Source: Candidatus Thalassarchaeum sp. (lineage in GTDB: Archaea > Thermoplasmatota > Poseidoniia > Poseidoniales > Thalassarchaeaceae). Taken from it: a DNA stretch of 64,000 nt. Positions 1 to 64,000 of the stretch are shown piece after piece (the first letter of the stretch is position 1; each line of letters begins with the position of its first letter). The stretch is taken from contig JBJLJN010000013.1 of NCBI GenBank assembly GCA_045559735.1, forward strand, positions 1,343 through 65,342. Direction: 5' to 3'. Below the pieces are notes generated by a model. The model was given only the letters and a program-made list of their open reading frames with translations. It was not told the DNA's origin and searched no databases. Both the position numbers and the translations under genes were made by a program.

Positions 1-77
1 AGCCAAGATGTAAGAGCCTCATCTGAGATGGAGCCGTTGACCACTCCCTCTACGAGGTCGCGGATGCGCTCGGACAT
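1..77 (-). CDS. 5' end of an unidentified CDS running off the window edge (26 codons visible)
   Basis: The minus-strand ATG at 77..75 overlaps the TGA stop (79..77) of the upstream 1523-aa ORF as ATGA. It reads MSERIRDLVEGVVNGSISDEALTSW.. to position 1. This is too short to assign a family. Confidence 0.35.
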   Translation of the reverse strand, partial: MSERIRDLVEGVVNGSISDEALTSW

Positions 78-3000
78 CACTCCTCCTCGCCTAGCTCCGC
101 TCGGACTTCTTCCATTGTCCGCCCCTGTTCGAGCATCCATTGGACCTCATCTCTAGCTGCATTGTCGAATCCGAAACCATCCAACTTGATTGCTCCATGC
201 TCACCGTCATCGCTGCCCTCAATGCGAGCGCGCACATCCTCTGCGGATTCATCGAAACTTGTTCCAGTAAGGACGGCCTTGTCCGAATCGGTGTCGTCGA
301 ATCTGTATCCCGAATCGTCAATCAAGATCTCATCGGTGCCCCTTCTCGGTTGCAGGAACATCGAGGCAGCAGCAGCGGCCAGAGACACAGCTGAGATAAC
401 CATAATCCAGAACAGGAATGAGGCACCTGGTCTGGACAGTGGATCCTCTCTGATGTTGAATAGTCCTGTTTCCTCCTCCTCTTCGGACTCCTCTTCAGAC
501 TCTTCTTCCTCTTCCCCTCCCTCTTCGCCGCCATCAGTCGAGCCCTGCTCGCACCCATATTGCTCGCCATCAGGAATTCCATTCTCATCAACATCTCCTG
601 AGTTCATCGAGAACACCGGTTGACGCATCACACTGGCTGCGAAAGCCGACTCCTCACCATCCAGTATGCAGTCCCCATCGGTGTCATTGGACTGAGGATT
701 ACCTCCCAGCTGATACTCCTCTAGGTTGTTTAGGCCATCCTCGTCGGGATCGAGCGACTGCTCGCTGAGTGCAGTACCTATGACGGCCGCAGAGTGCCGG
801 TTCAGGCCGTATTCGACCTCCCACTGATCCGGCAACAGGTCGCCGTCGGAGTCAGTTGTTGGATCCAATCTGTTCCAGTCCTCCTCAAAGGAGGAAGAGT
901 AGTCAGAGGCCAGTCCTTGGTGATGAATCAGAACACCCATCTCGCGATTTCTCAAAGCGGCGCTTGAGCCCCAGTTCATGCTTCCAACGAGCACGCTCGC
1001 GCCATCGATGATAGCTCCCTTGTTGTGTAGCTTCACGATGGTGCCGGAATAAGCCATCAGACGGGCCGTGACATCGAGTCCTTCGGTCTCGTTCCAGCCG
1101 GTGTTGAACATGTGGATGGCATCACGAATCTCCTCGTCCCACTCTGCATAGAATCCGTTAAGCATCAGTCGGATGCTCACGCCCCTCTGCGCTGCATCGT
1201 GCAGAGCGGCTATAATCGGGTTATCTCCGAAGCCCCAGTACCAGTCCAAGTCCAGATACTGGACAGACAACTCGATTGATTGCTGGGCCGATTCGATCAT
1301 CGCGACTATGCCTGTGACACAGTCATCGGGGCAGGTCAGGAGCTGTGCATCGAACGGCCCCTGATGATACTCGACGGGTGAAAGTTCACCATCGTGCCAT
1401 GGCTCCTCCATAGTCCAGTCGAATGTCGGTGCGTGCCAAGAGGAGTGAGGAGAGATGTGTAGATGCTGGGCGTTCTCATCCCATGCCATCCGTGACAGTA
1501 CTAACTCGGCAGCGACCTGAGAATTCAGTATCACCGACCACTCGCGGTTGCCGACCTCATCTGGAGGAACGCTGGTGTCCTTCCAGTTGCCTGAAGAGAT
1601 CCACACGCTGTCGGAATCCCTGACAGCTACCTTGCTGTGGATGTATGAGTAGGGCGAGCTGATTTGCGTAGGATCCTCCATCCAGAGCACATTCGCACCC
1701 GCATCGTGTAGTGTCTGCGCATGCCCTCTCTGGTTGTTCACTGTACTGCTACCATCGAGAATCCCTTCTTCGAGCAGAATCGTAACCTCTACGCCCTCAG
1801 CAATTGCTTCAAGAAGCGCTTGAGTCAGATCGGGGCTCATGAACTGGTAGATGTGTAGGTGGATGGAGTTTTCAGCCTCACCTATCCACTGCTTCAGGTC
1901 GTTGAATGCAGAGTCGGGACCGATTGAGGCAGAGGCCGTCGAGGCGGCCTCGGTAGTAAAGTGCCCCCCATCACAAAACGTCGAAGCGCCAATCCTAATC
2001 CACCTTTGCTCCCAGTCCGAACCACTGTCGGTGTCGGGGTAGTCTCCACACCCAGTGCCACGCATTAGAATGAGGCCAGGTGTCCCATCTCCTGGGACTG
2101 AAACCGCAGCGCCCTGCCAACCATCAATTTCGGCAATGCCACCTCCGAACACAATAGCATCAACTACCGTTCCATCAGGCGTCTTGAGTTGTAATGCGCT
2201 GCCAGAATCAACCAACCAGGGCATGTTGTTTAGGGCGACGTTACCATCCAATGCAGTGATGCCCCCATCTGCAAGGAGATTTGCAGGGTTCTCAGTCAGA
2301 ACTACAGAGCTCCCCGCATCGATAACCACATCACCAAAGGCGGAAATCCAGGGGGTGGTGGAGCGAATCCGCTCTATGGTCCAGCCTGCCAGACTAACCG
2401 GTTCATCTCCGATGTTGGTAAGCTCAAGCCAATCGTTGTCCCTGTCTGGGACCTCTGATGGCATGATGCGAGTGAACATCACATCGTACTCGCCGTCCCA
2501 TTCGGAGGGCTCTGCGGGAGGGTCCCACAGCCACAACATGTTATTGTCGTGCTTACCTGTGTCTTCGGCCACAAGGACCCTACCATCATCGAGCACAGCT
2601 AGATTGTCGGGCCCAGCGATTCGGTTGGCATCACACGATCCGGAGGAGTAAGTTCCACCAGCGATAACGGGTTCGATTCGAGTCACATCCCAGTCGTCTT
2701 CCACGGGCATCCTGTAGACTATCCCGCAACGGTTCTCGGATAGTCTGATGTCTCCCTGCGAGTCACTCATGTCATATCTGATATCTGACATAGCCAAATA
2801 CACATAGCCGGGCGCCTCGGAGTTGAAGACAACACCCTCCATCTTGTTCCACTCATCTGTGGCACCTATGGACCCGGCAGCCTTCCTTGATTCGAGGAAT
2901 GCAACCCTGTCGTCGGCTGCCGTTCCAACACCACCGTCTCCATTCAGATCTTCGTCTAGGATGCTCTCTGCCCAGTCGTTGATCTCCTCGTCGGAGATGT

Positions 3001-4648
3001 ACGAGTTCTCACCAGCAACGAAATCAGAAGTAGTGATTCCATCGTATTCGTCTATCCAAGCCTCAATTTGAGTATCGCTGGATGAAGCCAACTCAATCCA
3101 CTCAACGTCAAACCCAGTAGTAGCAGGATTGCTTCCTGAGTCCTGTGTGAGCCTAGCAGCATACAATGTACCTGACTCTAGGTCTCCCACGGTGTCTGCG
3201 ACGAATTTGAACAGCACCGTACCGTATTCGTCATCGGATAGGTAGACAGTCTTCTGATCCGGCATCACCTGAGCGTTCTCGTGTGAGAATCTGCCCAGCG
3301 AGAGCTGCTTGTCGAAGGACGGCGTAGGCGTATCAGGGTCTGTTATCTCGACGATCCATCCGTAGTCGTACGGATTGGGGTAATGGCCTAGATAGTCTGC
3401 CAGCTCTTGCTGGTCCGAGTGGTAGTGGTAACTAGGGTTGTTCCAGTTCACGGTGTCTGAGAAGTAAAGCTCCTCAGAGAGCAGAGGAGTTCCCCAAGGG
3501 CTGATTGAGCCGAAGCACAAAACCCAACCGCCATTCATTCCGCTGAGGTCCTGCATCATACCCCCTAGGACATCCCATTCCTGCGAGGCAGTATTCCACT
3601 GAATCAAGAGCTGACTAACGCCTGCAGGGCGACTCTCCCATGTCGTATATAGGTAGCCTCTGGTTCCTTGTGAGTTCAGAGGGACGAAGGCATTGAAGTC
3701 AGGCTTTTGACTGGTGAATAGAAGCTCACCATCATCGGCAGCATAGATTCCTCCTGCGACTCCCCCCTCGGAAAGTGCATCACCGCTTTGCACGAGAACC
3801 TGATAATCTCCGTGAGACACCCTGACGCCATGCCAGACATCCCACTCGCTACTGGACAGATCTAGTTCAGGAACCACGGCGGGAAGAGCGTTCCAATCGA
3901 CTCCGTTTACTACGCCGACAGTGGCATCGTAGTAATTCTCGTCAGGGTGCATTGCATTGACGAAGAGATTCCCGAGCGAATTCACGTGCAGCCCTGTGAC
4001 CTCGGCCCCGCTCGGCATCATCATCACCCGAGTGAGATCAGAAGGAGTTCTTTCTAACTCCCCCTCGCCTCCACCCGTTCCTTCGGAGTTTTCGGCTCCG
4101 GGAGTATTCTCCTCGGAGTCGACCCAATCCGCAGATGAATCGGCAGTTGGAATCTTCGAGATTCCGTTGGACGCCTCACCTGTCGTTACTGTGTGGATGA
4201 TGGCCCCACTGGAATCCTTTAGGTAAAGAGTCTCTCCAGCGTTATTCAGGCGGAGAGTCCCGACTTCATTCTCGGCGATTACCGCGTAACTCCCCGAGGC
4301 AATAACGAAAGACTCGTCCAGATTGGAGAAGCCAACCCAGGTTGAAGCATCGATTGGATGTACCCAACCACCGATATCCTCCAAGGTCCAATTCTGTAGG
4401 CTCATTCCGGATATCCCGGAATTGTGTAACTCGACCCATTCTCCGTTTGGGAAGATTCCTTGGTCAGAGCCATCCGCATTTGGCATCATCTCGTTGATGC
4501 ATACTCCTGTGCACTCAGTAGAACGGCTAACTGCATCTGATGTAACTCCCGAATCCCTCAGGCCCGACTCCACCGCAGGATATAGCGACATCAGCAACAA
4601 CATCGCTAGAGCGAGAGCCGCAGCACCAGCTTCCTCACGCTCCTGCAT
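77..4648 (-). CDS. Surface-anchored multidomain phosphoesterase: lamin-tail domain (LTD) - PhoX-like (DUF839) propeller - LTD - two PLD-family HKD domains - TSP3-like Ca-binding repeats - poly-Glu tract - TM anchor - cytoplasmic tail
   Basis: Hydrophobic N-terminus (AAALALAMLLLMSLYPAV). LTD signatures: GEWVELHNSG..LNNAGETLYLKD and NDWLELTNIGDEPVSLAGWTIER. PhoX/DUF839 signatures: ISPWGTPLLSEE, GRFSHENAQVMPDQKTVYLSDDEYGTVLFKFV, GTLYAARL, GPDNLAVLDDGRVLVAEDTG. Two HxKxxxxD motifs: YIHSKVAVRDSDSVWISSGNW and KLHNKGAIIDGASVLVGSMNW. DSDGDLLPDQWE / DPDEDGLNNLEE / DTDGDCILDGEE repeats. C-proximal helix FLFWIMVISAVSLAAAAASMF followed by a ~100-aa charged tail. Confidence 0.8.
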   Translation of the reverse strand: MQEREEAGAAALALAMLLLMSLYPAVESGLRDSGVTSDAVSRSTECTGVCINEMMPNADGSDQGIFPNGEWVELHNSGISGMSLQNWTLEDIGGWVHPIDASTWVGFSNLDESFVIASGSYAVIAENEVGTLRLNNAGETLYLKDSSGAIIHTVTTGEASNGISKIPTADSSADWVDSEENTPGAENSEGTGGGEGELERTPSDLTRVMMMPSGAEVTGLHVNSLGNLFVNAMHPDENYYDATVGVVNGVDWNALPAVVPELDLSSSEWDVWHGVRVSHGDYQVLVQSGDALSEGGVAGGIYAADDGELLFTSQKPDFNAFVPLNSQGTRGYLYTTWESRPAGVSQLLIQWNTASQEWDVLGGMMQDLSGMNGGWVLCFGSISPWGTPLLSEELYFSDTVNWNNPSYHYHSDQQELADYLGHYPNPYDYGWIVEITDPDTPTPSFDKQLSLGRFSHENAQVMPDQKTVYLSDDEYGTVLFKFVADTVGDLESGTLYAARLTQDSGSNPATTGFDVEWIELASSSDTQIEAWIDEYDGITTSDFVAGENSYISDEEINDWAESILDEDLNGDGGVGTAADDRVAFLESRKAAGSIGATDEWNKMEGVVFNSEAPGYVYLAMSDIRYDMSDSQGDIRLSENRCGIVYRMPVEDDWDVTRIEPVIAGGTYSSGSCDANRIAGPDNLAVLDDGRVLVAEDTGKHDNNMLWLWDPPAEPSEWDGEYDVMFTRIMPSEVPDRDNDWLELTNIGDEPVSLAGWTIERIRSTTPWISAFGDVVIDAGSSVVLTENPANLLADGGITALDGNVALNNMPWLVDSGSALQLKTPDGTVVDAIVFGGGIAEIDGWQGAAVSVPGDGTPGLILMRGTGCGDYPDTDSGSDWEQRWIRIGASTFCDGGHFTTEAASTASASIGPDSAFNDLKQWIGEAENSIHLHIYQFMSPDLTQALLEAIAEGVEVTILLEEGILDGSSTVNNQRGHAQTLHDAGANVLWMEDPTQISSPYSYIHSKVAVRDSDSVWISSGNWKDTSVPPDEVGNREWSVILNSQVAAELVLSRMAWDENAQHLHISPHSSWHAPTFDWTMEEPWHDGELSPVEYHQGPFDAQLLTCPDDCVTGIVAMIESAQQSIELSVQYLDLDWYWGFGDNPIIAALHDAAQRGVSIRLMLNGFYAEWDEEIRDAIHMFNTGWNETEGLDVTARLMAYSGTIVKLHNKGAIIDGASVLVGSMNWGSSAALRNREMGVLIHHQGLASDYSSSFEEDWNRLDPTTDSDGDLLPDQWEVEYGLNRHSAAVIGTALSEQSLDPDEDGLNNLEEYQLGGNPQSNDTDGDCILDGEESAFAASVMRQPVFSMNSGDVDENGIPDGEQYGCEQGSTDGGEEGGEEEEESEEESEEEEETGLFNIREDPLSRPGASFLFWIMVISAVSLAAAAASMFLQPRRGTDEILIDDSGYRFDDTDSDKAVLTGTSFDESAEDVRARIEGSDDGEHGAIKLDGFGFDNAARDEVQWMLEQGRTMEEVRAELGEEE

Positions 4649-4721
4649 AGAGCCGTGCCACCCCTAATCGGGGTTCAAACCTTCGTGCACGCGTGCCCCG
4701 TCCGGCAAGCCGTCTGGGCCT

Positions 4722-7421
4722 CTATTCTTCAGCTTCTTCGGAGCCACGAGTTCCCATCGAACCGTACACAATCAGGCCAATCCCGGCAACATATAACAGT
4801 GCAATCACAATGTGTACGTAAACGAGAGGAGCACCGGCATCGCCACCGAAGTTTGTCCACCCCATTGGGCCTAGATTGTCAGTAACGCCACCCACAAACG
4901 CCTCAGCCGTATCGTCTGGGACATCACTGAAAGTGTGAATCTCAAACACTGGCATCACATCATTTGAGTCGAAATCCGGATTCATCGAACCGGGCCCGCG
5001 AAGATCGAGATAGAAGGCAGCAGTAACCTTCCCGTACATTGGCATATTTGTAATGGGCTCGACCTTCATGTCGATATCGACTCCGAGGTAAACCGGGAGA
5101 GCACCCGGCATAGCATCGACAAAGCTCTCAGAACCAATCAGCTTACCTTGAATTTGAGTGCTGGAAGGGTCAAGTGTCACAGTATGCTCAACCATGTCTA
5201 TTCCCTTGTAGGTAGTCCCAGATCCTACCACGGACTGAGCTATCGCATACCCTATTATGTTCACACTGAACGGGTTCTCAGCATCTGCAATATCGCCGAT
5301 GGTACCTGCGACTATTGTGTCATCGTTACCGACATGGTCGGAGAGCAGACCTAGGGCAGCATCCTCACGGTGAGGGGCCCTCCATGGGAGGTACTCTGTC
5401 ATGCCGTAAATTTGACCTTCCTCGCACTCGAGATCATTTCCAAGGAAGTTACCTCCCGCATCGTAGTCGTAGTCGCAAAGACCATCACCGTTGGAGTTGA
5501 TGTATCCTTGAGCTAGACGCTGTCGAACATTGTCTCCAGCAGTGCTCATCATGTACACAGAACGGTCGCCTGTACTGATTCCTCCAGAGCCATAGTAGGT
5601 GTCATTAGTCTCAAGACTCACCCAAGGGAAGAATCCGAAGTATGCATTGACAGCATCATTCCAACCATACAGCCAGTTGCTAACTGGTTGGGTAGTGAAT
5701 GGCTCGTTGCCAGTTACGAAGTTCAATAGCACCGGCATCACGGTGTCGAAGTAAAAGTTGCCCACCCAATCCCTGAGGGCATGGGCTGCATCTTCAGGTA
5801 TGCCATACAGAGATGCCACATAGGCGTCATCCCAGACATGCTGGTTACCCTCTGAATCCGGCAGAGACATTCCTGAGAGTTCACCATACATGAATGAGGC
5901 CGGGAAGGACGACTTCAGACCGATTTCGGGATCATTGAGGATGAAGTTTGATTGCTCCATTGACAGGTCTGCCATACCAGCGAATTGTTCCCTGTTGAGT
6001 CCTATTGGGATGTACTCGCCCTGTAGTGGGTCTGCAGCTCCGAATGCGGTGTGCCACCAATCCTCGGCGTTCATTGTACCCTGTCCTCCAATCAGTATCT
6101 TCTCGAAATCCCTTGGCGGGCCGGTTACTCCTAGGCCGACCCATGGCTCGACATAGTCAGCTAGGTCAGCGATTGTCAGAAGGCCTAGGTTGTAGGTAAT
6201 CATAGCATCATAGTAACTGCCTGACTGTAGAGGCAGCAGCAGACCGATGACCATGCCAGGAAGTGGTATTCCGCTGATTTCGAATGAGGTAAGCATGCCA
6301 ACGCTCTCGTTGAATAGTAGATTCTCCAGTGTAAGCGGATCATTCACCATGATTCCGCTGACCTCGTGGAATCTTTCTTTGAGCTGTGGGGTCTGGTTGT
6401 TAATCTCGGCCCCCCCGCCGTGTTCCACGAACTTGCTCGCCGCTAGCCCGAAGACAGTTGCATCCACAGATGCCATTGTTGCAGCATCGGAGCCGGCGTA
6501 GCCATACAATGCTGCCCGAGTCTGAGTAACTTGACCTCCATCAGGAGCGCCCATTCCAGCAACGATGACCGGACCCAGATCGCAAGTAAGGGCTATGCAA
6601 TTTCCAGTTGAAGGATCAACTGCATCGTAAAGGATGCTGTCTGCAAATGGGAAGAACATCTGAGTGTTGTTCAGTATGTCGCTCGTGCTGGCATCGGGCC
6701 CCGAGAAGACTCCAGAGAGGATCCCTGAAGGCGCCAGTATGGAGGCATTGGCTTCGTCCATCCCCGTAGCCTGTAGACTCATTGAGAACGCATCCACCAT
6801 TCCCTCAATATCCTCAGACGCCCAGATACTGGGGGCCCTGTTGGACAAATCGAAATCAATCATACCTGCCGCAAACATTGCTTTGGCAAAGGTCTCGCCA
6901 TAGAATATTCCACCACTATCGCCACCCATGCCACCTATCCTCTGAGTATTCCAAAGAATATTCACATTGGTGATGTTAGTTTCGCCTGAAACAGAGGCGT
7001 GCTCAACGCCCTCATTGTCAGTCCATTTACACTCAGCACACCACTCGAAGACGTCGTACTCAGAGTAGGTTACAGTTTCCGCCTCGTAATCGAAGCCGAG
7101 AATTTCCTTGGTAGTTGTGACATTGTAGATGAAGGGGCCCATCATGGTGAAGGCATCAGCCGGATTTTCTGAATCCAAGGCCGATGCATCTGTTATCGAA
7201 TTAGCGAAGTAGACTCTCGGAGCAGTAGATATATGCCACTCCTCGTCGTAGTCCACTGAGTAGTTCTCATTACCATCCTCGTCATAACCGTCGTATAGTC
7301 CTGTAACTCCTTCCGCAACTGTGCCTTCGATTATACCATCTACGACACCCGTCACACCGATTCCTATGTTCACAAGTAGGAGCAAAACCCCTACACCCAA
7401 TGCTGTTTTCTGTCTATCCAT
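4722..7421 (-). CDS. Membrane protein with a TM helix at each end and a large ectodomain; candidate CD36 / scavenger-receptor class B family homologue with a large insertion
   Basis: The long ORF (4722..7496) is trimmed to the Met of MDRQKTALGVGVLLLLVNIGIGV (ATG 7421..7419), which gives an N-terminal TM helix. A second TM helix (VYVHIVIALLYVAGIGLIVYG) lies 12 aa from the C-terminus. Three collinear CD36-like motif blocks are described in the findings. The coding call is solid; the family call is provisional. Confidence 0.55.
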   Translation of the reverse strand: MDRQKTALGVGVLLLLVNIGIGVTGVVDGIIEGTVAEGVTGLYDGYDEDGNENYSVDYDEEWHISTAPRVYFANSITDASALDSENPADAFTMMGPFIYNVTTTKEILGFDYEAETVTYSEYDVFEWCAECKWTDNEGVEHASVSGETNITNVNILWNTQRIGGMGGDSGGIFYGETFAKAMFAAGMIDFDLSNRAPSIWASEDIEGMVDAFSMSLQATGMDEANASILAPSGILSGVFSGPDASTSDILNNTQMFFPFADSILYDAVDPSTGNCIALTCDLGPVIVAGMGAPDGGQVTQTRAALYGYAGSDAATMASVDATVFGLAASKFVEHGGGAEINNQTPQLKERFHEVSGIMVNDPLTLENLLFNESVGMLTSFEISGIPLPGMVIGLLLPLQSGSYYDAMITYNLGLLTIADLADYVEPWVGLGVTGPPRDFEKILIGGQGTMNAEDWWHTAFGAADPLQGEYIPIGLNREQFAGMADLSMEQSNFILNDPEIGLKSSFPASFMYGELSGMSLPDSEGNQHVWDDAYVASLYGIPEDAAHALRDWVGNFYFDTVMPVLLNFVTGNEPFTTQPVSNWLYGWNDAVNAYFGFFPWVSLETNDTYYGSGGISTGDRSVYMMSTAGDNVRQRLAQGYINSNGDGLCDYDYDAGGNFLGNDLECEEGQIYGMTEYLPWRAPHREDAALGLLSDHVGNDDTIVAGTIGDIADAENPFSVNIIGYAIAQSVVGSGTTYKGIDMVEHTVTLDPSSTQIQGKLIGSESFVDAMPGALPVYLGVDIDMKVEPITNMPMYGKVTAAFYLDLRGPGSMNPDFDSNDVMPVFEIHTFSDVPDDTAEAFVGGVTDNLGPMGWTNFGGDAGAPLVYVHIVIALLYVAGIGLIVYGSMGTRGSEEAEE

Positions 7422-7503
7422 GCTGCCGCACCTAGAGTCCTCAGCAGGGTTGAGCGGATAAGCGTTACAGTAGCAAAAAAGACCCCTCTGAATCACAACT
7501 CAA

Positions 7504-9159
7504 TCAGATGAATCCGAAACCATCGAACTCGCGCGCGAACGTGTACAGCATTATTGGGACCAGAATAATCCCCATCGCATGGCTTCTTCTGATGCCAATC
7601 CGAGGGGGCATCAGACCCATCGCGGTCCCAATGATTAGCACCCCAAGTCCAATCCATCCAGTGGACAGCCAGACCAATATGGCGATGAACCCAGTCACTG
7701 AAATTACCAATGTCCGTAAAGGGACCAACTCATGTACCTTCAGCATGCCCTTGCCAACCTTAATCATCACAGGAACCGCGAATAGCCCGGAAGCGATTGT
7801 AATACCTAGTAGTCGTACGAAATCCGCAGGCGGATCGACTGCGTTCCACATGTCGATTGGATACATCATGTTGAGAGCTAGTGCGGCTCCAGATCTAGGC
7901 CGTCCGACCATGTACAGGAAGCCCAGAACCATGACTGTAACAGCGGTGTTCACTGAAGAAAGAATGGCAATAATTTCTAGGTCCTGCTGCTGATTCTGCG
8001 CCCCGAGGTCGAGGTCAGGACTGACTCCTGCCTCAGACAGGACCTCCTCGAACATCCCCCTCTCTTCTTCTGAGAGGTCATCTAGACCCTCGATGTCTGT
8101 AGTAGTTCCACTAGGTGTGAAGCCCGGCTGAGTTCCATGCTCAAAGTCCGCGGGGATGTAGTTGGGGTCAGTCAGCCTGCCCCAGAAGTTCCGCATGCTC
8201 ATCACCACAACAGTCGCTTGAGCAGCAGTCATACCGGGAAGGATAGCCATCACTGACGAGACGATAGCAGACAGAAACGTCGGTACTGCAAGTGGCCTCA
8301 TCGGCGGCATCTCCCAGTTCGGCTCTTGCGGCGGTATCTCTGAGGTCGTAACATAGATGTCAATCAGGTTCGCGATACCGAATAATCCGGCTAGGCCCGG
8401 GAACAGCAGCGTCGCTGACGGCATGCCGATAGGTGATCTACCTGGCAGCTCGAACACAGCCCAGCCATAGAATCCTGTCAGCAGGAAGAAGAATGTAGCA
8501 GCGAGTATGCCTGCTACCCTAGAGCTATCGCCGAGTCGTAGGTCGATGTTCTCCCACTTACGATGAATTCTAAACTTCCAAATTGGTATATTGAACTCTA
8601 TTTTTCGTGGTAGTGGTACTACCAGCCTGCTGGTGATCCTCTGACTCCACTCGGGCCAAGATAGGCGTGTAGTTTCAGTCAGAATCAGGAATATCGAGAT
8701 GGTCAGTAACAGCCAGGGCAGGACATCTCGACTGGACTCGTAGAGACCTAAACCCGGATCCTCACCGAATAGAAGTCTAGCCACAATAAGCAGTGGAATG
8801 GACATCAGCATGCCCATTTGCGAACCTCGCGCTGAATATGCCACTCCTTGTGCGGCTTGACCGGAAATAAGCATCCTATGACCCGGCAGCAAGGCTAGGG
8901 CCATGTTATCGTCCGGAGCCCCAACCAATGCACTTGGGATGTAATTGAGGAAGGTGTGAACCGTACCACAGGCGACGATGATTCCCGCCACCGCATCAAG
9001 AGGGATGCCGATTGCTACTGCGACGGGGGAAAGACTGAGAGCGATTAGGGCGACATTGTTTACGTGAAATCCTGGAATCAGTCCGGTCAGGCAACCCAGC
9101 ATGATGCCGAACAAGTATGATGCAATGAGCCAACCGAAATCTAGCAGCACACCGTCCAT
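7504..9159 (-). CDS. Polytopic membrane protein, TctA/DUF112-like transporter family
   Basis: 551 aa and highly hydrophobic throughout. The N-terminal pattern LGCLTGLIPGFHVNNVALIALSL..IPSALVGAPDDNMALALLPGHRMLISGQAAQGVAYSARGSQMG matches the TctA/DUF112 signature (G..PG.., LPGH.M...G). It has an acidic cytoplasmic insertion (DIEGLDDLSEEERGMFEEV). Confidence 0.55.
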   Translation of the reverse strand: MDGVLLDFGWLIASYLFGIMLGCLTGLIPGFHVNNVALIALSLSPVAVAIGIPLDAVAGIIVACGTVHTFLNYIPSALVGAPDDNMALALLPGHRMLISGQAAQGVAYSARGSQMGMLMSIPLLIVARLLFGEDPGLGLYESSRDVLPWLLLTISIFLILTETTRLSWPEWSQRITSRLVVPLPRKIEFNIPIWKFRIHRKWENIDLRLGDSSRVAGILAATFFFLLTGFYGWAVFELPGRSPIGMPSATLLFPGLAGLFGIANLIDIYVTTSEIPPQEPNWEMPPMRPLAVPTFLSAIVSSVMAILPGMTAAQATVVVMSMRNFWGRLTDPNYIPADFEHGTQPGFTPSGTTTDIEGLDDLSEEERGMFEEVLSEAGVSPDLDLGAQNQQQDLEIIAILSSVNTAVTVMVLGFLYMVGRPRSGAALALNMMYPIDMWNAVDPPADFVRLLGITIASGLFAVPVMIKVGKGMLKVHELVPLRTLVISVTGFIAILVWLSTGWIGLGVLIIGTAMGLMPPRIGIRRSHAMGIILVPIMLYTFAREFDGFGFI

Positions 9160-9167
9160 GCAACCAC

Positions 9168-10727
9168 CTAAGGTCTGATATCAATGCAGAACTGCGCGGA
9201 ATTTTCTATCGAGTCCTCGGTCATAGTCAGCCGACCAACCCATTCAATCGGCTCTCCAATCTGCACCTGCTGACTCGACTCGGTACCGTCGCCCAGCAGA
9301 CAGACTCTCTCTTCGCTACCGGAGCGCTCAATCCACTGATCTCCATCTTCATCCATCACAGCCTCTCCGGTAATCTGAACCTTCCAGCCGATATTCCATT
9401 TCCAAGAGTTGTAACCATCACCCCAATTGAGGACAGTTGGTTCTGGAATCTCCCCTAGAAGCCATGAGCGAGCCTCGAGCACTACTCTACCGTCCGCGAC
9501 CGACCAAAGCACTGTAGCATTGAATCGAATCTCCTGCCCCGGCTCAATCCATTCCGAGTGCTCTCCGACAAGATGCAGTCTCAGCTTGGTATCGCGGTCG
9601 TAGTATCCTTCACCGTCCCCAACGTATCCCTTGTCATAATCAGGAGAAATCGGGTCAGTTACCCAACCCTCGAACTGGTAACTGTCCCCCACATATGAGA
9701 AGGGATCCTCTGCAATGTCCTTTAGTGGAATAATATCATCTCCGAACTGGCCCGGAGGAAATTGTAATGACTCGACATAGCCTCGGTCCAAACAGACCTC
9801 GGCTTCATTGTTTGACCAGGCTAGTCTACCTCCCCAGTCACCACTCTGTCCGACTATGTCGGATTCTAGATCCTCGGGTGAGGGCAGCAGGCACAGTCTG
9901 TCGTTAGGAGAATCACCCTCAATCCACCAATCCTCGCCGTCACTTGCAATGGTGCCATCGATCATCACCAACTTGCCGACCTCATAGGTCAGAGTGTACG
10001 GCTCGACCTCCCAGCTGAGGTATAGAACCTCACCCTCTCCACCAGGCAGAACCTCAACCTCGGTGGCCTGCACCAGCAGCCTCCAGCGGTACGATCGCTC
10101 GTCGAACTGCAACCATCCGCTTGCTCTGACATGACTTCCGGCCTCAACCCATTCCATTACCCTGCCCTCGATCTGTATGTACAGTAGGTGATCGGCTCCT
10201 CCATATGCCTGATTGTCCATCAGGTACAACGAGTGGTAGGTCACATCAGGGGCGAGCGACTCGCTTAGCCAACCATCGATAGTGAGAGATTGGTTAGCGA
10301 AGGATTCTGGATTCCGACCAACCTCGACCAACTTGGTCTCAGTGAACTCGATTACCTCGTCCTTAGTCACTATTGCACCATATCCATTTGATTGTAGCCA
10401 TATCCTACCATTCCATTCGGACACCTCTCCCTCTACGGTAACTACTGTTCCGATCGGAGGAACATCGTTAGTCCAGTCGACATTCCAGCGCACCTTCGCA
10501 ACAGAGTGCCCTCCAATTTCTTGGACTTGCAAGTCTATCCGGTCAGCGCCCTCTCCGTACGGGTCGCGAACATATCCTGTAAGCACACCCTCAATCTTCA
10601 CGGTCTCCCTAGGGTAGTTCCGTATCTCGTCTATTTCTATCATATCAGGCTCCCTTATCACAGCGTAGAAGTTCATCGCCGAGACAAGAAGAAGCGATGT
10701 GAAGAACATCACCCAAAGCTTCGCCAT
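9168..10727 (-). CDS. Membrane-anchored/secreted protein with internally duplicated beta-barrel (OB-fold-like) modules, function unknown
   Basis: The ORF is trimmed to MAKLWVMFFTSLLLVSAM (ATG 10727..10725), a signal/anchor sequence. Clear internal repeats: DGTIASDGEDWWIEGDSPNDRLCLLPSPED vs TGEAVMDEDGDQWIERSGSEERVCLLGDG. Also IEGVLTGYV..TVVTVEGEVSEWNGRIWLQ vs YQFEGWVTDP... Confidence 0.6.
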   Translation of the reverse strand: MAKLWVMFFTSLLLVSAMNFYAVIREPDMIEIDEIRNYPRETVKIEGVLTGYVRDPYGEGADRIDLQVQEIGGHSVAKVRWNVDWTNDVPPIGTVVTVEGEVSEWNGRIWLQSNGYGAIVTKDEVIEFTETKLVEVGRNPESFANQSLTIDGWLSESLAPDVTYHSLYLMDNQAYGGADHLLYIQIEGRVMEWVEAGSHVRASGWLQFDERSYRWRLLVQATEVEVLPGGEGEVLYLSWEVEPYTLTYEVGKLVMIDGTIASDGEDWWIEGDSPNDRLCLLPSPEDLESDIVGQSGDWGGRLAWSNNEAEVCLDRGYVESLQFPPGQFGDDIIPLKDIAEDPFSYVGDSYQFEGWVTDPISPDYDKGYVGDGEGYYDRDTKLRLHLVGEHSEWIEPGQEIRFNATVLWSVADGRVVLEARSWLLGEIPEPTVLNWGDGYNSWKWNIGWKVQITGEAVMDEDGDQWIERSGSEERVCLLGDGTESSQQVQIGEPIEWVGRLTMTEDSIENSAQFCIDIRP

Positions 10728-10829
10728 GCACACACACGGAAGGACACCGTGCTTCAAGGTTGAGAGGGCTCGTCAAGCATCTCCGTAGCGAAGATAACTT
10801 CATTTCACAGAGTGCACGAGACGAGTTAG

Positions 10830-10903
10830 GGACCCGTAGCTCAGTTGGTTAGAGCGCTCGGCTCATAACCGAGTGGTCATCGGTTCAAATCCGGTCGGGT
10901 CCA
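10830..10903 (+). tRNA. tRNA with CAU anticodon (elongator tRNA-Met or archaeal tRNA-Ile2)
   Basis: Hand-folded cloverleaf of 74 nt. Acceptor stem GGACCCG/CGGGTCC with discriminator A. D arm GCTC-AGTTGGTTA-GAGC. Anticodon arm CTCGG-CTCATAA-CCGAG (anticodon CAT). Variable loop TGGTC. T arm ATCGG-TTCAAAT-CCGGT. No encoded CCA. G1:C72 argues against an archaeal initiator. Confidence 0.9.
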
Positions 10904-10991
10904 CTCCGCCTACTTCACAGGCTCAGCAACCGGCTTCTAGTGGTCCAGTTCGTGCGAAGCCTCAAATACGGTCTCAGGGGGCCTCGATGTG

Positions 10992-11924
10992 ATGACAAAA
11001 GCGCGTTCGGTCCGGCCGGCAGTAATGATTCTGGCTGTATATTTCCTAAGCACTTGGATGGGTGCAGCGGCAGTTCAGGCCCAAGGGCCTGTTCCTGACA
11101 TCACTCTCAGCTGCCAGCAACCGCAGCCCATTGATGTGTATCCTGGCGCCACAAGGACCACCATAATCGACTGCACGCTGGAGAATCCGACTATCCATCA
11201 GGAGAAGGTAAACGTCCAGATTCAGTCCGGTTCTCTTGCAGCCGCCGGCCCTGCTTCCATGACAGTCGGATCGCAGTCTGATGTGTCATTCCAAGTCGTC
11301 GCCAGAGCTGATCTGAGAATGCCCGAAGGCTCACAGATTATCTCAATCACAGCCGAGGTCGTTCAGGCCGATGGAATTACTTGGGTCGGGACTCCAACCA
11401 CTTACAAGGTTCTGGCAGTGATTAGGCAGTTCAGCCGCCTTAGAGTCGCCTCCGAGGTCGCATTCCTACAACTCAGGCCCAAGGTTGACTACATGCTGAC
11501 CTTCGATGTCTACAACGACGGCAACGCGATGGATAGATTCAATGTCGGCGTCGAGAACTACGGCGACCTAAATGACGAGGGCTTCCAACTCAGCATCCCT
11601 CTGGTCTCAGTCGAGATAGAGTCGATGGCTCCTGCCGAGAAGATATACGTGCAGATGAGAACTCCAAAGAACCAAGGCTGGACGGACAAATACTTCTCTT
11701 TAATGTTCAAGGCCACTTCTGAATATTCGGTCAGAACTGAAGGTATTCCGAATTACCAGATACAGACGATGACGATATACATCAGAGGCGTCTATCTGCC
11801 TGGATTCGAGTTAGTGGGCACTATGATGATCACTACTCTCGCAGCGGCAGCAATAGCAGGTAGGTACCGCGACGATGACGATGATCCGGACGAACCCAGA
11901 GAGCTCGACGCGCGTCTCTTCTGA
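10992..11924 (+). CDS. Exported surface protein (CARDB-like beta-sandwich repeats) with a PGF-CTERM-like C-terminal anchor
   Basis: Signal peptide MTKARSVRPAVMILAVYFLSTWMGAAAVQAQG. CARDB-like strings (LTFDVYNDGNAMDRFNVGVENYG). C-terminus LPGFELVGTMMITTLAAAAIAGRYR followed by an acidic tail. The ORF track starts at GTG 10989; ATG at 10992 is preferred. Confidence 0.7.
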   Translation: MTKARSVRPAVMILAVYFLSTWMGAAAVQAQGPVPDITLSCQQPQPIDVYPGATRTTIIDCTLENPTIHQEKVNVQIQSGSLAAAGPASMTVGSQSDVSFQVVARADLRMPEGSQIISITAEVVQADGITWVGTPTTYKVLAVIRQFSRLRVASEVAFLQLRPKVDYMLTFDVYNDGNAMDRFNVGVENYGDLNDEGFQLSIPLVSVEIESMAPAEKIYVQMRTPKNQGWTDKYFSLMFKATSEYSVRTEGIPNYQIQTMTIYIRGVYLPGFELVGTMMITTLAAAAIAGRYRDDDDDPDEPRELDARLF

Positions 11925-11997
11925 CCTCAGTTAGAACATCGGATTAGTCAACGGGTTGATAACCGACCTCTGTGACGTGCGCATGTAGGGGAGTTAG

Positions 11998-13209
11998 ATG
12001 AGTGACGGGGGTCTGCTACAGAAGGCGATAGAGCAGCAGTCCGGTTCTCAAGACGAACCCGTACTCATGGCTGACGTGCAACCTGCCGCTTCTACAGGAT
12101 TTATTTCCGCCCCGATTCGTTCAGGTGCCGGCTTAGCCGTATTAGCTCTAATCTCGTCTTTAATAGTCTCAAGACCAAGTGTCCAGAGTGAGTATTCATT
12201 TTTGGGAATCATCCCCCTTCTAATTTTCGCAATCTCGTTCTATCTTGTGTGGAATGCAATCGGAAGGAAGCAGACTGCTGCAATAGCCGTAGTCTATCTC
12301 CTGCTCGCAGCTTCACCTTATCTGGTCATGAGCCTCACCGCAGGAGAGATTACAGTAACTGACTCTGAACTTTCAGACGATTCAACCACCATCACTTTGA
12401 CCATCAGAGAATCTGGCGCAATCCTAGGGTCATCTGTGGATTCTGCAGATGTTTCAATCACCTACGATGGTGACGAAGTATACTCGGAATCGATGGCCTT
12501 CTCAATTAACAGAGAGGATGGGTACAGTAAGTATGGAGAAATAGATCTGACTGTAGTAGATTGGTACGACGGAAACGCAGCCGACGATGCTGAGTATGTC
12601 GTGACCGTCGATGTTGGCAGTTCTTCTGACTCTATGCAACTGCAGTCTCGGCATCTACAGAGGACCGTTGATGACGTGAAAGGGGAGACCTTAGGGGCTA
12701 TTGGTCTAGGCAACGACTGCGGAGAATCCAAGGACTCTTGTATAATCGGTGTTGCTCTGAAATCATGGTCCGGTTTGGATGCACTCGGAGACAATCCACC
12801 AGGGGCTCTTCCGTTTGCAGACTATACGGTACAAGCCAACATGTATTTTGACTCCAGTGTTGTTATCTCTTACCCTCTAGTCACAGTTGTGAATGGGGTC
12901 GCTGAGTGGGATTCAGGCAACGGAGAGTACGGAGGAGGTAGCGCTCTGTTGGCCGACGACGGTTCCGAACTTCCTCTGCCTGGTTCGGTTGAGTCATTCG
13001 AACTCAATACCAAGTACGTTCCAATCGAGGACTGGGCGGTAAACGACTACGGATGCTATCACTTCACAGTCGAGGTCACGCAGACCTCACCTTGGTCCGA
13101 TGGCGCGACCTTGTCTCAAACCTCATTCTACGAGTACACTGAGGAAGGCGGCGAGACTGGTGGCAACCCTACTAACGAGGCATGGACAAGGGTTACTAGT
13201 TGTGACTAG
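11998..13209 (+). CDS. Membrane protein (N-terminal TM helices plus acidic extracellular domain), function unknown
   Basis: 403-aa ORF with ATG at 11998, preceded by GGGGAG 5-10 nt upstream. Hydrophobic helices GAGLAVLALISSLIVS, LGIIPLLIFAISFYLVW and AAIAVVYLLLAASPYLVMSL. The remainder is acidic and Ser/Asp-rich. Confidence 0.65.
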   Translation: MSDGGLLQKAIEQQSGSQDEPVLMADVQPAASTGFISAPIRSGAGLAVLALISSLIVSRPSVQSEYSFLGIIPLLIFAISFYLVWNAIGRKQTAAIAVVYLLLAASPYLVMSLTAGEITVTDSELSDDSTTITLTIRESGAILGSSVDSADVSITYDGDEVYSESMAFSINREDGYSKYGEIDLTVVDWYDGNAADDAEYVVTVDVGSSSDSMQLQSRHLQRTVDDVKGETLGAIGLGNDCGESKDSCIIGVALKSWSGLDALGDNPPGALPFADYTVQANMYFDSSVVISYPLVTVVNGVAEWDSGNGEYGGGSALLADDGSELPLPGSVESFELNTKYVPIEDWAVNDYGCYHFTVEVTQTSPWSDGATLSQTSFYEYTEEGGETGGNPTNEAWTRVTSCD

Positions 13210-14927
13210 TGCTCATCTTTAGAATACTCTGAGTCAGATTCCTCATCCTCTAAGATGGCATCTGAGGCGCGCCTGAGCATCGTGGCACCTGCAATCGCCA
13301 TTGCCACTATGATAGCAGCCAGCAGAGGTAGCACTGGCAGAGAATCATCTTCGACGGGCTCAGTCCAGGTCGCCGGTAATGTCGTCATACTGCCTCCTCC
13401 AAAGGCATCATCCTCAACCAACTGCGTTGGAGTTAGTATGCGACAAGACAGAGAAGCATCTCCAATCTGAGAATACCTCCATCCAAATGACACTTCGACT
13501 GTCTCTCCCGCATCTATCCTGACTTGCTGATATCCTCCGATATCTGCTTCTAAACCAGTTTCGGCAACTTCGCATGTGAAGTAGAGTAGAGCCGCAGCAG
13601 TTCCTCTATTGGCCAAGTTAGCAACCACAGGCATTGACTGTCCTCTTGCTTTGGATGTTGAATCCTCACGTATTGTTAGAGACTCCCATTCAACATATGG
13701 AATTCCAGAATCCAGAACGATGGATTCTGACCAATCTAGACTCGCTAATCCTCCTCCATAGTTACCTATCTCAGACGAAGCCGGGTTCCAACCAGTTTCG
13801 TAAGAGATAACCTCGATTGTCGCAGACTCGGACCAGACAGTTCCATCAGCCCAGCCAATCTCAATCACTCTCTCATTTCCGCCATTTACGTATGCAATTC
13901 CATTTTCATCACTGAATACCTCTTGAGTTGACTCCTGAGGGCCGATACCAGAGAGTCTCAGAACTACATACTTAGCATCAAGCTCCAGTGTCTGCTCTGC
14001 TAACCTTCTCTCCCATCTATCGATTAGGCCTCCTGATCCAGAGGCAGTTTGGCTCCAGTAAATCAACGAATCAGGCCCTGCTCTGATATCATGATCATCC
14101 AAACTCATTGAGAATGATGACAAAGTACCCATGTCAAAAGCGCCTGAGTTTCCAACTATGACTGGTCCAACTCTGTCGAATTCAGTACCCAAGGCTAACA
14201 CTCCTGTAAGTGAGTCGCCACCCAATCCCCCATCGACAAATATCTGAGCACCCAGAATAGTCGAACTGTATGTATTCATTGTTCCATCAACAAATATTTG
14301 GAACCCCGGTTCGCCTGCTCCCATCATGTTCATTGTTTCTAATTCAGAGCCTAGAATGGTAGTCTCTCCCCCTGCCTCGGTACTGATTGTAATCGAGGCT
14401 ACATACGAAGAACTCGTTGAATAACCTGTAAGTCCAATCCAGACATCACCAGTACCATCCTCAAAGTAAAATGTATGGGAACTTCCATTGAGAGTAATCC
14501 ACTCTGCGCCAATATGTGCTGTATCGCCGAAGTAACTATCTCCTACAATTGTACTCATCTCTACTTCAAATGAACCGGAAATACCTTCTCCCGGTACCTT
14601 GAATTTGGAAATATTTTGCTCGTCCCAATATCCCATACTAGCTATTGCCGTTGGTGGGGCTTGGGCGATTAATGAAGAACGATCTAATGTGAGCTTACCA
14701 CCATCATCGACATGTATGCTTGAGCCAGAGACCATCTCAATATCTGCTTCCTCAATCGTTAAATGACCACCGTCAATTATCCTAATTGTATCTTCAATGG
14801 TTTCATCTCCATTCCAAGTGACATTTCCACTGATTACGGTCTCTGAATCCTCAGCGAAAACCACCCCTGAGACCAGGAGAACGGAGGAAATCATCAGAAT
14901 GGATTGTAGCAATGCGGCGCACCTCAT
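13206..14927 (-). CDS. Exported surface protein with C-terminal TM anchor and acidic tail, function unknown
   Basis: Signal peptide MRCAALLQSILMISSVLLVSGVVFA. Repetitive beta-rich sequence and a CARDB-like segment (VVANLANRGTAAALLYFTCEV). C-terminal helix LPLLAAIIVAMAIAGATML then RRASDAILEDEESDSEYSKDEH. Its stop overlaps the stop of the convergent ORF 11998..13209. Confidence 0.7.
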   Translation of the reverse strand: MRCAALLQSILMISSVLLVSGVVFAEDSETVISGNVTWNGDETIEDTIRIIDGGHLTIEEADIEMVSGSSIHVDDGGKLTLDRSSLIAQAPPTAIASMGYWDEQNISKFKVPGEGISGSFEVEMSTIVGDSYFGDTAHIGAEWITLNGSSHTFYFEDGTGDVWIGLTGYSTSSSYVASITISTEAGGETTILGSELETMNMMGAGEPGFQIFVDGTMNTYSSTILGAQIFVDGGLGGDSLTGVLALGTEFDRVGPVIVGNSGAFDMGTLSSFSMSLDDHDIRAGPDSLIYWSQTASGSGGLIDRWERRLAEQTLELDAKYVVLRLSGIGPQESTQEVFSDENGIAYVNGGNERVIEIGWADGTVWSESATIEVISYETGWNPASSEIGNYGGGLASLDWSESIVLDSGIPYVEWESLTIREDSTSKARGQSMPVVANLANRGTAAALLYFTCEVAETGLEADIGGYQQVRIDAGETVEVSFGWRYSQIGDASLSCRILTPTQLVEDDAFGGGSMTTLPATWTEPVEDDSLPVLPLLAAIIVAMAIAGATMLRRASDAILEDEESDSEYSKDEH

Positions 14928-15019
14928 AGTTCAGATTCGATGAGAGTGCCATGAATAGTTTTGCCCGCCATTCTTCGGATAGGGTTCATTCGCCGTCTCT
15001 GTCTGGAAGGCCCGTGAGC

Positions 15020-15694
15020 ATGTCGCCGCTGTTCCCTGCACCCGACTCTGTGGACTTTGCTTTGAACATCATCACGGTGTTGATGATGTATGGGCCATTC
15101 TATTTGGCAAATACAGGTGCAATGCTGTTTGGAAAGTGGATTCCCGACAGGCTGGGATTCAGAAGCGTGATTATCGACGGAGGTAGAGATTGGAGCGATG
15201 GCTACCGAATTCTGGGGGATGGAAAGACGTGGAATGGAATGTTTGGCGGTGCTGTTTTCTCAGGACTTCTTACTATGTTTGCTCACCACATATGGAGATC
15301 AAACACACCTCCTGATGCAAGGCCATTCATTGACCCTACTCTTTTCAGTGATTCATCTGATTGGTTCTGGCTTGGAGGTGAGTGGGGAGCAGCCTTCGTC
15401 ATGGGATTCACCCTTGGAATCGCTTGTATGCTCGGCGACACAGCCGGCTCCTTCGTGAAGCGTCGTCGCGGCCTGAAAAGAGAGGGTGATGAAAGCTCTA
15501 AGGCCCCACTACTCGATACTGTTCCATTTGCCCTGTCGATTTTCCTGTTCTCCTTCCTTCTTTTCGATGACCAAATTATCATGCATGAGCAATTGCACGG
15601 CGAGATTTTCACTCTACTGATTCTGACGCCAATCATCCACAGACTATTCAATGTCCTAGGATACAGGCTAGGTCTCAAGTCGGTCCCATACTAG
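15020..15694 (+). CDS. carS: CDP-archaeol synthase (CDP-2,3-bis-O-geranylgeranyl-sn-glycerol synthase)
   Basis: Matches CarS/DUF46 hallmarks: NTGAMLFG.., DGGRDWSDGYRILGDGKTWNGMFGG, GDTAGSFVKRRRGLKREG, LLDTVPF and the C-terminal LGYRLGLKSVPY. The ORF opens at 14951; the Met at 15020 (MSPLFPAP..) gives a CarS-like length. The start is uncertain. Confidence 0.85.
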   Translation: MSPLFPAPDSVDFALNIITVLMMYGPFYLANTGAMLFGKWIPDRLGFRSVIIDGGRDWSDGYRILGDGKTWNGMFGGAVFSGLLTMFAHHIWRSNTPPDARPFIDPTLFSDSSDWFWLGGEWGAAFVMGFTLGIACMLGDTAGSFVKRRRGLKREGDESSKAPLLDTVPFALSIFLFSFLLFDDQIIMHEQLHGEIFTLLILTPIIHRLFNVLGYRLGLKSVPY

Positions 15695-15724
15695 AAAGCC
15701 CCGGGCGGAATCCATTATCTCCCT

Positions 15725-17011
15725 ATGGCCTCACGCACATGCATGCCTCCTCTCTCTGTCTTAGTTGTAGGAGGAGGGGGCAGAGAACACGCCCTATGCA
15801 TTGGTCTTGCCAACAGCCCCTCGGTGGGTGCTGTGCACTGCTCGCCCGGGAATGCAGGGACGTCCATGGTCGCGACCAATCACGAAGTTTCAATCAGTGA
15901 GACTGAGGAAATAGTCACCTTGGCTCTTCAATTGGAGGTCAATCTTGTCGTCGTAGGTCCAGAGGCCCCTCTTGTAGGCGGTCTAGCTGATTCTCTAAGG
16001 AAGTCTGGAATCTCCTGCTTCGGGCCGCACTCCGAGGGGGCACGTCTGGAAGCTTCCAAACTACATGCCAAGGAGATCATGAAATCCTTGGGCGTGCCTA
16101 CTGGGGGCCACATAGTCGTAGATGATCCATCTTTGGTTCAAAGCGCACTTGACAAGTTCGATGCCCCTTGGGTGATAAAGCGAGATGTGCTAGCGGCTGG
16201 CAAGGGCGTCACTGTCAGTTCAGAAAGGCATGTTGCCGAGCAAGCACTGTTGGAAGGAATTGACTTGGACGGGTTCGTACTGCTCGAGCAACATCTCTCC
16301 GGAGAAGAGGCGTCTGTGCTCGTCGTGATGGACGAATCCGGATACATCTGCTTGCCCGCAAGTCAGGATCACAAGAGAGTAGGAGAAGGCGACACAGGAC
16401 CAAATACCGGTGGAATGGGTGCTTACGCCCCGGCTCCAGTTGTCTCTAAATCAGTCATGCACAGGGTCACTCACGAGATTGTCGAACCCATGCACCATCA
16501 CCTCAGGAATCAAGAGATTCCCTATCGAGGGTGCCTGTATGTCGGACTGATGATCGATGAGGACGGCTCACCGGGAGTAATCGAATTCAACGTCAGGTTC
16601 GGAGATCCTGAGACCCAAGTCACTATCCCCCTAATCTCAAGTGATCTCGGACAACTCCTACTCGCTTGTGCTGAGGGTAGAGTGAAAGAGGAGGAATGTG
16701 AGTTCCATGAGTTGAGTGCAGCCACAGTTGTACTAGCCTCGGAGGGATATCCGGCGACATCGTCGACGGGCAGAATCATCACCGGAAGTGAAGTCAGAAT
16801 CGAAGAGGGGATGACATCAGCTTACGTCCACTACGCCGGGACCGTGCTGAGGGATGAAGAAAGACCAGTTTCTTCGGGGGGGAGGGTGCTGTCCGCGACC
16901 GGATTAGCCCCTACTCTGGGCGATGCAGTGAGTGCCGCTTACGAGTTGATTGAATGCATTGAACTAGAGGGTTCTCACTACAGATCAGACATCGCTTATC
17001 GGGCTCTATAG
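15725..17011 (+). CDS. purD: Phosphoribosylamine-glycine ligase (GAR synthetase)
   Basis: 428 aa. N-terminal VLVVGGGGREHAL, ATP-grasp core (VIKRDVLAAGKGV, EEASVLVVMD), GDTGPNTGGMGAYAP, EFNVRFGDPETQ and C-terminal GGRVLSATG. Confidence 0.95.
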   Translation: MASRTCMPPLSVLVVGGGGREHALCIGLANSPSVGAVHCSPGNAGTSMVATNHEVSISETEEIVTLALQLEVNLVVVGPEAPLVGGLADSLRKSGISCFGPHSEGARLEASKLHAKEIMKSLGVPTGGHIVVDDPSLVQSALDKFDAPWVIKRDVLAAGKGVTVSSERHVAEQALLEGIDLDGFVLLEQHLSGEEASVLVVMDESGYICLPASQDHKRVGEGDTGPNTGGMGAYAPAPVVSKSVMHRVTHEIVEPMHHHLRNQEIPYRGCLYVGLMIDEDGSPGVIEFNVRFGDPETQVTIPLISSDLGQLLLACAEGRVKEEECEFHELSAATVVLASEGYPATSSTGRIITGSEVRIEEGMTSAYVHYAGTVLRDEERPVSSGGRVLSATGLAPTLGDAVSAAYELIECIELEGSHYRSDIAYRAL

Positions 17012-17125
17012 CGATTTCTTATGCCGATTCACGGAGCTTGAATTAGCCAACCATTCTACGAATGGTTATAACATCCAGTCAAATCGGCGCGACGCTGGCC
17101 TTTAGGTCGAACACGGTGATTGACG

Positions 17126-20100
17126 ATGAATGAGAATGATACCGCGGCTGAAACTGCGCCTTCCCAGACGGGAATCGCTTCCGCCCCAGCGGTGCTGGTA
17201 ACACTACTAGCACTGTTCTTCGGGGCCGATTATGTCGCGAATGGAGTTATGGAAAATGATGGATATATGCAAGTCCTGATTCTGCCCGCCGTAGCCACAC
17301 TGGCTGCTGCGTTAGGCAGAATGGGTGCCTTTACTTCATTCGGCCAACTCTCCAATTACCGCAGCGCTATTGTGATCTTTGGATTCATTGCTGCCGCGGC
17401 AACCATCTCTCTTGCCTACAATCTGTTTGAAAGCGTTGGCAAGCTGGGAGCATTTACCTTCGCTTTGGTCGGTATTTCGACGTATGTACTGACCCGTTCA
17501 GAGAGAAGGGAAGAATCCAGTATCCTGCTTTCCGTGGTCGTTGGATTCCACTTCGCCGTGTCCCACGCCGCTAACTCGGTGTTGGATTCATCGGACTGGG
17601 CAGGTGCGGCACATGACTTGCTGGATGCCGAGAGGGCCGCAATGGCATCTATCTTCTTTGCATTCTGGGCTACATCAATCGTGGCTGGCGTTATCATCAC
17701 TACTTTGATGAGGCATAGATTGGATTTAGCGGGCTCTGGAGCCTTCGGAAAATCCTTATCGCCATCCGGCCGAGTTATGATGGCAACCCTGACGACCATC
17801 CTGTTGGTCCAAGCGATACCACTGGTTTGGCTAGGGCAACTATCCGGAGTCCAAGAGTACGCCAATCATGAGTATCTTGGCTCTGTTTGGGCGTTGTTCA
17901 CTACTGTGATAGTGCTCTTCGTTACGCTTTGCTACTGTGAGAGGTGGAACGTCATCGGCGCCCTAGTCTCTGTGAACTGGCTGCTGTACACTGTGGGACA
18001 TCTGCAAGAGATAGGGAACGAGTTCCCAAGCTTCCTATCTGGCGAGGATGCGATGAGCACGTTCTCTTGGTTCTTCATTGGTTTCTGGCTCAACGTCGCT
18101 GCAATCATGATCGCCTCCCGTGGCTACTTCGGGGACGTTTCTCCGAGGCACGAACCGAGTCAGGCGCGAATTTGGTGGAGCAACAACTCCTATTCAGTCA
18201 TGGTCGCCCTAGCGCTTTTCGTCGCATTCGCCGTCAGGACTGGATGGAACGTACTGCCTGCGATGAACGCCTCGGCCACCGGCCTGTGGGATATGACCGG
18301 TGGCTCCGACCCTTGGTACATGAAGCGAGTCGTCGATTACATCGTAGCTGAGAGGAGCCACTACATCTTCGACCACGACAGAGCCTATCCGATGGGGGCG
18401 ATTAACCCCCGTCCACCTCTCTTTTCATGGTCACTCGCTCTAGGGGGAATTGGACTATCTTGGCTTCTTGAGATGCCGGTAGACGAGGCGACTTGGTGGA
18501 GCGTCGCTACCATGCCAGCGGTCTTTGGTGCGCTGATTGTACTACCAGTGGCTGCAATCGCAAAGAACGTACACAGTAAGGGAGCAGGTATCTTGGCGGC
18601 TTGGCTGATTGCCCTGATGCCCGGACATATCTCGCATGCAACATTCGGGCTCGCGGACCACGACTCCTTTGCACTCCTTTTCCTCTCTATGGCATTCTAC
18701 TACTGGGTCAGGGCGATAGAAAATCTAGGCACGGACAAACTCTTCCTGAATCCGAGCTCCAGCCCGCTGTATCTGCTGGCAGGAATTAGAGAGACCTGGC
18801 ACAGGAATCCACTTGCGATGGCTTTCGCCACAATGTCTGGCATCTCTTTTGCTACTGTCGCTCTTGGTTGGAAGGGATTCGTATACGGCCCAGGTATTCT
18901 TTTCCTCGCTTTCTCGGGACAGATTGTTCTCAACATGTTCCGCAAGAGGGACAGCCTGCCTCTTACGTCCGTAGCTTTACAGATGCTACTCACTTCCTTC
19001 TTCATACCACTCCCATTCTACATGTGGCCCGGACTCAACCTCGTATTCGATCCCAGTGGATTCCAGCCGATGTTCTATATCATCGGATTCACCATAGCTC
19101 TGGGATGGGTCGCATCCTCCTTCAGAGACAAGCCTTGGCTACTGGTATTAGGCACAGGAGGCCTGTTGATTGGAGGAATACTGATGATACTGTATATCCT
19201 ACAGGAGCTGGAGATCTACAACGGCTGGGATATCCTATTCACAGGTGGATTCTATTTCTCAAAGAACAAGATTTTCGGCACCATCGGAGAGGCTCAGGCG
19301 CCAAGCAGAGGAGTTCTATTTGCTTCCTATGGTCCAGTGGTAGCTCTGATTGCTGTAGGCTGTGCCTTCGTCCTGATGTGGCGTGGCGCCCGCAGAGGAC
19401 GTCAGAGCCACTTACTATTGGGCCTCTGGGTAGTTATTTCCACTTACATGGCATGGTCGGCTGGCAGATTCATCTTCAACGCGACTCCTGCAATGGCGGT
19501 TGTTGGAGGAATAGGCTTAGCTATGCTCTGGGAAGGGGCCAATTTCACCTCATTTGTCAAGGAGTGGCGTCGCTCGGGTATAGGAACTCCGAGAACTAGG
19601 TTCAGGTCGGCCTGGCCAGCGGCCAAGCGCAATCCATCAATCCCCGCTATTCTAGTCATCCTGATGATGGTTGCCTCACAGCATGCCACCTATGGGATTG
19701 ACTCGGGAATTCCTCGAGGAGAGTCTTCTGCGTCAGATGTCGATCAGACGATTCATGACATAGCACCTGATTTCCTCAGAGCCGAGCTACTTGGCCTATC
19801 AGTACTGAAGAGCGAGGGATACAATCCAGAATCTGAGATGTGGTACATGGGAACATTCGGACCTGGATTCAACAGCGGCTCTTGGAATCTGGCCTACGAT
19901 TGGCTGTCTGAACAGGACTCGGATGTGGGCTTCAGCGAGAGGCCAGCCTTCGTTTCTTGGTGGGACTACGGATTCCAGGCGCTGGCCCAAGGCCAGCACC
20001 CCACTGTGGCTGACAATTTCCAGTCAGGAATCCCCCATAGCGGAGGAATGCTGCTTTCCAACAGTCAGGAGGACACCCTGTCCTTGTTCATCACCACGCT

Positions 20101-23100
20101 CGCGCAAGGCGATCGTCGTTACCATGATGGAGACGGATTCACCGACTCTTTCAGTTCAGTTCTCTCTGAGCACATGACAGCTGATCAAATTGAGGAGTAC
20201 AACACCATACTCTCAATCGAGGTCAACGACGAAGCCGAAGTACTATCTAGAGCAATGGCCATAGTCGCTACTGATGGCCATACCGAACTACTTCGTGGCT
20301 ACTCTCTGAATTCCGATGGTCTGCCTGAGCCAGAAGAGAAGTGGATTGTCCTGATTGGTGGGACTCAGATGGGCAACTCAACTGACAACGAGATGGATGC
20401 CTTAGAGCTGTTCAATGCCACCAGACTCAATAACGCCCAATTCGATATAGATAACACACACTACATGATTGGAGGGTACAGATACACCCGCGATTTAATT
20501 GAGGACTTCAATGATGTCTCCACTGGCTTACACCGGACCAATGCGAAACTCGCATTGAGCCGTGCGTTTCTTTCGGCCGCCTTCGACATCAACTCGCTGT
20601 CTGACATCTATCACGACATCACCGAACTAGACTACGAGGTTCAGGATTACCAAGGGACCCTCGGCCAGACTGTTGTTAGGAATAATGATATCCGCTATTT
20701 CGCAATTGATAACAGACTGTATCCTCTTGGAGGCTCTTACTATGGAGACTATCAGTATCATCGCGGACAGACAACCGGTATCTTCCATGCCCCCACCGGT
20801 CTTTCCGGCCTTGACCTAGACGATTACATCACTTCAGTCTACGAGACTCAGAGAGGAGAGAATGGCCCAATCATCCCGAGAACTGCTGAGGAATATGAGA
20901 AGGAGTACCTGGATGACATTATCCGTCAGAGCTCAGGAGCTTCTTCTGACTCAACCGAGATTATCAGAATGGTCGATATCGACTATCAGCAGCAGGCCGC
21001 CTTCTTTGAGACTATGGTGGCGAGATTCTACGTCGGATACTCGACATCCCTGCTCGGACTACCTGGAGATGCCGAGCAACCTGCTCCTCACTTCTACATG
21101 ACAGGTACACCAGGCTCCTACTTGGAGAACGCTTACCCGCTTCCCGGAGCGATGATGAATCACTTTGTCATAGCCAATTGGTATGACCAAGAGCGCTGCG
21201 ATTTACTTCAGAATGGCTCCAAGGCAGATGAGAATTGCACTAACCCGACCATCGGCTCAGCAAATACTCAAGTCAAGATTATGAAGTACTACAGCGGTGC
21301 AACCTTGGAGGGTACCGTAGAGCTAGAAGGCATTGGCCCAATACCCAATGCTAGAGTAATGTTCGAGCGCGACGCATTCAGCGGCGAAGAGATTCCTGAT
21401 GCCGACGGTAATATTGTCGATGCCGATGACAGGACATACTGGATTCCAATTGGATATTCGGATGCCGATGAGAACGGCCACTTCTCGTTCACTGCGCCAG
21501 CAGGTAAGATCAGAGTTTCCGCCTTCATCGGAGATGCTGACCTCGATTCTGCCAGATCGGCAATGATGACTGGAGATGTAGGGCAATCACTAAATGACCT
21601 TTTTGAAGATACTTCTGCAAGTCGCAGCGTCAATCCGATTACTGGAATTCTGGCCAACGTGTCCGGAGCAACCTGGTTGTCTGAAACCATCGTCAACATT
21701 TCCGGAGAGGCCGGCCACAGTAATGGAGAGCACACTGTGTATGGCAATGTCTCTGTCCAACCGTCCCACGCCACTGGGATGCTGGTCTGGTCTGGAGCTG
21801 AATTCTTCGACCAAGACCCACTTACTGATGTGACTGTAGAGATTACCCTTTCTTCCGACCATGTTCAATTACCTCCATACTCGGCAACGACTTCCAGTGG
21901 TGTCGTAGAAGGCTATGACCTGACCTTCGGAGGAATCGGCCAAGTGTCATTTACTGGCGAAGGCTCATTGATATCTCAAGGAGTTGTCACAGTAACTGAC
22001 TTCACAGGCAATCACACCCAGACTATTTCACATAACCATAGCCTTACTGGTGATGGTTTGTTCTCCGGCCGCGGGACTCTATCCGGCATCATTTCTGATG
22101 ATATCGAAATTCCCGATTGTGGTGTCAATTCATCAATGCCTGAGAACCATTCTGTATGCAATCTCTCATCGGGAGATTTCTTGATTGAAGGCGATGTGAA
22201 TGCGACCGGGCGATTCACTTCCAATGGCACCACCGCTTTCAAGAGGAGCCTGAGTCATGCCACCTTGGTAGGTTCGGGAGTGTTTGAAGTTAATACCGCC
22301 GATGACTTGGAGAACTATGGAACTATCAACGGAACCTTCGCTACAGTAGAGGGTGAAGGTATCTTCAGCGGCCCGATGGTCCAACCTGGGACCTTCCACT
22401 TCGTCGATGCAGTGCCTGGAGAGTATGATATTGCAGTTATTTTCGGAGATGAGACCAGAGTCGAACTAGATGAGACATTCACCATACCATTGTTCGGAAA
22501 CCCTGAGGTTTCCACCGTACACATCGCTGGTGGTTCGATTAGTGGCTATCTGCTAAACTCATCTGGTTCTCCAATCAATGCCTCAGTAGCACTGCTTGAG
22601 GAAGATTCTATCTCAACTGATGCCATTGAGATTTGCGATGAACCTGAATCCACACCTTGCTTGCTAATTCCAGATACTGAAGGGTTCTTCGAGTTCGGCC
22701 CTATTGTACCGGGTAATTATACGGTTCAGACCGATGTGGATGGAGATGGTTTCCCAGAGCTCTCTGAGGATTACGTATTCGATTCTGTGTCAGATATAGC
22801 AGTCGAGTTCCCTTCTCCGGTTCCAGACAAATCAGATCTTACCTTCACACTCATTGAGAACGGGAATGAAGCACCCAATCTGAACTTGACACTGCGTCTG
22901 AAGAACGGCACCGGAGATTCTGCTGTTGTCGAATTCGATAACGAGTCCGGAGTCTACAGAGCAGAACTGGCTCTCGGGACTTGGATATTGAATCACACAC
23001 TTTCTGATGAATTGCAACTGTGGGAACAGATTGAAATCGGCGAGGAAGACATCAACGCAGAGTATCAGTTTCAAGTTAGTATTCGCGTTGATGGCACCGT

Positions 23101-26100
23101 ATTCTACGAGGAGAGCCTTGAGGCCCAAGATGGCCCCGATCAGGAGAAATTACTCGATTATGTTCCTGTCGAGTTCCACTGGGATGGATTCAGTACCGTA
23201 GTAGAAACAGATGGAGGTGGGCAATTCTCGGTTATTCTCCCCGAAGACTCAGTAGTCGATGCCACTGTTCAGTTGGCCGGGGCTATGCTGAATCTAGTGA
23301 ACGGTACTAGGTTCACGGTTACTTCTGGCGGACCTAGTATCGGAGGAGAAGTGTATGACAACCTAACTCTGCTGGCTATTCCTGGTTACGCTGTTGAGGG
23401 TGTGGTAAACATCAATCGTGAGCACAACCCACTGCTATCTTACTATGGCGGCTGGAAGCCAATCGTTGTTGTCGCGGACAATTCTGAGACCGATGTCCGC
23501 TGGCACACAGATGTAAGGGAAGACGGCCATTTTGAGATGGCTCTACCAAGGGGCAATTGGACATTTGATTTGGATGCCGACTGGATCGCATCCATCCCAG
23601 CCTATCTTGATGTAGATGGCAAGAACGACACCGTAGAAGTAATCACGAATCCAATCAATAGCACTGTGACCGTTTCTCTATTCATGGATCAAAGCGGCGA
23701 CAATAATGCATCCAATGGGACTCCAGTCACATTCCCATTCGACATAGTTGATGCATTCAACAGTTCGAGAGTAGTCTACAAGGTGGATGGAAATGGAAGC
23801 GAGTGGGCTGCGGAAGGTTTGGCGGAATTCTCTCTTGAGCCTGGATTTTATCGTATCGACATCTCTTCATCTAACTCAGAGGATAATCTCTTCGGCACCC
23901 GGATAATGACCGGTAATACGCGCTTCGATATAGGGCTACTCGGTAACTCCATCGATAGATCTCTAGGCTTCGACCCAGAGTGGAGAGTCAATATCACATT
24001 CACAAATGAGAGTGGCGGAGTTCTTTCTGGCCATTTAGTGGAGATGACAAATGCTCAAACTGGATGGATTCTTTCTCACATGACTGATGAGAACGGGATC
24101 TTGAATGCCCATATTTCTGAGGGAGAATGGATAGTTTCTATCGGACCGTTTGAGACCGCACAGGGGGTAACAGAGATTCTGCGCGAACTCGTCAGCTCTT
24201 CCTCGGAGAATGCAGGAAATGACATTTCTATGTCTACTGCACAAGTGGCTGAATTCGAACTGTCATTGTTTGAGGACTATTCAGGAGATGCGCTTGAAGG
24301 AGTCTCAGTTTCCCTCGAATCGCTTGAGGGATTGGGTTCATTGCAAATCAGTCCTACTGATGCCTCAGGTCTGACAACGGTGGACGTAGCTCCCGGCGAT
24401 TGGCTGATATCACTCAATATAACTGAGAGCGGTCAGAGATGGGTCATTGTCGAATCCGATAACACCACTCTTAATGCCTTCTCTGGCGATAACCCGCGTA
24501 CGAACCTAACAGCCAACAAATTCGTCGAATTGAGTGGGAATGTATTCTGGGACTTCAATGATGACAACTCTTCAAATGTAGGGGAGGGTCTTGAAAATTC
24601 TTCAATTCTCATTGTAGGCCAAGAAAACAACCACTCGGCCACCACGGACAGCAGCGGAGATTGGTCGACCTATGTCCCAGCTGGTACATCTTGGACCGTC
24701 GAGATTTCGGCCGATGGATTCTTGACTCAGAATTTCTCTACCGAAGTGTCCGGAGTCTCCAACTCGGTTGACACTGAAATGTCAGCTCTTCCAGTCTCTG
24801 TTCAAGGGACAGTCTCATACATTGATTCTGAGCAACTATCCTCTATATCCGAAGGAGTAATCCTTGAACTGATTCCGGTTGAGGGGATGGTTCGTGAGAT
24901 AGTTACCCCCGAGAAGGAGATCTTGGATGGATCTTGGACTGGCAACTGGTCAACCGAGGTCGAGCCAGGAGGGTGGATTCTACGGGCCAGTTATGAGGAT
25001 GGCAACCTGATTGCTATGGGGCTTGTAGAAGCTGAGGTTGTGATTGGGGGTTACCTCGATCTGGAGATGACTGAGGGCGGCTGGTTCCGAATGGACACGA
25101 AATGGCTGGACTATGAAGGCGCCTCACGGACCCTCGCAGATACAGATTTGGCAGAATTCAATATGGTCGACGAGCCAAATCTGATCATAAATATTGGAGC
25201 TGGGATGGAATGGGTTCAACCGGTCAACCAAGAGGGCTTCATAGAGATGCTGATGATTCCTGGAATCATTGATGCATCCAGCGAGTTCGAAGTTATACAG
25301 CGAAACCTGACCATGTCCTACACAGGCGGACAAGGAGTAACGATTAGCCCCGGACAGGAGTCCCCTCCGGTCACTCTGTCGCACGTGCGCATAGCGAACC
25401 ATGAGATCTCAGTTTCATTTACCAACAACTCTGGAGGAGATCCCGATTACGAGGGGACAGCAGACAGTGCTAGAGCAGTAGTAGACTCCGAAGGAGGATA
25501 CGACCCAATCGTGTTCCAGATGTCTGTAGAATACCTCGGTCACGAACCATTCGATTCATTCAGCATCACGGGAGAAACCGCCGGAACCGATGGCAGTGAT
25601 TGGCTGGTCGAGTTCCACAACGGTTCCGGACTATGGAATAGCACATCTGAGTTTGACATGGGCCTAGATAACGTCCTGAACTTCTCGGACTTACACGTCA
25701 GGGTGACTCCAGCCAATCAATCTACAGCCCATTCTTTCGCCAATGGCCATACCGTATCGATGACTATCGCATCCACTGATGACGGTTACATGAAGGACCA
25801 ATCTGTGGTTGTTAAGATTCCTCAGATCCATGGTTTCGAGCTTACAGAGCCAATGGATGAGGCCTATGGCATCGAGCCCGGGGAGTCCATTGCCACGGGA
25901 ATAAAATTCACCAATTCTGGTAATGGTGACGAGCTCTACGAGTTCGAGTTCGATGACTCGGAACTACCCGATGGATGGATTCGCACAGGTTCAACATCAC
26001 ACACTATAGGGGCTTTCGTCTCCTCTACTCATAGCGTGTCAGTGATGTCTCCAGCGAATGCAACTGATGAGGAATTCACGATCTATGTCTCAGTTAGAGA

Positions 26101-26620
26101 CAAGGCGAACAACACATATCCAGACATTGAGATTAATGTTCAGACTTCAATGCCCTTACTCCGGATTGTCTCGCATCAGAACTACAATGGTGGCGAGGAC
26201 GCCGAAGCGGGCCAGACTGCACTGTACAAAGTCGTGGTCGTGAACACCGGACTCGTAGATGCCCAGCAAGTGCAGTTGAACGGGACTCTGTGTGATACAT
26301 ACAGTAGTTGTCCGAGTGCTCCCGGTACTGGAGTCATGGGAACTGACATCCGTGACGTACCTGCCAACTCTGAAGTCGTATTCGAGATATCCTTCGATCT
26401 CTCCGATATCAGTCCAGCTACTTACTACTTCCATTTCGAGATAAACAAAACAGGATTCGATTCTGTGGAGGACTACTCGATCACGGACATCAAGGTACGC
26501 TCGCCTCCTGTCGAGGAGTCCTCTGATTGGATCGGCTGGCTGTTGGGGGCCATGCTGATTGTCGCATTGCTGACGTTGACAAGGAGAGGCGGAAGACGAA
26601 GAGGCTCGGCTCCGTTCTGA
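17126..26620 (+). CDS. aglB: Giant archaeal oligosaccharyltransferase AglB (STT3 family), fused to an extra N-terminal polytopic domain and ~1,800 aa of C-terminal beta-sandwich repeats with a terminal TM anchor
   Basis: STT3 catalytic motifs in canonical order: EL1 acidic motif IFDHDRAYPMG (D418/D420; 18371..18379), DxD-type GLADHDSF (18656..18664), EL5 TIXE motif FGTIGEAQ (19280..19291), WWDYG (19958..19972) followed by VADNFQSG. Roughly 350 aa with ~8 hydrophobic helices precede STT3 TM1. From about aa 1390 there are carboxypeptidase-regulatory-like and CARDB/Ig-like repeats. C-terminus WIGWLLGAMLIVALLTLTRRGGRRRG. The ORF opens at TTG 17120; ATG 17126 is preferred. Confidence 0.85.
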   Translation: MNENDTAAETAPSQTGIASAPAVLVTLLALFFGADYVANGVMENDGYMQVLILPAVATLAAALGRMGAFTSFGQLSNYRSAIVIFGFIAAAATISLAYNLFESVGKLGAFTFALVGISTYVLTRSERREESSILLSVVVGFHFAVSHAANSVLDSSDWAGAAHDLLDAERAAMASIFFAFWATSIVAGVIITTLMRHRLDLAGSGAFGKSLSPSGRVMMATLTTILLVQAIPLVWLGQLSGVQEYANHEYLGSVWALFTTVIVLFVTLCYCERWNVIGALVSVNWLLYTVGHLQEIGNEFPSFLSGEDAMSTFSWFFIGFWLNVAAIMIASRGYFGDVSPRHEPSQARIWWSNNSYSVMVALALFVAFAVRTGWNVLPAMNASATGLWDMTGGSDPWYMKRVVDYIVAERSHYIFDHDRAYPMGAINPRPPLFSWSLALGGIGLSWLLEMPVDEATWWSVATMPAVFGALIVLPVAAIAKNVHSKGAGILAAWLIALMPGHISHATFGLADHDSFALLFLSMAFYYWVRAIENLGTDKLFLNPSSSPLYLLAGIRETWHRNPLAMAFATMSGISFATVALGWKGFVYGPGILFLAFSGQIVLNMFRKRDSLPLTSVALQMLLTSFFIPLPFYMWPGLNLVFDPSGFQPMFYIIGFTIALGWVASSFRDKPWLLVLGTGGLLIGGILMILYILQELEIYNGWDILFTGGFYFSKNKIFGTIGEAQAPSRGVLFASYGPVVALIAVGCAFVLMWRGARRGRQSHLLLGLWVVISTYMAWSAGRFIFNATPAMAVVGGIGLAMLWEGANFTSFVKEWRRSGIGTPRTRFRSAWPAAKRNPSIPAILVILMMVASQHATYGIDSGIPRGESSASDVDQTIHDIAPDFLRAELLGLSVLKSEGYNPESEMWYMGTFGPGFNSGSWNLAYDWLSEQDSDVGFSERPAFVSWWDYGFQALAQGQHPTVADNFQSGIPHSGGMLLSNSQEDTLSLFITTLAQGDRRYHDGDGFTDSFSSVLSEHMTADQIEEYNTILSIEVNDEAEVLSRAMAIVATDGHTELLRGYSLNSDGLPEPEEKWIVLIGGTQMGNSTDNEMDALELFNATRLNNAQFDIDNTHYMIGGYRYTRDLIEDFNDVSTGLHRTNAKLALSRAFLSAAFDINSLSDIYHDITELDYEVQDYQGTLGQTVVRNNDIRYFAIDNRLYPLGGSYYGDYQYHRGQTTGIFHAPTGLSGLDLDDYITSVYETQRGENGPIIPRTAEEYEKEYLDDIIRQSSGASSDSTEIIRMVDIDYQQQAAFFETMVARFYVGYSTSLLGLPGDAEQPAPHFYMTGTPGSYLENAYPLPGAMMNHFVIANWYDQERCDLLQNGSKADENCTNPTIGSANTQVKIMKYYSGATLEGTVELEGIGPIPNARVMFERDAFSGEEIPDADGNIVDADDRTYWIPIGYSDADENGHFSFTAPAGKIRVSAFIGDADLDSARSAMMTGDVGQSLNDLFEDTSASRSVNPITGILANVSGATWLSETIVNISGEAGHSNGEHTVYGNVSVQPSHATGMLVWSGAEFFDQDPLTDVTVEITLSSDHVQLPPYSATTSSGVVEGYDLTFGGIGQVSFTGEGSLISQGVVTVTDFTGNHTQTISHNHSLTGDGLFSGRGTLSGIISDDIEIPDCGVNSSMPENHSVCNLSSGDFLIEGDVNATGRFTSNGTTAFKRSLSHATLVGSGVFEVNTADDLENYGTINGTFATVEGEGIFSGPMVQPGTFHFVDAVPGEYDIAVIFGDETRVELDETFTIPLFGNPEVSTVHIAGGSISGYLLNSSGSPINASVALLEEDSISTDAIEICDEPESTPCLLIPDTEGFFEFGPIVPGNYTVQTDVDGDGFPELSEDYVFDSVSDIAVEFPSPVPDKSDLTFTLIENGNEAPNLNLTLRLKNGTGDSAVVEFDNESGVYRAELALGTWILNHTLSDELQLWEQIEIGEEDINAEYQFQVSIRVDGTVFYEESLEAQDGPDQEKLLDYVPVEFHWDGFSTVVETDGGGQFSVILPEDSVVDATVQLAGAMLNLVNGTRFTVTSGGPSIGGEVYDNLTLLAIPGYAVEGVVNINREHNPLLSYYGGWKPIVVVADNSETDVRWHTDVREDGHFEMALPRGNWTFDLDADWIASIPAYLDVDGKNDTVEVITNPINSTVTVSLFMDQSGDNNASNGTPVTFPFDIVDAFNSSRVVYKVDGNGSEWAAEGLAEFSLEPGFYRIDISSSNSEDNLFGTRIMTGNTRFDIGLLGNSIDRSLGFDPEWRVNITFTNESGGVLSGHLVEMTNAQTGWILSHMTDENGILNAHISEGEWIVSIGPFETAQGVTEILRELVSSSSENAGNDISMSTAQVAEFELSLFEDYSGDALEGVSVSLESLEGLGSLQISPTDASGLTTVDVAPGDWLISLNITESGQRWVIVESDNTTLNAFSGDNPRTNLTANKFVELSGNVFWDFNDDNSSNVGEGLENSSILIVGQENNHSATTDSSGDWSTYVPAGTSWTVEISADGFLTQNFSTEVSGVSNSVDTEMSALPVSVQGTVSYIDSEQLSSISEGVILELIPVEGMVREIVTPEKEILDGSWTGNWSTEVEPGGWILRASYEDGNLIAMGLVEAEVVIGGYLDLEMTEGGWFRMDTKWLDYEGASRTLADTDLAEFNMVDEPNLIINIGAGMEWVQPVNQEGFIEMLMIPGIIDASSEFEVIQRNLTMSYTGGQGVTISPGQESPPVTLSHVRIANHEISVSFTNNSGGDPDYEGTADSARAVVDSEGGYDPIVFQMSVEYLGHEPFDSFSITGETAGTDGSDWLVEFHNGSGLWNSTSEFDMGLDNVLNFSDLHVRVTPANQSTAHSFANGHTVSMTIASTDDGYMKDQSVVVKIPQIHGFELTEPMDEAYGIEPGESIATGIKFTNSGNGDELYEFEFDDSELPDGWIRTGSTSHTIGAFVSSTHSVSVMSPANATDEEFTIYVSVRDKANNTYPDIEINVQTSMPLLRIVSHQNYNGGEDAEAGQTALYKVVVVNTGLVDAQQVQLNGTLCDTYSSCPSAPGTGVMGTDIRDVPANSEVVFEISFDLSDISPATYYFHFEINKTGFDSVEDYSITDIKVRSPPVEESSDWIGWLLGAMLIVALLTLTRRGGRRRGSAPF

Positions 26621-26627
26621 ACTCTAC

Positions 26628-26636
26628 TCTATATAC
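26628..26636 (+). promoter_or_regulatory. Putative archaeal TATA box upstream of the S8 protease gene
   Basis: TCTATATAC is centred ~35 nt upstream of ATG 26667, in the 46-nt gap after aglB. This would give a very short leader. Confidence 0.3.
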
Positions 26637-26666
26637 GAACAGCAACTCATCGCTCTTGGTGATCAA

Positions 26667-27902
26667 ATGTCTGCCTTAGACAAGCTGGAGCTGATGCCTG
26701 AACCGGATGATCCGAGGATGATGACGGCAGTTGACACAGATGCCCCAGGTTATCCTGGAGATGTATATGGGATATCCGACGAGGCAGCTAGGCAGCTTCG
26801 CTGGCCTGCGGCCCCACTGAAAGAGATATTGTGGCCATGGGGGGCCATTACCTTTGCATTCGGTGCTGCCTTCATGCTACTTGTTTGGCCTTACATCAAT
26901 GCATATATCTCCCCAATTATCCCTGAGACCGAATGGGCCTTCGACTCCACAGGGATTCGTGAGTTACAGGAGTCCGGACTCGATGGTACTGGAGTCCATG
27001 TCTGTATGGTGGATACCGGAATCGACGCCGAACATCCGGATTTCGTCAATCTCTCGTTGGTTGGCTTTAGGGACTTCTACGAGGGTCAGAATGACAATAT
27101 CAGAGACGTGGGTGATGACTGGCATGGAACGATGATGGCCGGGCTTCTGGTAGCCGACGGTAAATTCCGTGGAGCTGCTCCCGGCGTAGATCTTTCAGTC
27201 GCCCTCGCTCTCGGACCCTCTGGCACTTCAGGACAAGAGGACTTGGTGGCACAGGCAGTACGCTGGTGCAGAATAACTCAGGAAGCTGATATAATCAGCC
27301 TGAGTCTAGGGGGCAATCCTGGTAGCGGAATGACAGAACAGTCGCAGACCGCGCGGGCAGTTGAGGAGGCATTAGAGGCTGGAATTTTCGTAGTAGCAGC
27401 TGCGGGGAACAGGGACTCGGATGAAATTTTCTCGGATGTCTCGGTTCCTGCGAATGTAGAGGGAGTGATTGCAGTCGGGTCAATCACTCGAAGTGGAACA
27501 ATTTGGCCGCAGTCCGCAACCGGTTCATTAGTCGACCCATATACGCAACAGAATCGCACATACCCCAACCAGAAACCAGAGGTGTCAGCACCCGGTGTTC
27601 TATTGCTCTCTACTGCCGGTTCGGCATTGGAGCCACCCTATGCCTATTCGTCAGGTACCAGCGACTCGACAGTACTAGTCACAGGGGTCCTCGCAATGAT
27701 ATTACAGTTACATGGAGATGCATTGGAAGGAGAAGATGGTACAATCGGGCCCGAGGACATGGCCCTCGTCAAGAGGTCATTAGCCAGTTCCTGCGATAAA
27801 TCATCTATCAACGAGGCTTCACATGACTTGAGAGGCGGATATGGGTCGTTGGATGCAGTAAAGTGGGCTGATGATGTGGCTTTCGAACTAAATGCTGCCT
27901 AA
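26667..27902 (+). CDS. Membrane-anchored subtilisin-like serine protease (peptidase S8)
   Basis: Catalytic triad contexts VCMVDTGIDAEHPDF (Asp), WHGTMMAGLL (His) and SSGTSDSTVLVTGVLA (Ser). Oxyanion-region SLSLGGN. One N-proximal TM helix (WGAITFAFGAAFMLLVWPYINAYI). Confidence 0.85.
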   Translation: MSALDKLELMPEPDDPRMMTAVDTDAPGYPGDVYGISDEAARQLRWPAAPLKEILWPWGAITFAFGAAFMLLVWPYINAYISPIIPETEWAFDSTGIRELQESGLDGTGVHVCMVDTGIDAEHPDFVNLSLVGFRDFYEGQNDNIRDVGDDWHGTMMAGLLVADGKFRGAAPGVDLSVALALGPSGTSGQEDLVAQAVRWCRITQEADIISLSLGGNPGSGMTEQSQTARAVEEALEAGIFVVAAAGNRDSDEIFSDVSVPANVEGVIAVGSITRSGTIWPQSATGSLVDPYTQQNRTYPNQKPEVSAPGVLLLSTAGSALEPPYAYSSGTSDSTVLVTGVLAMILQLHGDALEGEDGTIGPEDMALVKRSLASSCDKSSINEASHDLRGGYGSLDAVKWADDVAFELNAA

Positions 27903-27963
27903 TCGGCAGCATCAACATAGCCGAACAGTATCACTCGAGCCTACGGCTCGATACTACCCTATG

Positions 27964-27970
27964 ATTAAAT
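27964..27970 (+). promoter_or_regulatory. Putative TATA box for a leaderless transcript of the beta-helix exoprotein gene
   Basis: ATTAAAT is centred ~26 nt upstream of ATG 27993. That spacing is typical of archaeal leaderless mRNAs. Confidence 0.3.
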
Positions 27971-27992
27971 CTGTCCACGATTCCCACAGCGC

Positions 27993-30900
27993 ATGGCTGG
28001 CATGGGACGTACTCGAAGTCACTTCCTAGTATTTCTGATGCTCAGCAGCCTACTCGTGGCTCTAGTAGGGCCCGCCGCCCCCGTCTCGGCGAATAACGAG
28101 ACCACCGCAGGCACAGTCTCGGGTACCGAGACTTGGTCCGGAGTGCACACTCTGACGGGTGATGTTGTAATTGCATCTGGCGCTAAACTGATAATCCAAC
28201 CTGGGACAACTGTGGTCTTCCCCAACGGGACTCATCTAGATGTCCGTGGTAACCTCTGCGCAGGGGTTTCTGCATGTGGGGCAAGCAGTGATGCCAGCAC
28301 AGCTCAGAGAATCACCTTCGAGTGGACAGATCCCTCCAATGGTAGCGCCAGAGGTGAGTGCTACGGCATGAGTTATGGCAACCAACAGATTTGGGTCGAG
28401 GACCCATCTTGCTACGAGGGAGTATTGATTCGAAACACAATCGACCTGTCGCAGACGGGACTCAAGTTCATCACCATAGATGGTGCTTGGGGAATCCCAT
28501 ACTACGTCCCGACGGTCTTCCAGTGGAGGTACGGAGCACTCGTTATCGATGGCGCCAGCCCGGTGCTGAATGAGATCGAATTCTCGGACATAAACACTAC
28601 CAGCGTTCTGACGACGAATCTGGCACAACCTCGGTTCGTAGGTGGGGAATACGTGGTTGGTAATGACGACTCCAGCGGCGTCCGAGGTTCTGCTGTCCAG
28701 ATATACAGTTCTGGCACCCCTGTCACTCCATTGATTCTCGATTCACCGAGCCTAGTTGGGACTAATGTGGGATGCAGTAGGCAGGCACCAAGTAGACCTG
28801 CCGTTTGGGCTCAAGACACCTTCATAGAAATCTCCGATGCTAATGTGGATGTTGGGGACTATGGAATCAGCTTGCGTAATTCAGCCGGAACAATCACCAA
28901 TTCGGAGATTACTGTGAACTGCAATGGAATCGACATCAACAGCAGGAAGGCGATTGGCAACGTAGATTACGAGATCGACATCGTCAACAACGAGATTACG
29001 ACTGGAGATGGAGCACCAATCACCGTCTTCCAGGGCGGTTTGGCCAGTATTATTGACAATGAGCTAGAAGGTGCAGCAGAATCATCCGGCATAGCAATAG
29101 ATTCCAGTGAAGTCAAGATTCTAAACAACGACATAGGGCCAATCGGGGGCTGGAATGGTCTGTGGATGCTTGGCTCGTTCGATGTGATTGCGGAGAATAA
29201 CACAATCCATGACGTGGCAAGGGAGCCCATACGTGCCGGAGAATATGGCAGCAGCGCTCCGGCACCTTCTGCAGCGAGAGTATTCCTCGCCAACAATACC
29301 ATTTCGACTGATGGAACCGGCACATGCAGCGAAACTAGATATGACGATTGGGACGGCGATTTCACCTGTCCCGTTGTACATGCTTACAGATCCGGAATTT
29401 CGATGTACGACAACACGATTAACGCTGCAGGCGATGCAGATGGAATCCGTGCCGTAGGGGCTCTACTTAACATTCAGAGAAACACCTTCAATGTCCCCGG
29501 AACCGGAGCCGTCTTGAAGCACTACAACGATGGTTACGCGGGTTCCCAACAGTATGGGACGCTGGCTTTCTTCTCTCACAACACTTGGTCGGGTGTCGGG
29601 ATGACCTACAATGTCACCAAGAGCTCCGTCACTGTGCAGTCTGAGTACATCCCTTCGCCCCCTCCTAATGTTTACCCAGTGCAATTGGTTTGGTCAGACC
29701 AAGAGGCTTGGCCAGCCAACCAGTTCCAGACTTCCATTGTGCCCACCTCCGTCAAGGAATGCCCCAACTGTGCCGATTTCACCCCGATTGGCTTCCCCCT
29801 ATCGATAGGTGACGGGATGGGCATCTCTTCTGCGATGGACAACAACTCCACCACATTCACATTCGCTAATCTCTCCAACCTCGATCGCACCAAGATTCAC
29901 ATTGAGACTCAGCCCACTCCCTATGCAGTTCAGGTACGTAGGGCGGAAATGGTCCGCTTTCAAACGCTAGTAAACGGGGAGAGGGTCGGGGATGCCAATG
30001 TACTCATCGAGGATGCTTTGGGCAACGATTTGTACTCTCTGTATACCGAGGATGACGGCTATACGCCTTGGTTCGCACTACCTTCAGACTTCCATTTAGA
30101 TATCAGAGGACTAGGGGGAGGGGACAACCCGGACGGCTTCGCTGATGACCAGTACGAGGACTCGTGTAGCGACGGCATTGACAATGACGGCGATCTCACA
30201 GTGGACACTGATGACGAGGATTGCGACTACCTCGCCGGAACTAGGGAACTCTCACGCTACTACTATACTGCATACAGATTCGGATTCGGATATGCCAGAG
30301 GCAACTTCACTCTTACAGACACTACCATGCAAGACACCATCAATATGGCCAATAGTGCCCCTACAGTATACGTCACCCAATCTGACGGCCATTCCTTCCG
30401 CAAGTCCGTCAATCTGACAGGCAGTGCACATGATGGAAATCTCGTAGGAGTTTATGCATCCGATGAGTTGGCACAGTGGGATCAAGGAGGATATGTCCAC
30501 GAGGTCCAAATCAAGGATCCCTTCACCAGCCAGTGGTCAAGCGCAGGTCTGGCTGTGGATACCAGCGGCATGGGCGAGGGGCAGGTCACAAAGACCAACC
30601 GTCCATTCAGTTCGTGGTATTATGAGATAGATATGAGTAACAGAGAGGAAGGGGACTATGTATTCGAGATTCGCGCCTTCGACGGGATTGACTACAGCCC
30701 AATTATTTACAGGACTGTCAAGCTCAATGTGCAGGCTCCAACTATCTCAGTTTCATCACCTAGCCCATTCTCCACACACTCCGAGGGAAGCGTTACCTTC
30801 GAGGGCACAGCCTTCGATCACTATGGGTGTCCTGTGGAATGCAGCAAGGACCTCGAAGACATATATTTTCAAATCCAAGGGCCGAACTTCGAGGTCACTA

Positions 30901-32336
30901 CGCCTGCTGATGGAGGCGCCGAGTGGACCTGGACTTGGGACTTCACCGGCCTGCCTAGGGAAATCGCAACCTATACATTCACTATTTGGGCCTCGGATAG
31001 TGACTTCTGTCAGGGGTTCATGGATGAGTGCGAACCCACCGAACTGACTCTAACTATAGACAACTCGAACAGCAAGCCCTTCATCAGCCTGATTACCCCC
31101 TATGAAGGACAGAGACTATCAGTATCTGCCTCGACGGTCTTTGAGGGCGTAGCGAGGGACAATGATGGTACTGTGTCCAGAGTGGACTTTGAGATCAAGG
31201 ATGTAGCCAATAATTTCCTGTTGGTGATTTCTGACTCGGTTTCCGACTTTGCTCCGAACGGTGCATGGAGTCTGGAGTGGGATTCAACAGTACTACTACA
31301 TGACAGGCAGTACTTGGTGAGATTCAGGTCATACGATGGCTACGATTACAGCGACTGGGTGGAGGCAACTATCATTGCCGACAACCCACCTGATGCAGGC
31401 AATTCACAGCCAACATTCGATTCATCGGATTGGTCCGATGAGATTATCTTGTTCTGCGAGACCAACTCCCAGTCCCAGGATAGGTGCACCAAAGCCGAAA
31501 TCGACCTGCTACAGTTCTTCGATGATATCGATCCAGGTCAGGACCTTCTACTCTCTGTTTACGACAGAGACGATTCAGATGCTGATGACCTCCATAGCAT
31601 CGTCGTAAACGTCGGTGCCGATGGTATCGCGGTGTACAACCCTGTCACCATGTTCTTCTACGATACGGACATGTCGACATGGACACTGGAGAATGTAGTC
31701 TTCGTGGCCACTGACACTTTCGGCTCCAAGATCAACTCCAACCCGGTCACCATGTCTGTAGAAGGAATTCTGTTCACCATCACACCTCCTGAAGACTCGA
31801 CCATAGATGATGATGAGATAGCGGTATTCACAGGCATTGGGCTACCTGGAAAGACCGTTACAGTGACAATAGCAGGCAACAACGTCAACAACACGTTAGT
31901 CAAAACTGATTCTACATGGTCTCTGGGGGTTCCCGCCTCAAGAATTGAAGACAGTGCAACACCTGTATTCAATTACGGCAGCCAAGATTTCGAAGGCTCA
32001 AGAATCACCGTCTCTGGATCCGGAGGGGATGGAATGGGTCTTGGCTCAATCTTTTTAATCGCCATAGTGGCACTCACCGTGCTCGGAGGATTGGTCTATT
32101 TCTTCGTGGAATTTGAGGTCGATGAGGACGAAATGCTAGAGGGTACTGCTGAGGCACACCAGGGTGCAGATGAGCCTGAAGACCCCTATGCTTGGGCAGG
32201 AGATATCAGCACCGATGGAGATGAGCAAGAAGATGAATCTGTATCCAGACTCCAGAAGCATGAGGATCATCCTGGGTGGTTGTGGGATTCCGATAACCAA
32301 GAGTGGGTACCTGATCCTGAGCACCCGCAGTCATGA
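27993..32336 (+). CDS. Giant exported right-handed beta-helix (PbH1) / Ig-like repeat surface protein with C-terminal TM anchor and acidic cytoplasmic tail
   Basis: Signal peptide FLVFLMLSSLLVALVGPAAPVSA. PbH1-type repeats (NSEITVNCNGIDIN.., NNEITTGDGAPITVFQGGLASIIDNELEG, SGIAIDSSEVKILNNDIG, ENNTIHDVAREPIRAG). CSDGIDNDGDLTVDTDDEDCD motif. Several Ig-like modules (ISVSSPSPFSTHSEGSVTFEGTAFD; ISLITPYEGQRLSVSAS..FEGVARDNDGTVSRVDFEI). TM helix IFLIAIVALTVLGGLVYFFV. Confidence 0.8.
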   Translation: MAGMGRTRSHFLVFLMLSSLLVALVGPAAPVSANNETTAGTVSGTETWSGVHTLTGDVVIASGAKLIIQPGTTVVFPNGTHLDVRGNLCAGVSACGASSDASTAQRITFEWTDPSNGSARGECYGMSYGNQQIWVEDPSCYEGVLIRNTIDLSQTGLKFITIDGAWGIPYYVPTVFQWRYGALVIDGASPVLNEIEFSDINTTSVLTTNLAQPRFVGGEYVVGNDDSSGVRGSAVQIYSSGTPVTPLILDSPSLVGTNVGCSRQAPSRPAVWAQDTFIEISDANVDVGDYGISLRNSAGTITNSEITVNCNGIDINSRKAIGNVDYEIDIVNNEITTGDGAPITVFQGGLASIIDNELEGAAESSGIAIDSSEVKILNNDIGPIGGWNGLWMLGSFDVIAENNTIHDVAREPIRAGEYGSSAPAPSAARVFLANNTISTDGTGTCSETRYDDWDGDFTCPVVHAYRSGISMYDNTINAAGDADGIRAVGALLNIQRNTFNVPGTGAVLKHYNDGYAGSQQYGTLAFFSHNTWSGVGMTYNVTKSSVTVQSEYIPSPPPNVYPVQLVWSDQEAWPANQFQTSIVPTSVKECPNCADFTPIGFPLSIGDGMGISSAMDNNSTTFTFANLSNLDRTKIHIETQPTPYAVQVRRAEMVRFQTLVNGERVGDANVLIEDALGNDLYSLYTEDDGYTPWFALPSDFHLDIRGLGGGDNPDGFADDQYEDSCSDGIDNDGDLTVDTDDEDCDYLAGTRELSRYYYTAYRFGFGYARGNFTLTDTTMQDTINMANSAPTVYVTQSDGHSFRKSVNLTGSAHDGNLVGVYASDELAQWDQGGYVHEVQIKDPFTSQWSSAGLAVDTSGMGEGQVTKTNRPFSSWYYEIDMSNREEGDYVFEIRAFDGIDYSPIIYRTVKLNVQAPTISVSSPSPFSTHSEGSVTFEGTAFDHYGCPVECSKDLEDIYFQIQGPNFEVTTPADGGAEWTWTWDFTGLPREIATYTFTIWASDSDFCQGFMDECEPTELTLTIDNSNSKPFISLITPYEGQRLSVSASTVFEGVARDNDGTVSRVDFEIKDVANNFLLVISDSVSDFAPNGAWSLEWDSTVLLHDRQYLVRFRSYDGYDYSDWVEATIIADNPPDAGNSQPTFDSSDWSDEIILFCETNSQSQDRCTKAEIDLLQFFDDIDPGQDLLLSVYDRDDSDADDLHSIVVNVGADGIAVYNPVTMFFYDTDMSTWTLENVVFVATDTFGSKINSNPVTMSVEGILFTITPPEDSTIDDDEIAVFTGIGLPGKTVTVTIAGNNVNNTLVKTDSTWSLGVPASRIEDSATPVFNYGSQDFEGSRITVSGSGGDGMGLGSIFLIAIVALTVLGGLVYFFVEFEVDEDEMLEGTAEAHQGADEPEDPYAWAGDISTDGDEQEDESVSRLQKHEDHPGWLWDSDNQEWVPDPEHPQS

Positions 32337-32394
32337 TTCATGTCCGGCGCGCCTCTCACGAAACTTCTTGTGTGGATGATTGTGCTCGACCAAT

Positions 32395-34923
32395 ATGACA
32401 ACCATGGCTGTTACCCGGCCGGGGGTCCAAGAGCGCATTTTACTTCATCTGAGGGACTATGTCGATCATGCAGACAAGGTTGAAGTCCCCTTTGCCCTCT
32501 CTCAGATGGGAATAGCCAATGCGGTTGCTATAGCCCGATCAAATGTGCCCCGTGCCATAGCAGGTATGCGCGAACAGGGACACCTCATCGAGAGACAGGC
32601 CCACGTCTCAGGTGTCTCTCGCAAGCGCAAGGCATACTTCTTGACTGAGGAAGGCGCCAGCATAGCTGATGATATCTGGGCTAAGGTCAGCACCCAGAAA
32701 ATCAGAATAATCCTCCCAGATGGACGTTCAGAGACAATGGAGCTGGGGCATGCGCTTGAATCGACTGACCTGCCCCTGAGGCATGTTGACTTCCTCAGAT
32801 ATCTGGATGAGACCGGCACAGTCGATATTTCGACCCTTTCTCCAGAACTAATTGAGAGAGATTTATCCAAGCACATAGAGAAACAACTCGTGACTTCGCT
32901 GAATGACATCCCTAGGACTAGACGCTTCTTCGGCAGAGAAGATGAGCTTGATAGTATGGTGGGTCTACTTGAGGACCATTCCAGTTCCATACTGGTACCA
33001 GGCATAGCAGGAATTGGAAAGACTTCATTGGCCGGAAAGCTCCTAGAGAGATTCACACACAGGCGCAACCTACTCTACCATCGCTGTCAAGACTGGGAGG
33101 GTTCCAGAGCATTCTTCGAGGCCACTTCTGAGTGGTTGTCTGCACTGGGTCATAATGACCTTTCTGACTACTTGGCCGCGACTCCAGTCCCTCAGGCAAC
33201 GATGGCAGTGAATCTGATTCTAGAAGGTCTTCAGGACACTCCTGCTCTTATTGTAATCGACGACCTCCACAAGGTGGGAGACGAGACACTGATTTCCGCC
33301 CTCAGGACTCTCACTGTCAGAATTCCTGAGTTGGAAGAAGTAGGGCTGGTTATGTTCTCGCGATCATTCAGAATGGTCGTTCCCGAGTCCGACTCAACCG
33401 GCCGTATTGTGGCCCTCGTGATGCCTCTGGAAGGACTCGATCAGGAATCCAGTAGGCAGATTCTGACAACCATGCCAAACATCGACATGACACAATTCCT
33501 GCACATCTATACACTCTCTAGGGGGCACCCACTAGTTCTGGAGCTGATTAATCGAGGTAATGTTGGAGAGACCTTCCACGCCACTCTCGAGGCCTTCGTC
33601 GAGCAAGAGATCTTCAGCCGACTATCGGGGCCCGAAAAGAGGATGCTGGGTGCAATTGCCGTGTTCAGAGAGCCCATGCCGCTGGAGTCGATTAGTGCAT
33701 TGGATACTGAAACTGAGTTGCTTGACAGCCTGGTGGAGAAGGGCTTGGCACGACAGGTAGATAGCGATCATTACGATGTTCACGACCTAGTCCGAGAATT
33801 CCTAACTAGGTCCATGGAAGAATCCCTGCGCCAAGAGTTACACAGCAACGCGAAGGAGTGGTATAGGACTCGGAGAGAGACCGCAGCTGACCGAATTGAG
33901 TACATCTATCACCTCAATGAGTCAGGTGGTTCCGATGACCTAGCCGAGGTACTCTCCTCCGAAGGGCACGGCCTAGTGAAGGCAGGCCATACCGAATTGC
34001 TCGGTATCCTGAGATCCCTTGAGAGGGAGGGCTTCGATGCCAGAAGTTGGTGCATCATCAGAGAACTCAGGGGCGATATCCTGTCTATACAAGGGCGTTG
34101 GGATGAGGCTGAGGCTGAGTATGACGCGGCAATCCCAAATGCCCGAAAGAACAACATGCCCGAAGAACTCTCACGTCTACTATCTGCTAGAGCTGACATC
34201 GCAGTCAAGCGCGGCGCAATGGACGATGCATTGGAGATGCATCGTAAGGCCCTTGAGATTCAGATTAAGCTGAGGGACTCTGTTGGTGCTGCACGCTCCT
34301 ACAACAACATGGGTTACATATTCAGGCGAAGGGGAGATACTAGGCACGCCTTGGAGGTATACTCAAACGTCGAGAAACTGCTCGAATCCGAGGACCATAA
34401 AGAATTGTACGAAGCTCGTATTAGGATGGCCGCCGCTTATCTTGAGATGGGGGAACTCGATCGAGCTAGAGAGCACGCCATCAGGGCATTTGAAGAGACC
34501 GAGGAGCGAGATACTCACATCTCACATGCCAGAGCTATGGCTGTTCTCGGCAGGTACTATGCCCGAGTCAAAGAGAACGAGCTGGCTATGCAGTATTATT
34601 CTGCAGCTCTTGAGATTCTGTCCGATCAAACTGATCCTCACAGCGCGGTCGAAGTATCGATGCTGCTTGGGCAGGTACTGAGCGATGCCGAACGCAAAGA
34701 AGAGGCATCCGAGCAATACATCGATGCATTGGTCCTCGCAGAGGCCAACGACTTCAGGATGTTACAGGGAGAGGTCCTCGCTCGGCTGGGAGAAGTCGAG
34801 AGCGATCGCTCGCAGAAGATGGATTACCTGCAACGTTCTCTTTCAGTATTCAGGGAGCTGGGTGCGGTCGACAGGATGCGAGAGGTCCAGAATTCAGTGC
34901 ACAGGGCCGTGATGGGACATTAG
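32395..34923 (+). CDS. wHTH - STAND/AAA-type P-loop ATPase - TPR signal-transduction regulator
   Basis: N-terminal winged-helix segment (LSQMGIANAVAIARSNVPRAIAGMREQGHLIERQ..RKRKAYFLTEEG). FFGREDELDSM then Walker A GIAGIGKTS (33001..33027) and Walker B LIVIDDLH (33247..33270). C-terminal TPR-like repeats (ARSYNNMGYIFRRRGDTRHALEVY; AAAYLEMGELDRAREHA; LGRYYARVKENELAMQYY). The ORF opens at TTG 32380; ATG 32395 is preferred. Confidence 0.8.
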   Translation: MTTMAVTRPGVQERILLHLRDYVDHADKVEVPFALSQMGIANAVAIARSNVPRAIAGMREQGHLIERQAHVSGVSRKRKAYFLTEEGASIADDIWAKVSTQKIRIILPDGRSETMELGHALESTDLPLRHVDFLRYLDETGTVDISTLSPELIERDLSKHIEKQLVTSLNDIPRTRRFFGREDELDSMVGLLEDHSSSILVPGIAGIGKTSLAGKLLERFTHRRNLLYHRCQDWEGSRAFFEATSEWLSALGHNDLSDYLAATPVPQATMAVNLILEGLQDTPALIVIDDLHKVGDETLISALRTLTVRIPELEEVGLVMFSRSFRMVVPESDSTGRIVALVMPLEGLDQESSRQILTTMPNIDMTQFLHIYTLSRGHPLVLELINRGNVGETFHATLEAFVEQEIFSRLSGPEKRMLGAIAVFREPMPLESISALDTETELLDSLVEKGLARQVDSDHYDVHDLVREFLTRSMEESLRQELHSNAKEWYRTRRETAADRIEYIYHLNESGGSDDLAEVLSSEGHGLVKAGHTELLGILRSLEREGFDARSWCIIRELRGDILSIQGRWDEAEAEYDAAIPNARKNNMPEELSRLLSARADIAVKRGAMDDALEMHRKALEIQIKLRDSVGAARSYNNMGYIFRRRGDTRHALEVYSNVEKLLESEDHKELYEARIRMAAAYLEMGELDRAREHAIRAFEETEERDTHISHARAMAVLGRYYARVKENELAMQYYSAALEILSDQTDPHSAVEVSMLLGQVLSDAERKEEASEQYIDALVLAEANDFRMLQGEVLARLGEVESDRSQKMDYLQRSLSVFRELGAVDRMREVQNSVHRAVMGH

Positions 34924-35723
34924 GGTCTGCCCACTATCCCCTCAGGTTCGGACTGGCCGAGCCAGTTGCTGAACTCGGGGCCACTCTGCATAGAGATTCC
35001 GATACTCCCGGAGAATCTCTCCCCCATCGCCATCAGGACCTCGCTTTCGGCGAGATGGGGGGCGTTGTTACTCTCAGACAGGTGACATAGAACCAGACTC
35101 TCCAGTCGATTACTTACGACCTCGGACAGAGCACCCCCAGTCTGTGAGTTAGACAGGTGACCTCCCCTACCTGAAATTCTGCGTTTGAGGGATTCTGGGT
35201 ACGGCCCAGTCATTAGCCTGCCATGGTCATAATTCGCCTCAATCGATATATGGCTACATCCTGAAAGATGACGCAGTAAATCCATAGTCAGCTCCCCTAA
35301 GTCAGTCACAACTGCTGCTCGACGACCATCACCATTACTTGCAATCACAGCGACGTTGTCAGCATCATCATGAGGCACGGGAATAGGTAACAGACTGATC
35401 TCATCACTCACTACTATCCTCTCTAATGCTCCAAAGGTTCTGCATTCGGCCATTGGCTCCCAACCCATCCTATTTGCCGTCTCAAGGTTGGAGTGGAGGG
35501 ATGCTTCCCAGTTTTTTGAGGCCCGCAGAGCCGTCCTTGAATGGTCAGAGTGATGATGAGTCACCAATATCGCATCAATCATTGACGGCTCAACATCAAC
35601 CATTTGCAGCCTCGTCTCCATCTGCTTTAGCGAGAAGCCGCAGTCGATCAGGACATTTGTTCCATCAGACCTGAGCAGAGTGGAGTTTCCGGCACTCCCG
35701 GAGCCTAGATGAGTAATCTCCAT
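34920..35723 (-). CDS. Metallo-beta-lactamase-fold hydrolase (PhnP/YycJ-like)
   Basis: MEITHLGSGSAGNSTLLRSDGTNVLIDCG and the HxHxDH motif LVTHHHSDHS; later H/D ligand contexts (VPHDDADN, GHLS). The ORF is trimmed from 35783 to the Met of MEITHLG (35723). Confidence 0.8.
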   Translation of the reverse strand: MEITHLGSGSAGNSTLLRSDGTNVLIDCGFSLKQMETRLQMVDVEPSMIDAILVTHHHSDHSRTALRASKNWEASLHSNLETANRMGWEPMAECRTFGALERIVVSDEISLLPIPVPHDDADNVAVIASNGDGRRAAVVTDLGELTMDLLRHLSGCSHISIEANYDHGRLMTGPYPESLKRRISGRGGHLSNSQTGGALSEVVSNRLESLVLCHLSESNNAPHLAESEVLMAMGERFSGSIGISMQSGPEFSNWLGQSEPEGIVGRP

Positions 35724-35907
35724 GCTCATGGCGAGCGAAACGACGCTGGCCCATCCTTGAACCAATCCATGGAAATCATACAATCAGACCTGTTTTCGAC
35801 CCACGACGGCTACGCCGTCGCCTTGCGCGCTCATGGGTCTGTCCGAACGGCGCTCCATCATCATGATAAGTCATTCAACGGCGCTGAGTGTGTAATTAGG
35901 TGAAACC

Positions 35908-38900
35908 ATGCGTCGAAAGCAGACTGCCCTGCTCATCACGCTACTCATACTAGGCAGCATGGCTTTCGTATCTCAAACACGACCGCAATCTTCGGTTTCG
36001 TCCACGGATCCAATCACTGCAGATCGAGGAGGTCCACCCGTAACAGATGAGGATGATGATCGCATACCTGATCTGCATGAGTCTATTTTCGGAGACGTTA
36101 GACTTGTAGAGACCAGCTCAGGGATAATTTCTGTCAGAGGTCTGGATCCGATGAACTCGACAGATAACATGTCAGACCACGACAGAGACGGTGCTAGTGC
36201 TTTACTGGAGTTCTGCTGGCCCTATACTCTAGATACATGCTCCGACCGTCTCTCTCTGACTGGAAAGCCACCCCAGTTCACCGAGTCAGGACTCAGGGAG
36301 TACCTCGACCCTCGAGTCTCGGACACAGATGGCGACGGCCTTCCTGACGGGTATGAGATTCACATGTGCACCGAGGGTGGGCTCGGATACCAGAATGCCA
36401 CCAATGCCTGGCAGTGCTTATGGTTTGATCCACTCGATCCCTCAGATGCATCCGAGGACATTGACAGTTGCGAAGACTTCACTTTTGGATGCGGTGATGG
36501 CTTTGATGTCAACAGAGACGGCTTTATCGATTTCGGCGAGCGTTATACCAATTCAGAGGAGTACCTGTATGGCACTCCTGATGACTGGATTACTGAGAGA
36601 GACGGGTTGTGGTGCGCAGGGGAGATACCTGGACTTTCTAGAGGTTCATGCCAAGACTCAACCGAGAGGGCCACAGGAAACGACGGCTGGCTCGGGAGCG
36701 ATCCGACCGATCCAGATTCCGATTACTATGCATGGTCGGAGATTATCGCGGTTGGGCTTGCAGTTCCTGGAGACGGCATACCAGATGGCTGGGAGGTCTA
36801 CTACGGACTCGACCCCCGAAACTCGAGCGATGCGATAGAGGATACCGACTTGGATGGTTGGGACCTCGACCGCGATGGATTCATTGTACCTGATATCTCT
36901 ACTGCAACGGTCCATTGGGGGGAAGCATTCAGCAATTACGAGGAATATATGATTCACTACGATAATGGCGCTTGGGTGACTCCAGGGCTCAGAGGTACCC
37001 AGATTACCTCTCAAGATTTCGACTATTCTACTTTCGACCAGAGCACCACTCCGGGTCTTGTCGACGGAGCAGTGCATTCTGTGATTCCAGATCAGTCCAG
37101 AGACAGATTGCTAGTTGGCTCGAGATACGGCATCACAGTGATTGATCCCTTTGACGGCAGTTCTGCACTTCATGTATTGCCGTCTGGTTTGGAGATGTAC
37201 ACTATGGAGAGATGGTCGCCCGGAGATTCCGATTACCTGCTCATCGGCACTAATGCCGGATTCCACTTCGTATCTCTCGATAACGGGATCCCTGAGATGA
37301 ATACGTTGTCTGATTCAGATTTGGGCCCAATTGACGAGATTGCCGAACTCGACACAGGGAGTGGAGATCTAGATTTGATAATCTTCGGCAATTCCTCGGC
37401 ATGGACTCTGACGATGAGTATCATCGAAGACTCCGCCGAACTTACTGATCCGGTTTTCAACGAGGCCATGAGCGAGGTACTATCTGATGCAGATGCGGAG
37501 GCCAGAGATGCCACGCATGTCCCCATGTTCGGCAGAGGGCCACTCCTGCTGGTTGGCACTGATGCGGGCCTGATTGCTTGGAACACCACCGATGGATCTA
37601 CTTCTATCGGAGAGCCCTGGTGGGTATTCGATCGTGAGAACGCCGAGGAGTTTGTCCAGCGGGCCGATCTTCTCAATATCTCTAAATCTGCTGTTGTCAA
37701 TTCATTGGTCAAGGCTGGACCCATAGATGCCACTGGACAAGTCGAGGAAGTTACAGGAGTCTGGGTCGGAACCGCAGGTGGACTCCACCTCCTTAATCTG
37801 CAACTCCTGGTCCAAATGCCGCATTCGGCCTTTGGAACAGAGGAGATGTACAATGTCGAGCGATGGTCGGAAGGTGCTAACGACATCCATTCCATTTTGC
37901 CATTGAATGGCATGATCTATCTGGGATCCAGAGATGGTACGTGGTGTTTGGAGGGAGGATACAACGGAATACTCGGGCAATGTCTCAACCAAACAAGAAT
38001 CCCTGGTCTGACCACCTCACTGACCGCTCTTGAGCACGGCTCGAGCATCTGGGTGTTCGCTGGAATCTCACCGGGGAAATACATGAACATCATGCCGATA
38101 GACCCCACTTCGGTAGACTCCGATCTCGATGGTATGCCTGACGGTTGGGAATTCATCTATGGCTTGGATCCCACAGACCCTTACGATCGAAATCGTGACG
38201 CCGACGCAGATGGTGTCAGCTACTCATCCGCTGATGGATTCACCCTAAACAGAGGTTGGTCTAATCTGGACGAGTACAGATTCGTCTCAATTAGCGAGGG
38301 AGGATTCAATGGCAGTGACCCCAGAGATGTGGATACGGATGGCGATGGCCTCACAGATGGGGAGGAGTATTGGGGATGGTTCGCCGAGTCCACCAACTTC
38401 GACTGCCATTATCTAAATGACGATTACATCTGCGACGTAGATACCGGAGACATTGCTGAACAGGTCCATCTTGAGGGTTGGTTGGGCTCAGGAGCAGGAG
38501 GGGGAACTGATGGCCCTACGGACCCCACCAATCCAGACACAGATGGAGATGGCATGCCCGATGGCTGGGAGATGGAGCATCGCAGATGGATCGGCGATGT
38601 CTACAACGGAGGTAATCTCTGGACATTGGATCCCCGTGACCCTTCAGACAAGGACGAGGATGCAGATGGCGATGGCTTGAGTAATCTATGCGAGTACTCG
38701 TGGTCTAATCTGCTTGAGAAAGTACTTCGAGAGGGTTTGCCAACTCATGGCGAGACCTCCGAAGCAGCAGAAAACTGGACCGCTACTGATCCAAACAACA
38801 TAGATTCTGACGGCGACTCTCTGCCGGACGGCTGGGAGGCTCGCTATGCCTGCTCGTGGAGCAAGGACAACGCGGGGATCAACCCACTAAATGGCTCAGA

Positions 38901-41619
38901 CTACCTCAATAATCCCGATGGTGATGGCTACGATGTCGACAGGGACGGGGTACTCAGTACCGAAGAGAGCTTGGTGAACTGGTTGGAGTACCATCTCAAG
39001 TCAAGCATTCTCTATGGTGACCAGACTGCTGCTGGGGAACCTTTCCCTGAGAACTTCACCACATCTCTGTGGAACGACACTTGGATGGACTTCGCAGACG
39101 ACTCTTTCGGAGACAGAACCAGTCTGGCATATAGCAGTCTCGTTAATGGTACTGCGCCTATGGATGTGGGTTCTGCCAATCCCTTATCGGCAGATTCGGA
39201 CAGGGATGGAATGCCTGATGGCTGGGAGTTCTTTTTCGCCAGATGGAGTCTATTCGACCAAGGATGGACACTCAATCCGGTCGATGAGAGGGACAGGATA
39301 GGCGATCCCGACGGAGATGGCATGAACAACTGGGAGGAGTACAACGTCATCGATTCAAACCTGAGTGAGACAGACGAATTAATCACCGTCCCTCAATTCT
39401 ATCTCCTGAGCGTAGGGGGCGAGCTCCTTGCCTCTCCTTGGCTATCTGCCCAGTCCTCGTCATCCTTCGGCACTTTCCTCAGTGACGAACAAGTCAACAA
39501 GTCCGGAAGGACTGCAGACCCGAATAATCCGGATACTGATAACGACGGACTACTCGATGGCATCGAGTTAATCTTCACTAGGTGGAACTCCACCGATGAG
39601 GTCTGGACACTCAATCCCCTGGTTGCAGGGGATGGTAACTACGACTCTGACCGAGACGGACTCACCGACTTAATCGAACTCAATCTGACTCTTAACAACC
39701 CGGCAAACGGAGGACTTTCTCCTCCTGACGCTCCAAGAATGTGGGAGGAGGCAGAGCAGATCGATCCGGACGAGGCAGTGAACAGGGTTTTCAGAATCTT
39801 ATTCAACAAGGAAGGAAGGGCTGAGTTAGCGATAGATCAGTTCCAGGACTGGCAGGATGGAGGGGCCGCTCAGCCAGTGGTCTCGGCACTGCTGGGTGCT
39901 TTAGATCCGAATGCAGAGGACACTGATCGCGACGGTATGAGTGACGGTTACGAGTATTGGTTCACTGAATGGAATCTTGAGGAGAACGGTTGGGAGATGA
40001 ATCCACTGACCGACAGTGATGTTCACGCTGATTCAGATGACGATTCTTTCGATTGCAATGGTGATGGATATATCTCTGATTCCGAGTCCTTCGACAATCT
40101 AGCTGAGTACGATGCAAGAGTATACGGAAAGCGTTCAGCTGTCGATACCATACCAAATGGAACCGGTTTAGTCTCCTATGGTGCAGATGCCGTAAATGCA
40201 CAGATGGATGAGAACAGCTTGTCATACGAAGTCGCTTTCGCCCAACTATACGTACAATTCTCGACCAAGAGCCTTGTTTCGGCTGAACGTGCTGGCCTAA
40301 TCAATGAGATTAATCCGAATACTTTCAACTATAGTCTTGCAGGAGTAAGTGATCCGACAGATGAGGATTCTGACAGAGATGGGATGCCCGACGGCTGGGA
40401 ATTCTGCTACTCGATATATGGAGAGTTCCTACCCGTCAACTCCTATCGCTGGTCGATGAACCCAATCAACCCATTGGACACGGAATATGATCCCGATGCT
40501 GATGGATGGTATGACCGATTTTGGGGAGACACCCCTGCTGAGCAGGGTAGTTGGGAGGGGAGAGAATTCACTCCAGCACCAGTAGAGCAGCAGATCGGGC
40601 AAGGATTCGAAGTTCTATACTTCAGCAATCTGATGGAATTTGAGAATGGCACTCACCCACTCGACTCAGACTCGGATGATGATTCCATGGTGATGAAGCC
40701 GATAATGCAGGGAGGTATAGTCATCGACTATGTCCAAGACACCAATCTCTCCGATGGTAGAGAGGTGTTCAAGTATGGGACTAATCCGCTCGATAACGAC
40801 ACAGATGGCGACATGATGCCAGACTTCTACGAATACTACAGAGGATGGAACGAAGCCAACGACAATTGGTCCTCCCACCTCAAGATATCAGTTGTCTGGA
40901 AGCAGATTTCGGCTACAAACTGGAAACCTGTAAACATCACCGGCAACAACATCGCTAGGCCCGAGTTGGGCTGGACTTGGTTCACTCATGATGCCACAGA
41001 CCCAACTGATTCGGGCCAGGATGCTGACAATGACGGCTCTTGGGATTGCTCCAGCGGAAACTGCGTCTATGTCCCATACAATAACTTCCAGGAGTACTAC
41101 GGTATCGTCAACGCCTCACTTGCATCTCCCTCTCTCGTTCGCGGAGCAGGATTGTTCGATTGCTCTGGAGATATTGTCCAAGAATGGTGGCAGTTGCGCG
41201 AATCCTTGCTAGGAACTTGCTCAGGTAGTGCCGCCCTCGCTACGAATTACTTCCGGATGTACAGGGTGAACGATGCAGACATGCTGTATGCGCTGGTAAT
41301 TGATGACAACGATATCGATTACGAGAACGTCGATATCAGTGACGATGTCGTCACGGTCAATGGAGCATGGGCTGATGAGTATCAGAGATTCGCAGGAGAT
41401 CAGTATCACCTGCCTAATACAGGTCTAGGGGAATATGTCTACGGGTGGTGGGCGATTGATATCGACGGGGATCAAGTGGCTGATGGGACCGACCCGACTA
41501 ACTGGGACACTGATGGCGACTGGCTAAACGATTTCTTCGAGATCGAGGACGATATGCTGGATGGAGTCAGAGGTAACAGCGGATCTCCAATAAGATATGA
41601 TGATCGGACCACTAGTTGA
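35908..41619 (+). CDS. Giant secreted protein with many thrombospondin-type-3-like Ca-binding repeats and a central beta-propeller-like region
   Basis: Signal/anchor MRRKQTALLITLLILGSMAFVSQ. At least a dozen DxDxDGxxDxxE units (DTDGDGLPDGYE, DSDLDGMPDGWE, DTDGDGMPDGWE, DSDGDSLPDGWE, DSDRDGMPDGWE x2, DTDNDGLLDGIE, DTDRDGMSDGYE, DTDGDMMPDFYE, DTDGDWLNDFFE..). Propeller-blade-like strings at ~37060..38060 (LLVGSRYGITVID, LLVGTDAGLIAWN, VWVGTAGGLHLLN, IYLGSRDGTWCLE). No C-terminal TM helix. Confidence 0.8.
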   Translation: MRRKQTALLITLLILGSMAFVSQTRPQSSVSSTDPITADRGGPPVTDEDDDRIPDLHESIFGDVRLVETSSGIISVRGLDPMNSTDNMSDHDRDGASALLEFCWPYTLDTCSDRLSLTGKPPQFTESGLREYLDPRVSDTDGDGLPDGYEIHMCTEGGLGYQNATNAWQCLWFDPLDPSDASEDIDSCEDFTFGCGDGFDVNRDGFIDFGERYTNSEEYLYGTPDDWITERDGLWCAGEIPGLSRGSCQDSTERATGNDGWLGSDPTDPDSDYYAWSEIIAVGLAVPGDGIPDGWEVYYGLDPRNSSDAIEDTDLDGWDLDRDGFIVPDISTATVHWGEAFSNYEEYMIHYDNGAWVTPGLRGTQITSQDFDYSTFDQSTTPGLVDGAVHSVIPDQSRDRLLVGSRYGITVIDPFDGSSALHVLPSGLEMYTMERWSPGDSDYLLIGTNAGFHFVSLDNGIPEMNTLSDSDLGPIDEIAELDTGSGDLDLIIFGNSSAWTLTMSIIEDSAELTDPVFNEAMSEVLSDADAEARDATHVPMFGRGPLLLVGTDAGLIAWNTTDGSTSIGEPWWVFDRENAEEFVQRADLLNISKSAVVNSLVKAGPIDATGQVEEVTGVWVGTAGGLHLLNLQLLVQMPHSAFGTEEMYNVERWSEGANDIHSILPLNGMIYLGSRDGTWCLEGGYNGILGQCLNQTRIPGLTTSLTALEHGSSIWVFAGISPGKYMNIMPIDPTSVDSDLDGMPDGWEFIYGLDPTDPYDRNRDADADGVSYSSADGFTLNRGWSNLDEYRFVSISEGGFNGSDPRDVDTDGDGLTDGEEYWGWFAESTNFDCHYLNDDYICDVDTGDIAEQVHLEGWLGSGAGGGTDGPTDPTNPDTDGDGMPDGWEMEHRRWIGDVYNGGNLWTLDPRDPSDKDEDADGDGLSNLCEYSWSNLLEKVLREGLPTHGETSEAAENWTATDPNNIDSDGDSLPDGWEARYACSWSKDNAGINPLNGSDYLNNPDGDGYDVDRDGVLSTEESLVNWLEYHLKSSILYGDQTAAGEPFPENFTTSLWNDTWMDFADDSFGDRTSLAYSSLVNGTAPMDVGSANPLSADSDRDGMPDGWEFFFARWSLFDQGWTLNPVDERDRIGDPDGDGMNNWEEYNVIDSNLSETDELITVPQFYLLSVGGELLASPWLSAQSSSSFGTFLSDEQVNKSGRTADPNNPDTDNDGLLDGIELIFTRWNSTDEVWTLNPLVAGDGNYDSDRDGLTDLIELNLTLNNPANGGLSPPDAPRMWEEAEQIDPDEAVNRVFRILFNKEGRAELAIDQFQDWQDGGAAQPVVSALLGALDPNAEDTDRDGMSDGYEYWFTEWNLEENGWEMNPLTDSDVHADSDDDSFDCNGDGYISDSESFDNLAEYDARVYGKRSAVDTIPNGTGLVSYGADAVNAQMDENSLSYEVAFAQLYVQFSTKSLVSAERAGLINEINPNTFNYSLAGVSDPTDEDSDRDGMPDGWEFCYSIYGEFLPVNSYRWSMNPINPLDTEYDPDADGWYDRFWGDTPAEQGSWEGREFTPAPVEQQIGQGFEVLYFSNLMEFENGTHPLDSDSDDDSMVMKPIMQGGIVIDYVQDTNLSDGREVFKYGTNPLDNDTDGDMMPDFYEYYRGWNEANDNWSSHLKISVVWKQISATNWKPVNITGNNIARPELGWTWFTHDATDPTDSGQDADNDGSWDCSSGNCVYVPYNNFQEYYGIVNASLASPSLVRGAGLFDCSGDIVQEWWQLRESLLGTCSGSAALATNYFRMYRVNDADMLYALVIDDNDIDYENVDISDDVVTVNGAWADEYQRFAGDQYHLPNTGLGEYVYGWWAIDIDGDQVADGTDPTNWDTDGDWLNDFFEIEDDMLDGVRGNSGSPIRYDDRTTS

Positions 41620-41649
41620 GTTCTTGGGTCACGACCCCCACGCCCGTAT

Positions 41650-42117
41650 ATGGAAGGGGAGAGAGTACCTTCTTCTGCTGAGCCAGTGGAGGAGAGGCTG
41701 TTATTCCTACAAGAGAACATGGTGAGCTTCGTAAACCAGTTCAGTATGCCTGTAATCGAAGTCTCACTGGTTCTTTCCAAATACATTAGAATAATCCTCG
41801 ATTCGCTTCTCGAAGCAGCTGAAAAGGAGAGAGAGTCACTGCCTGAGAACCTACTCGAGGCATGGCCAATAGAATCCAATCCGGATGCTCCGGCAATCGA
41901 CTCATATCCTCTTGACAAGCTGCTCGGTAGCCTCGATCAGGATCGAATGGACATTCTTGACACACTAATCAGGAGCATCGTCAATGAGAGCCAACTCCCC
42001 TTCGTGCCCGTCCTGACTCTACTCAGGGAGTGGGAGAGTATTGCCAAGGCACAGCTCTCCCAAGCAGGCTCTCCGGGGCATCTATTCAGTCCTATGGAAT
42101 TCCCTGAGGGATTCTAA
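41650..42117 (+). CDS. Small acidic hypothetical protein
   Basis: 155-aa ORF with protein-like composition, directly downstream of the giant TSP3 gene. The competing antisense ORF 41472..41918 is Ser-rich and overlaps the upstream gene's end. No recognisable motif. Confidence 0.45.
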   Translation: MEGERVPSSAEPVEERLLFLQENMVSFVNQFSMPVIEVSLVLSKYIRIILDSLLEAAEKERESLPENLLEAWPIESNPDAPAIDSYPLDKLLGSLDQDRMDILDTLIRSIVNESQLPFVPVLTLLREWESIAKAQLSQAGSPGHLFSPMEFPEGF

Positions 42118-42453
42118 CTATCTGCTCTCAGCCTTGGCCACTATGCGGCTTGAAACCCACCAGGCATCAGCCATTGACCAGACGAACAGTACCGGCCACA
42201 TGACTACGGAAATTATCAGTGGAAGTTGAATCAGGAAGCACCCAAGAGCCTTACGGTGCTGTCGGTTGAAGTGCTGTCCGAGAAAGAGAAACGGAATCAG
42301 AGAGAGCACAAATGCCACAAGAGGACGAAGTGCGCCCCAAGGGCCAATACCTCCGCTTAGCTCATACCAGATCACGCCAAATGCACCTAGCACTCTACTT
42401 GACTCAGGCTCCTCATCCGAGGCTATACTGACGACATACTCCTCTGCCATCAC
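42118..42453 (-). CDS. Small membrane protein (two or three TM helices), function unknown
   Basis: 111 aa with an acidic N-terminus, then hydrophobic helices (LRPLVAFVLSLIPFLFLG, GCFLIQLPLIISVVMWPVLFVW) and a W..DAWW segment. Its stop abuts the stop of the convergent ORF 41650..42117. Confidence 0.5.
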   Translation of the reverse strand: MMAEEYVVSIASDEEPESSRVLGAFGVIWYELSGGIGPWGALRPLVAFVLSLIPFLFLGQHFNRQHRKALGCFLIQLPLIISVVMWPVLFVWSMADAWWVSSRIVAKAESR

Positions 42454-42551
42454 ACACGCCCTCGGTCACGGACGCATCAACCTGACGCCACTCCGAGCAT
42501 AGAAAAGCCGAACAACACAGCCTCGCTCGCAGAGCCGTGTCTACGGTTAGA

Positions 42552-43523
42552 ATGTTGATTACAGCATTCCCTCCATTCTCCAATCATGCAACCAATGTCT
42601 CTCAGGAGGTGCTGCATGAGATAGAGAGGCTGGGGGTCTATGGCATAGATGTCGAGACTAGTTTACTGAGCGTTGATCAGAGAGGCTCGGCCGAGGTCGC
42701 ACACAGGATCCTGGATGGAGAAGAATTCCGAGGGATTGTCCACCTAGGTCTTGCAGCTAAGAGCGATAAGATATACTTAGAGAAGATAGCTAGGAATAGG
42801 ATTTCTATGATTGAGCCAGACAACTCAGGGCGTTTTTCAGTGTCAGAAGAAGTAGTCATCGGCGGACTTCAAAACCTCGAGACCACAGCTCCGGTTCACG
42901 TTCTGGATGAGGAGATCGAACACGACGAGCTGGTCGAGTGGAGCACCGACTCGGGCGGTTTTGTCTGCAACGAGACTTTCTACAGAACGCTGAATGCCCT
43001 TCATGAGAATGATGACTCCACTACTCCAGCATTGTTTGTACATCTCCCACCTGAGGAGGCAATTCCAGTCGAGACACAGGTGGAGAAAGTCATGCTAATA
43101 GCATCCACAATGATATCGAAGCCGACATACGACGTAGTAGCAGCTCTTTTGTTCGACGAGCAAGGCAGGATTTTGGCGTGCAAAAGGCCCAGCCAAGACG
43201 CTTGGGCTGGCTGGTGGGAGTTCCCAGGGGGCAAGGTGGATGAGGGCGAGTCTGCTTCACAAGCCATGACGAGGGAACTTGAGGAGGAAATCGGGATTTC
43301 CGTCAATCCGAGTCACTTAGTAGAATCTTCGACATTCGATTATGATGATCGCACGGTCAGACTGCAGATCTGGAACTGTGGAAAAATCGAACCAGACTCA
43401 GTGAGTCTGAGAGAGCATGATGAATCGAGGTGGCTCTCAAAGGAAGAACTAATGGAAGTGAAATGGTTGCCAGCCGATCTCCCAATCATATCCAGATGGA
43501 TCAAAGAGGGCATTCCCATCTAA
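42552..43523 (+). CDS. Fusion protein: pyroglutamyl peptidase I (peptidase C15, Pcp)-like domain + Nudix (MutT-like) hydrolase domain
   Basis: Pcp hallmarks: MLITAFPPF, IVHLGLAAKSDKIYLEKIARN (Glu), DSGGFVCNETFY (Cys codon 42966..42968), LFVHLPP (His). A complete Nudix box GKVDEGESASQAMTRELEEEIGI lies at 43230..43298, preceded by WWEFPG. The ORF opens at GTG 42537; ATG 42552 gives a canonical Pcp N-terminus. Confidence 0.8.
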   Translation: MLITAFPPFSNHATNVSQEVLHEIERLGVYGIDVETSLLSVDQRGSAEVAHRILDGEEFRGIVHLGLAAKSDKIYLEKIARNRISMIEPDNSGRFSVSEEVVIGGLQNLETTAPVHVLDEEIEHDELVEWSTDSGGFVCNETFYRTLNALHENDDSTTPALFVHLPPEEAIPVETQVEKVMLIASTMISKPTYDVVAALLFDEQGRILACKRPSQDAWAGWWEFPGGKVDEGESASQAMTRELEEEIGISVNPSHLVESSTFDYDDRTVRLQIWNCGKIEPDSVSLREHDESRWLSKEELMEVKWLPADLPIISRWIKEGIPI

Positions 43524-44029
43524 TCGTCACCCATAGTCGGGTTGCCTCTCTTGTCGAACCATTCCATAGGCTCCCCCTCTTCTGACATACCCAGGCCATC
43601 GCCGATGCTTCTAGGAACCGAGCTTCTCCCCGCGTGCCAAGTAGATCTCTCCAACCAGTCAGCTAGACCTCGCATACGAATTCTAACAGTGATTCTACCA
43701 CCCAATGTCCCTTCTTCAAGCACGAAAGATAACTTGCCCACTATCGAGGCTTGTCGCGAGATTGTGAATTCGGTGAAATCTCCCTCTAGCCTCATCGACA
43801 TGGCATCCAATGCAGTGTCTAGAATCCTCTGGCTGTGAGCCGTTTCAAGCAGCGTGTCTAAGGACTCAGACACACCCTCTATGGTGACTTCACGACGCGT
43901 CTGGGGAAACTCAGACGCATCAGGAATAGCACCGGGCTCCCAATCGGGAAATAGCCCTCTAATCGATTCGACAACCCGAGAAGGATCCTCATGAGGGCGA
44001 ATTACAGTGGAGATTTCTATGTCCGCCAC
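43520..44029 (-). CDS. UPF0201-family (COG1931) putative RNA-binding protein
   Basis: GTG start. ADIEISTVIRPHEDPSRVVESIRGLFP, LDTLLETAHSQRILDTALDAM, RQASIVGKLSFVLEEGTLGGRITVRIR and LADWLE are collinear with Pyrococcus/Methanocaldococcus UPF0201 proteins as I recall them. Confidence 0.7.
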   Translation of the reverse strand: MADIEISTVIRPHEDPSRVVESIRGLFPDWEPGAIPDASEFPQTRREVTIEGVSESLDTLLETAHSQRILDTALDAMSMRLEGDFTEFTISRQASIVGKLSFVLEEGTLGGRITVRIRMRGLADWLERSTWHAGRSSVPRSIGDGLGMSEEGEPMEWFDKRGNPTMGDD

Positions 44030-44087
44030 GAGACTGCCAACAGTCTGAGGCTCATGAGCGCTGCGGCGGGGGCTTCCAAGAGCACGA

Positions 44088-44846
44088 ATGATTCAAAGAT
44101 GCGACGTGAGACAAAGAGCCGTGTCTGAACGCTCTTCCATGCTGGGGGCCGCTCTATTGCTGGCCCCCACTCTGTGTCTGGTAGCTCTCAGATTCGCCTC
44201 CACAGCTCTGGAGGAGGTAATATCTGGAGATGCCGTTCTGATGTATTCACTACACGGAGCAGCGCTGCTCGTGGGCATAGTTATGTTGCTTAGGTATCGA
44301 AAGGTGGAAGATCACGAGTATCACAGGTCACAGGCCATCCGCAAGCTCTCCAGGTCTTATTCGAGGGAAGACAGGGGGTTGTGGGAGAAGGGCGATTCAG
44401 CTATTGAGAGATTGGAATCAAGAGCAAATGCCCCCAAGAAGGGACGTTCTGCGATGCGGGCTATGGCCTTGGAGAAAGGTAGTATCGGTTCAATGAACAA
44501 AGAGAGGATGGAGGAGGAGATTCTGGACGAAGGAACCGATCCTGAGCCCCGCAATCTGGGAATCAGCACCATCGTAGACGAGCAGGCAATTACCGAGTCG
44601 AAGGGCCCTGGAATGTTTAGCAGATTTTCCACTTGGATAAGTTTGAGTCTGGACGAGTCAGCTAAGAGGAGGATGGAGAGAAAGTCAGCTAAGTCTTCAA
44701 AATTCAAGTCGACTGAACCCAAAGACATGTGGGCCAAACCATCGCAGTCCAGCCTCGCTCGTTCCGTCTCCTCGTGCCCCTCTTGTGGTGCGTTGAACAA
44801 CTCTGGAATAGCATACTGCTCATCATGTGGGGACCTCATCCCATAG
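44088..44846 (+). CDS. Membrane protein with basic linker and C-terminal zinc ribbon, function unknown
   Basis: Two hydrophobic helices (MLGAALLLAPTLCLVAL; LHGAALLVGIVMLL), a Lys/Arg/Ser-rich middle and C-terminal CPSCGALNNSGIAYCSSCGDLIP. The start may be Met18 (44139). It ends immediately before dnaJ. Confidence 0.6.
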   Translation: MIQRCDVRQRAVSERSSMLGAALLLAPTLCLVALRFASTALEEVISGDAVLMYSLHGAALLVGIVMLLRYRKVEDHEYHRSQAIRKLSRSYSREDRGLWEKGDSAIERLESRANAPKKGRSAMRAMALEKGSIGSMNKERMEEEILDEGTDPEPRNLGISTIVDEQAITESKGPGMFSRFSTWISLSLDESAKRRMERKSAKSSKFKSTEPKDMWAKPSQSSLARSVSSCPSCGALNNSGIAYCSSCGDLIP

Positions 44847-44888
44847 GTGGGGTTGAAAACGGTCGAGCAGGAGCAATGGTTGTCGCCA

Positions 44889-46028
44889 ATGTCTGGAAAG
44901 AGAGATTACTACGAGGTTCTCGGAGTGTCGAGAGATGCTACCGAATCTGATATCAAGAGGGCATTCCGATCACTGGCTCGGAAATACCATCCCGACAAGA
45001 ACCCCGATGATACGGAGGCTGAGACGAAGTTCAAGGAAGTCCAAGAGGCGTACGCCGTTCTCTCTAACTCGGATCAGCGCAGGAAGTACGATACGTTCGG
45101 GCATGACCAACCAGAAGGATCACCCTTTGGACCCGGTGGCTTCCAAGGGGTAAACATCAGTATTGATGATCTCTTTGGGGGTGGAATAGAAGGCATATTC
45201 AGCCAAATTTTCAGCGGTGGCGGCGTTCGCAGAAGGAACCGTGGGACTGACTTGCTTTACTCTCATGAGGTTCCCTTCCAAACCGTTTTCGATGGTTCAG
45301 AGGAATCCATCGAATTCGAAGTATTGAGGGCTTGCGAAGAGTGTGACGGTTCCGGATCAGCGACTGCAGAAGGAGTAAGGGAATGTCCAACCTGTGACGG
45401 AAGGGGGAGAATACAGAGGATCGAGAAGGCTGGGTTTTTCACCAAGCAAGTGGTCACCGAATGCTCAACATGCAGGGGAGAAGGTCGTTTAGTCAGCGAT
45501 CCCTGTACGGGATGCAGCGGAGAGGGCAGGTCGAAGAGAACCAAGCAAGTCACTTTCACCGTACCTCCCGGAATTTCTTCGGGAACACGTCTGAGGATGA
45601 GGGGCCATGGTGAGGCTGCTAGGGGGGGTAGAGGGCAGAACGGAGACTTACACATCCAGATTGAAGTAATCGAGCACCCTTGGTTCGAGAGAGACGGATC
45701 GGACCTACTGATGGCACTTCCCTTGGGCTTCGTGGACCTAGCTCTGGGGACACAGGTAGTTATCCCACATCTTGACGGATCAGATCTCAAGATAAAGATC
45801 CCAGCCGGATCTAACCCCGGTGATACGATAAATCTGCCAAGGCGTGGGTTACCAGATGGCAGGAGAGGAAGGGGTTCAGTCACTGTTTTGTTGAAGTTGA
45901 TTATGCCCACGAAGGTCTCCAGATCTCTCAAGAAATCTCTTGATTCTCTCAGAGAAGAGATAGGCACCGACTTCGATTCGCTCGACGTCTCGATAAGAGA
46001 TGAGGCTCAAAGAAGGCGCAGGGGCTAA
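44889..46028 (+). CDS. dnaJ: Molecular chaperone DnaJ (Hsp40, type I)
   Basis: J domain [33 protein letters not shown]. Gly-rich linker. Four CxxCxGxG zinc-finger units ([32 protein letters not shown]). C-terminal substrate-binding region. The ORF is trimmed to [12 protein letters not shown]. Confidence 0.95.
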
Positions 46029-48175
46029 TCTTTACTCGTCCCCCAATCCAATACTCTGTTGGGAACAGCAGCAAGAGGACTTCCATCAACCAGGCCCGAC
46101 AGGTGGAAACCGATTGATTTCGGTGTACCCTCCAATTCGAGCCCGATGAACATCTTTCTCCCTGCTGGCAAGGTATCGAGAAAAATCTCGCCATCTTGGA
46201 ACATCCTTTTGGGGGAGACAGATGAGATTGCCACGGCCGAACCCTCGGGAGCGTGAACTCTAATGGCTGCCAGTTCCCAAGGGAGACTCTCGACTCTGAT
46301 TCCTATCAGCAGACTGGATGCTGTCTCAGCTACTCTCCACACACAGATTTCGACCCGTTCCGTCAAGTGCCTAATGGCCGGATCCCCCCAGTCCCGAACT
46401 ACGGCTATCCATGGACTGTCACCCAGCTGTCTGAGCGAGTACTCAACTTCTGTTTGGTCACTCTCTCTTGAGGACAGGGCCAGAGACAATCTCTCCCTAA
46501 GACTCCTCAGCCTCCGCCTCTCATGCTCTTGAATATCAGCTGCAATAGGGGCGCCCCTGAATATCGCATCTCGGTTCCACCAAATGACCATCGCAAGCGG
46601 GGTGAGCAGAAGAAGGCCCGCTAGCATGTAGAATTCCCTAGCCGTGTGAGAAAGGTCCACGAACTCGTTCTCCTCGGGCACATAGGGGCCGTTGTATGGA
46701 AGGGAGAACTCGTATGCCTCTGTGCCCCCCTCTTGGCCCATGCACCTTAATCCACAATCGATTCTCATGGCATGCACACCAGGTGGTACAATCATCATCG
46801 AGCCATCAGTGGAGTTCACCACCTCTCCCGTATGCTGCTCAAGTGTCATCAGCGTGAATGTCACGGAGGAGTCGCCTATCTTCTGGACGCGCACGTAGGA
46901 CCCGTTCTCCTCAGTTACTGAGAATGCGTAAACATCGATAGTATCGAAGCCATCGAGAGTACCCCTGATAACCGCCGCGTCCAGATTCAGGATCTGCCAT
47001 CTTGAGTCTATGTTGCCTTGACTCCAAATAGCATCTGGTGCATCTCCAATCAAATCGCCGTCTCCGGACTCTAGTGATCTGAGCATCACTGACCACGCGG
47101 CGTTTGTACCCTGAGTAGTCAATCCGAACTCTACAGAGACTGTCTGCGAAGTGGTCTCGAAGATATCCCCGCACCCACTTTCGACCGAAACGACAGAACC
47201 GTCCGCCTGATGCAGAATAATGCTCACGCTGACATCATCGGTGAATATGCAATACGGCTCTAAGATCATCTTGGACCCCGATTCTATCAGCAATGAGTCA
47301 CCTTGTGAATCCGACGCTGCGAGATGTCCATGATAGATTAGTGAAGATTCACCATGGAATTGCATGGGCTCACCATGGCTCCATGGGTTGCTTAACTCAC
47401 CTCCGCCGGGAGCCTCAATATCGTCATCATAACGAATAATCTCGAACTCATAAGGTGAATAACCAGACTCTGTGGAATGAACTACACGAAGCCACAACTC
47501 TCCTTCAGCAGGATGCTCAAAGTAGTGAGGCATTTCCGCTGCATCTATGGAATCAACCAGAGACTTCGTATCATCTGACCTGTGCCAGACCTCTATGGAC
47601 GAAGCATTACCTCCTCTCAGTGAGTTCAGTAGAAGCACATCGCCCGAATCACCAACAATCATCACAGCATCCTTGTCACTGTGATTCTCGAGTGAGCCGA
47701 CGTATAGCACCCCCTCTGAGAGCATATCAACTCCGGCACAGTACTGTAATCGGCAAGGCGATGATGTGTTGATGCTCGGGTACTCTCCTTGACTACCCGG
47801 GGGAGGAACGGCATCTGGAAGGTCATCATACTCGGTCCATTCTTCCATATGACTCAGAATAGCATCTAAGCGTAGGTCGCCGGCCCCAATGCTCTCATCA
47901 GCAACGACCTCCCAAGTTACATTTCCGTCGACCCAGCCCGACCACTCAACAAGATGTGGATCGTGATGCCTGTACTCTAATCCGTCATACCAAACCACCA
48001 ACTCCATACCCTGGCAACTTACCTGTATGCAAGAGATAGATATCCACACAGGGCCATTGGTCTGTAATTCATCAGATAGAATTGTACCCCTGTCTTCTCC
48101 CTCGGCTAATGCCCCAGGGCCCATTAAAGACACGATAACCAAGAGTGCAAATACTCCTGCCTGCGCCTTCGCCAT
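46025..48175 (-). CDS. Single-pass membrane protein: exported N-terminal domain(s), one TM helix, ~190-aa cytoplasmic domain; function unknown
   Basis: The ORF is trimmed from 48298 to [26 protein letters not shown] (ATG 48175..48173), a signal peptide. Pre-peptidase-C-terminal-like strings ([18 protein letters not shown]). TM helix [19 protein letters not shown], then a charged cytoplasmic region. Confidence 0.65.
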
Positions 48176-48235
48176 GTCCTGCCGAGGAGCGTCTGCCTTA
48201 GAATCCTTCAAGCGAACCGCGTCAGTGCGACGCGT

Positions 48236-50020
48236 ATGACGGAGCGTCCTTTGGCCCGGGCAGTTACCGCAAGACAACGCCTCGCACGGTTGATGCAATT
48301 AGGTGACAGGACAGAACCCGCAGGCTGGACGCCCGGACTTGTATCATGTCCAGCAGATCCCGAATTAGCCTCTTCCATGGCACCCTTCTCTTCCACGAGA
48401 GACTCCGAAAATCTGCCTGCCTCGATTACCTTGATTTCAAGGGAAAATCTGTGCTTACCGTTTGACTCTAAGGACTCGTGGGTTGCCACAGAAGGCCTGG
48501 TCCTGCCTCCGAGTCTTGCGGAATCGGACTCCGGAGAGTTCAGCACAGGTGATCAACTCATTGCGGTGTCATGGCAGTCTTTGCACCAAGACGAAATGCT
48601 GAACGACCCGCAACTCCAGCCATCTGTGGTTTGTCTCGTAGACTCTATGCAACTCTCTCATAGCCCCGGTTCTCTTGTCAGTGCATTATACAATCTTAGG
48701 ACGCGATTCCCAAACTCCTTGCTATGGACTCCGGGTATCGGAGGCCCGGACAACTGTGCTCTTCTATCGTGGATGGGCGCGGACCTTTTCGACCTAGCGC
48801 GCTCTCGCAGAGCAACTTCTCAAGGAATCATCCTCACCGAGGATGGCCCTAGAGTCCCGGAGGGGACTTTGGGTGAATCATCTGATATGATCACCCAGAT
48901 CGCTGCTTGGGAGCGTGCCATCGCCGCTACTAGGTCTGCAATCCGGGATGGCTCGCTACGAGAGCTCGCTGAGCGTCAGAGTACTTCCAGTCCGCGTTCG
49001 GTAGAGAGACTGCGTCGTCACGATGCGATGATGAGGTCATTCGATGGCGGACTGTCTGGTCTGGAGAGGGTAGTAGGGCATGAGCGAAAATTGAGGTGCC
49101 ACACATATCAGAGCCGGGATGACCCCCTAATCCATGACTGGAGGGACAGAGTAGCCGATTCTCACATGCCTCCTGAGCACCAGAGGGAACTGCTCATACT
49201 TCTACCATGCTCTGCTGTGAAGCCTTACAGGACATCTCAGAGCCATCGCAGATTCATCTTCTCGATTCCTACCAACGCAGCCCACGAAGTAATGGTCACC
49301 GCCCCGCTGGGTCTAGTTCCCAGAGAATTGGAGGAGATCTGGCCTGCTGCTAATTATGATATTCCAGTCACAGGTGATTGGGATGCGGATGAGTTATCTG
49401 TAATCCGAAGTATGCTTGTTAGGCTATGCTCAAGAGTCGGATATAAGAGAATCATCAATCACTCAGGAGTGGATTTCAGTATCGAGGGCACTGAAATTGT
49501 AGACACTAGAGGAGAAGAATCCGCTGGCTCTCAAGAGTCCTTGGATAGGCTACGAGAGGCAGTAGAGCAGGCTGAAGAAGATCTAGGGCTGAGTAGTCTG
49601 AAGAAGTCACAGAACACCTTGTCACAGTTGCGAGCCCTTTCGCGCTTCCAGCACGGAACAGATTCTTGGCTCAAAGGAGCAGTGGTGAAGGGGCGCCCGC
49701 CAATTTTCACTATAATGAATGATAATGAGCAGATAGCTAAGTGGAATCCTCGCTCTGGCCGTTTCGCCTTCTCTAAGGCTTGCTTGCCATTGCTACTGAA
49801 AGCCGACGCCTTACCTAAAGCAGAAATACTCCCCGAACTCGATTGGAAGGGCAATCTCTTCTCCAGCAACGTAATCTCTGCTGATTCCACTATCAGAGTC
49901 GGCGACGAGGTCCTTGTGATGCAGAATGGATTACTCATTGGATCAGCGAGAGCCGAGGCTGCGGGCTGGGAGTGGCCGGATGGGGCCGGGAGACTTGCTA
50001 GGAGCCAACACAGGCTCTGA
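48236..50020 (+). CDS. arcS: Archaeosine synthase (TgtA2/ArcS: TGT-like N-domain + DUF5591 + PUA)
   Basis: PNSLLWTPGIGGPDNCALLSWMGADLFDLARSR (TGT-like). LLILLPCSAVKPYRTSQSHRRF..VMVTAPLGLVPRELEEIWPAANYDIPVTGDW (DUF5591). C-terminal PUA-like IRVGDEVLVMQNGLLIGSARAE. The start is uncertain (ATG 48236, 48293 or 48377). Confidence 0.75.
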   Translation: MTERPLARAVTARQRLARLMQLGDRTEPAGWTPGLVSCPADPELASSMAPFSSTRDSENLPASITLISRENLCLPFDSKDSWVATEGLVLPPSLAESDSGEFSTGDQLIAVSWQSLHQDEMLNDPQLQPSVVCLVDSMQLSHSPGSLVSALYNLRTRFPNSLLWTPGIGGPDNCALLSWMGADLFDLARSRRATSQGIILTEDGPRVPEGTLGESSDMITQIAAWERAIAATRSAIRDGSLRELAERQSTSSPRSVERLRRHDAMMRSFDGGLSGLERVVGHERKLRCHTYQSRDDPLIHDWRDRVADSHMPPEHQRELLILLPCSAVKPYRTSQSHRRFIFSIPTNAAHEVMVTAPLGLVPRELEEIWPAANYDIPVTGDWDADELSVIRSMLVRLCSRVGYKRIINHSGVDFSIEGTEIVDTRGEESAGSQESLDRLREAVEQAEEDLGLSSLKKSQNTLSQLRALSRFQHGTDSWLKGAVVKGRPPIFTIMNDNEQIAKWNPRSGRFAFSKACLPLLLKADALPKAEILPELDWKGNLFSSNVISADSTIRVGDEVLVMQNGLLIGSARAEAAGWEWPDGAGRLARSQHRL

Positions 50021-50089
50021 GCAGTCTACCAGTGCTGCGCAGCGATTAAAGAGGGAGAGCAGGTCGCCCGGTCGCCGAGGTCTATTGAT

Positions 50090-50545
50090 ATGTCGCGCAT
50101 GCATAGTGGAGGTAAGGGCAAGAGCGGTTCAAGTAGGCCGCATAACTCCGAGGCTCCGGCATGGTCAGCCAGCGATATGGCTGAGATCGAGGAGCTGATA
50201 ATCAATCTCGCCAACGAGGGATATTCCACGGCCATGATTGGCACAATACTGCGTGATCGCCACGCGGTCCCGAACGTGCGTCTGGTGACCGGAGAGAGAG
50301 TTTCTGAGACTCTGGCCAGAAATGGTATCTCCGGAAAATATCCTGAGGATCTGATGAATCTAATGAGGAAGGCGCTGAACCTAATCGACCATCTCTCATC
50401 AAATCCAAAGGACCTGCACAACAGCAGGCAACTAGCTCTTTGCGAATCCAAGATTAGGAGATTGTCCAGATACTACATCGGCACCGGACGCCTCGCGCAG
50501 GACTGGGTGTACAAGCAGGATCAGCTCCGCCTGATGGTTGAGTAA
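50090..50545 (+). CDS. rps15: 30S ribosomal protein uS15 (archaeal S15P / eukaryotic S13e type)
   Basis: MSRMHSGGKGKSGSSRPH..APAW N-terminal extension typical of S13e/S15P. C-terminal HLSSNPKDLHNSRQLALCESKIRRLSRYY S15 fold signature. 151 aa. Confidence 0.9.
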   Translation: MSRMHSGGKGKSGSSRPHNSEAPAWSASDMAEIEELIINLANEGYSTAMIGTILRDRHAVPNVRLVTGERVSETLARNGISGKYPEDLMNLMRKALNLIDHLSSNPKDLHNSRQLALCESKIRRLSRYYIGTGRLAQDWVYKQDQLRLMVE

Positions 50546-50586
50546 TTCGGCGCAGAGGATTTGTACTTCCAGTATGTAGCGTAGTC

Positions 50587-51453
50587 ATGCACACGCTTCT
50601 GGGAGCAGAACCGCTATCCGAGGTCGCCGACCTACTATCCACGGCGGCAGATACTATTCGAACCAGCTCAGCCCCTATTCTACTACTGGCTGCGCCCTCT
50701 TTACAAGGGGCACTCGCTATAGCACCTATCGAAGCAGCTCTATTGGACTCCGGATTACCTTACAGGAGGAGATTCAGGCTGGAAACTCCTCCTGAACCCC
50801 CTTGGATTCACATCCTAGGCCCGGGAGATTACAGTGGCCTCAGATTGTCGGATAATCCATTCAGCCTCTCAATCTCTGGATCCGTGGTAGATGGCTTGTC
50901 CGGGCATCAGGGAGATTATCGCAAGGGCCCTCTGACTGCAGTTGCACAAGCCCATGCTCTGGCCGAGGCGATCTCACCGCAGGGACATAGGACCCGGCGC
51001 CTTATGCCGTGGGCGATTTCCGGGAACTGGCTGCATTCAGCTCTAGATACAACCTACGATCCTGTATTTTCAGCTCTAAGAGACACATTAGTCGAATACG
51101 GAGCTATCAGAGTGATCCCACTGCCAGAGGTACCACATCCAAACACTACTCACAATAGTTGGATTGATGCTGAAGCACTGGTCGCAGTTTCCTCCAGATG
51201 GAAAAACCTCGATTTGGAAGGGAGGGCAAGGGCCCTGTCTCACCTGATGCGCCCAGGTTTGTCTCGCAGCACCCCTTCGACTGCTAGGATGGAGGAGATT
51301 GGTTGGCATTGCGTCATGGGCCCGGGGTGGTCGACTGACCTGGCAGGGCAAATAGCGGCGGCGGCGGCGTTCTGGAAGAGCAACGTGGCCGCAGTAGCCG
51401 CTACGAAGGTAACCGACTCGCTACTCAGGGAAGGAGTCATTCCTCTATCCTGA
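50587..51453 (+). CDS. Hypothetical protein; possibly a degenerate (catalytically dead) DHH/RecJ-like domain protein
   Basis: 288-aa ORF immediately downstream of rps15, a position occupied by RecJ/GAN in Thermococcales as I recall. APILLLAAPSLQGALAIAPIEAALLDSGLPYRRRF resembles the first DHH-family beta-alpha unit, but DxD/DHH acidic and His residues are absent. The family call is weak. Confidence 0.3.
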   Translation: MHTLLGAEPLSEVADLLSTAADTIRTSSAPILLLAAPSLQGALAIAPIEAALLDSGLPYRRRFRLETPPEPPWIHILGPGDYSGLRLSDNPFSLSISGSVVDGLSGHQGDYRKGPLTAVAQAHALAEAISPQGHRTRRLMPWAISGNWLHSALDTTYDPVFSALRDTLVEYGAIRVIPLPEVPHPNTTHNSWIDAEALVAVSSRWKNLDLEGRARALSHLMRPGLSRSTPSTARMEEIGWHCVMGPGWSTDLAGQIAAAAAFWKSNVAAVAATKVTDSLLREGVIPLS

Positions 51454-52015
51454 GCATGTTCTCGCAACTCGGACACTCCATCCTCAGGGGCCTCACATCA
51501 GATTCGACTGTCACTTTGTTAGAGCAGACCGGGCACTGTATGCTGGGACCTCTGGCTTGCTTGGTCATCTTCTGAACAGTTTCATCCCTCGGGGACACCA
51601 AGGCAACTGGGAAAACCAGCAACACCGAAGCTAGTGACACTCCAAACACGATTGGCATAGGCATCCCAAGAACGTAAATAACGAGGGCAAGACAGCCGAG
51701 GGTGACTACGGTAACCAGTGCAGGAACACTTGTCCTGCGCTTTGTCAAGGACATCGCGAAGCCGATTCCTACAGATAGGAACAGTACTGACATAGCTGCT
51801 CCAATCAAGACACCATAAAGGATGAAGCCTGATGGTTGATATTCAACCCTGAAGTCCAAGTCGGGGTCGAGATCATCCTCTTCGATTGTGATTACCTCAA
51901 GCACGACCCATCTCCGATGCTTGTACTGTATCTCTTCAGAGGCCACTGCACCGAGGTCATCGAATAGAGTCGACTTCAGCTCGGCAGTCAATCCGATTTT
52001 CAGTCCAGTAGTCAT
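51437..52015 (-). CDS. Membrane protein with C-terminal zinc ribbon, function unknown
   Basis: Three hydrophobic helices (FILYGVLIGAAMSVLFLSVGIGFAM; LVTVVTLGCLALVIYVLG; VFGVSLASVLLVFPVAL) and C-terminal CPVCSNKV..CPSCENML. ATG 52015..52013 overlaps the upstream ORF's TGA as ATGA (alternative start 52033). Confidence 0.6.
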   Translation of the reverse strand: MTTGLKIGLTAELKSTLFDDLGAVASEEIQYKHRRWVVLEVITIEEDDLDPDLDFRVEYQPSGFILYGVLIGAAMSVLFLSVGIGFAMSLTKRRTSVPALVTVVTLGCLALVIYVLGMPMPIVFGVSLASVLLVFPVALVSPRDETVQKMTKQARGPSIQCPVCSNKVTVESDVRPLRMECPSCENMLRIEE

Positions 52016-52329
52016 CTTGCGAGGCCCTGACAAAAGGTCTCTACGAAAAATCTGTCCTCGAACCCTCTGATGAGTCGTAATTGTATGAGGTGTCTATGGT
52101 TATCGTGATTGCATCGGCACTGAAGGCTCCTGGTAGCGCCCATGTCGACTGTAATCTCACTCGGCCCTAGCTCTATCGGATTGACTCCTAGAATGGACTC
52201 GACTTCTATGTATAGGCCATTCGACATGAAACGAGCGCAGGTTGGATTGCAGAAACCTGTCAAGTGGCCTTGCAGGGCCAGTAGCTCGGAATCATCGACT
52301 CTGCCATTGTGCCTATCATCGGAAGGCAA
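52012..52329 (-). CDS. Small hypothetical protein (possibly the 3' part of a frameshifted gene)
   Basis: 105-codon ORF with a TTG start only. Its stop overlaps the ATG of the downstream membrane/Zn-ribbon gene (ATGA at 52012..52015), which suggests co-translation. No recognisable motif. Confidence 0.35.
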   Translation of the reverse strand: MPSDDRHNGRVDDSELLALQGHLTGFCNPTCARFMSNGLYIEVESILGVNPIELGPSEITVDMGATRSLQCRCNHDNHRHLIQLRLIRGFEDRFFVETFCQGLAR

Positions 52330-52348
52330 CCGAGTCCCGAATAGGAGT

Positions 52349-52579
52349 TCAGGTTACGCCACCAAACTGTTTTGAGCCGAGAGTCTGATTCCCGATATTG
52401 TCCAGCCCCCCATCGCATCCACTGGGGACATAGAAACCATCGAATCTGATGATGGCCTCTCTTTGGGACTTCATACCCATCCCCACACCGCGTTGATTTC
52501 GAGATCCAAGGATGAGCCCCCCGGTCCTCAACGGTTCATTGGCAGGATACCATCCGCCAGTTGTCATCATCATCTTCAC
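52349..52579 (-). CDS. Small hypothetical ORF (possibly the 5' part of a frameshifted gene)
   Basis: 76-codon ORF ending 17 nt upstream of ORF 52012..52329, in a different frame. No recognisable motif. Confidence 0.25.
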   Translation of the reverse strand: MKMMMTTGGWYPANEPLRTGGLILGSRNQRGVGMGMKSQREAIIRFDGFYVPSGCDGGLDNIGNQTLGSKQFGGVT

Positions 52580-53640
52580 CGATGACTATCTCATGACTCT
52601 TTGATTTAGAAATCTGCAGTCCGTCCTGCGGACTAAGTTGAAAAATCAACGTTTATCGTTCCTGATTCAAACTCGTCGGGAGCCTCCCAGAAGAAGGTGA
52701 CTTCCACTCCTCCTTCGACCCCCAGTAGCAATCGGCATCTGACTCACCTGAGAGCCTTGTAACCGATATGCCGCCAGTTGATCCAGACCACATCCTATCA
52801 TCAAAGCCCGATTTCAGAAACTATAGGTAGGTATACCAGATTACCCAGTACGCTAGCATCCTTCATCTCGATGTCAAACCAGGGGGAAAACGCAGTGAGA
52901 TATGCGCATCATGCGCCTCAGATCCCCATAGGAAACCGGACTCCCGCAATCGTCCCCCGGTTTGCGAGAAACATCAGGTTTTCTGGACGGTCAGAGAGAT
53001 CTGCACTCTGTCCCCCGTCATTGACCTCTCCGGAACCTACATCGACACTGGACCTGGAGCAAATCCAGAAACCTGATAGAAAAGGATTTCAGCCCTCCAT
53101 CTCCATCGTAGAAACGAACCACCTATCCTAACTTCGAGAGTTGAGTTTAATGGTGGACTCCAGCGGCGCCCCTCGACCTCGTAGGGGATAGTGAAAATCC
53201 CAGGTGGAGTTTCTCATAGTTTCCCCCCTGTCCCCCCATGTGACCTCCCATGTACCGATTTTAAATCTCACTGAGAATCGAGGGAGTGACCAAAGGTAGA
53301 TTTTCGAATCAGAGGAAATCGCTCTCTAAAATCCTCCTGAAAAAGGAGTAAGGGGTCCCCGTCCATCGGCTCTCCCATCAAGTAAAGCCGGAAGTCTGTT
53401 GAATTTACAGCAAGTAAACTTCACCCTGAGCGGAGGCTACTAGCGGAGCCGCACTCATCATCAGCAGTAACGGAAAACAAGGGTCAGTGCACGTAAACGG
53501 CGCTGCATCCATCAGGCCGTGTGGCCAGCCTGCAATCCCTTCAATGCGACGCCCTAAACTGGAGTGGCCACCAATAGTATTCGCATAACTACTGGAATCC
53601 GCTAGGCATGCAAACCATACGAGTGATGCAGAAACCGTCC

Positions 53641-55400
53641 TCATACAAGCCCCCTCCAGTCTTGCGAAACCCCACTCTTTTCAAGTTGGTACACCTTTTC
53701 CAACTCTCAATTCGAAATCCTCAATCAGCCCCCCTCACAGTCACAATATCCTCTCCTTGAGGGACGTACAGAACAGCCTCACGAGTCCATGCCCCTCGGG
53801 CAGCCACTGGGACTATGGGCCGATCATCCGTTCTTTCAAAGGACTCGACTCTCGCCTGCTCTCCAGAGATGCTGATGTCCGGCGAAATTCCTTCAATCGC
53901 AGGTTGCTAATCCCCGAATCCGAATCCTGAATGTAGAACCACATCCCCCCATGTTTCCAACTCCGGGGAATCCGGGAATCTTCCCATCAGGATGTCCTAG
54001 GTGACTTGGACAAGTCCCGCCCCCCTTCTCCCGATAGATTGCAATCTCACCGGTGATGCAAACGAAGCTGCGACGCCTCTGTCATCGCATCTATCGCACT
54101 CGAATTCAATGACTCAAATTGTCTGCATAGGACACCGAGATATCCTTCTGTGTGACCCCCCAGTTTCCACCCAGAAGTTTTCGCAGAGCCTGAGCATCGA
54201 AAACCCCTGCGTCCTGAGTGATTGTATAGTGGGGCATTCGTAAAATCTTCCCATCCTTCCCGAACTCCGTCTTCAATTGAAGCTCTCATAGAGGATGTGG
54301 AGAAGCCTCCGAAAACTCGTGGACCTTCACTCTGCCCCAATACAGAGTCTCAGGATAATCCCACCCTAGTTTTCTCATACAGCAGGCTCTGCTTCCTAGT
54401 ACTATCCATCAGATCCTTACCTCGAACGATATGTGTGGACTCCTTGTTTTGTGGTCCCTCTATGGCGCTCTGGAAATCCAGAAGAGGCCAAAACTCGATA
54501 AACGTTTCTCCAACCATAGGATGAGGTGTATGCTGTATCCTCAGAGCAGGCCAATCTCTCAGGGCCGGGTTTCGGAAGATCCATGTCCAGTCATCACTCT
54601 GACGACCGCAATCGCCCTCGCCCGAAACTCCCCAATCGTTCATCGATTTCCCCAATCCGAAAAGATTGGCAGATACGCCCTTAGAGCGACAAGGGCAATC
54701 CTCCTTTGCCTCCCTGTAAGCCTCTGAACTCATCTGCAGGGCATCTGCAAACATAGCAAATGCCCGTCTGATAAACATGCTACGTGGCATAGTCAAGGTA
54801 GACCGGCATCCTGTCCGCTTGCCCTTAGTATAAATGTCAGCCGGCCCTGCCAGCAAGCCATTCGTACTCCTCCTCGATCCATTGATACGCATTGGGACAA
54901 AAGGGGGCTTAACCCCTGGTGGTCGGTATCATCGAAGCGTAAATACTACCTTCCCATCATGCATTTTTTGCATACTCGGAGTTTGATTGACAAACCCCTC
55001 TTGAATGGCCCAAAGTTGAGTGGGGCCGTTTCGGGTTGGGGGCGAACCTCAGCACTACAGATGAAGTAATCACCTGGCAATGCCTTCAATCCCTCGACCT
55101 TGCGATGCTTCTCTCTTTCCAATGCTTCCGGGGCAGATCTTTCGAGCTCCGCCCTAACGGCATCAACCCCCCTCTCTCAAAAGCCAGCCGCGTTTCGCGG
55201 CCCCCGACCCTCCTCGGCCACAAATCCCCATTAATCGCTTAGCCCTCTGGTCTGAGGTCCGGTTTTTTTTCTGACAACAGCCTGCCTAATTACGCTCCCT
55301 GCCTGTCCCCGCCCCCATCGTATTCCAACGCGTTCTGCAGAGCGAAACTTTCCGCACTGCAGCGACCACCTCGGCACTCCAGCCCATCACTTCCGGCCAT
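53641..55400 (-). pseudogene. gltX: Decayed archaeal/eukaryal-type glutamyl-tRNA synthetase gene
   Basis: The minus-strand translation across three frames is collinear with class I GluRS. N-terminal SFALQNALEYDGGGDRQGA*LGRLLSEKKPDLR. HIGH region VVLRFAPNPKRPHSTLGHSR (RFAPNP at 55032..55049). YAKNA*WEGSIYASMIPTTRG*APF with in-frame TGA (54957..54959) and TAA (54909..54911). WIEEEYEWL. RNPALRDWPALRI..HPMVG. THIVRGKDL (54410..54436). STSSMRASIEDGVREGWEDF..SGRRGF. LNSSAIDA. C-terminal YQLEKSGVSQDW (cf. QFERFGF.R.D). At least eight frameshifts or stops. Confidence 0.8.
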
Positions 55401-55531
55401 GATAAACGTGACCGACCGCGTAAGTGCAAGCATTTTCACGCTTCGCTCGCTCACCACTCTTCAAGGCATCGTTTTTGTCGAATGGCTATATCATCTTCGG
55501 ACCTTGTAGGGGACTGGAGTGCTGTGAGCCC

Positions 55532-56194
55532 TCAGTCCCAGAGGTCCTGAAAACCGTTGACCCAGCTCCATCTCAGATCGGTGTGAGGTAGATCTCCGGA
55601 GACGAGTACTCTCACCGCATTTCTTGTGATGGTATCAGAGGGGTACCCCGAACCGACCGAGAATCCCACATCTTCCGCGATTCGGGATATCTCCGCATCT
55701 CTCTTGACCTTGGCCAGAATGCTCGCAGCCCCTGCCACCGGGTCTATGGAGTCCATAGCGTGTCTGGAATCGATCTCCCAGTTCGACCACTCCCCTCCCA
55801 GTCTCGATGAAATCCTTCTTGAGAATCTCAACTCATTCACATCGCATGAGTCTGCCATGACGATGCCGCTAGGGAGACTCTTAGACGAGGCCTCGATGGC
55901 CTCGGAGAAGAGATCGACCTCAAGTCTGTTCAAATCTGAGTGCAGGCTGTTGGAGTCAATTCTCAAAGGCTCGCAGACTACAATTCCAATCCCCCAGCCC
56001 CTAGATTCAGCCTCATCGCGAATGATAGCAGCCACCTGCTCCCTATCTTTCGGTGACAACTGCTTTGAGTCCTTGGCCCCAATTTCGCGCAATGTGTCGA
56101 GTTCGGATTCGTACACACGCAGCGCGCAGACTACTAACGGTCCAATCACAGGCCCCCTGCCCGCCTCGTCTACACCAATCACTGGACGACTCAT
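55532..56194 (-). CDS. rnhB: Ribonuclease HII
   Basis: MSRPVIGVDEAGRGPVIGPLVVCAL (DEAGRG motif), DSKQLSPKDRE, ADSCD and GSGYPSD motifs. 220 aa. Confidence 0.95.
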   Translation of the reverse strand: MSRPVIGVDEAGRGPVIGPLVVCALRVYESELDTLREIGAKDSKQLSPKDREQVAAIIRDEAESRGWGIGIVVCEPLRIDSNSLHSDLNRLEVDLFSEAIEASSKSLPSGIVMADSCDVNELRFSRRISSRLGGEWSNWEIDSRHAMDSIDPVAGAASILAKVKRDAEISRIAEDVGFSVGSGYPSDTITRNAVRVLVSGDLPHTDLRWSWVNGFQDLWD

Positions 56195-59040
56195 ATCTCC
56201 AAGTCGAAGTCCGCCGGGCTATCATCATCTCTGCTTTTCTTGGACACAACCCTGCGAGTCTCCATTTCGGCGGGATCTAGCATGACGTTGCTCGGGTGGG
56301 GTAATTCACCCTCATTCATCCGGTCCGCCATCTCAATGGCAGAGTCGAGATCCTGATCTGTCTGGAACTTATCGAGCACCTCGCTCGCCTGCCCAACGAC
56401 CTCCTCGCTCGGCCCCTTTTTCGGTTTCTCTGACAGACCTCCAGCCTTCTCAAGGAATTCAGCTGCGAATTCCCTCGAGGAGACTTTGGGACCGCCAATC
56501 AAGCCCGGAGCGTGCCCCTCGCCTTCTTCAAATTTCGACATCCACTCTTCTGTGCTCTCAACTGTTGCGGCTCCAATCACTGTATCTGTCTGGGTGACTT
56601 CGTTCCTCTTTCTAAGGGCAATAATTACACCGATGCTACCAGCGACCATGACTATCAGAATCAACATGAACTCGTGCCAAATCTCCAACCAGTCAATCAC
56701 GGATTGTAGGAACGAGGTTTGGCAACAAATGGGAGGCTCTATCTCTGGCCCCAGTAAGAGAACTGAGTCCGTACCAATGAACACTATGGAAGGGTCTCTG
56801 ATTGATCTGACCTCGACTGTGAGAACTAATTCAGAGTCAACAGGAGATTCCGTCGGAACAGTAATCCAAGCCACGAATTCGACTGTGCCCTCGGGAGGTA
56901 CATCCATCATTTCGAATGAACGGTGGTTGTCCGTTCCAGACCCTGTCGAAGAACCTTCGGGGAGGATTAAGCCGAATTGGGTGACGAGATTAGAGTCGAT
57001 ACTCACGATTAAACCGTCGTCCTCATTACCTAAATTTGTCAATAGCCATGTAGAAGTCAGATTATTTTCGGCGGACAACTCTGATGACACAATCTCTGCT
57101 TCCCACGAGTAAATCTCACCGACTGTAATCTCTAGATATAGTTCATCTGGCATCCACTCTCCCATCCATAATTGGATGTAGAATTCAGCAGTTAAGTCAG
57201 CATTGGTTGCCTCAGATACTGTACAAGAAAAATGAATCCCGCCCATTGACTGACCCGGGTCAAGTGTAACAATACTTTGACTAATCTCCACTGAAAGCCA
57301 TTCAGGAACATCTATCGAATTTAGCTCAAAAGTAGAAGACACATCTCCAGTATTCTCTATTCGGAGATAGCCATGACATGTTTCTCCAGGCTTCGTTTCT
57401 TCCATACAGTCATCGTCCTCTAGTGACAAAATCCCTCCAGTACGAGGGACTATGCTCACTCTTTGACTAACCGTGGGTGCCTCTTCGGCAACTCCGTTAT
57501 CCCAGACGATGATGTCGAACTGCAGACTTCCAGGATAGCGTTCGGGAGCTTGGACTTGCAACTGGGCTGTAGCCACATCTCCAGGCGCTATTGAGTCCAA
57601 TTCTGATTTGCTAAGAACTATCGCTGCCCATCCGTCATTAGAGATCGAGAGCCCGGGATTACCAATTCTAGAGCCGTTCTCATCAGTAGCAGCAATCTCG
57701 ATGAAGAGGTCACGCACAGAATTCCCGAGATTCTTGACATCGACAGCCAAGCTAATCACTTCTCCAGGAGATATCGATGCGTTACCACCTCCGGACACGA
57801 TTGCTGCCTCATAGTGGAAGCCGTAGCGCAGTGAGAAGTTGTACCAGTCCTGAGATCCGTCTGGTGTTGTAAGATGCATGCTGAACTGGTGCAGTGTGTT
57901 GGCCAATGGAAAACCACCCTCTACCGGAGGCGAGGTAACGGAGAACTGTACCCACTGCGGAGAGTCAGAGGGAGCTGCGAACGAGTGCCCCGCAGAAGCA
58001 TCCTCAGCATATTGCCAATCAATCCCCCAACTCACTGGTCCAGTGATTGAAATCACGGCCGTGTCATCGACTTCGGCGTTATTGGTGAAATTGAAATTCA
58101 ACCCAATTGACGAATCAGGAGCAATTTCGAACACCGAGCCTGAATCTGGCCCAAATCTGACCTCGGACCTCTCTACCTGCCACGGGTAGGTATAGTTCGG
58201 AGTTTCATTGAATACTGTGGCCGCCGCTGCCTGCTGCAGCTCAAGCACCCTTTCGGGAGAGATCTGACTGGGAGCCTCCCTACCAACCGCTGACTCTCCT
58301 GTGATGGTGGAGTGCATAACACATGCTGCCAGATAGGTTCCGTCTATCGATGGGTGGGATCCATCACTCGAGTATAGCGAGGAGAACGGGGTCCAGCCAT
58401 CGGTTGCATTCTGACCTGATTCCTCAACAGCTCGATGGATGTGCATGAATGCGAGACCGACAGGAGCGATGTATGTGGGGCGATCCGCGGAGGTGATATT
58501 TTCATTGTACATCTCGTAGCCACGCGACACACTCTCTTGCATGCTGGTGTAATCAGGGTGCATCCAATCACCTTCCATTCGCCCCCATGTCATGAAAAGG
58601 ACAGTTTCTCCACCTTTGGATTGGACTCTTCGATCAAGATAAATCAGCCCATCTAGACTGTCCTGCCAGTATTGTGTGTCGATGGCCAATCCGGGAACCT
58701 GAGATTGGTCCTGCAGGATCACATAGTCGTACCGCTGCTGTAGGCTAGTGTTCCAAGAGTGCCCGGGTGTATCTGCTCTCTCAGCATGCTCGCTTAACTT
58801 CAGCCCCCCACTAGTTATTGATGTGACTTGGGCATCCTCACCTGAATCTGTGAGAATACTGTCTAATCTGACAGATAGAGAATTGCTCGATGTGTATGAA
58901 TTACCCATCATCAGTATGTCTAGGGAACTGTCCTTGGCACCTACGCTACCAACGGCCGCCGAAGTGAACGGAGTAGCAGAATATTGTATGGGCAGAATCA
59001 GAATCATCATGAGAATCGCAGCCACGATTCTTCGACCCAT
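56191..59040 (-). CDS. Large exported protein: N-terminal SGNH/DUF4886-like hydrolase domain + CARDB/Ig-like repeats + TM helix + cytoplasmic tail
   Basis: The ORF is trimmed from 59070 to MGRRIVAAILMMILILPIQYSA (ATG 59040..59038). ILMMGNSYTSSNS..YDYVILQDQSQ..VLFMTWGR..DGSHPS resembles SGNH/DUF4886 blocks. CARDB-like strings (VDVKNLGNSVRDLFIEIA; LRIENTGDVSSTFELNS; WLLTNLGNEDDGLIVSI). TM helix FMLILIVMVAGSIGVIIAL. Its stop overlaps the rnhB ATG (ATGA, 56191..56194). Confidence 0.75.
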   Translation of the reverse strand: MGRRIVAAILMMILILPIQYSATPFTSAAVGSVGAKDSSLDILMMGNSYTSSNSLSVRLDSILTDSGEDAQVTSITSGGLKLSEHAERADTPGHSWNTSLQQRYDYVILQDQSQVPGLAIDTQYWQDSLDGLIYLDRRVQSKGGETVLFMTWGRMEGDWMHPDYTSMQESVSRGYEMYNENITSADRPTYIAPVGLAFMHIHRAVEESGQNATDGWTPFSSLYSSDGSHPSIDGTYLAACVMHSTITGESAVGREAPSQISPERVLELQQAAAATVFNETPNYTYPWQVERSEVRFGPDSGSVFEIAPDSSIGLNFNFTNNAEVDDTAVISITGPVSWGIDWQYAEDASAGHSFAAPSDSPQWVQFSVTSPPVEGGFPLANTLHQFSMHLTTPDGSQDWYNFSLRYGFHYEAAIVSGGGNASISPGEVISLAVDVKNLGNSVRDLFIEIAATDENGSRIGNPGLSISNDGWAAIVLSKSELDSIAPGDVATAQLQVQAPERYPGSLQFDIIVWDNGVAEEAPTVSQRVSIVPRTGGILSLEDDDCMEETKPGETCHGYLRIENTGDVSSTFELNSIDVPEWLSVEISQSIVTLDPGQSMGGIHFSCTVSEATNADLTAEFYIQLWMGEWMPDELYLEITVGEIYSWEAEIVSSELSAENNLTSTWLLTNLGNEDDGLIVSIDSNLVTQFGLILPEGSSTGSGTDNHRSFEMMDVPPEGTVEFVAWITVPTESPVDSELVLTVEVRSIRDPSIVFIGTDSVLLLGPEIEPPICCQTSFLQSVIDWLEIWHEFMLILIVMVAGSIGVIIALRKRNEVTQTDTVIGAATVESTEEWMSKFEEGEGHAPGLIGGPKVSSREFAAEFLEKAGGLSEKPKKGPSEEVVGQASEVLDKFQTDQDLDSAIEMADRMNEGELPHPSNVMLDPAEMETRRVVSKKSRDDDSPADFDLEI

Positions 59041-59379
59041 GCTACTATCGAAAATCCAGAAAGATATCATTTCTGCCCCTTTTCGTTACGTTTTGTACAA
59101 AGTATTGATGGTCTGGGGCATAGTTGCACATCTATGGCATCGAAGTGGCCTTTCACGAAGAAACCGGCCGAGCCACGACAGGTCGCTAAGGCCGATCAGA
59201 GAAAGATAGTCGAATACGAACGCAAGCCTGACAAGTCTTCCAAAGAGAAAATAACCGACCGCAGTCACTTGGAGAACGACTCATTCAAGGAAGCAATGGA
59301 TTTGCTCGGTGGAGACTCAGGTGATTGAATGGAACTGAATCCTTTCAATGGGTAGCAAGGACAGGTGTGAGGGAGTAAG

Positions 59380-61128
59380 TCATAGGATTGGATCGGGAGC
59401 AAGTCGATTCAGAGCCTCAACATCGAACTCGCCCGCATTTACTGGAGACCGTAGCCCGAATTCGTTCAGAACCTTGGGCGAGATCTCTCCGAATGAGCCA
59501 ATCTCCAATCCTTCAAACATGATTCTGGCACCTCTCCCTGAAATCCATGGTCCACTAACAGTCTCCTCCAGAGATATCTCGTCGAAGCCAACTCCGAGAT
59601 CTCTGAGGAGTGCTTGAGCCACTCCCTTTGCCGCTGCAAATCCACCTCCGATCTCAGCGCAGGCCCAAGCCACTCTTGGTCGGTTTGCAGACTCCCTAAC
59701 CACATCGCTGAGCTCGTAGACTTTCTGAGGCAACTCATGATGTCTGTTGGATGAGAGGAGGACGAGGAGCGAAGGGAGAATACTCTGCCTGAGTATAGTG
59801 TGCTCGACTGAGATTGGATTGGATATCATAGCCACCCCTCCTATGGGCTCCCATCCGATCTTGTCGAACTGGTCTTTCTCATTGGACAGAGTCAGTCCTT
59901 GAGTCTCTTGGATTCCAAGCGATCGAAGGCTCGACCTTATGCGCCGATGCAGATGAGAGGAGCGCAGTGGAACCGCATCCAGATGCACCTCGGAGAGTTT
60001 CTCAGGGAGGTTCTGATAGCCGAATCCTATGGCTATGTCTTCGACGATGTCAATTGGATGCATTATGTCGCTCCTCCATCGGGGCATCTCAACAATATGC
60101 TCCTTCTCGCCAATAACACAATCGGCCCACTTGTCCTGCTTGTTTGAGCCATCAGTTACTGTCCTTGATTCTAAAAGCAAGCCCCCCATCCTGTTAAGGG
60201 CCACTCCGATTTCGTCTTGACTCAACTCCAATCCGAGAATCTTGCTAATCAAGCTCTCCGGCACTCGATGCTTGACCGGATCTCCGCGTGGTGTATGCAT
60301 CTCATCGCCCGAGTAACTCTTCACCTTGACACTCTCGACCTTTCCTCCCCTCTCATACAGCGACAGGCATACGAGCATCAGGCAAGCCTCGCAAGCCCGA
60401 ATATCCCACCCAGTGACATCAATGAGGAAGTCTTTCGTCGAGTGAGAGACTGTGGTGTGATCACCGTTGATTATTGGTGGAAAGGATAGGATGTCGTCAT
60501 TCGCATCCAAAATGACGGGATATGAGTCGAGTTCCTCCATCAGGTGAGCGTATTCCATGCCCTTGGGATGCTCTTTGAGAATCTGCTTGATACTCATGCT
60601 CCGATTCATCATCAGAGGGACGAATGAGTAAGTCTCCGGTACTGTGAGGACTCTGAATGGGCCTTTCACTGAAGACAGGTCATGAACTCCGATAGAGGCC
60701 AACAAACGCTTCCTCCCAAGAGTCAGATGAAGCTTCTCCTGATGGTCCATCAATGACTGGATGAAAGCCTCGACATCATCCTCGTCATCACCGGTATCTA
60801 CCCCTTTGACGACAGCAGCCAAGACTACCGGCCTGACATTGCCAAGAGAAGGTTCCACAAACATCTCAATTCCACTGGATTCTATCTCCATCGAGGCATC
60901 CACAATTTGACCGTCAGCGAAGTTCCTTGCAGCCCGTGCAAGAGATTCGTGACTCAGCAGGTCCGGTCGATCTGGAAAGACCTCGACCTCCACCGCATCC
61001 TCGTCATTGCCCTCGACAGGACACCCCATAGCGGGCAGCCAATCAGACCAAGACTCAGGCGAGTGCCCGGAGCCATTGAGCTTCTGTATGTATTCAAGCA
61101 GAGAGTGCTGCAGATTCAAAGTAGGCAT
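59380..61128 (-). CDS. pheT: Phenylalanyl-tRNA synthetase beta subunit (archaeal type)
   Basis: 582 aa. N-terminus MPTLNL..VEVEVFPDRPDLLSHESLARAARNF (archaeal PheT B1 domain). B3/4-like and B5-like middle (MPRWRSDIMHPIDIVEDIAIGFGYQN). C-terminal catalytic-like fold (LSNPISVEHTILRQSILPSLL). Confidence 0.9.
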   Translation of the reverse strand: MPTLNLQHSLLEYIQKLNGSGHSPESWSDWLPAMGCPVEGNDEDAVEVEVFPDRPDLLSHESLARAARNFADGQIVDASMEIESSGIEMFVEPSLGNVRPVVLAAVVKGVDTGDDEDDVEAFIQSLMDHQEKLHLTLGRKRLLASIGVHDLSSVKGPFRVLTVPETYSFVPLMMNRSMSIKQILKEHPKGMEYAHLMEELDSYPVILDANDDILSFPPIINGDHTTVSHSTKDFLIDVTGWDIRACEACLMLVCLSLYERGGKVESVKVKSYSGDEMHTPRGDPVKHRVPESLISKILGLELSQDEIGVALNRMGGLLLESRTVTDGSNKQDKWADCVIGEKEHIVEMPRWRSDIMHPIDIVEDIAIGFGYQNLPEKLSEVHLDAVPLRSSHLHRRIRSSLRSLGIQETQGLTLSNEKDQFDKIGWEPIGGVAMISNPISVEHTILRQSILPSLLVLLSSNRHHELPQKVYELSDVVRESANRPRVAWACAEIGGGFAAAKGVAQALLRDLGVGFDEISLEETVSGPWISGRGARIMFEGLEIGSFGEISPKVLNEFGLRSPVNAGEFDVEALNRLAPDPIL

Positions 61129-61135
61129 ACTAACC

Positions 61136-62296
61136 TCAGTTTCCTAGCCACATTGGCAACGGTCGGTCATAGCCGATTAGCCTCAACCCACTGATTGATG
61201 CTGTGTCGTAGTCCAGAGCCCTGAGATTCCTCCGATTTAACTTCTCGAGACCATCTACCCCAAGTTCAACCATCCAGCCTCTGAGTGTGGAACTCAGCCA
61301 GTGCAGAGTCTCTTCGAGTCCGCTTTCGGGAGGAGGTGCTACAAGGACAGAGCATCCAGCTGCCACGCAGATGAGAAGATCCTCAGCACCCGGTGCCTCA
61401 TCCACCTCTATCATTAGGTGACGACCCTGTCCAGTCAGGTTCATTGCCCTGGCTGCGAGGCCTATTCGTGGCAGCGCCGACGCCGCTCTGCTTCCGCCCG
61501 GAGAGGCTGCATCGATCACAGCACCATCAAGATCAAGATCGACAACCAATCTGAAAAGTTGATCCACGCGGTCGACCCGATCACGCAGCAGGACGAGTGA
61601 TTCGTCGCCCATTTTGCTAGTCAAGGAGACTAATATCCCCTCAATCTCGGCATCGTCCATTTGAGGAATATCATCCAGATCGAGAACTATGCCGGCACAA
61701 CCGCTCAGATGCATTGAGCATTCAATGATATTATCTCCGCCAATAAGCAGCAAGTCGCACGCTCTGGGAGAGTGTCTGACGAGAGCCGGCTGCTCTGATT
61801 CAGCCTCGCCCTGCCAGGATTCCGCAGTCTCAATCTCAATGAGCCATGGGGTGGGGAATAACAACCCTCCTTCCTCGGAGCCCAAGGGCATCAGAAGGGT
61901 CAACGGGTCAAGTGAGGTATGAGTGGGCAGCCTTTCAGAGGAAGAGGGGATTAGCGCTATGCTCTCGAAACCCTCTGCTACTGAGGACTGGGGAGGCTCG
62001 ACTGATAGGGAAACAGAGACTTCTGAGGGCGTTAGTACCAGAGCATCCTCTTCGATTGAGAGCCCCATAGGATCTAGGTGTTTAGATATCTCTGAAAGCT
62101 CCTCAGCTTCTATACCTCTCATAGTAGATCCCTCGCCAGGTGGAGGGCAGCTACCGGCGATGACTATGCGTCCACCAGACATTCCCAGGCCGGGTTCTGT
62201 TCCCACCGAGCCGAGTACTACTATAGTACCGCCAGACATACCCGAACCAACTCCCTTGCCCGCATGACCGCGCACTATCAGAGTGCCACCCGACAT
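61136..62296 (-). CDS. 3' fragment of a glutamate-synthase-related gene: GXGXG (GltB domain 3 / FwdC-like) repeats followed by a degenerate GltB FMN-domain-like region
   Basis: MSGGTLIVRGHAGKGVGSGMSGGTIVVLGSVGTEPGLGMSGGRIVIAG (GXGXG beta-helix). The C-terminal part (GSRAASALPRIGLAARAMNLTGQGRHLMIEVDEAPGAEDLLICVAAGCSVLV..GLEKLNRRNLRALDYDTASISGLRLIGY) resembles the end of archaeal GltB FMN domains. The frame stays open upstream of the Met and continues the repeats (HISGGVIIVQGSTGDDSGAG). Confidence 0.7.
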   Translation of the reverse strand: MSGGTLIVRGHAGKGVGSGMSGGTIVVLGSVGTEPGLGMSGGRIVIAGSCPPPGEGSTMRGIEAEELSEISKHLDPMGLSIEEDALVLTPSEVSVSLSVEPPQSSVAEGFESIALIPSSSERLPTHTSLDPLTLLMPLGSEEGGLLFPTPWLIEIETAESWQGEAESEQPALVRHSPRACDLLLIGGDNIIECSMHLSGCAGIVLDLDDIPQMDDAEIEGILVSLTSKMGDESLVLLRDRVDRVDQLFRLVVDLDLDGAVIDAASPGGSRAASALPRIGLAARAMNLTGQGRHLMIEVDEAPGAEDLLICVAAGCSVLVAPPPESGLEETLHWLSSTLRGWMVELGVDGLEKLNRRNLRALDYDTASISGLRLIGYDRPLPMWLGN

Positions 62297-62309
62297 ACCT
62301 GCTCCAGAG

Positions 62310-62690
62310 TCATCGCCTGTAGATCCCTGTACTATGATTACTCCTCCTGAAATATGGGTGTGCGGCCCGTTCAGCAGCGTCCTTTTCTACTACGATGCGA
62401 CCGTCGCGCTGGAAAGCCCCGAGCATTGAGCCCGCAGAACCTTGGAGGGTGAATGTGCCACCGTTGTTCATAGCTCCAGCACACTGCCCCAAATCACCAA
62501 GCAGAAGGACTCTAGAATCATTGGGGAGGTGACTGGCTGCACCTATCTCACCGCTCTTGGGTTTCTCATCTCCGCTTCTGCCCCATCCTATCCTGATGAG
62601 TAGATCCCTTTCCAGAGCCTCATCCAGCATTCCATTCAAATCGCGTGCGAGCTTCATGCTCTTCGCGGTTACCTCACGCATGCTCCTCAT
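62310..62690 (-). CDS. 5' fragment of the same GXGXG (glutamate synthase domain 3-like) gene, terminated by a frameshift
   Basis: LLLGDLGQCAGAMNNGGTFTLQGSAGSMLGAFQRDGRIVVEKDAAERAAH is GXGXG-type. The last 15 codons (PYFRRSNHSTGIYRR*) are out-of-frame junk. Removing one C of the CCC run (plus-strand GGG 62356..62358) joins it to ORF 61136..62296. Confidence 0.7.
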   Translation of the reverse strand: MRSMREVTAKSMKLARDLNGMLDEALERDLLIRIGWGRSGDEKPKSGEIGAASHLPNDSRVLLLGDLGQCAGAMNNGGTFTLQGSAGSMLGAFQRDGRIVVEKDAAERAAHPYFRRSNHSTGIYRR

Positions 62691-62785
62691 TGGGGGGACA
62701 CTATACCACCCGTCTTGACTCTGACGGGCAAGAGGCCTAGCAACACTAGCTTAGACGCCAAATTCGGATTTCCGGAGCGAAGGGT

Positions 62786-63880
62786 ATGTTGATAGGGGTC
62801 ATTCATTGGAGTTGGAACGCCCGAAGGGGCCATGGGGCGCTGTCTTTGATCAGAGTCGCAATAAACGGGTTCGGAACCATCGGCAAGAGAGTTGCCGATG
62901 CGGTAGATGCACAGGACGACATGGAGGTGGCCGGAGTAACCAAGACCGGTCCGAGCTTCGGATGCGACTTGGCCGTCCGCAAAGGCTTCCCTCTGTACTG
63001 CACTCACGATGACCCAGATCGCATCGCAACCTTCGCTGAAGGAGGCTATGAATGCCTCGGCGGGCTGTCCGATCTTCTCGCATCAGCCGACGTGGTGGTC
63101 GACTGCGCTCCAGGTAAGAGAGGGGCTGAGAACCTCTCAAAGTACAAGGCAGCCGGAATCAAGCACATATTCCAAGGAGGGGAGAAACACGACCTCACCG
63201 GATTGTCTTACAATTCGTGCGCCAATCACGACGCCAATCTAGATGCAACAGGAACCAGAGTCGTATCTTGCAACACAACTGGACTTTCTCGTACCTTAGT
63301 TCCCCTCTTCGAGGCGTGCGGCTCCCTCAAAGTCGAATGCACGATGATTAGACGAGCCGCTGACCCAGGAGACTCCAGCAAGGGGCCAATCAATGCAATC
63401 AAACCTGTTCTGAAGGTTCCAAGCCACCACGGCCCAGACTTGATGACTGTGAAACCCGAGATAGAAATCAACTCTCTCGCAGTGGCTGTACCGACGACCA
63501 TCATGCACGTCCATGCGATTATCGCCGATCTACCAAGCGGTCACGGTATGACTACCGAGTCAATTCTGGAACTCTGGGGCATCACCCCAAGAGTCCTGCT
63601 GATGAGCGGCTCGGGAGACCGCTTGACAACCACAGCCGAGGTCATGGAGATGGCTAGAGATATTGGCAGGAAGTGGGGGGATTTGCACGAGGTATTCGTC
63701 TGGGAGGATGCGGTCAGCCTCATGGGCGACAGGCTGTATTACTTCCAAGCCATTCATCAGGAGAGTGATGTCATTCCTGAGAACATAGACTGTATACGCG
63801 CTCTGACTGGCACTGAGCCAGACTGGAAGGCGTCAGTATCTAGGACCGATGAGGCCATATCCAGATACTATGGGATGTAA
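62786..63880 (+). CDS. gap: Glyceraldehyde-3-phosphate dehydrogenase, archaeal type II (phosphorylating, NAD(P)-dependent)
   Basis: IRVAINGFGTIGKRVADAV Rossmann N-terminus, catalytic VVSCNTTGLSRTL, HHGPD and QESDVIPENIDCIRA. The ATG at 62786 adds an atypical 20-aa leader. The in-frame TTG at 62846 (..IRVAING) would give the canonical N-terminus. Confidence 0.9.
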   Translation: MLIGVIHWSWNARRGHGALSLIRVAINGFGTIGKRVADAVDAQDDMEVAGVTKTGPSFGCDLAVRKGFPLYCTHDDPDRIATFAEGGYECLGGLSDLLASADVVVDCAPGKRGAENLSKYKAAGIKHIFQGGEKHDLTGLSYNSCANHDANLDATGTRVVSCNTTGLSRTLVPLFEACGSLKVECTMIRRAADPGDSSKGPINAIKPVLKVPSHHGPDLMTVKPEIEINSLAVAVPTTIMHVHAIIADLPSGHGMTTESILELWGITPRVLLMSGSGDRLTTTAEVMEMARDIGRKWGDLHEVFVWEDAVSLMGDRLYYFQAIHQESDVIPENIDCIRALTGTEPDWKASVSRTDEAISRYYGM

Positions 63881-63949
63881 TCCCATAGTGATGCATAGGT
63901 CATGCATTCAGCATCAACGGTCAAAAAGCCCCCTTAGACTCGCAGAATC

Positions 63950-64000
63950 ATGGATGGGTCCCGTTGGGTTCTCGTTATCCTCCCCGTTCTATTGTTGTCA
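63950..64000 (+). CDS. 5' end of a CDS with a signal-peptide-like start, running off the window
   Basis: ATG 63950 reads MDGSRWVLVILPVLLLS.. to the window edge. Only 17 codons are visible. Confidence 0.3.
   Translation, partial: MDGSRWVLVILPVLLLS

Follow-up and report, generated by a model that had tools for sequence, protein, structure and literature searches.

The window analyzed here, the whole 64,000-nucleotide stretch of a Candidatus Thalassarchaeum contig, carries on its minus strand a coding sequence for a CD36-like protein of 899 amino acids (aa) at positions 4722 to 7421, with the stop codon at 4722 to 4724; its limits were set from the list of open reading frames (ORFs) and the starts of homologues. 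An alternative GTG start would give an ORF of 924 aa (positions 4722 to 7496, minus strand). The methionine equivalent to the ATG at 7421, which yields the 899-aa product, is the start in homologues, and an AGGTG sequence lies ~11 nucleotides upstream of it. When CD36 models were run against all ORFs of the window, the only match was to this gene, which is therefore single copy in the window.

Hydropathy and the AlphaFold model both show the hairpin topology of the CD36 family, with a transmembrane helix at each end, cytoplasmic tails of 5 and 12 residues, and a large ectodomain. The N-terminal anchor (aa 6 to 28; positions 7338 to 7406, minus strand), preceded only by the tail MDRQK, has a Kyte-Doolittle peak of >2.0, corresponds to an AlphaFold helix at residues 3 to 41, and was aligned with the N-terminal anchor of CD36 by both hidden Markov model (HMM) and hhalign. 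The C-terminal anchor (aa 866 to 887; positions 4761 to 4826, minus strand) peaks at 2.49, corresponds to a helix at residues 864 to 898, and was aligned by hhalign with the C-terminal anchor of CD36; the tail that follows it (positions 4725 to 4760, minus strand) is acidic. So is the ectodomain, which has 126 D and E residues versus 28 K and R residues. An earlier note on this DNA had described an 899-aa protein whose acidic ectodomain lies between two terminal transmembrane helices, and the ORF list, hydropathy, and composition all agree with that description.

Two stretches that correspond to the CD36 β-barrel flank a large expansion. The N-terminal flank (aa 45 to 156; positions 6954 to 7289, minus strand), delimited by Pfam, HMM, hhalign, and AlphaFold, has long predicted β-strands at residues 64 to 76, 91 to 111, and 116 to 127. 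The C-terminal flank (aa 574 to 860; positions 4842 to 5702, minus strand), delimited by hhalign and HMM, contains a subgroup-specific β-hairpin insert (aa 640 to 675; positions 5397 to 5504, minus strand) with a cysteine pair, C649 and C666, and predicted strands at 648 to 653, 659 to 665, and 671 to 675. This hairpin insert is invariant in close homologues and missing from distant members such as P0126.

The earlier note had picked out three motif blocks, one now seen to lie in the N-terminal flank and two in the C-terminal flank. They were found where it had placed them (aa 69 to 127, 574 to 631, and 774 to 842), with translations exactly as it had quoted, and the CD36 strings that it had given are present in the real human CD36 sequence (the copy used was 100% identical to PDB 5lgd_A). 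The blocks stand in the canonical CD36 order, that is, N-terminal long strands, an LLWGY-type linker, and C-terminal EPxTG and PV..E elements, and from their positions we infer that they correspond to motifs M1, M2, M6, and M17 of PMC10715195. The excess between blocks 1 and 2, put at ~390 aa in the earlier note, was measured at 396 aa (505 aa in the window protein versus 109 aa in CD36), and the CD36-like spacing of ~200 aa between blocks 2 and 3 was also borne out (G586 to E788, 202 aa, versus G181 to E374, 193 aa). The internal gap of block 2 needed correction from 31 and 26 aa to 28 aa for the window protein and 23 aa for CD36 (residues 185 to 209). The final 21-mer of block 3 was placed in the same register by profile methods, as claimed, but it shares only 4 identities with its CD36 counterpart and so by itself proves nothing.

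The Pfam CD36 model (PF01130) matched the window protein at 18.8 bits (E = 6.3e-4; aa 91 to 131 on profile positions 74 to 114), so that, taken alone, the protein falls below the curated gathering threshold of 26.5 bits. PF01130 matched every one of the 20 close homologues, with E = 1.5e-7 at best, and distant family members exceeded the threshold, with two matching stretches each (P0126, 70.5 bits; P0132, 68.1 bits; P0141, 66.7 bits). CD36 HMMs built without Marine Group II sequences matched the window protein at aa 11 to 131, 549 to 623, and 764 to 862, in the same order as in CD36, with a score of 30.6 bits for the first stretch with our own CD36 HMM. A search of 1.84 billion representative sequences with the family profile recovered true CD36 proteins, including a coral LIMP-2-like protein.

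Profile-profile comparison of the family with eukaryotic CD36 by hhalign gave probabilities of 95 to 99% (E = 3e-18 to 4e-10), compared with <5% for reversed-template controls, and on this difference the sequence resemblance to CD36 is judged to be well beyond chance. Comparison with a short archaeal form gave 99.6%. The N-terminal part of the ectodomain alone reached 95.7% (E = 8.9e-9), and the C-terminal half alone, aligned with human CD36 residues 169 to 436, reached 96.2% (E = 2.6e-9) and reproduced blocks 2 and 3. Identity to human CD36 in the hhalign alignments is ~17 to 18%, and against a single CD36 sequence the match was not significant (E = 0.069), although its register was that of the earlier note; the signal became significant only when the template was itself a family alignment. 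PDB sequence searches with phmmer and with a 20-sequence profile returned no CD36 entry, the best match being a spurious one to an aminotransferase (E = 0.3). The earlier note had looked to a Pfam CD36 or profile-profile match as a check; the window protein itself stays below the Pfam threshold, but its relatives pass it and the profile-profile match is strong. A full-length local hhalign alignment placed the LLWGY linker on RAALYGY (aa 302 to 308, within the expansion). This placement was rejected in favor of NWLYGW (aa 582 to 587), on which the half-protein alignment, the HMM matches, and the short and Asgard forms agree.

An AlphaFold model calculated from an alignment of 20 sequences with at least 63% identity was unusable (pLDDT, 42.9), and addition of distant representatives raised the pLDDT to 81.5 (pTM, 0.73). 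With this model, ranks 1 to 13 of a Foldseek search of the PDB were all LIMP-2 or CD36 (probability, 1.00; E = 5e-5 to 3e-3), and these were the only significant matches; a structural search of this kind had been proposed as a check in the earlier note. The per-target TM-scores were modest (0.36 to 0.40; root mean square deviation, ~8 Å), and the alignments had at most 350 columns, such that they do not span the expansion and cover one flank only, most likely the C-terminal flank. Next came mycobacterial LmcA (7shw and 7n3v; ranks 14 and 16 to 18; probability, 0.85 to 0.97), with E values that were not significant (0.065 to 0.21). For the ectodomain, the model directly predicts the β-barrel of CD36, interrupted by a helical domain.

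That helical domain is the apex expansion (aa 157 to 573, ~417 residues; positions 5703 to 6953, minus strand), which is almost entirely α-helical and, by the alignment bounds and AlphaFold, occupies the place of the ~30-residue α4/α5 apex segment of CD36. Its bounds follow from the alignment of VNILW (153 to 157) with CD36 TVLNLAV (136 to 142) and of PFTTQ (574) with CD36 FQVRT (170). It is both the best-modeled region (pLDDT, ~90) and the most conserved part of the protein and has two invariant cysteines, C275 and C280. The expansion had no Pfam match and no significant match among PDB or BFVD viral structures. It represents a new structural module, with no known relative, on an old scaffold. 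The canonical three-helix apex bundle (α4, α5, and α7) is not present, its place being taken by the expansion. Eukaryotic SR-B proteins, whose barrel is described as conserved and as containing a tunnel, likewise have in their members of >500 aa a multihelix expansion at α4/α5, with no known domain homology (Boohar et al. 2023, PMC10715195); because these members deviate at the apex in the same way, lack of the canonical bundle does not exclude CD36 membership. The idea that the Marine Group II insert shares an origin with those of Asgard archaea and amoebae was considered and found to be unsupported: an HMM built from the former gave no signal against the latter and matched only P0154, which has a shorter insert.

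The six cysteines of the protein (C128, C131, C275, C280, C649, and C666) do not reproduce the metazoan CD36 disulfide pattern, and the Cys-rich segment of CD36 has no counterpart in the C-half alignment. The metazoan ectodomain disulfides are C243-C311, C272-C333, and C313-C322. Disulfide conservation is placed under a Metazoa-specific heading in PMC10715195, and the disulfides may therefore not define the whole CD36 family.

Compared with the eukaryotic CD36/SR-B proteins (CD36, SR-BI, and LIMP-2; PF01130), the window protein thus shares the hairpin topology, short tails, β-barrel fold, and order of N-terminal, linker, and C-terminal motifs but differs in its archaeal host, its low identity, its sub-threshold Pfam score, and its lack of the metazoan disulfides. 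CD36-family proteins of Asgard archaea share the two-flank architecture, interrupted at the corresponding point by a large insert, and the Asgard and Marine Group II families matched each other at 99.8% by hhalign. However, the Asgard proteins are far nearer to eukaryotic CD36 (220 to 280 bits with Pfam; E = 1e-80 with hhalign), lie on the same side of the tree as the eukaryotic proteins, and have inserts with no detectable similarity to that of Marine Group II. Another prokaryotic, extracytoplasmic group is DUF3068/“PorA” (PF11271), which includes Mycobacterium smegmatis LmcA and PgfA (MSMEG_0317). These actinobacterial proteins are published structural relatives of CD36 with limited homology to it, and both are implicated in trafficking of lipids (TMM and lipoglycan) across the envelope. 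PgfA acts in the export direction and has both a TMM analogue and MmpL3 as interaction partners (PMC9678360). LmcA differs from the window protein in having no apex expansion, and PF11271 did not match the window protein, although it did match other archaeal CD36-like proteins (P0245, 36.2 bits; the L081 paralogue, 140.7 bits).

A search with a 9-sequence alignment as the query found the gene in 174 reference genomes, and the 80 listed of these 174 are all Poseidoniales (Marine Group II). This distribution, together with a CDP-archaeol synthase gene on the contig, identifies the contig as archaeal. Neighbor joining on score distances, with split-based bootstraps, placed the Marine Group II proteins in a clade of their own (100%) that was split from Asgard and eukaryotic proteins (97.5%). 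A phylogeny had been proposed in the earlier note as a means to tell ancient homology from transfer, and the depth of the clade argues that the gene was not recently acquired from eukaryotes. It remains to ask whether coincidental resemblance, eukaryotic contamination, or recent transfer could account for the data, given that the window protein alone scores under the Pfam threshold and is so distant from human CD36. We consider this extremely improbable and the reading effectively refuted: reversed controls fail, matches occur in three independent regions whose order is that of CD36, significant structural matches are to the CD36 family only, the surrounding genes are archaeal with a neighborhood kept in the 80 Poseidoniales genomes listed, and the clade stands outside the Asgard-eukaryote group. 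Pfam at the family level, the profiles, the structure, and the archaeal contig hence uphold the proposal of an archaeal CD36/SR-B/LIMP-2 homologue with a large insertion between blocks 1 and 2, and on homology and architecture the gene is almost certainly a genuine, highly divergent member of this superfamily.

By analogy with CD36, SR-BI, LIMP-2, and mycobacterial LmcA and PgfA, the best explanation is that the protein probably serves as an archaeal CD36-type conduit through which fatty acids or lipids move between cell surface and membrane. Anchored in the cytoplasmic membrane through its two terminal helices, it would use its enlarged membrane-distal apex, at the site of the small ligand-sensing helix bundle of CD36, to capture a ligand of hydrophobic or amphipathic character outside the cell. 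The barrel would pass this ligand between the surface layer and the outer membrane leaflet. A role in lipid handling is, on the same analogy, favored slightly over its absence, and movement inward rather than outward is a tentative suggestion that we would put at less than even. The most plausible cargo would be long-chain fatty acids or other food lipids, as all Poseidoniales genera encode fatty-acid degradation (PMC6461757).

The same fold might instead export lipids or lipid-linked intermediates that the cell itself makes, for use in building the envelope or surface layer, as LmcA and PgfA do. The gene is widespread as well as single copy in the window, LmcA is the next-best structural match, and the conserved neighbors concern the cell surface: among the 80 loci listed, a choice-of-anchor T surface protein is encoded near the gene in 65 and an Acyl_transf_3 membrane acyltransferase on the same strand in 67. 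CDP-archaeol synthase lies ~7.5 kb away in 19 of the loci. The choice-of-anchor T and Acyl_transf_3 neighbors fit envelope biogenesis as well as nutrition. However, synteny inside a single order counts for little, inserted genes interrupt the adjacency (OB and TctA on one side and PLD/PhoX on the other), no flippase or MmpL-like partner was seen nearby, and the huge, very conserved apex better suits the capture of an external ligand; we regard outward transport as unlikely, though still a serious competitor. No lipid-metabolism gene was consistently adjacent among the 80 loci listed, and no partner gene shared with the Asgard genomes or the context of the short-form archaeon was found. LIMP-2 binds β-glucocerebrosidase, and CD36 binds thrombospondin and PfEMP1. 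An apex that binds a protein, glycan, particle, or virus, with the barrel mainly a stalk, would make the protein a surface receptor or adhesin, and the conservation and confident modeling of the insert, together with the large secreted hydrolases that adjoin the gene in some genomes, could be read in this way. The apex is the ligand-recognition site of the family and has been expanded independently in many eukaryotic lineages (PMC10715195). We nevertheless consider a receptor or adhesin distinctly improbable, in that the insert lacks similarity to any known binding domain and barrel motifs M1, M2, and M17 have been kept over a very large evolutionary distance, which suggests that the barrel itself is functional.

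In animals, CD36-type receptors play central parts in lipid uptake, lysosome biology, and innate immunity. Marine Group II archaea are uncultured and globally abundant, and consumption of fatty acids is predicted for them. For these archaea, the CD36-like surface protein offers a concrete, testable candidate route by which hydrophobic substrates could reach the membrane. The latest family-wide survey that we found was confined to eukaryotes, and it took the family back to the last eukaryotic common ancestor (PMC10715195). The conserved archaeal branch, with the much more eukaryote-like Asgard branch, takes the history of the fold back into prokaryotes and bears on the source of the eukaryotic receptor. 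In a broader scenario, the CD36 superfamily would not have arisen in eukaryotes but would be an ancient fold for lipid handling at the prokaryotic envelope, with several archaeal branches (Marine Group II, Asgard, and the short form), and the Asgard branch would be ancestral to eukaryotic SR-B. This is speculative and, taken as a whole, rather doubtful; if true, the Marine Group II protein, with its unique ~417-residue apex, would be the missing gate through which the most abundant archaea of the surface ocean take up fatty acids and lipids from algae as food.

The statement in the earlier note that the family is generally regarded as eukaryotic needs a qualification: an archaeal member is confirmed, the DUF3068 relatives were already published, and public databases already tag archaeal relatives with PF01130, one NCBI record being named “CD36 family protein.” No paper describing the archaeal proteins was found in literature searches on CD36 that covered archaea in general, Asgard archaea, and Marine Group II, and an Asgard structural-modeling paper makes no mention of CD36, LIMP, or scavenger receptors. 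Some archaeal CD36-like proteins match both PF01130 and PF11271. The short archaeal CD36 form was found beside a DUF3068 paralogue, and the Asgard members, from Promethearchaeota, Hermodarchaeota, and Hodarchaeota, are ~800 to 900 aa long and are all annotated as “hypothetical.”

The open reading frame for the CD36-like protein was listed from a GTG codon as 4722..7496 on the minus strand; sequence comparison showed that the methionine equivalent to the ATG at 7421, which has AGGTG ~11 nt upstream, is the start of its homologues, and from this ATG the frame (4722..7421, minus strand) encodes 899 amino acids. In hydropathy analysis, aa 6-28 and aa 866-887 stood out as strongly hydrophobic; the second of these segments is followed by an acidic 12-residue tail, and the remainder of the protein is also acidic (126 D+E versus 28 K+R). 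The host is an archaeon; a CDP-archaeol synthase gene lies in the window, and the close homologues carry the names Candidatus Thalassarchaeaceae, Poseidoniales or Thermoplasmatota. The window holds no second copy of the gene.

The homology to the CD36 family claimed in the earlier note proved correct on family-level profile and structure evidence, although the single protein scored only 18.8 bits against the Pfam CD36 model (cut-off, 26.5), in a sub-threshold match confined to aa 91-131. Sequence searches of the PDB with the protein and its family gave no match. At the family level, all 20 of 20 close homologues matched PF01130, and a family profile searched against 1.84 billion representative proteins retrieved no more than 139 clusters. 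The low-scoring end of this list consisted of true CD36 proteins, among them a coral LIMP-2-like protein (457 bits to Pfam CD36), a two-domain protein (798 bits) and ~820-aa forms with the CD36 match split into two stretches. The distant full-length relatives P0126, P0132 and P0141 passed the Pfam threshold (70.5, 68.1 and 66.7 bits), each with two CD36 stretches. Our own CD36 HMMs, built without any Marine Group II (Poseidoniales) sequence, matched the CD36-like protein at aa 11-131, 549-623 and 764-862, in the same order; these stretches are the three motif blocks that the earlier note had likened to CD36 and SR-BI. In hhalign comparisons the Marine Group II alignment matched 5-6 eukaryotic CD36 proteins with 95-99% probability (E 3e-18 to 4e-10), an Asgard family with 99.8% and a short archaeal form with 99.6%, and column-reversed control templates gave <5%. 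With the transmembrane (TM) helices removed, each flank also matched by itself, the N-terminal one with 95.7% (E 9e-9) and the C-terminal one (aa 574-848) against human CD36 169-436 (96.2%, E 2.6e-9). We regard this family-level sequence evidence for a CD36 relationship as strong.

The block translations had been quoted exactly (aa 69-127, 574-631 and 774-842), and the CD36 strings set beside them occur in genuine human CD36, for which our reference sequence was 100% identical to PDB 5lgd_A over 472 aa. The spacings held to within a few residues, the excess over CD36 between blocks 1 and 2 being 396 aa, and aligning the C-terminal flank with human CD36 by hhalign recovered the proposed pairings: PFTTQPVSNWLYGWNDA with FQVRTLRELLWGYRDP, DIDMKVEPITN with YLDIEPITG, and VMPVFEIHTFSDVPDDTAEAF with a 21-letter CD36 string. 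We also observed an N-x-T motif, N606-D-T608 (aa 606-608, nt 5598..5606), conserved in at least 90% of the 44-sequence family alignment and invariant in a nine-sequence alignment (A3). Profile alignment sets it opposite CD36 NNT at aa 205-207, which we take to be a glycosylation site; the conserved motif in the archaeal protein may serve either glycosylation or structure.

AlphaFold gave a pLDDT of 42.9 with a shallow alignment and 81.5 (pTM 0.73) with 44 diverse sequences. The latter model consists of a long N-terminal helix, β-strands at aa 64-153, a nearly all-helical part at aa 157-570 that has the highest confidence in the model, β-strands at aa 575-833, a helix at aa 836-850 and the C-terminal TM helix. 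The predicted fold bore out the proposed relationship, in that LIMP-2 and CD36 took ranks 1-13 in a Foldseek search of the PDB (E 5e-5 to 3e-3, probability 1.00), followed by LmcA of Mycobacterium smegmatis, an actinobacterial DUF3068 protein (probability 0.85-0.97); beyond LIMP-2 and CD36 there were no significant PDB matches. TM-scores per target were 0.36-0.40, in alignments of at most 350 columns that each covered one flank and did not span the insert.

Because Foldseek alignments are local and nothing else matched significantly, the insert (aa 157-573) has no recognizable PDB relative; a search of a viral structure library gave no significant match either. The N-side border of the insert, VNILW (aa 153-157), corresponds to CD36 TVLNLAV 136-142 and the C-side border, PFTTQ (aa 574), to CD36 FQVRT 170, so that ~417 residues stand in place of the ~30-residue α4/α5 apex segment of CD36. 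This is the site at which eukaryotic SR-B proteins of >500 aa carry independent multi-helix, domain-orphan expansions (Boohar et al., PMC10715195). An 819-aa amoebozoan CD36 protein from Luapelamoeba hula (P0250, EukProt) has an apex insert too, consistent with these published expansions. When the Marine Group II insert was turned into an HMM, the one insert it matched was the shorter one in P0154, a relative of 730 aa, and neither Asgard nor amoebal long-form inserts gave a match; thus, the inserts are independent or have diverged past detection.

Scanning one genome per GTDB species, we found relatives encoded in 174 genomes, the best 80 of which are all Poseidoniales. A close Marine Group II homologue in NCBI (P0011) is labeled "Chloroflexi bacterium" on a 235-kb contig, probably through a binning or labeling error. 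A neighbor-joining tree with split-based bootstraps, which is distance-based, crude and drawn from saturated data, gave 100% to the Marine Group II clade and 98.5% to the Asgard clade, and a split placing Asgard archaea and eukaryotes against Marine Group II, the short archaeal form and a PorA-like paralogue received 97.5%. At the level of sequence distances, the tree argues against contamination or recent transfer from a eukaryote.

The Asgard groups Promethearchaeota, Hermodarchaeota and Hodarchaeota share a CD36-domain protein family with members of ~800-900 aa (for example, L083 7001-9511, L084 7001-9562 and L085 7001-9505, on contigs of 504, 430 and 72 kb), which accounts for 44 of the 46 proteins listed, all named ones being called "hypothetical." With 220-280 bits to Pfam and an hhalign E of 1e-80, these proteins resemble eukaryotic CD36 far more closely than do those of Marine Group II, and they too have a large apex insert. 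The contigs carry genes for Arf-family GTPases and ribosomal proteins, and the proteins therefore look genuinely Asgard; they are relevant to the origin of the eukaryotic SR-B receptors. A short archaeal protein of 522 aa (P0245; contig L081, 10001-11569, plus strand) passes the Pfam CD36 and PorA/DUF3068 thresholds alike. Its contig also encodes Pilin_N, Nre, an HMG-CoA synthase/thiolase/DUF35 trio and, 4 kb away beside mevalonate-pathway genes, a 554-aa paralogue (5701-7365, minus strand) that scores 140.7 bits to PF11271, the DUF3068 family, stated to be exclusive to actinobacteria (PMC9678360). Automated annotation has given many of these archaeal proteins a PF01130 tag, an NCBI entry bears the name "CD36 family protein [Candidatus Thalassarchaeum sp.]," and a bacterial structural relative of CD36 is already published (PMC9678360). 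We found no paper on CD36 homologues in any archaeon, and the main evolutionary survey of the SR-B family covers eukaryotes only (PMC10715195).

Gene order was counted in the best 80 of the 174 related loci, all from Poseidoniales, in which the usual arrangement is a divergent choice-of-anchor T gene, the CD36-like gene, an Acyl_transf_3 gene and a convergent M60-like peptidase gene. Of the upstream genes, that for the choice-of-anchor T surface protein (NF041740) is linked most consistently, in 65/80 loci; in the window it lies at 10989..11924 (plus strand; 263 bits), between a tRNA-Met gene (10830..10904, plus strand) and a gene for a 403-aa protein of unknown function (11998..13209). Directly upstream of the CD36-like gene are genes for a 551-aa TctA-like membrane transporter (7504..9159, minus strand) and a protein of 529 aa that weakly matches an OB fold (9168..10757, minus strand), an insertion present in only 36-38 of the 80; where the remaining loci include upstream sequence, the CD36-like gene and the divergent choice-of-anchor T gene are direct neighbors. 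Downstream lies a gene for a 1,523-aa surface protein (77..4648, minus strand) with two lamin-tail domains, one PhoX alkaline phosphatase domain, two PLD-like domains and a C-terminal TM segment, which could be an extracellular scavenger of phosphoesters, nucleic acids or phospholipids. The presence of this gene between the CD36-like and acyltransferase genes varies, with the insertion in ~35/80 loci, and wherever it is absent these two genes adjoin directly. The Acyl_transf_3 membrane acyltransferase, on the same strand as the CD36-like gene in 67/80 loci (for example, the HGSNAT-like gene at L016 10742-11842, plus strand), is encoded outside the window, past its left edge; it may work together with the CD36-like protein in surface acylation, or the linkage of the two genes may just be inherited gene order. 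The neighborhoods of the Asgard and short-form homologues contain genes unrelated to the Poseidoniales neighbors. Thus, the context indicates general cell-surface functions and no specific partner.

The fold family, membrane topology, insert position and conservation of the CD36-like protein are established by these results, and we treat the lipid uptake or export proposed in the earlier note as a working hypothesis by analogy. CD36, SR-BI and LIMP-2 pass lipid through the barrel tunnel to the membrane and sense ligand by the apex (PMC10715195), and actinobacterial PgfA/LmcA traffic lipid across the envelope (PMC9678360). By analogy with these proteins, the archaeal apex would sense a ligand and lipid would reach the membrane through the barrel tunnel; the probable role of the protein is to ferry a hydrophobic ligand between the surface of the cell and the membrane's outer leaflet. 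Since fatty-acid degradation is encoded in all Poseidoniales genera (PMC6461757), import of fatty acids or lipids would be the most attractive reading; its main rival is a role in export or envelope biogenesis, which the surface-function gene neighborhood and the wide distribution of the gene favor. Less probably, the apex acts purely as a receptor or adhesin.

Elsewhere in the window, a 3,166-aa open reading frame (17120..26620, plus strand) fuses an STT3/AglB oligosaccharyltransferase domain (aa 367-793) with a very long extracellular part in which a CarboxypepD_reg domain lies.

Follow-up and report, generated by a model that had tools for sequence, protein, structure and literature searches.

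A giant AglB of Marine Group II archaea, a probable oligosaccharyltransferase fused to a family-specific membrane module and a sequon-rich beta-domain extension

Characterised AglB enzymes, such as Archaeoglobus fulgidus AglB-L (PDB 3WAJ/5GMY), are single-subunit oligosaccharyltransferases in which a 13-helix STT3 domain with a shared order of catalytic motifs is joined to an extracellular C-terminal domain. The protein described here follows this plan, yet differs greatly in size: whereas the crystallised construct of A. fulgidus AglB-L has 875 aa, the giant AglB has 3,164 aa, roughly three times the length of any catalytic subunit characterised so far. It also carries a 10-helix N-terminal module, a beta-domain extension and a second membrane anchor, all of which are absent from A. 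fulgidus AglB-L.

Marine Group II, an uncultured lineage, ranks with the most abundant archaea of the surface ocean, and the giant AglB provides a first molecular handle on its cell envelope. On balance, we favour the explanation that this protein serves Marine Group II (Candidatus Poseidoniales) as its AglB oligosaccharyltransferase and is made as one polypeptide of 3,164 aa with 24 helices. Within the group, MGIIb genomes resembling Thalassarchaeum are the nearest to the window. That it is a functional AglB equipped with these modules, and unprocessed at the level of the gene, we regard as highly likely. The fusion of a catalytic subunit to a family-specific module and a sequon-rich stalk points to an undescribed organisation of cell-surface N-glycosylation.

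Gene structure and distribution in the family

The window, i.e. the whole 64-kb stretch of DNA that was analysed, contains the gene and a plausible translation signal at the following positions:

17126..26620, forward strand: complete aglB-like gene, 3,164 aa plus stop (open reading frame list, translation and full-length homologues)
17115..17119, forward strand: GGTGA, which could serve as ribosome-binding site, 6 nt 5′ of the ATG at 17126 (read from the sequence)

The reading frame is unbroken up to 26620 and comprises 3,166 codons if translation starts at a TTG at 17120, or 3,164 aa if it starts at the ATG at 17126. The location of GGTGA would favour the ATG, and residues are counted here from this Met1; the first-pass annotation had numbered from the TTG, hence its positions are higher by two. 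Open reading frames in the other frames of the interval are all at most 243 aa long.

A protein search recovered more than 100 full-length homologues of 3,122-3,338 aa, with identities reaching down to about 40%, and among at least 120 homologues most cover 97-100% of the 3,164-aa query. Scanning the GTDB set by sequence, with one genome per species, returned 465 matching stretches, and the 80 loci inspected are labelled either as Poseidoniales or as unclassified archaeal MAGs. Complete genes in GTDB species genomes (49 in total) encode 3,124-3,258 aa and terminate in APF without exception. The gene was also recovered from single-cell genomes and from a long-read assembly. Its four parts, namely the N module, the core, the extension and the anchor, keep their order and nearly the same length in all inspected complete-gene loci, and there are no gap-rich linkers along the family alignment.

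These data bear directly on the earlier proposal of a single long gene with an unusual architecture, which had been made with the caveat that a chimeric assembly, or a missed stop or frameshift, might have joined an aglB to a surface-protein gene. Comparing the lengths and layout of orthologues across the family, we found the architecture as proposed and the gene undivided in all assemblies examined, none of which showed a separated aglB. The same unbroken gene was obtained over 100 times in independent metagenome assemblies, and again in the single-cell genomes and the long-read assembly, homologues align over their full length down to about 40% identity and share the conserved C-terminal APF, and no evidence was found in favour of an artefact, the probability of which we consider negligible.

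Coverage of merely 42-53% in some homologues had raised the suspicion that the C-terminal half was exchanged between lineages. In those full-length matches that were read, this local coverage arises because an insertion of ~80 aa breaks the alignment, which rules out a swap for these sequences.

By region, dN ranges from 0.05 to 0.26, with the lowest value, 0.05, in the STT3 part; dS was above 1.4 where computable and saturated in the distal extension, and region-wise dN/dS values are therefore bounds only. The low dN throughout speaks for selection on the entire protein. An MGIIb oligosaccharyltransferase gene has been listed among those enriched while the genus O1 is transcriptionally active (PMC9723583). 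No description of the present architecture was found in a full-text literature search, the scope of which excluded the 2020 AglB survey (Nikolayev et al.). We conclude that the giant AglB is a lineage-wide variant of a known enzyme, real and apparently undescribed.

The STT3 core and the membrane module that precedes it

The part of the protein that identifies it as an AglB, a catalytic subunit of the STT3/AglB/PglB type (GT-C, CAZy GT66), comprises the following features:

18188..19711, forward strand: STT3/AglB transmembrane domain, aa 355-862, with 13 predicted transmembrane helices (Pfam, alignment and hydropathy)
18299..18319, forward strand: GGSDPWY, aa 392-398, in external loop 1 with the catalytic Asp D395 (compared with GGNDPWY of A. 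fulgidus)
18656..18664, forward strand: second acidic motif D511-H-D513 (alignment with D161-H-H163 in A. fulgidus AglB-L)
19280..19291, forward strand: TIXE motif T719-I-G-E722 in external loop 5 (motif scan, within the PF02516 match)
19958..19972, forward strand: WWDYG, aa 945-949, aligned to WWDYG of 3WAJ, 3VGP and 3VU0

The family profile PF02516 (STT3) covers aa 365-791 with an E of 8e-16 and a score of 58.9 bits, the cutoff being 24.5, and the core aligns to residues 19-294 of A. fulgidus AglB-L (3WAJ). The NCBIfam model TIGR04154, which describes the archaeosortase-A-associated AglB subfamily, matches aa 359-983 (E 2.6e-46) over model positions 3-575 of 831. Its score of 158.4 bits lies below the curated cutoff of 450, placing the protein outside this subfamily as curated, and so far under the cutoff that the enzyme is best described as a divergent AglB.

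The first-pass annotation had reported a full and ordered set of catalytic motifs, which holds for D511-H-D513, TIGE and WWDYG but not for the first motif. Its "D418xD420" (D416-H-D418 when counted from Met1) belongs to a different conserved loop motif, FDxDRAYP, and the catalytic Asp is instead D395, the residue opposite D47 in the alignment with A. fulgidus AglB-L. TIGE, placed by motif scan and the Pfam span, follows predicted helix 9 and precedes helix 10, in the invariant block KNKIFxTIGEAQAP. WWDYG corresponds to residues 550-554 of A. fulgidus AglB-L and thus comes ~395 residues later in the giant protein, in good agreement with the offset of about 400 residues noted earlier. D395, D511/D513, TIGE and WWDYG are invariant in 29 diverse homologues (47-80% identity), and mean identity across the STT3 transmembrane domain is 75% (112 homologues). 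Together with the low dN, this family-wide invariance supports the earlier view of an active enzyme, and judged from its sequence the giant AglB is probably catalytically competent.

Upstream of the core lies an additional membrane domain:

17126..18187, forward strand: N-terminal 10-helix membrane module, aa 1-354 (AF2 model; family-specific)

A hydrophobic stretch of ~350 residues ahead of the first STT3 helix had been recognised before and is confirmed as a module, the helix count of which changes from about eight to ten. Its AF2 model consists of 10 long helices (pLDDT 84.6, pTM 0.82) and represents a confidently predicted fold without a match in the Protein Data Bank, the best Foldseek values being an E of 0.18 and a TM of at most 0.22. 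No Pfam family matched the module in any of 10 homologues. An exhaustive profile search against 1.84e9 representative proteins gave only 56 matches, which comprise twelve giants of 3,146-3,228 aa, matched at or near their N-terminus, and shorter proteins, those checked coming from short contigs; no stand-alone relative was found among these 1.84 billion proteins. With Pfam, Foldseek and the profile search all lacking a relative outside the family, membership of the module in a known family was dismissed. Invariant residues of the module are R170, P232, E272, W274, W285, E295, G297, W315, R348, W350 and W351. At 45%, its identity is the lowest among the membrane parts, compared with the 75% of the STT3 helices.

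A domain known only as a fusion to AglB invites the gene-fusion argument, according to which fused parts have linked functions, and the module might accordingly be a partner from the glycosylation pathway, i.e. a flippase or scramblase of lipid-linked glycans or a dolichol-phosphate recycling module that hands the donor on to STT3. In archaea, no protein is firmly known to translocate lipid-linked glycans. The confident polytopic bundle, with its invariant charges R170, E272, E295 and R348 in or at the ends of helices, would suit such a role. Against it stand the lack of structural likeness to Wzx/MOP flippases or any transporter in the Foldseek search (best TM 0.22; WzxE appears only at an E of about 2 to 3), the lack of a Pfam match and the module's position as the least conserved membrane part (45% versus 75%), all of which make a pathway partner improbable.

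Extracellular regions, second anchor and possible cleavage

Beyond the helices of the core, the protein continues outside the membrane with a conserved region that includes WWDYG:

19712..21295, forward strand: extracellular catalytic/globular region, aa 863-1390 (conservation)
20756..20785, forward strand: motif Y1211-H-x-G-Q-x-T-G-I-F1220, invariant at 8 of 10 positions

Identity across the family is 61-85% in this region, and on the basis of this conservation aa 1000-1390 are the putative equivalent of what had been called the usual C-terminal globular domain. Here the giant AglB departs from the solved enzymes, since its extracellular domain can be aligned to their C-terminal domains by sequence in the WWDYG neighbourhood only, with nothing past aa ~990. 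The DK/MI sequon-binding motif, which completes the pocket for Ser/Thr, was not located by this alignment; YHxGQxTGIF, which comes after a strand-like IRYFAxD, is a candidate for its equivalent as judged by position. Sequons are not enriched in the catalytic region (2.7 observed versus 4.2 expected).

The second half of the protein is of a different kind:

21296..26515, forward strand: extracellular all-beta extension, aa 1391-3130, ~1,740 aa (AF2 and Foldseek)
21296..22525, forward strand: best-conserved part of the extension, aa 1391-1800, 60% mean identity
24581..24754, forward strand: CarboxypepD_reg domain, aa 2486-2543 (PF13620, E 1.9e-12, 47.8 bits against 32.3)

An extension running from about aa 1390 to 3135 had been proposed, with carboxypeptidase-regulatory-like, Ig-like and CARDB-like modules, and its likeness to an adhesin-like surface scaffold had been pointed out. 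Its extent is upheld, with an all-beta region from about aa 1391 to 3130. AF2 modelled aa 1385-2584 as all beta (pLDDT 81.9) with ~12 beta-domains, the arrangement of which relative to each other is uncertain (pTM 0.46); extrapolated to the whole extension, this gives an estimated ~16 predicted domains. Foldseek matched the same model to B. anthracis TIE, PitA, SpyCEP, SdrD, RrgB, BcpA, SpaA and the extender domains of an ice adhesin (E 3e-12 to 1e-5, probability 1.0), i.e. aa 1385-2584 are built from a repeated prealbumin-like beta-sandwich, and the proposed likeness is borne out by a fold shared with the stalks of bacterial adhesins and pilins. The domain parse agrees with the proposed module content as far as beta-sandwiches and one CarboxypepD_reg domain are concerned, the latter being the sole extension domain over a Pfam threshold, with four more CarboxypepD_reg matches below it. 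CARDB, on the other hand, had no Pfam match, and the related DUF11 and DUF7507 appeared only sub-threshold at aa ~3012-3108. No solved structure is related in sequence to the extension, as no PDB sequence match was obtained outside STT3. A relationship to ribophorin or OST48 was likewise considered and dismissed, as neither is among the 50 highest-ranking Foldseek hits of aa 1385-2584.

The identity of 60% at aa 1391-1800 is close to that of globular aa 1001-1390 (61%). Within this part, aa ~1593-1748 form an FxGxG-repeat region with an invariant F/G pattern and unusually long strands in the model, and aa 1550-1800 are without a Pfam match. The extension carries 47 N-X-S/T sequons against 17 expected, an enrichment of about twofold (z 5.3), and 10 of them, namely N1524, N1637, N1692, N1735, N2059, N2194, N2197, N2294, N2431 and N2864, are kept in at least 80% of homologues. 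Its composition is acidic, with 16% Asp+Glu and 3% Lys+Arg, of which lysine makes up 1%, and its invariant features include loops of the DxDxDG type and two pairs of Cys.

Association with particles is common in Marine Group II. It is conceivable that the extension is mainly an adhesin for particles, algae or cells, with STT3 serving mostly as its membrane base and its enzymatic role secondary or lost, and the structural matches to bacterial adhesins and pilins, including a calcium-stiffened ice-binding adhesin, point in this direction. However, the catalytic residues are invariant and STT3 is the most conserved part of the protein (dN 0.05), the extension has no recognised ligand-binding domain at its terminus, its distal end re-enters the membrane and so presents no tip, and the length stays within about 4% across the order, while adhesins usually vary in repeat number. 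We hold this reading to be very improbable.

The re-entry into the membrane is provided by the last two features:

26525..26581, forward strand: C-terminal transmembrane helix, aa 3134-3152 (hydropathy 1.79)
26582..26617, forward strand: Arg-rich tail RRGGRRRGSAPF, predicted to be cytoplasmic, with Ala-Pro-Phe as its invariant end

Both the helix and the tail were anticipated by the first-pass annotation, and its suggestion of tethering at both ends is supported by the predicted topology: 10 plus 13 helices place the extension outside, and the last helix returns the basic tail to the inside, matching the positive-inside rule. The helix is present in all aligned homologues, with a varying sequence but constant hydrophobicity, and R3158, A3162, P3163 and F3164 of the tail are invariant. 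Residues preceding the helix are not conserved, unlike the APF at the extreme C-terminus. Two further interpretations of the tail were rejected. A sorting signal in general use in this organism is contradicted by the window, where no other protein ends in APF, and an archaeosortase/exosortase-type signal (PGF-CTERM and relatives) is contradicted by the NCBIfam models for such signals, none of which matched.

A downstream neighbour raises the question of whether the chain stays intact. An S8 subtilase with one N-terminal transmembrane helix begins 46 nt downstream of the gene, and an S8 homologue lies immediately downstream in 58/58 loci that have a downstream flank. The single chain may be translated and then cut by this or another protease into a normal-sized AglB and an anchored surface glycoprotein, in which case the fusion would serve co-expression or co-targeting without a joint mechanism. 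Besides the constant presence of a membrane-anchored protease, such cleavage would fit with the extension owning a membrane anchor and with the 70-90-aa insertions that some lineages tolerate at the junction of core and extension. The adjacency itself counts for little, because the functionally unrelated upstream neighbours PurD (69 loci) and CarS (61 loci) are just as syntenic and the position of the S8 gene thus reflects general synteny. Moreover, no variation occurs at the junction VK..KYYSGA (aa 1383-1392), which is unlike a linker, conservation over the extension's initial 400 aa equals that of globular aa 1001-1390, and the fusion is unbroken in every lineage found. Taken together, we consider cleavage unlikely.

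Proposed roles and comparison with known systems

Under the favoured explanation of the giant AglB as the oligosaccharyltransferase of these archaea, its STT3 core would act like other AglB enzymes and transfer lipid-linked glycans onto Asn-X-Ser/Thr of exported proteins. Both the N module and the last helix may pack onto the STT3 membrane domain as built-in accessory parts that recall the additional subunits of the eukaryotic complex in role, though not by ancestry. The beta-domain extension would be heavily N-glycosylated, probably by the protein's own catalytic site or that of a neighbour, and it is probably stiffened by calcium-binding loops. Anchored at both ends, it could form an arch, at most a few tens of nanometres in size, as far as its geometry can be inferred, and this arch would be part of a glycoprotein coat and hold the enzyme in the envelope. 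These roles of the extra parts are put forward tentatively. The suggestion of the first-pass annotation that the protein might be S-layer-like and couple N-glycosylation to envelope assembly is likewise conjectural.

A more far-reaching version is the single-chain "holoenzyme", in which built-in subunits surround STT3, the C-terminal helix is docked via the invariant APF tail, one accessory part might handle the lipid-linked donor, and a self-glycosylated, calcium-stiffened arch forms or organises the coat, making the oligosaccharyltransferase a major envelope component at the same time. We think of it as a rather unlikely, speculative proposal, albeit one with a clear consequence: if true, the enzyme that glycosylates the envelope would itself be one of its structural elements.

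The fusion offers candidates for donor handling, substrate presentation and anchoring of the complex, tasks that fall to separate subunits in eukaryotes. In practical terms, the giant AglB is an abundant, conserved and predicted surface-exposed target of about 340 kDa that lends itself to metaproteomics, antibodies and cryo-tomography.

Enlargement of a membrane-bound glycosyltransferase has a parallel in mycobacterial AftD, a GT-C enzyme extended by extra transmembrane helices and by a sizeable beta-rich part outside the cytoplasm. AftD uses another donor and acceptor, belongs to another GT family, has about 1,400 aa and lacks a second C-terminal anchor.

With regard to the extension, the closest comparison is with the stalks of Gram-positive bacteria (SdrD B repeats, RrgB/BcpA/SpaA, PitA, TIE and SpyCEP) and with the extenders of calcium-stiffened ice-binding adhesins, the common traits being tandem beta-sandwiches of the CnaB/SdrD-B/CarboxypepD_reg type and DxDxDG-like loops. 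In contrast to these proteins, the giant AglB is archaeal, fused to an enzyme and anchored by a transmembrane helix in place of LPXTG and sortase, and its length is nearly fixed, with no variation in repeat number. Isopeptide bonds of Lys, which cross-link the domains of pilins, are unlikely here since lysine makes up only 1% of the extension.

Finally, in the eukaryotic oligosaccharyltransferase, STT3 is surrounded by extra helices and by lumenal beta-rich domains that sit on single C-terminal helices with short cytosolic tails. Its comparison with the giant AglB is a functional one only, as no homology was detected, either for the N module or among the 50 highest-ranking Foldseek hits of aa 1385-2584; what the eukaryotic complex assembles from STT3, ribophorins, OST48/Wbp1 and small subunits has comparable elements here within one chain, all parts of which are covalently fused.

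One reading frame across the Poseidoniales

The AglB giant, a 3,164-aa product counted from Met1 at 17126, is encoded by a single ORF at 17120..26620 (+) whose translation comprises 3,166 stop-free codons; GGTGA can be read at 17115-17119, upstream of the Met1 codon, and the other frames of the interval contain no rival ORF >243 aa. The first-pass annotation had numbered residues from a TTG two codons upstream of Met1, from which all positions are counted here.

Among 5.8 billion protein clusters, 466 relatives score E 1e-5 or better; the best 120 of these all share the architecture of the AglB giant or are fragments thereof. Complete proteins among these 120 measure 3,122-3,338 aa and are 42-86% identical, most of them at 97-100% query coverage. 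Such sequences were already public, albeit under generic names (glycotransferases of "uncultured marine group II/III euryarchaeote" and "STT3 domain-containing" proteins of Thermoplasmatota). For certain full-length relatives, local-alignment coverage is just 42-53% because, in those whose sequences were read, the alignment is broken by an insertion of ~80 aa. In the homologues P0001, P0019, P0022 and P0020, these ~80-aa insertions lie inside the extension, near window aa ~1660 and ~2790, and consist of two units with GG(S/T)GY.

Scanning one genome per GTDB species revealed 465 stretches that encode a relative. The best 80 of these loci are labelled Poseidoniales or Thalassarchaeaceae, or else come from unclassified archaeal MAGs; among them are single-cell genomes and one long-read assembly, and 49 carry the complete gene (3,124-3,258 aa). 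Full-length relatives across metagenome, single-cell and long-read assemblies exclude the stop, frameshift or chimera against which the first-pass annotation had cautioned, and make it exceedingly improbable that the long ORF is an artefact. The AglB giant is universal in the Poseidoniales loci examined, and its three additions—N-terminal module, extension and C-terminal helix—date back as far as the family itself.

Mean identity to the window protein by region (nearly gap-free alignment of 112 full-length sequences)
aa 1-350, N-terminal module: 45%
aa 351-810, STT3 helices: 75%
aa 941-1000, WWDYG surroundings: 85%
aa 1001-1390, globular region past WWDYG: 61%
aa 1391-1800, proximal extension: 60%
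aa 1801-3130, distal extension: 40-47%

Compared with the closest relatives, dN is 0.05-0.26 depending on the region and synonymous sites are saturated or past saturation, indicating purifying selection along the entire length.

A divergent but complete AglB

Characterised AglB enzymes comprise roughly 600-1,050 aa. The AglB giant, with its 3,164 aa, is a divergent but complete AglB. It matches Pfam STT3 at aa 365-791 (E 8e-16) and the archaeal AglB model NCBIfam TIGR04154 at aa 359-983 (E 2.6e-46), the latter with 158 bits, well under the subfamily cutoff of 450. Alignment of aa 366-661 to Archaeoglobus fulgidus AglB-L (3WAJ/5GMY) by phmmer and the family profile places GGSDPWY (aa 392-398) on GGNDPWY, making D395 the equivalent of catalytic D47, and D511-H-D513 on D161-H-H163. 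W945-WDYG aligns to residues 550-554 of the same enzyme as well as to 3VGP and 3VU0, two short A. fulgidus AglB C-terminal domains, and T719-I-G-E722 lies inside the Pfam STT3 match, within a block invariant among homologues. These last three sites bear out the DxD at the second acidic site, TIGE and WWDYG of the first-pass annotation; its first motif, "D418xD420" (D416-H-D418 from Met1), proved to be part of FDxDRAYP, another conserved loop-1 motif that is non-catalytic. Alignment yielded no position for the DK/MI motif, for which YHxGQxTGIF (aa 1211-1220; 8 of 10 positions invariant, preceded by a strand-like IRYFAxD) is a candidate by position only.

We infer that the AglB giant is the working oligosaccharyltransferase of Poseidoniales cells. 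In a metatranscriptome study (PMC9723583), the genes that are enriched while an MGIIb genus is active include an "oligosaccharyltransferase". Full-text literature searches turned up no account of this architecture, nor does it appear in the AglB passages of a 2024 review of archaeal N-glycosylation.

Membrane anchors and gene neighbourhood

Hydropathy analysis and the AlphaFold2 model place ten helices within aa 19-331 of the N-terminal module, with basic loops alternating between sides, and thirteen predicted helices (aa 355-862) in the STT3 domain, followed by a long hydrophilic stretch, a last helix at aa 3134-3152 and the tail RRGGRRRGSAPF. As the extra helices are even in number, STT3 should be oriented as usual, which would put aa 863-3133 on the extracellular side and the basic tail in the cytoplasm. 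The predicted topology thus comprises 24 helices in total, with the chain anchored at both ends.

Pfam offers no family for the N-terminal module in ten diverse homologues. AlphaFold2 (26-sequence alignment) folds it confidently into a ten-helix bundle (pLDDT 84.6, pTM 0.82), for which the best Foldseek match among 350,542 Protein Data Bank chains reaches only E 0.18 and TM-score 0.22. Its profile matches 56 of 1.84 billion representative proteins: 12 are giants of 3,146-3,228 aa, matched at their N-terminus or close to it, and the remainder are shorter, those looked up being fragments on ~0.6-2.5 kb contigs except for two from the same cluster on longer contigs. Hence, the module is known solely fused to the AglB giant. 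One 228-aa fragment, P0222 (cluster of P0123), is recorded on a 1.59-Mb contig and may represent a copy, from one near-complete genome, that is split or frameshifted. The module and the last helix would pack around STT3; that the module handles the lipid-linked donor seems improbable.

Among homologues, the last helix varies in sequence and is hydrophobic without exception, with R3158 and the terminal A-P-F invariant; all complete genes among the GTDB loci returned (49/49) end in Ala-Pro-Phe. No NCBIfam archaeosortase-type sorting model matches the protein, and the APF tail is unlikely to be an organism-wide sorting signal, as no other window protein carries it. An extreme C-terminus kept invariant at the predicted cytoplasmic face suggests that it makes a specific contact.

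Wherever a locus has sufficient flank, the genes are ordered orf311 - orf403 - orf573(-) - CarS (CDP-archaeol synthase) - PurD - AglB - S8 - 1,447-aa protein - STAND/TPR. The match to the archaeal AglB model and these neighbours show the organism to be an archaeon.

Genes downstream of aglB, and the sole RNA gene found in the window
26667-27902, +, S8 subtilase, 411 aa, 46 nt downstream of aglB; one N-terminal hydrophobic helix (aa 54-72)
27993-32336, +, 1,447-aa acidic protein; signal peptide, right-handed beta-helix, Big_7
32380-34923, +, STAND-type NTPase (AAA_16/ATPase_2); C-terminal TPR repeats, weak N-terminal Crp-like helix-turn-helix match
10830-10904, +, tRNA-Met (CAT anticodon)

The S8 protein, probably a membrane-anchored exoprotease given its single N-terminal helix, has a homologue directly 3′ of aglB in 58/58 Poseidoniales loci with downstream flank. 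Cleavage of the AglB giant into two proteins is nevertheless unlikely: this adjacency is weak evidence for processing, since unrelated housekeeping genes are fixed to the same degree, and the core/extension junction VK..KYYSGA is invariant, unlike a linker. P0089 and P0097 carry lineage-specific insertions of 70-90 aa near window aa ~1370, just ahead of the junction and first beta-sandwich.

The 1,447-aa protein, syntenic with aglB throughout the order (43-88% identity), has a C-terminal helix (aa 1353-1371) and an acidic tail; the STAND-type NTPase holds its position in all loci reaching that far. Five further large, very acidic window proteins have an N-terminal signal-like helix (77-4648 (-), 4722-7496 (-), 13206-14927 (-), 35908-41619 (+) and 56191-59070 (-)). 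All but one of them, the 1,903-aa protein at 35908-41619, have a C-terminal helix as well. An acidic tail follows the helix in all three large acidic proteins whose C-termini were read, and their style of anchoring differs from that of the AglB giant with its basic APF tail.

A sequon-rich extension resembling stalk proteins

Searched in ten overlapping pieces, the extension (aa 1391-3130) contains one significant Pfam domain, CarboxypepD_reg (aa 2486-2543, E 1.9e-12), besides sub-threshold signals of CarboxypepD_reg or SdrD_B near aa 1420, 1805, 2114 and 2291 and of DUF11 and DUF7507 at aa ~3012-3108; precomputed annotations of homologues include DUF11, SdrD_B, NPCBM_assoc, SpaA and Big_1. 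AlphaFold2 models aa 1385-2584 as all beta (pLDDT 81.9) in about 12 domains, whose relative geometry is unreliable at pTM 0.46. At aa ~1593-1748 (window 21900-22370), unusually long strands, reaching about 40 residues, are predicted; this region has no Pfam match and coincides with an invariant FxGxG repeat pattern in the best-conserved part of the extension.

The extension is strongly acidic (16% Asp+Glu versus 3% Lys+Arg), with invariant DxDxDG-like loops and two likewise invariant Cys pairs. It holds 47 N-X-S/T sequons versus 17 expected from shuffling (family mean 38 versus 19, z 5.3), ten of which are retained by 80% or more of the homologues; no such enrichment is seen in the catalytic extracellular region. 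The extension may form an N-glycosylated arch in the cell coat, probably stiffened by calcium.

With the family profile, no solved structure proved related to the extension in sequence, and eukaryotic oligosaccharyltransferase accessory subunits are absent from the 50 best Foldseek matches of aa 1385-2584. These matches (E 3e-12 to 1e-5) are Gram-positive stalk proteins and adhesins, namely B. anthracis TIE, PitA, SpyCEP, SdrD, RrgB, BcpA and SpaA, together with extender domains of ice-binding adhesins. That the AglB giant is primarily an adhesin is nonetheless very unlikely. As an AglB, it belongs to an ordinary enzyme family; what is out of the ordinary is its scale, its family-specific membrane module and its sequon-rich stalk with two anchors.
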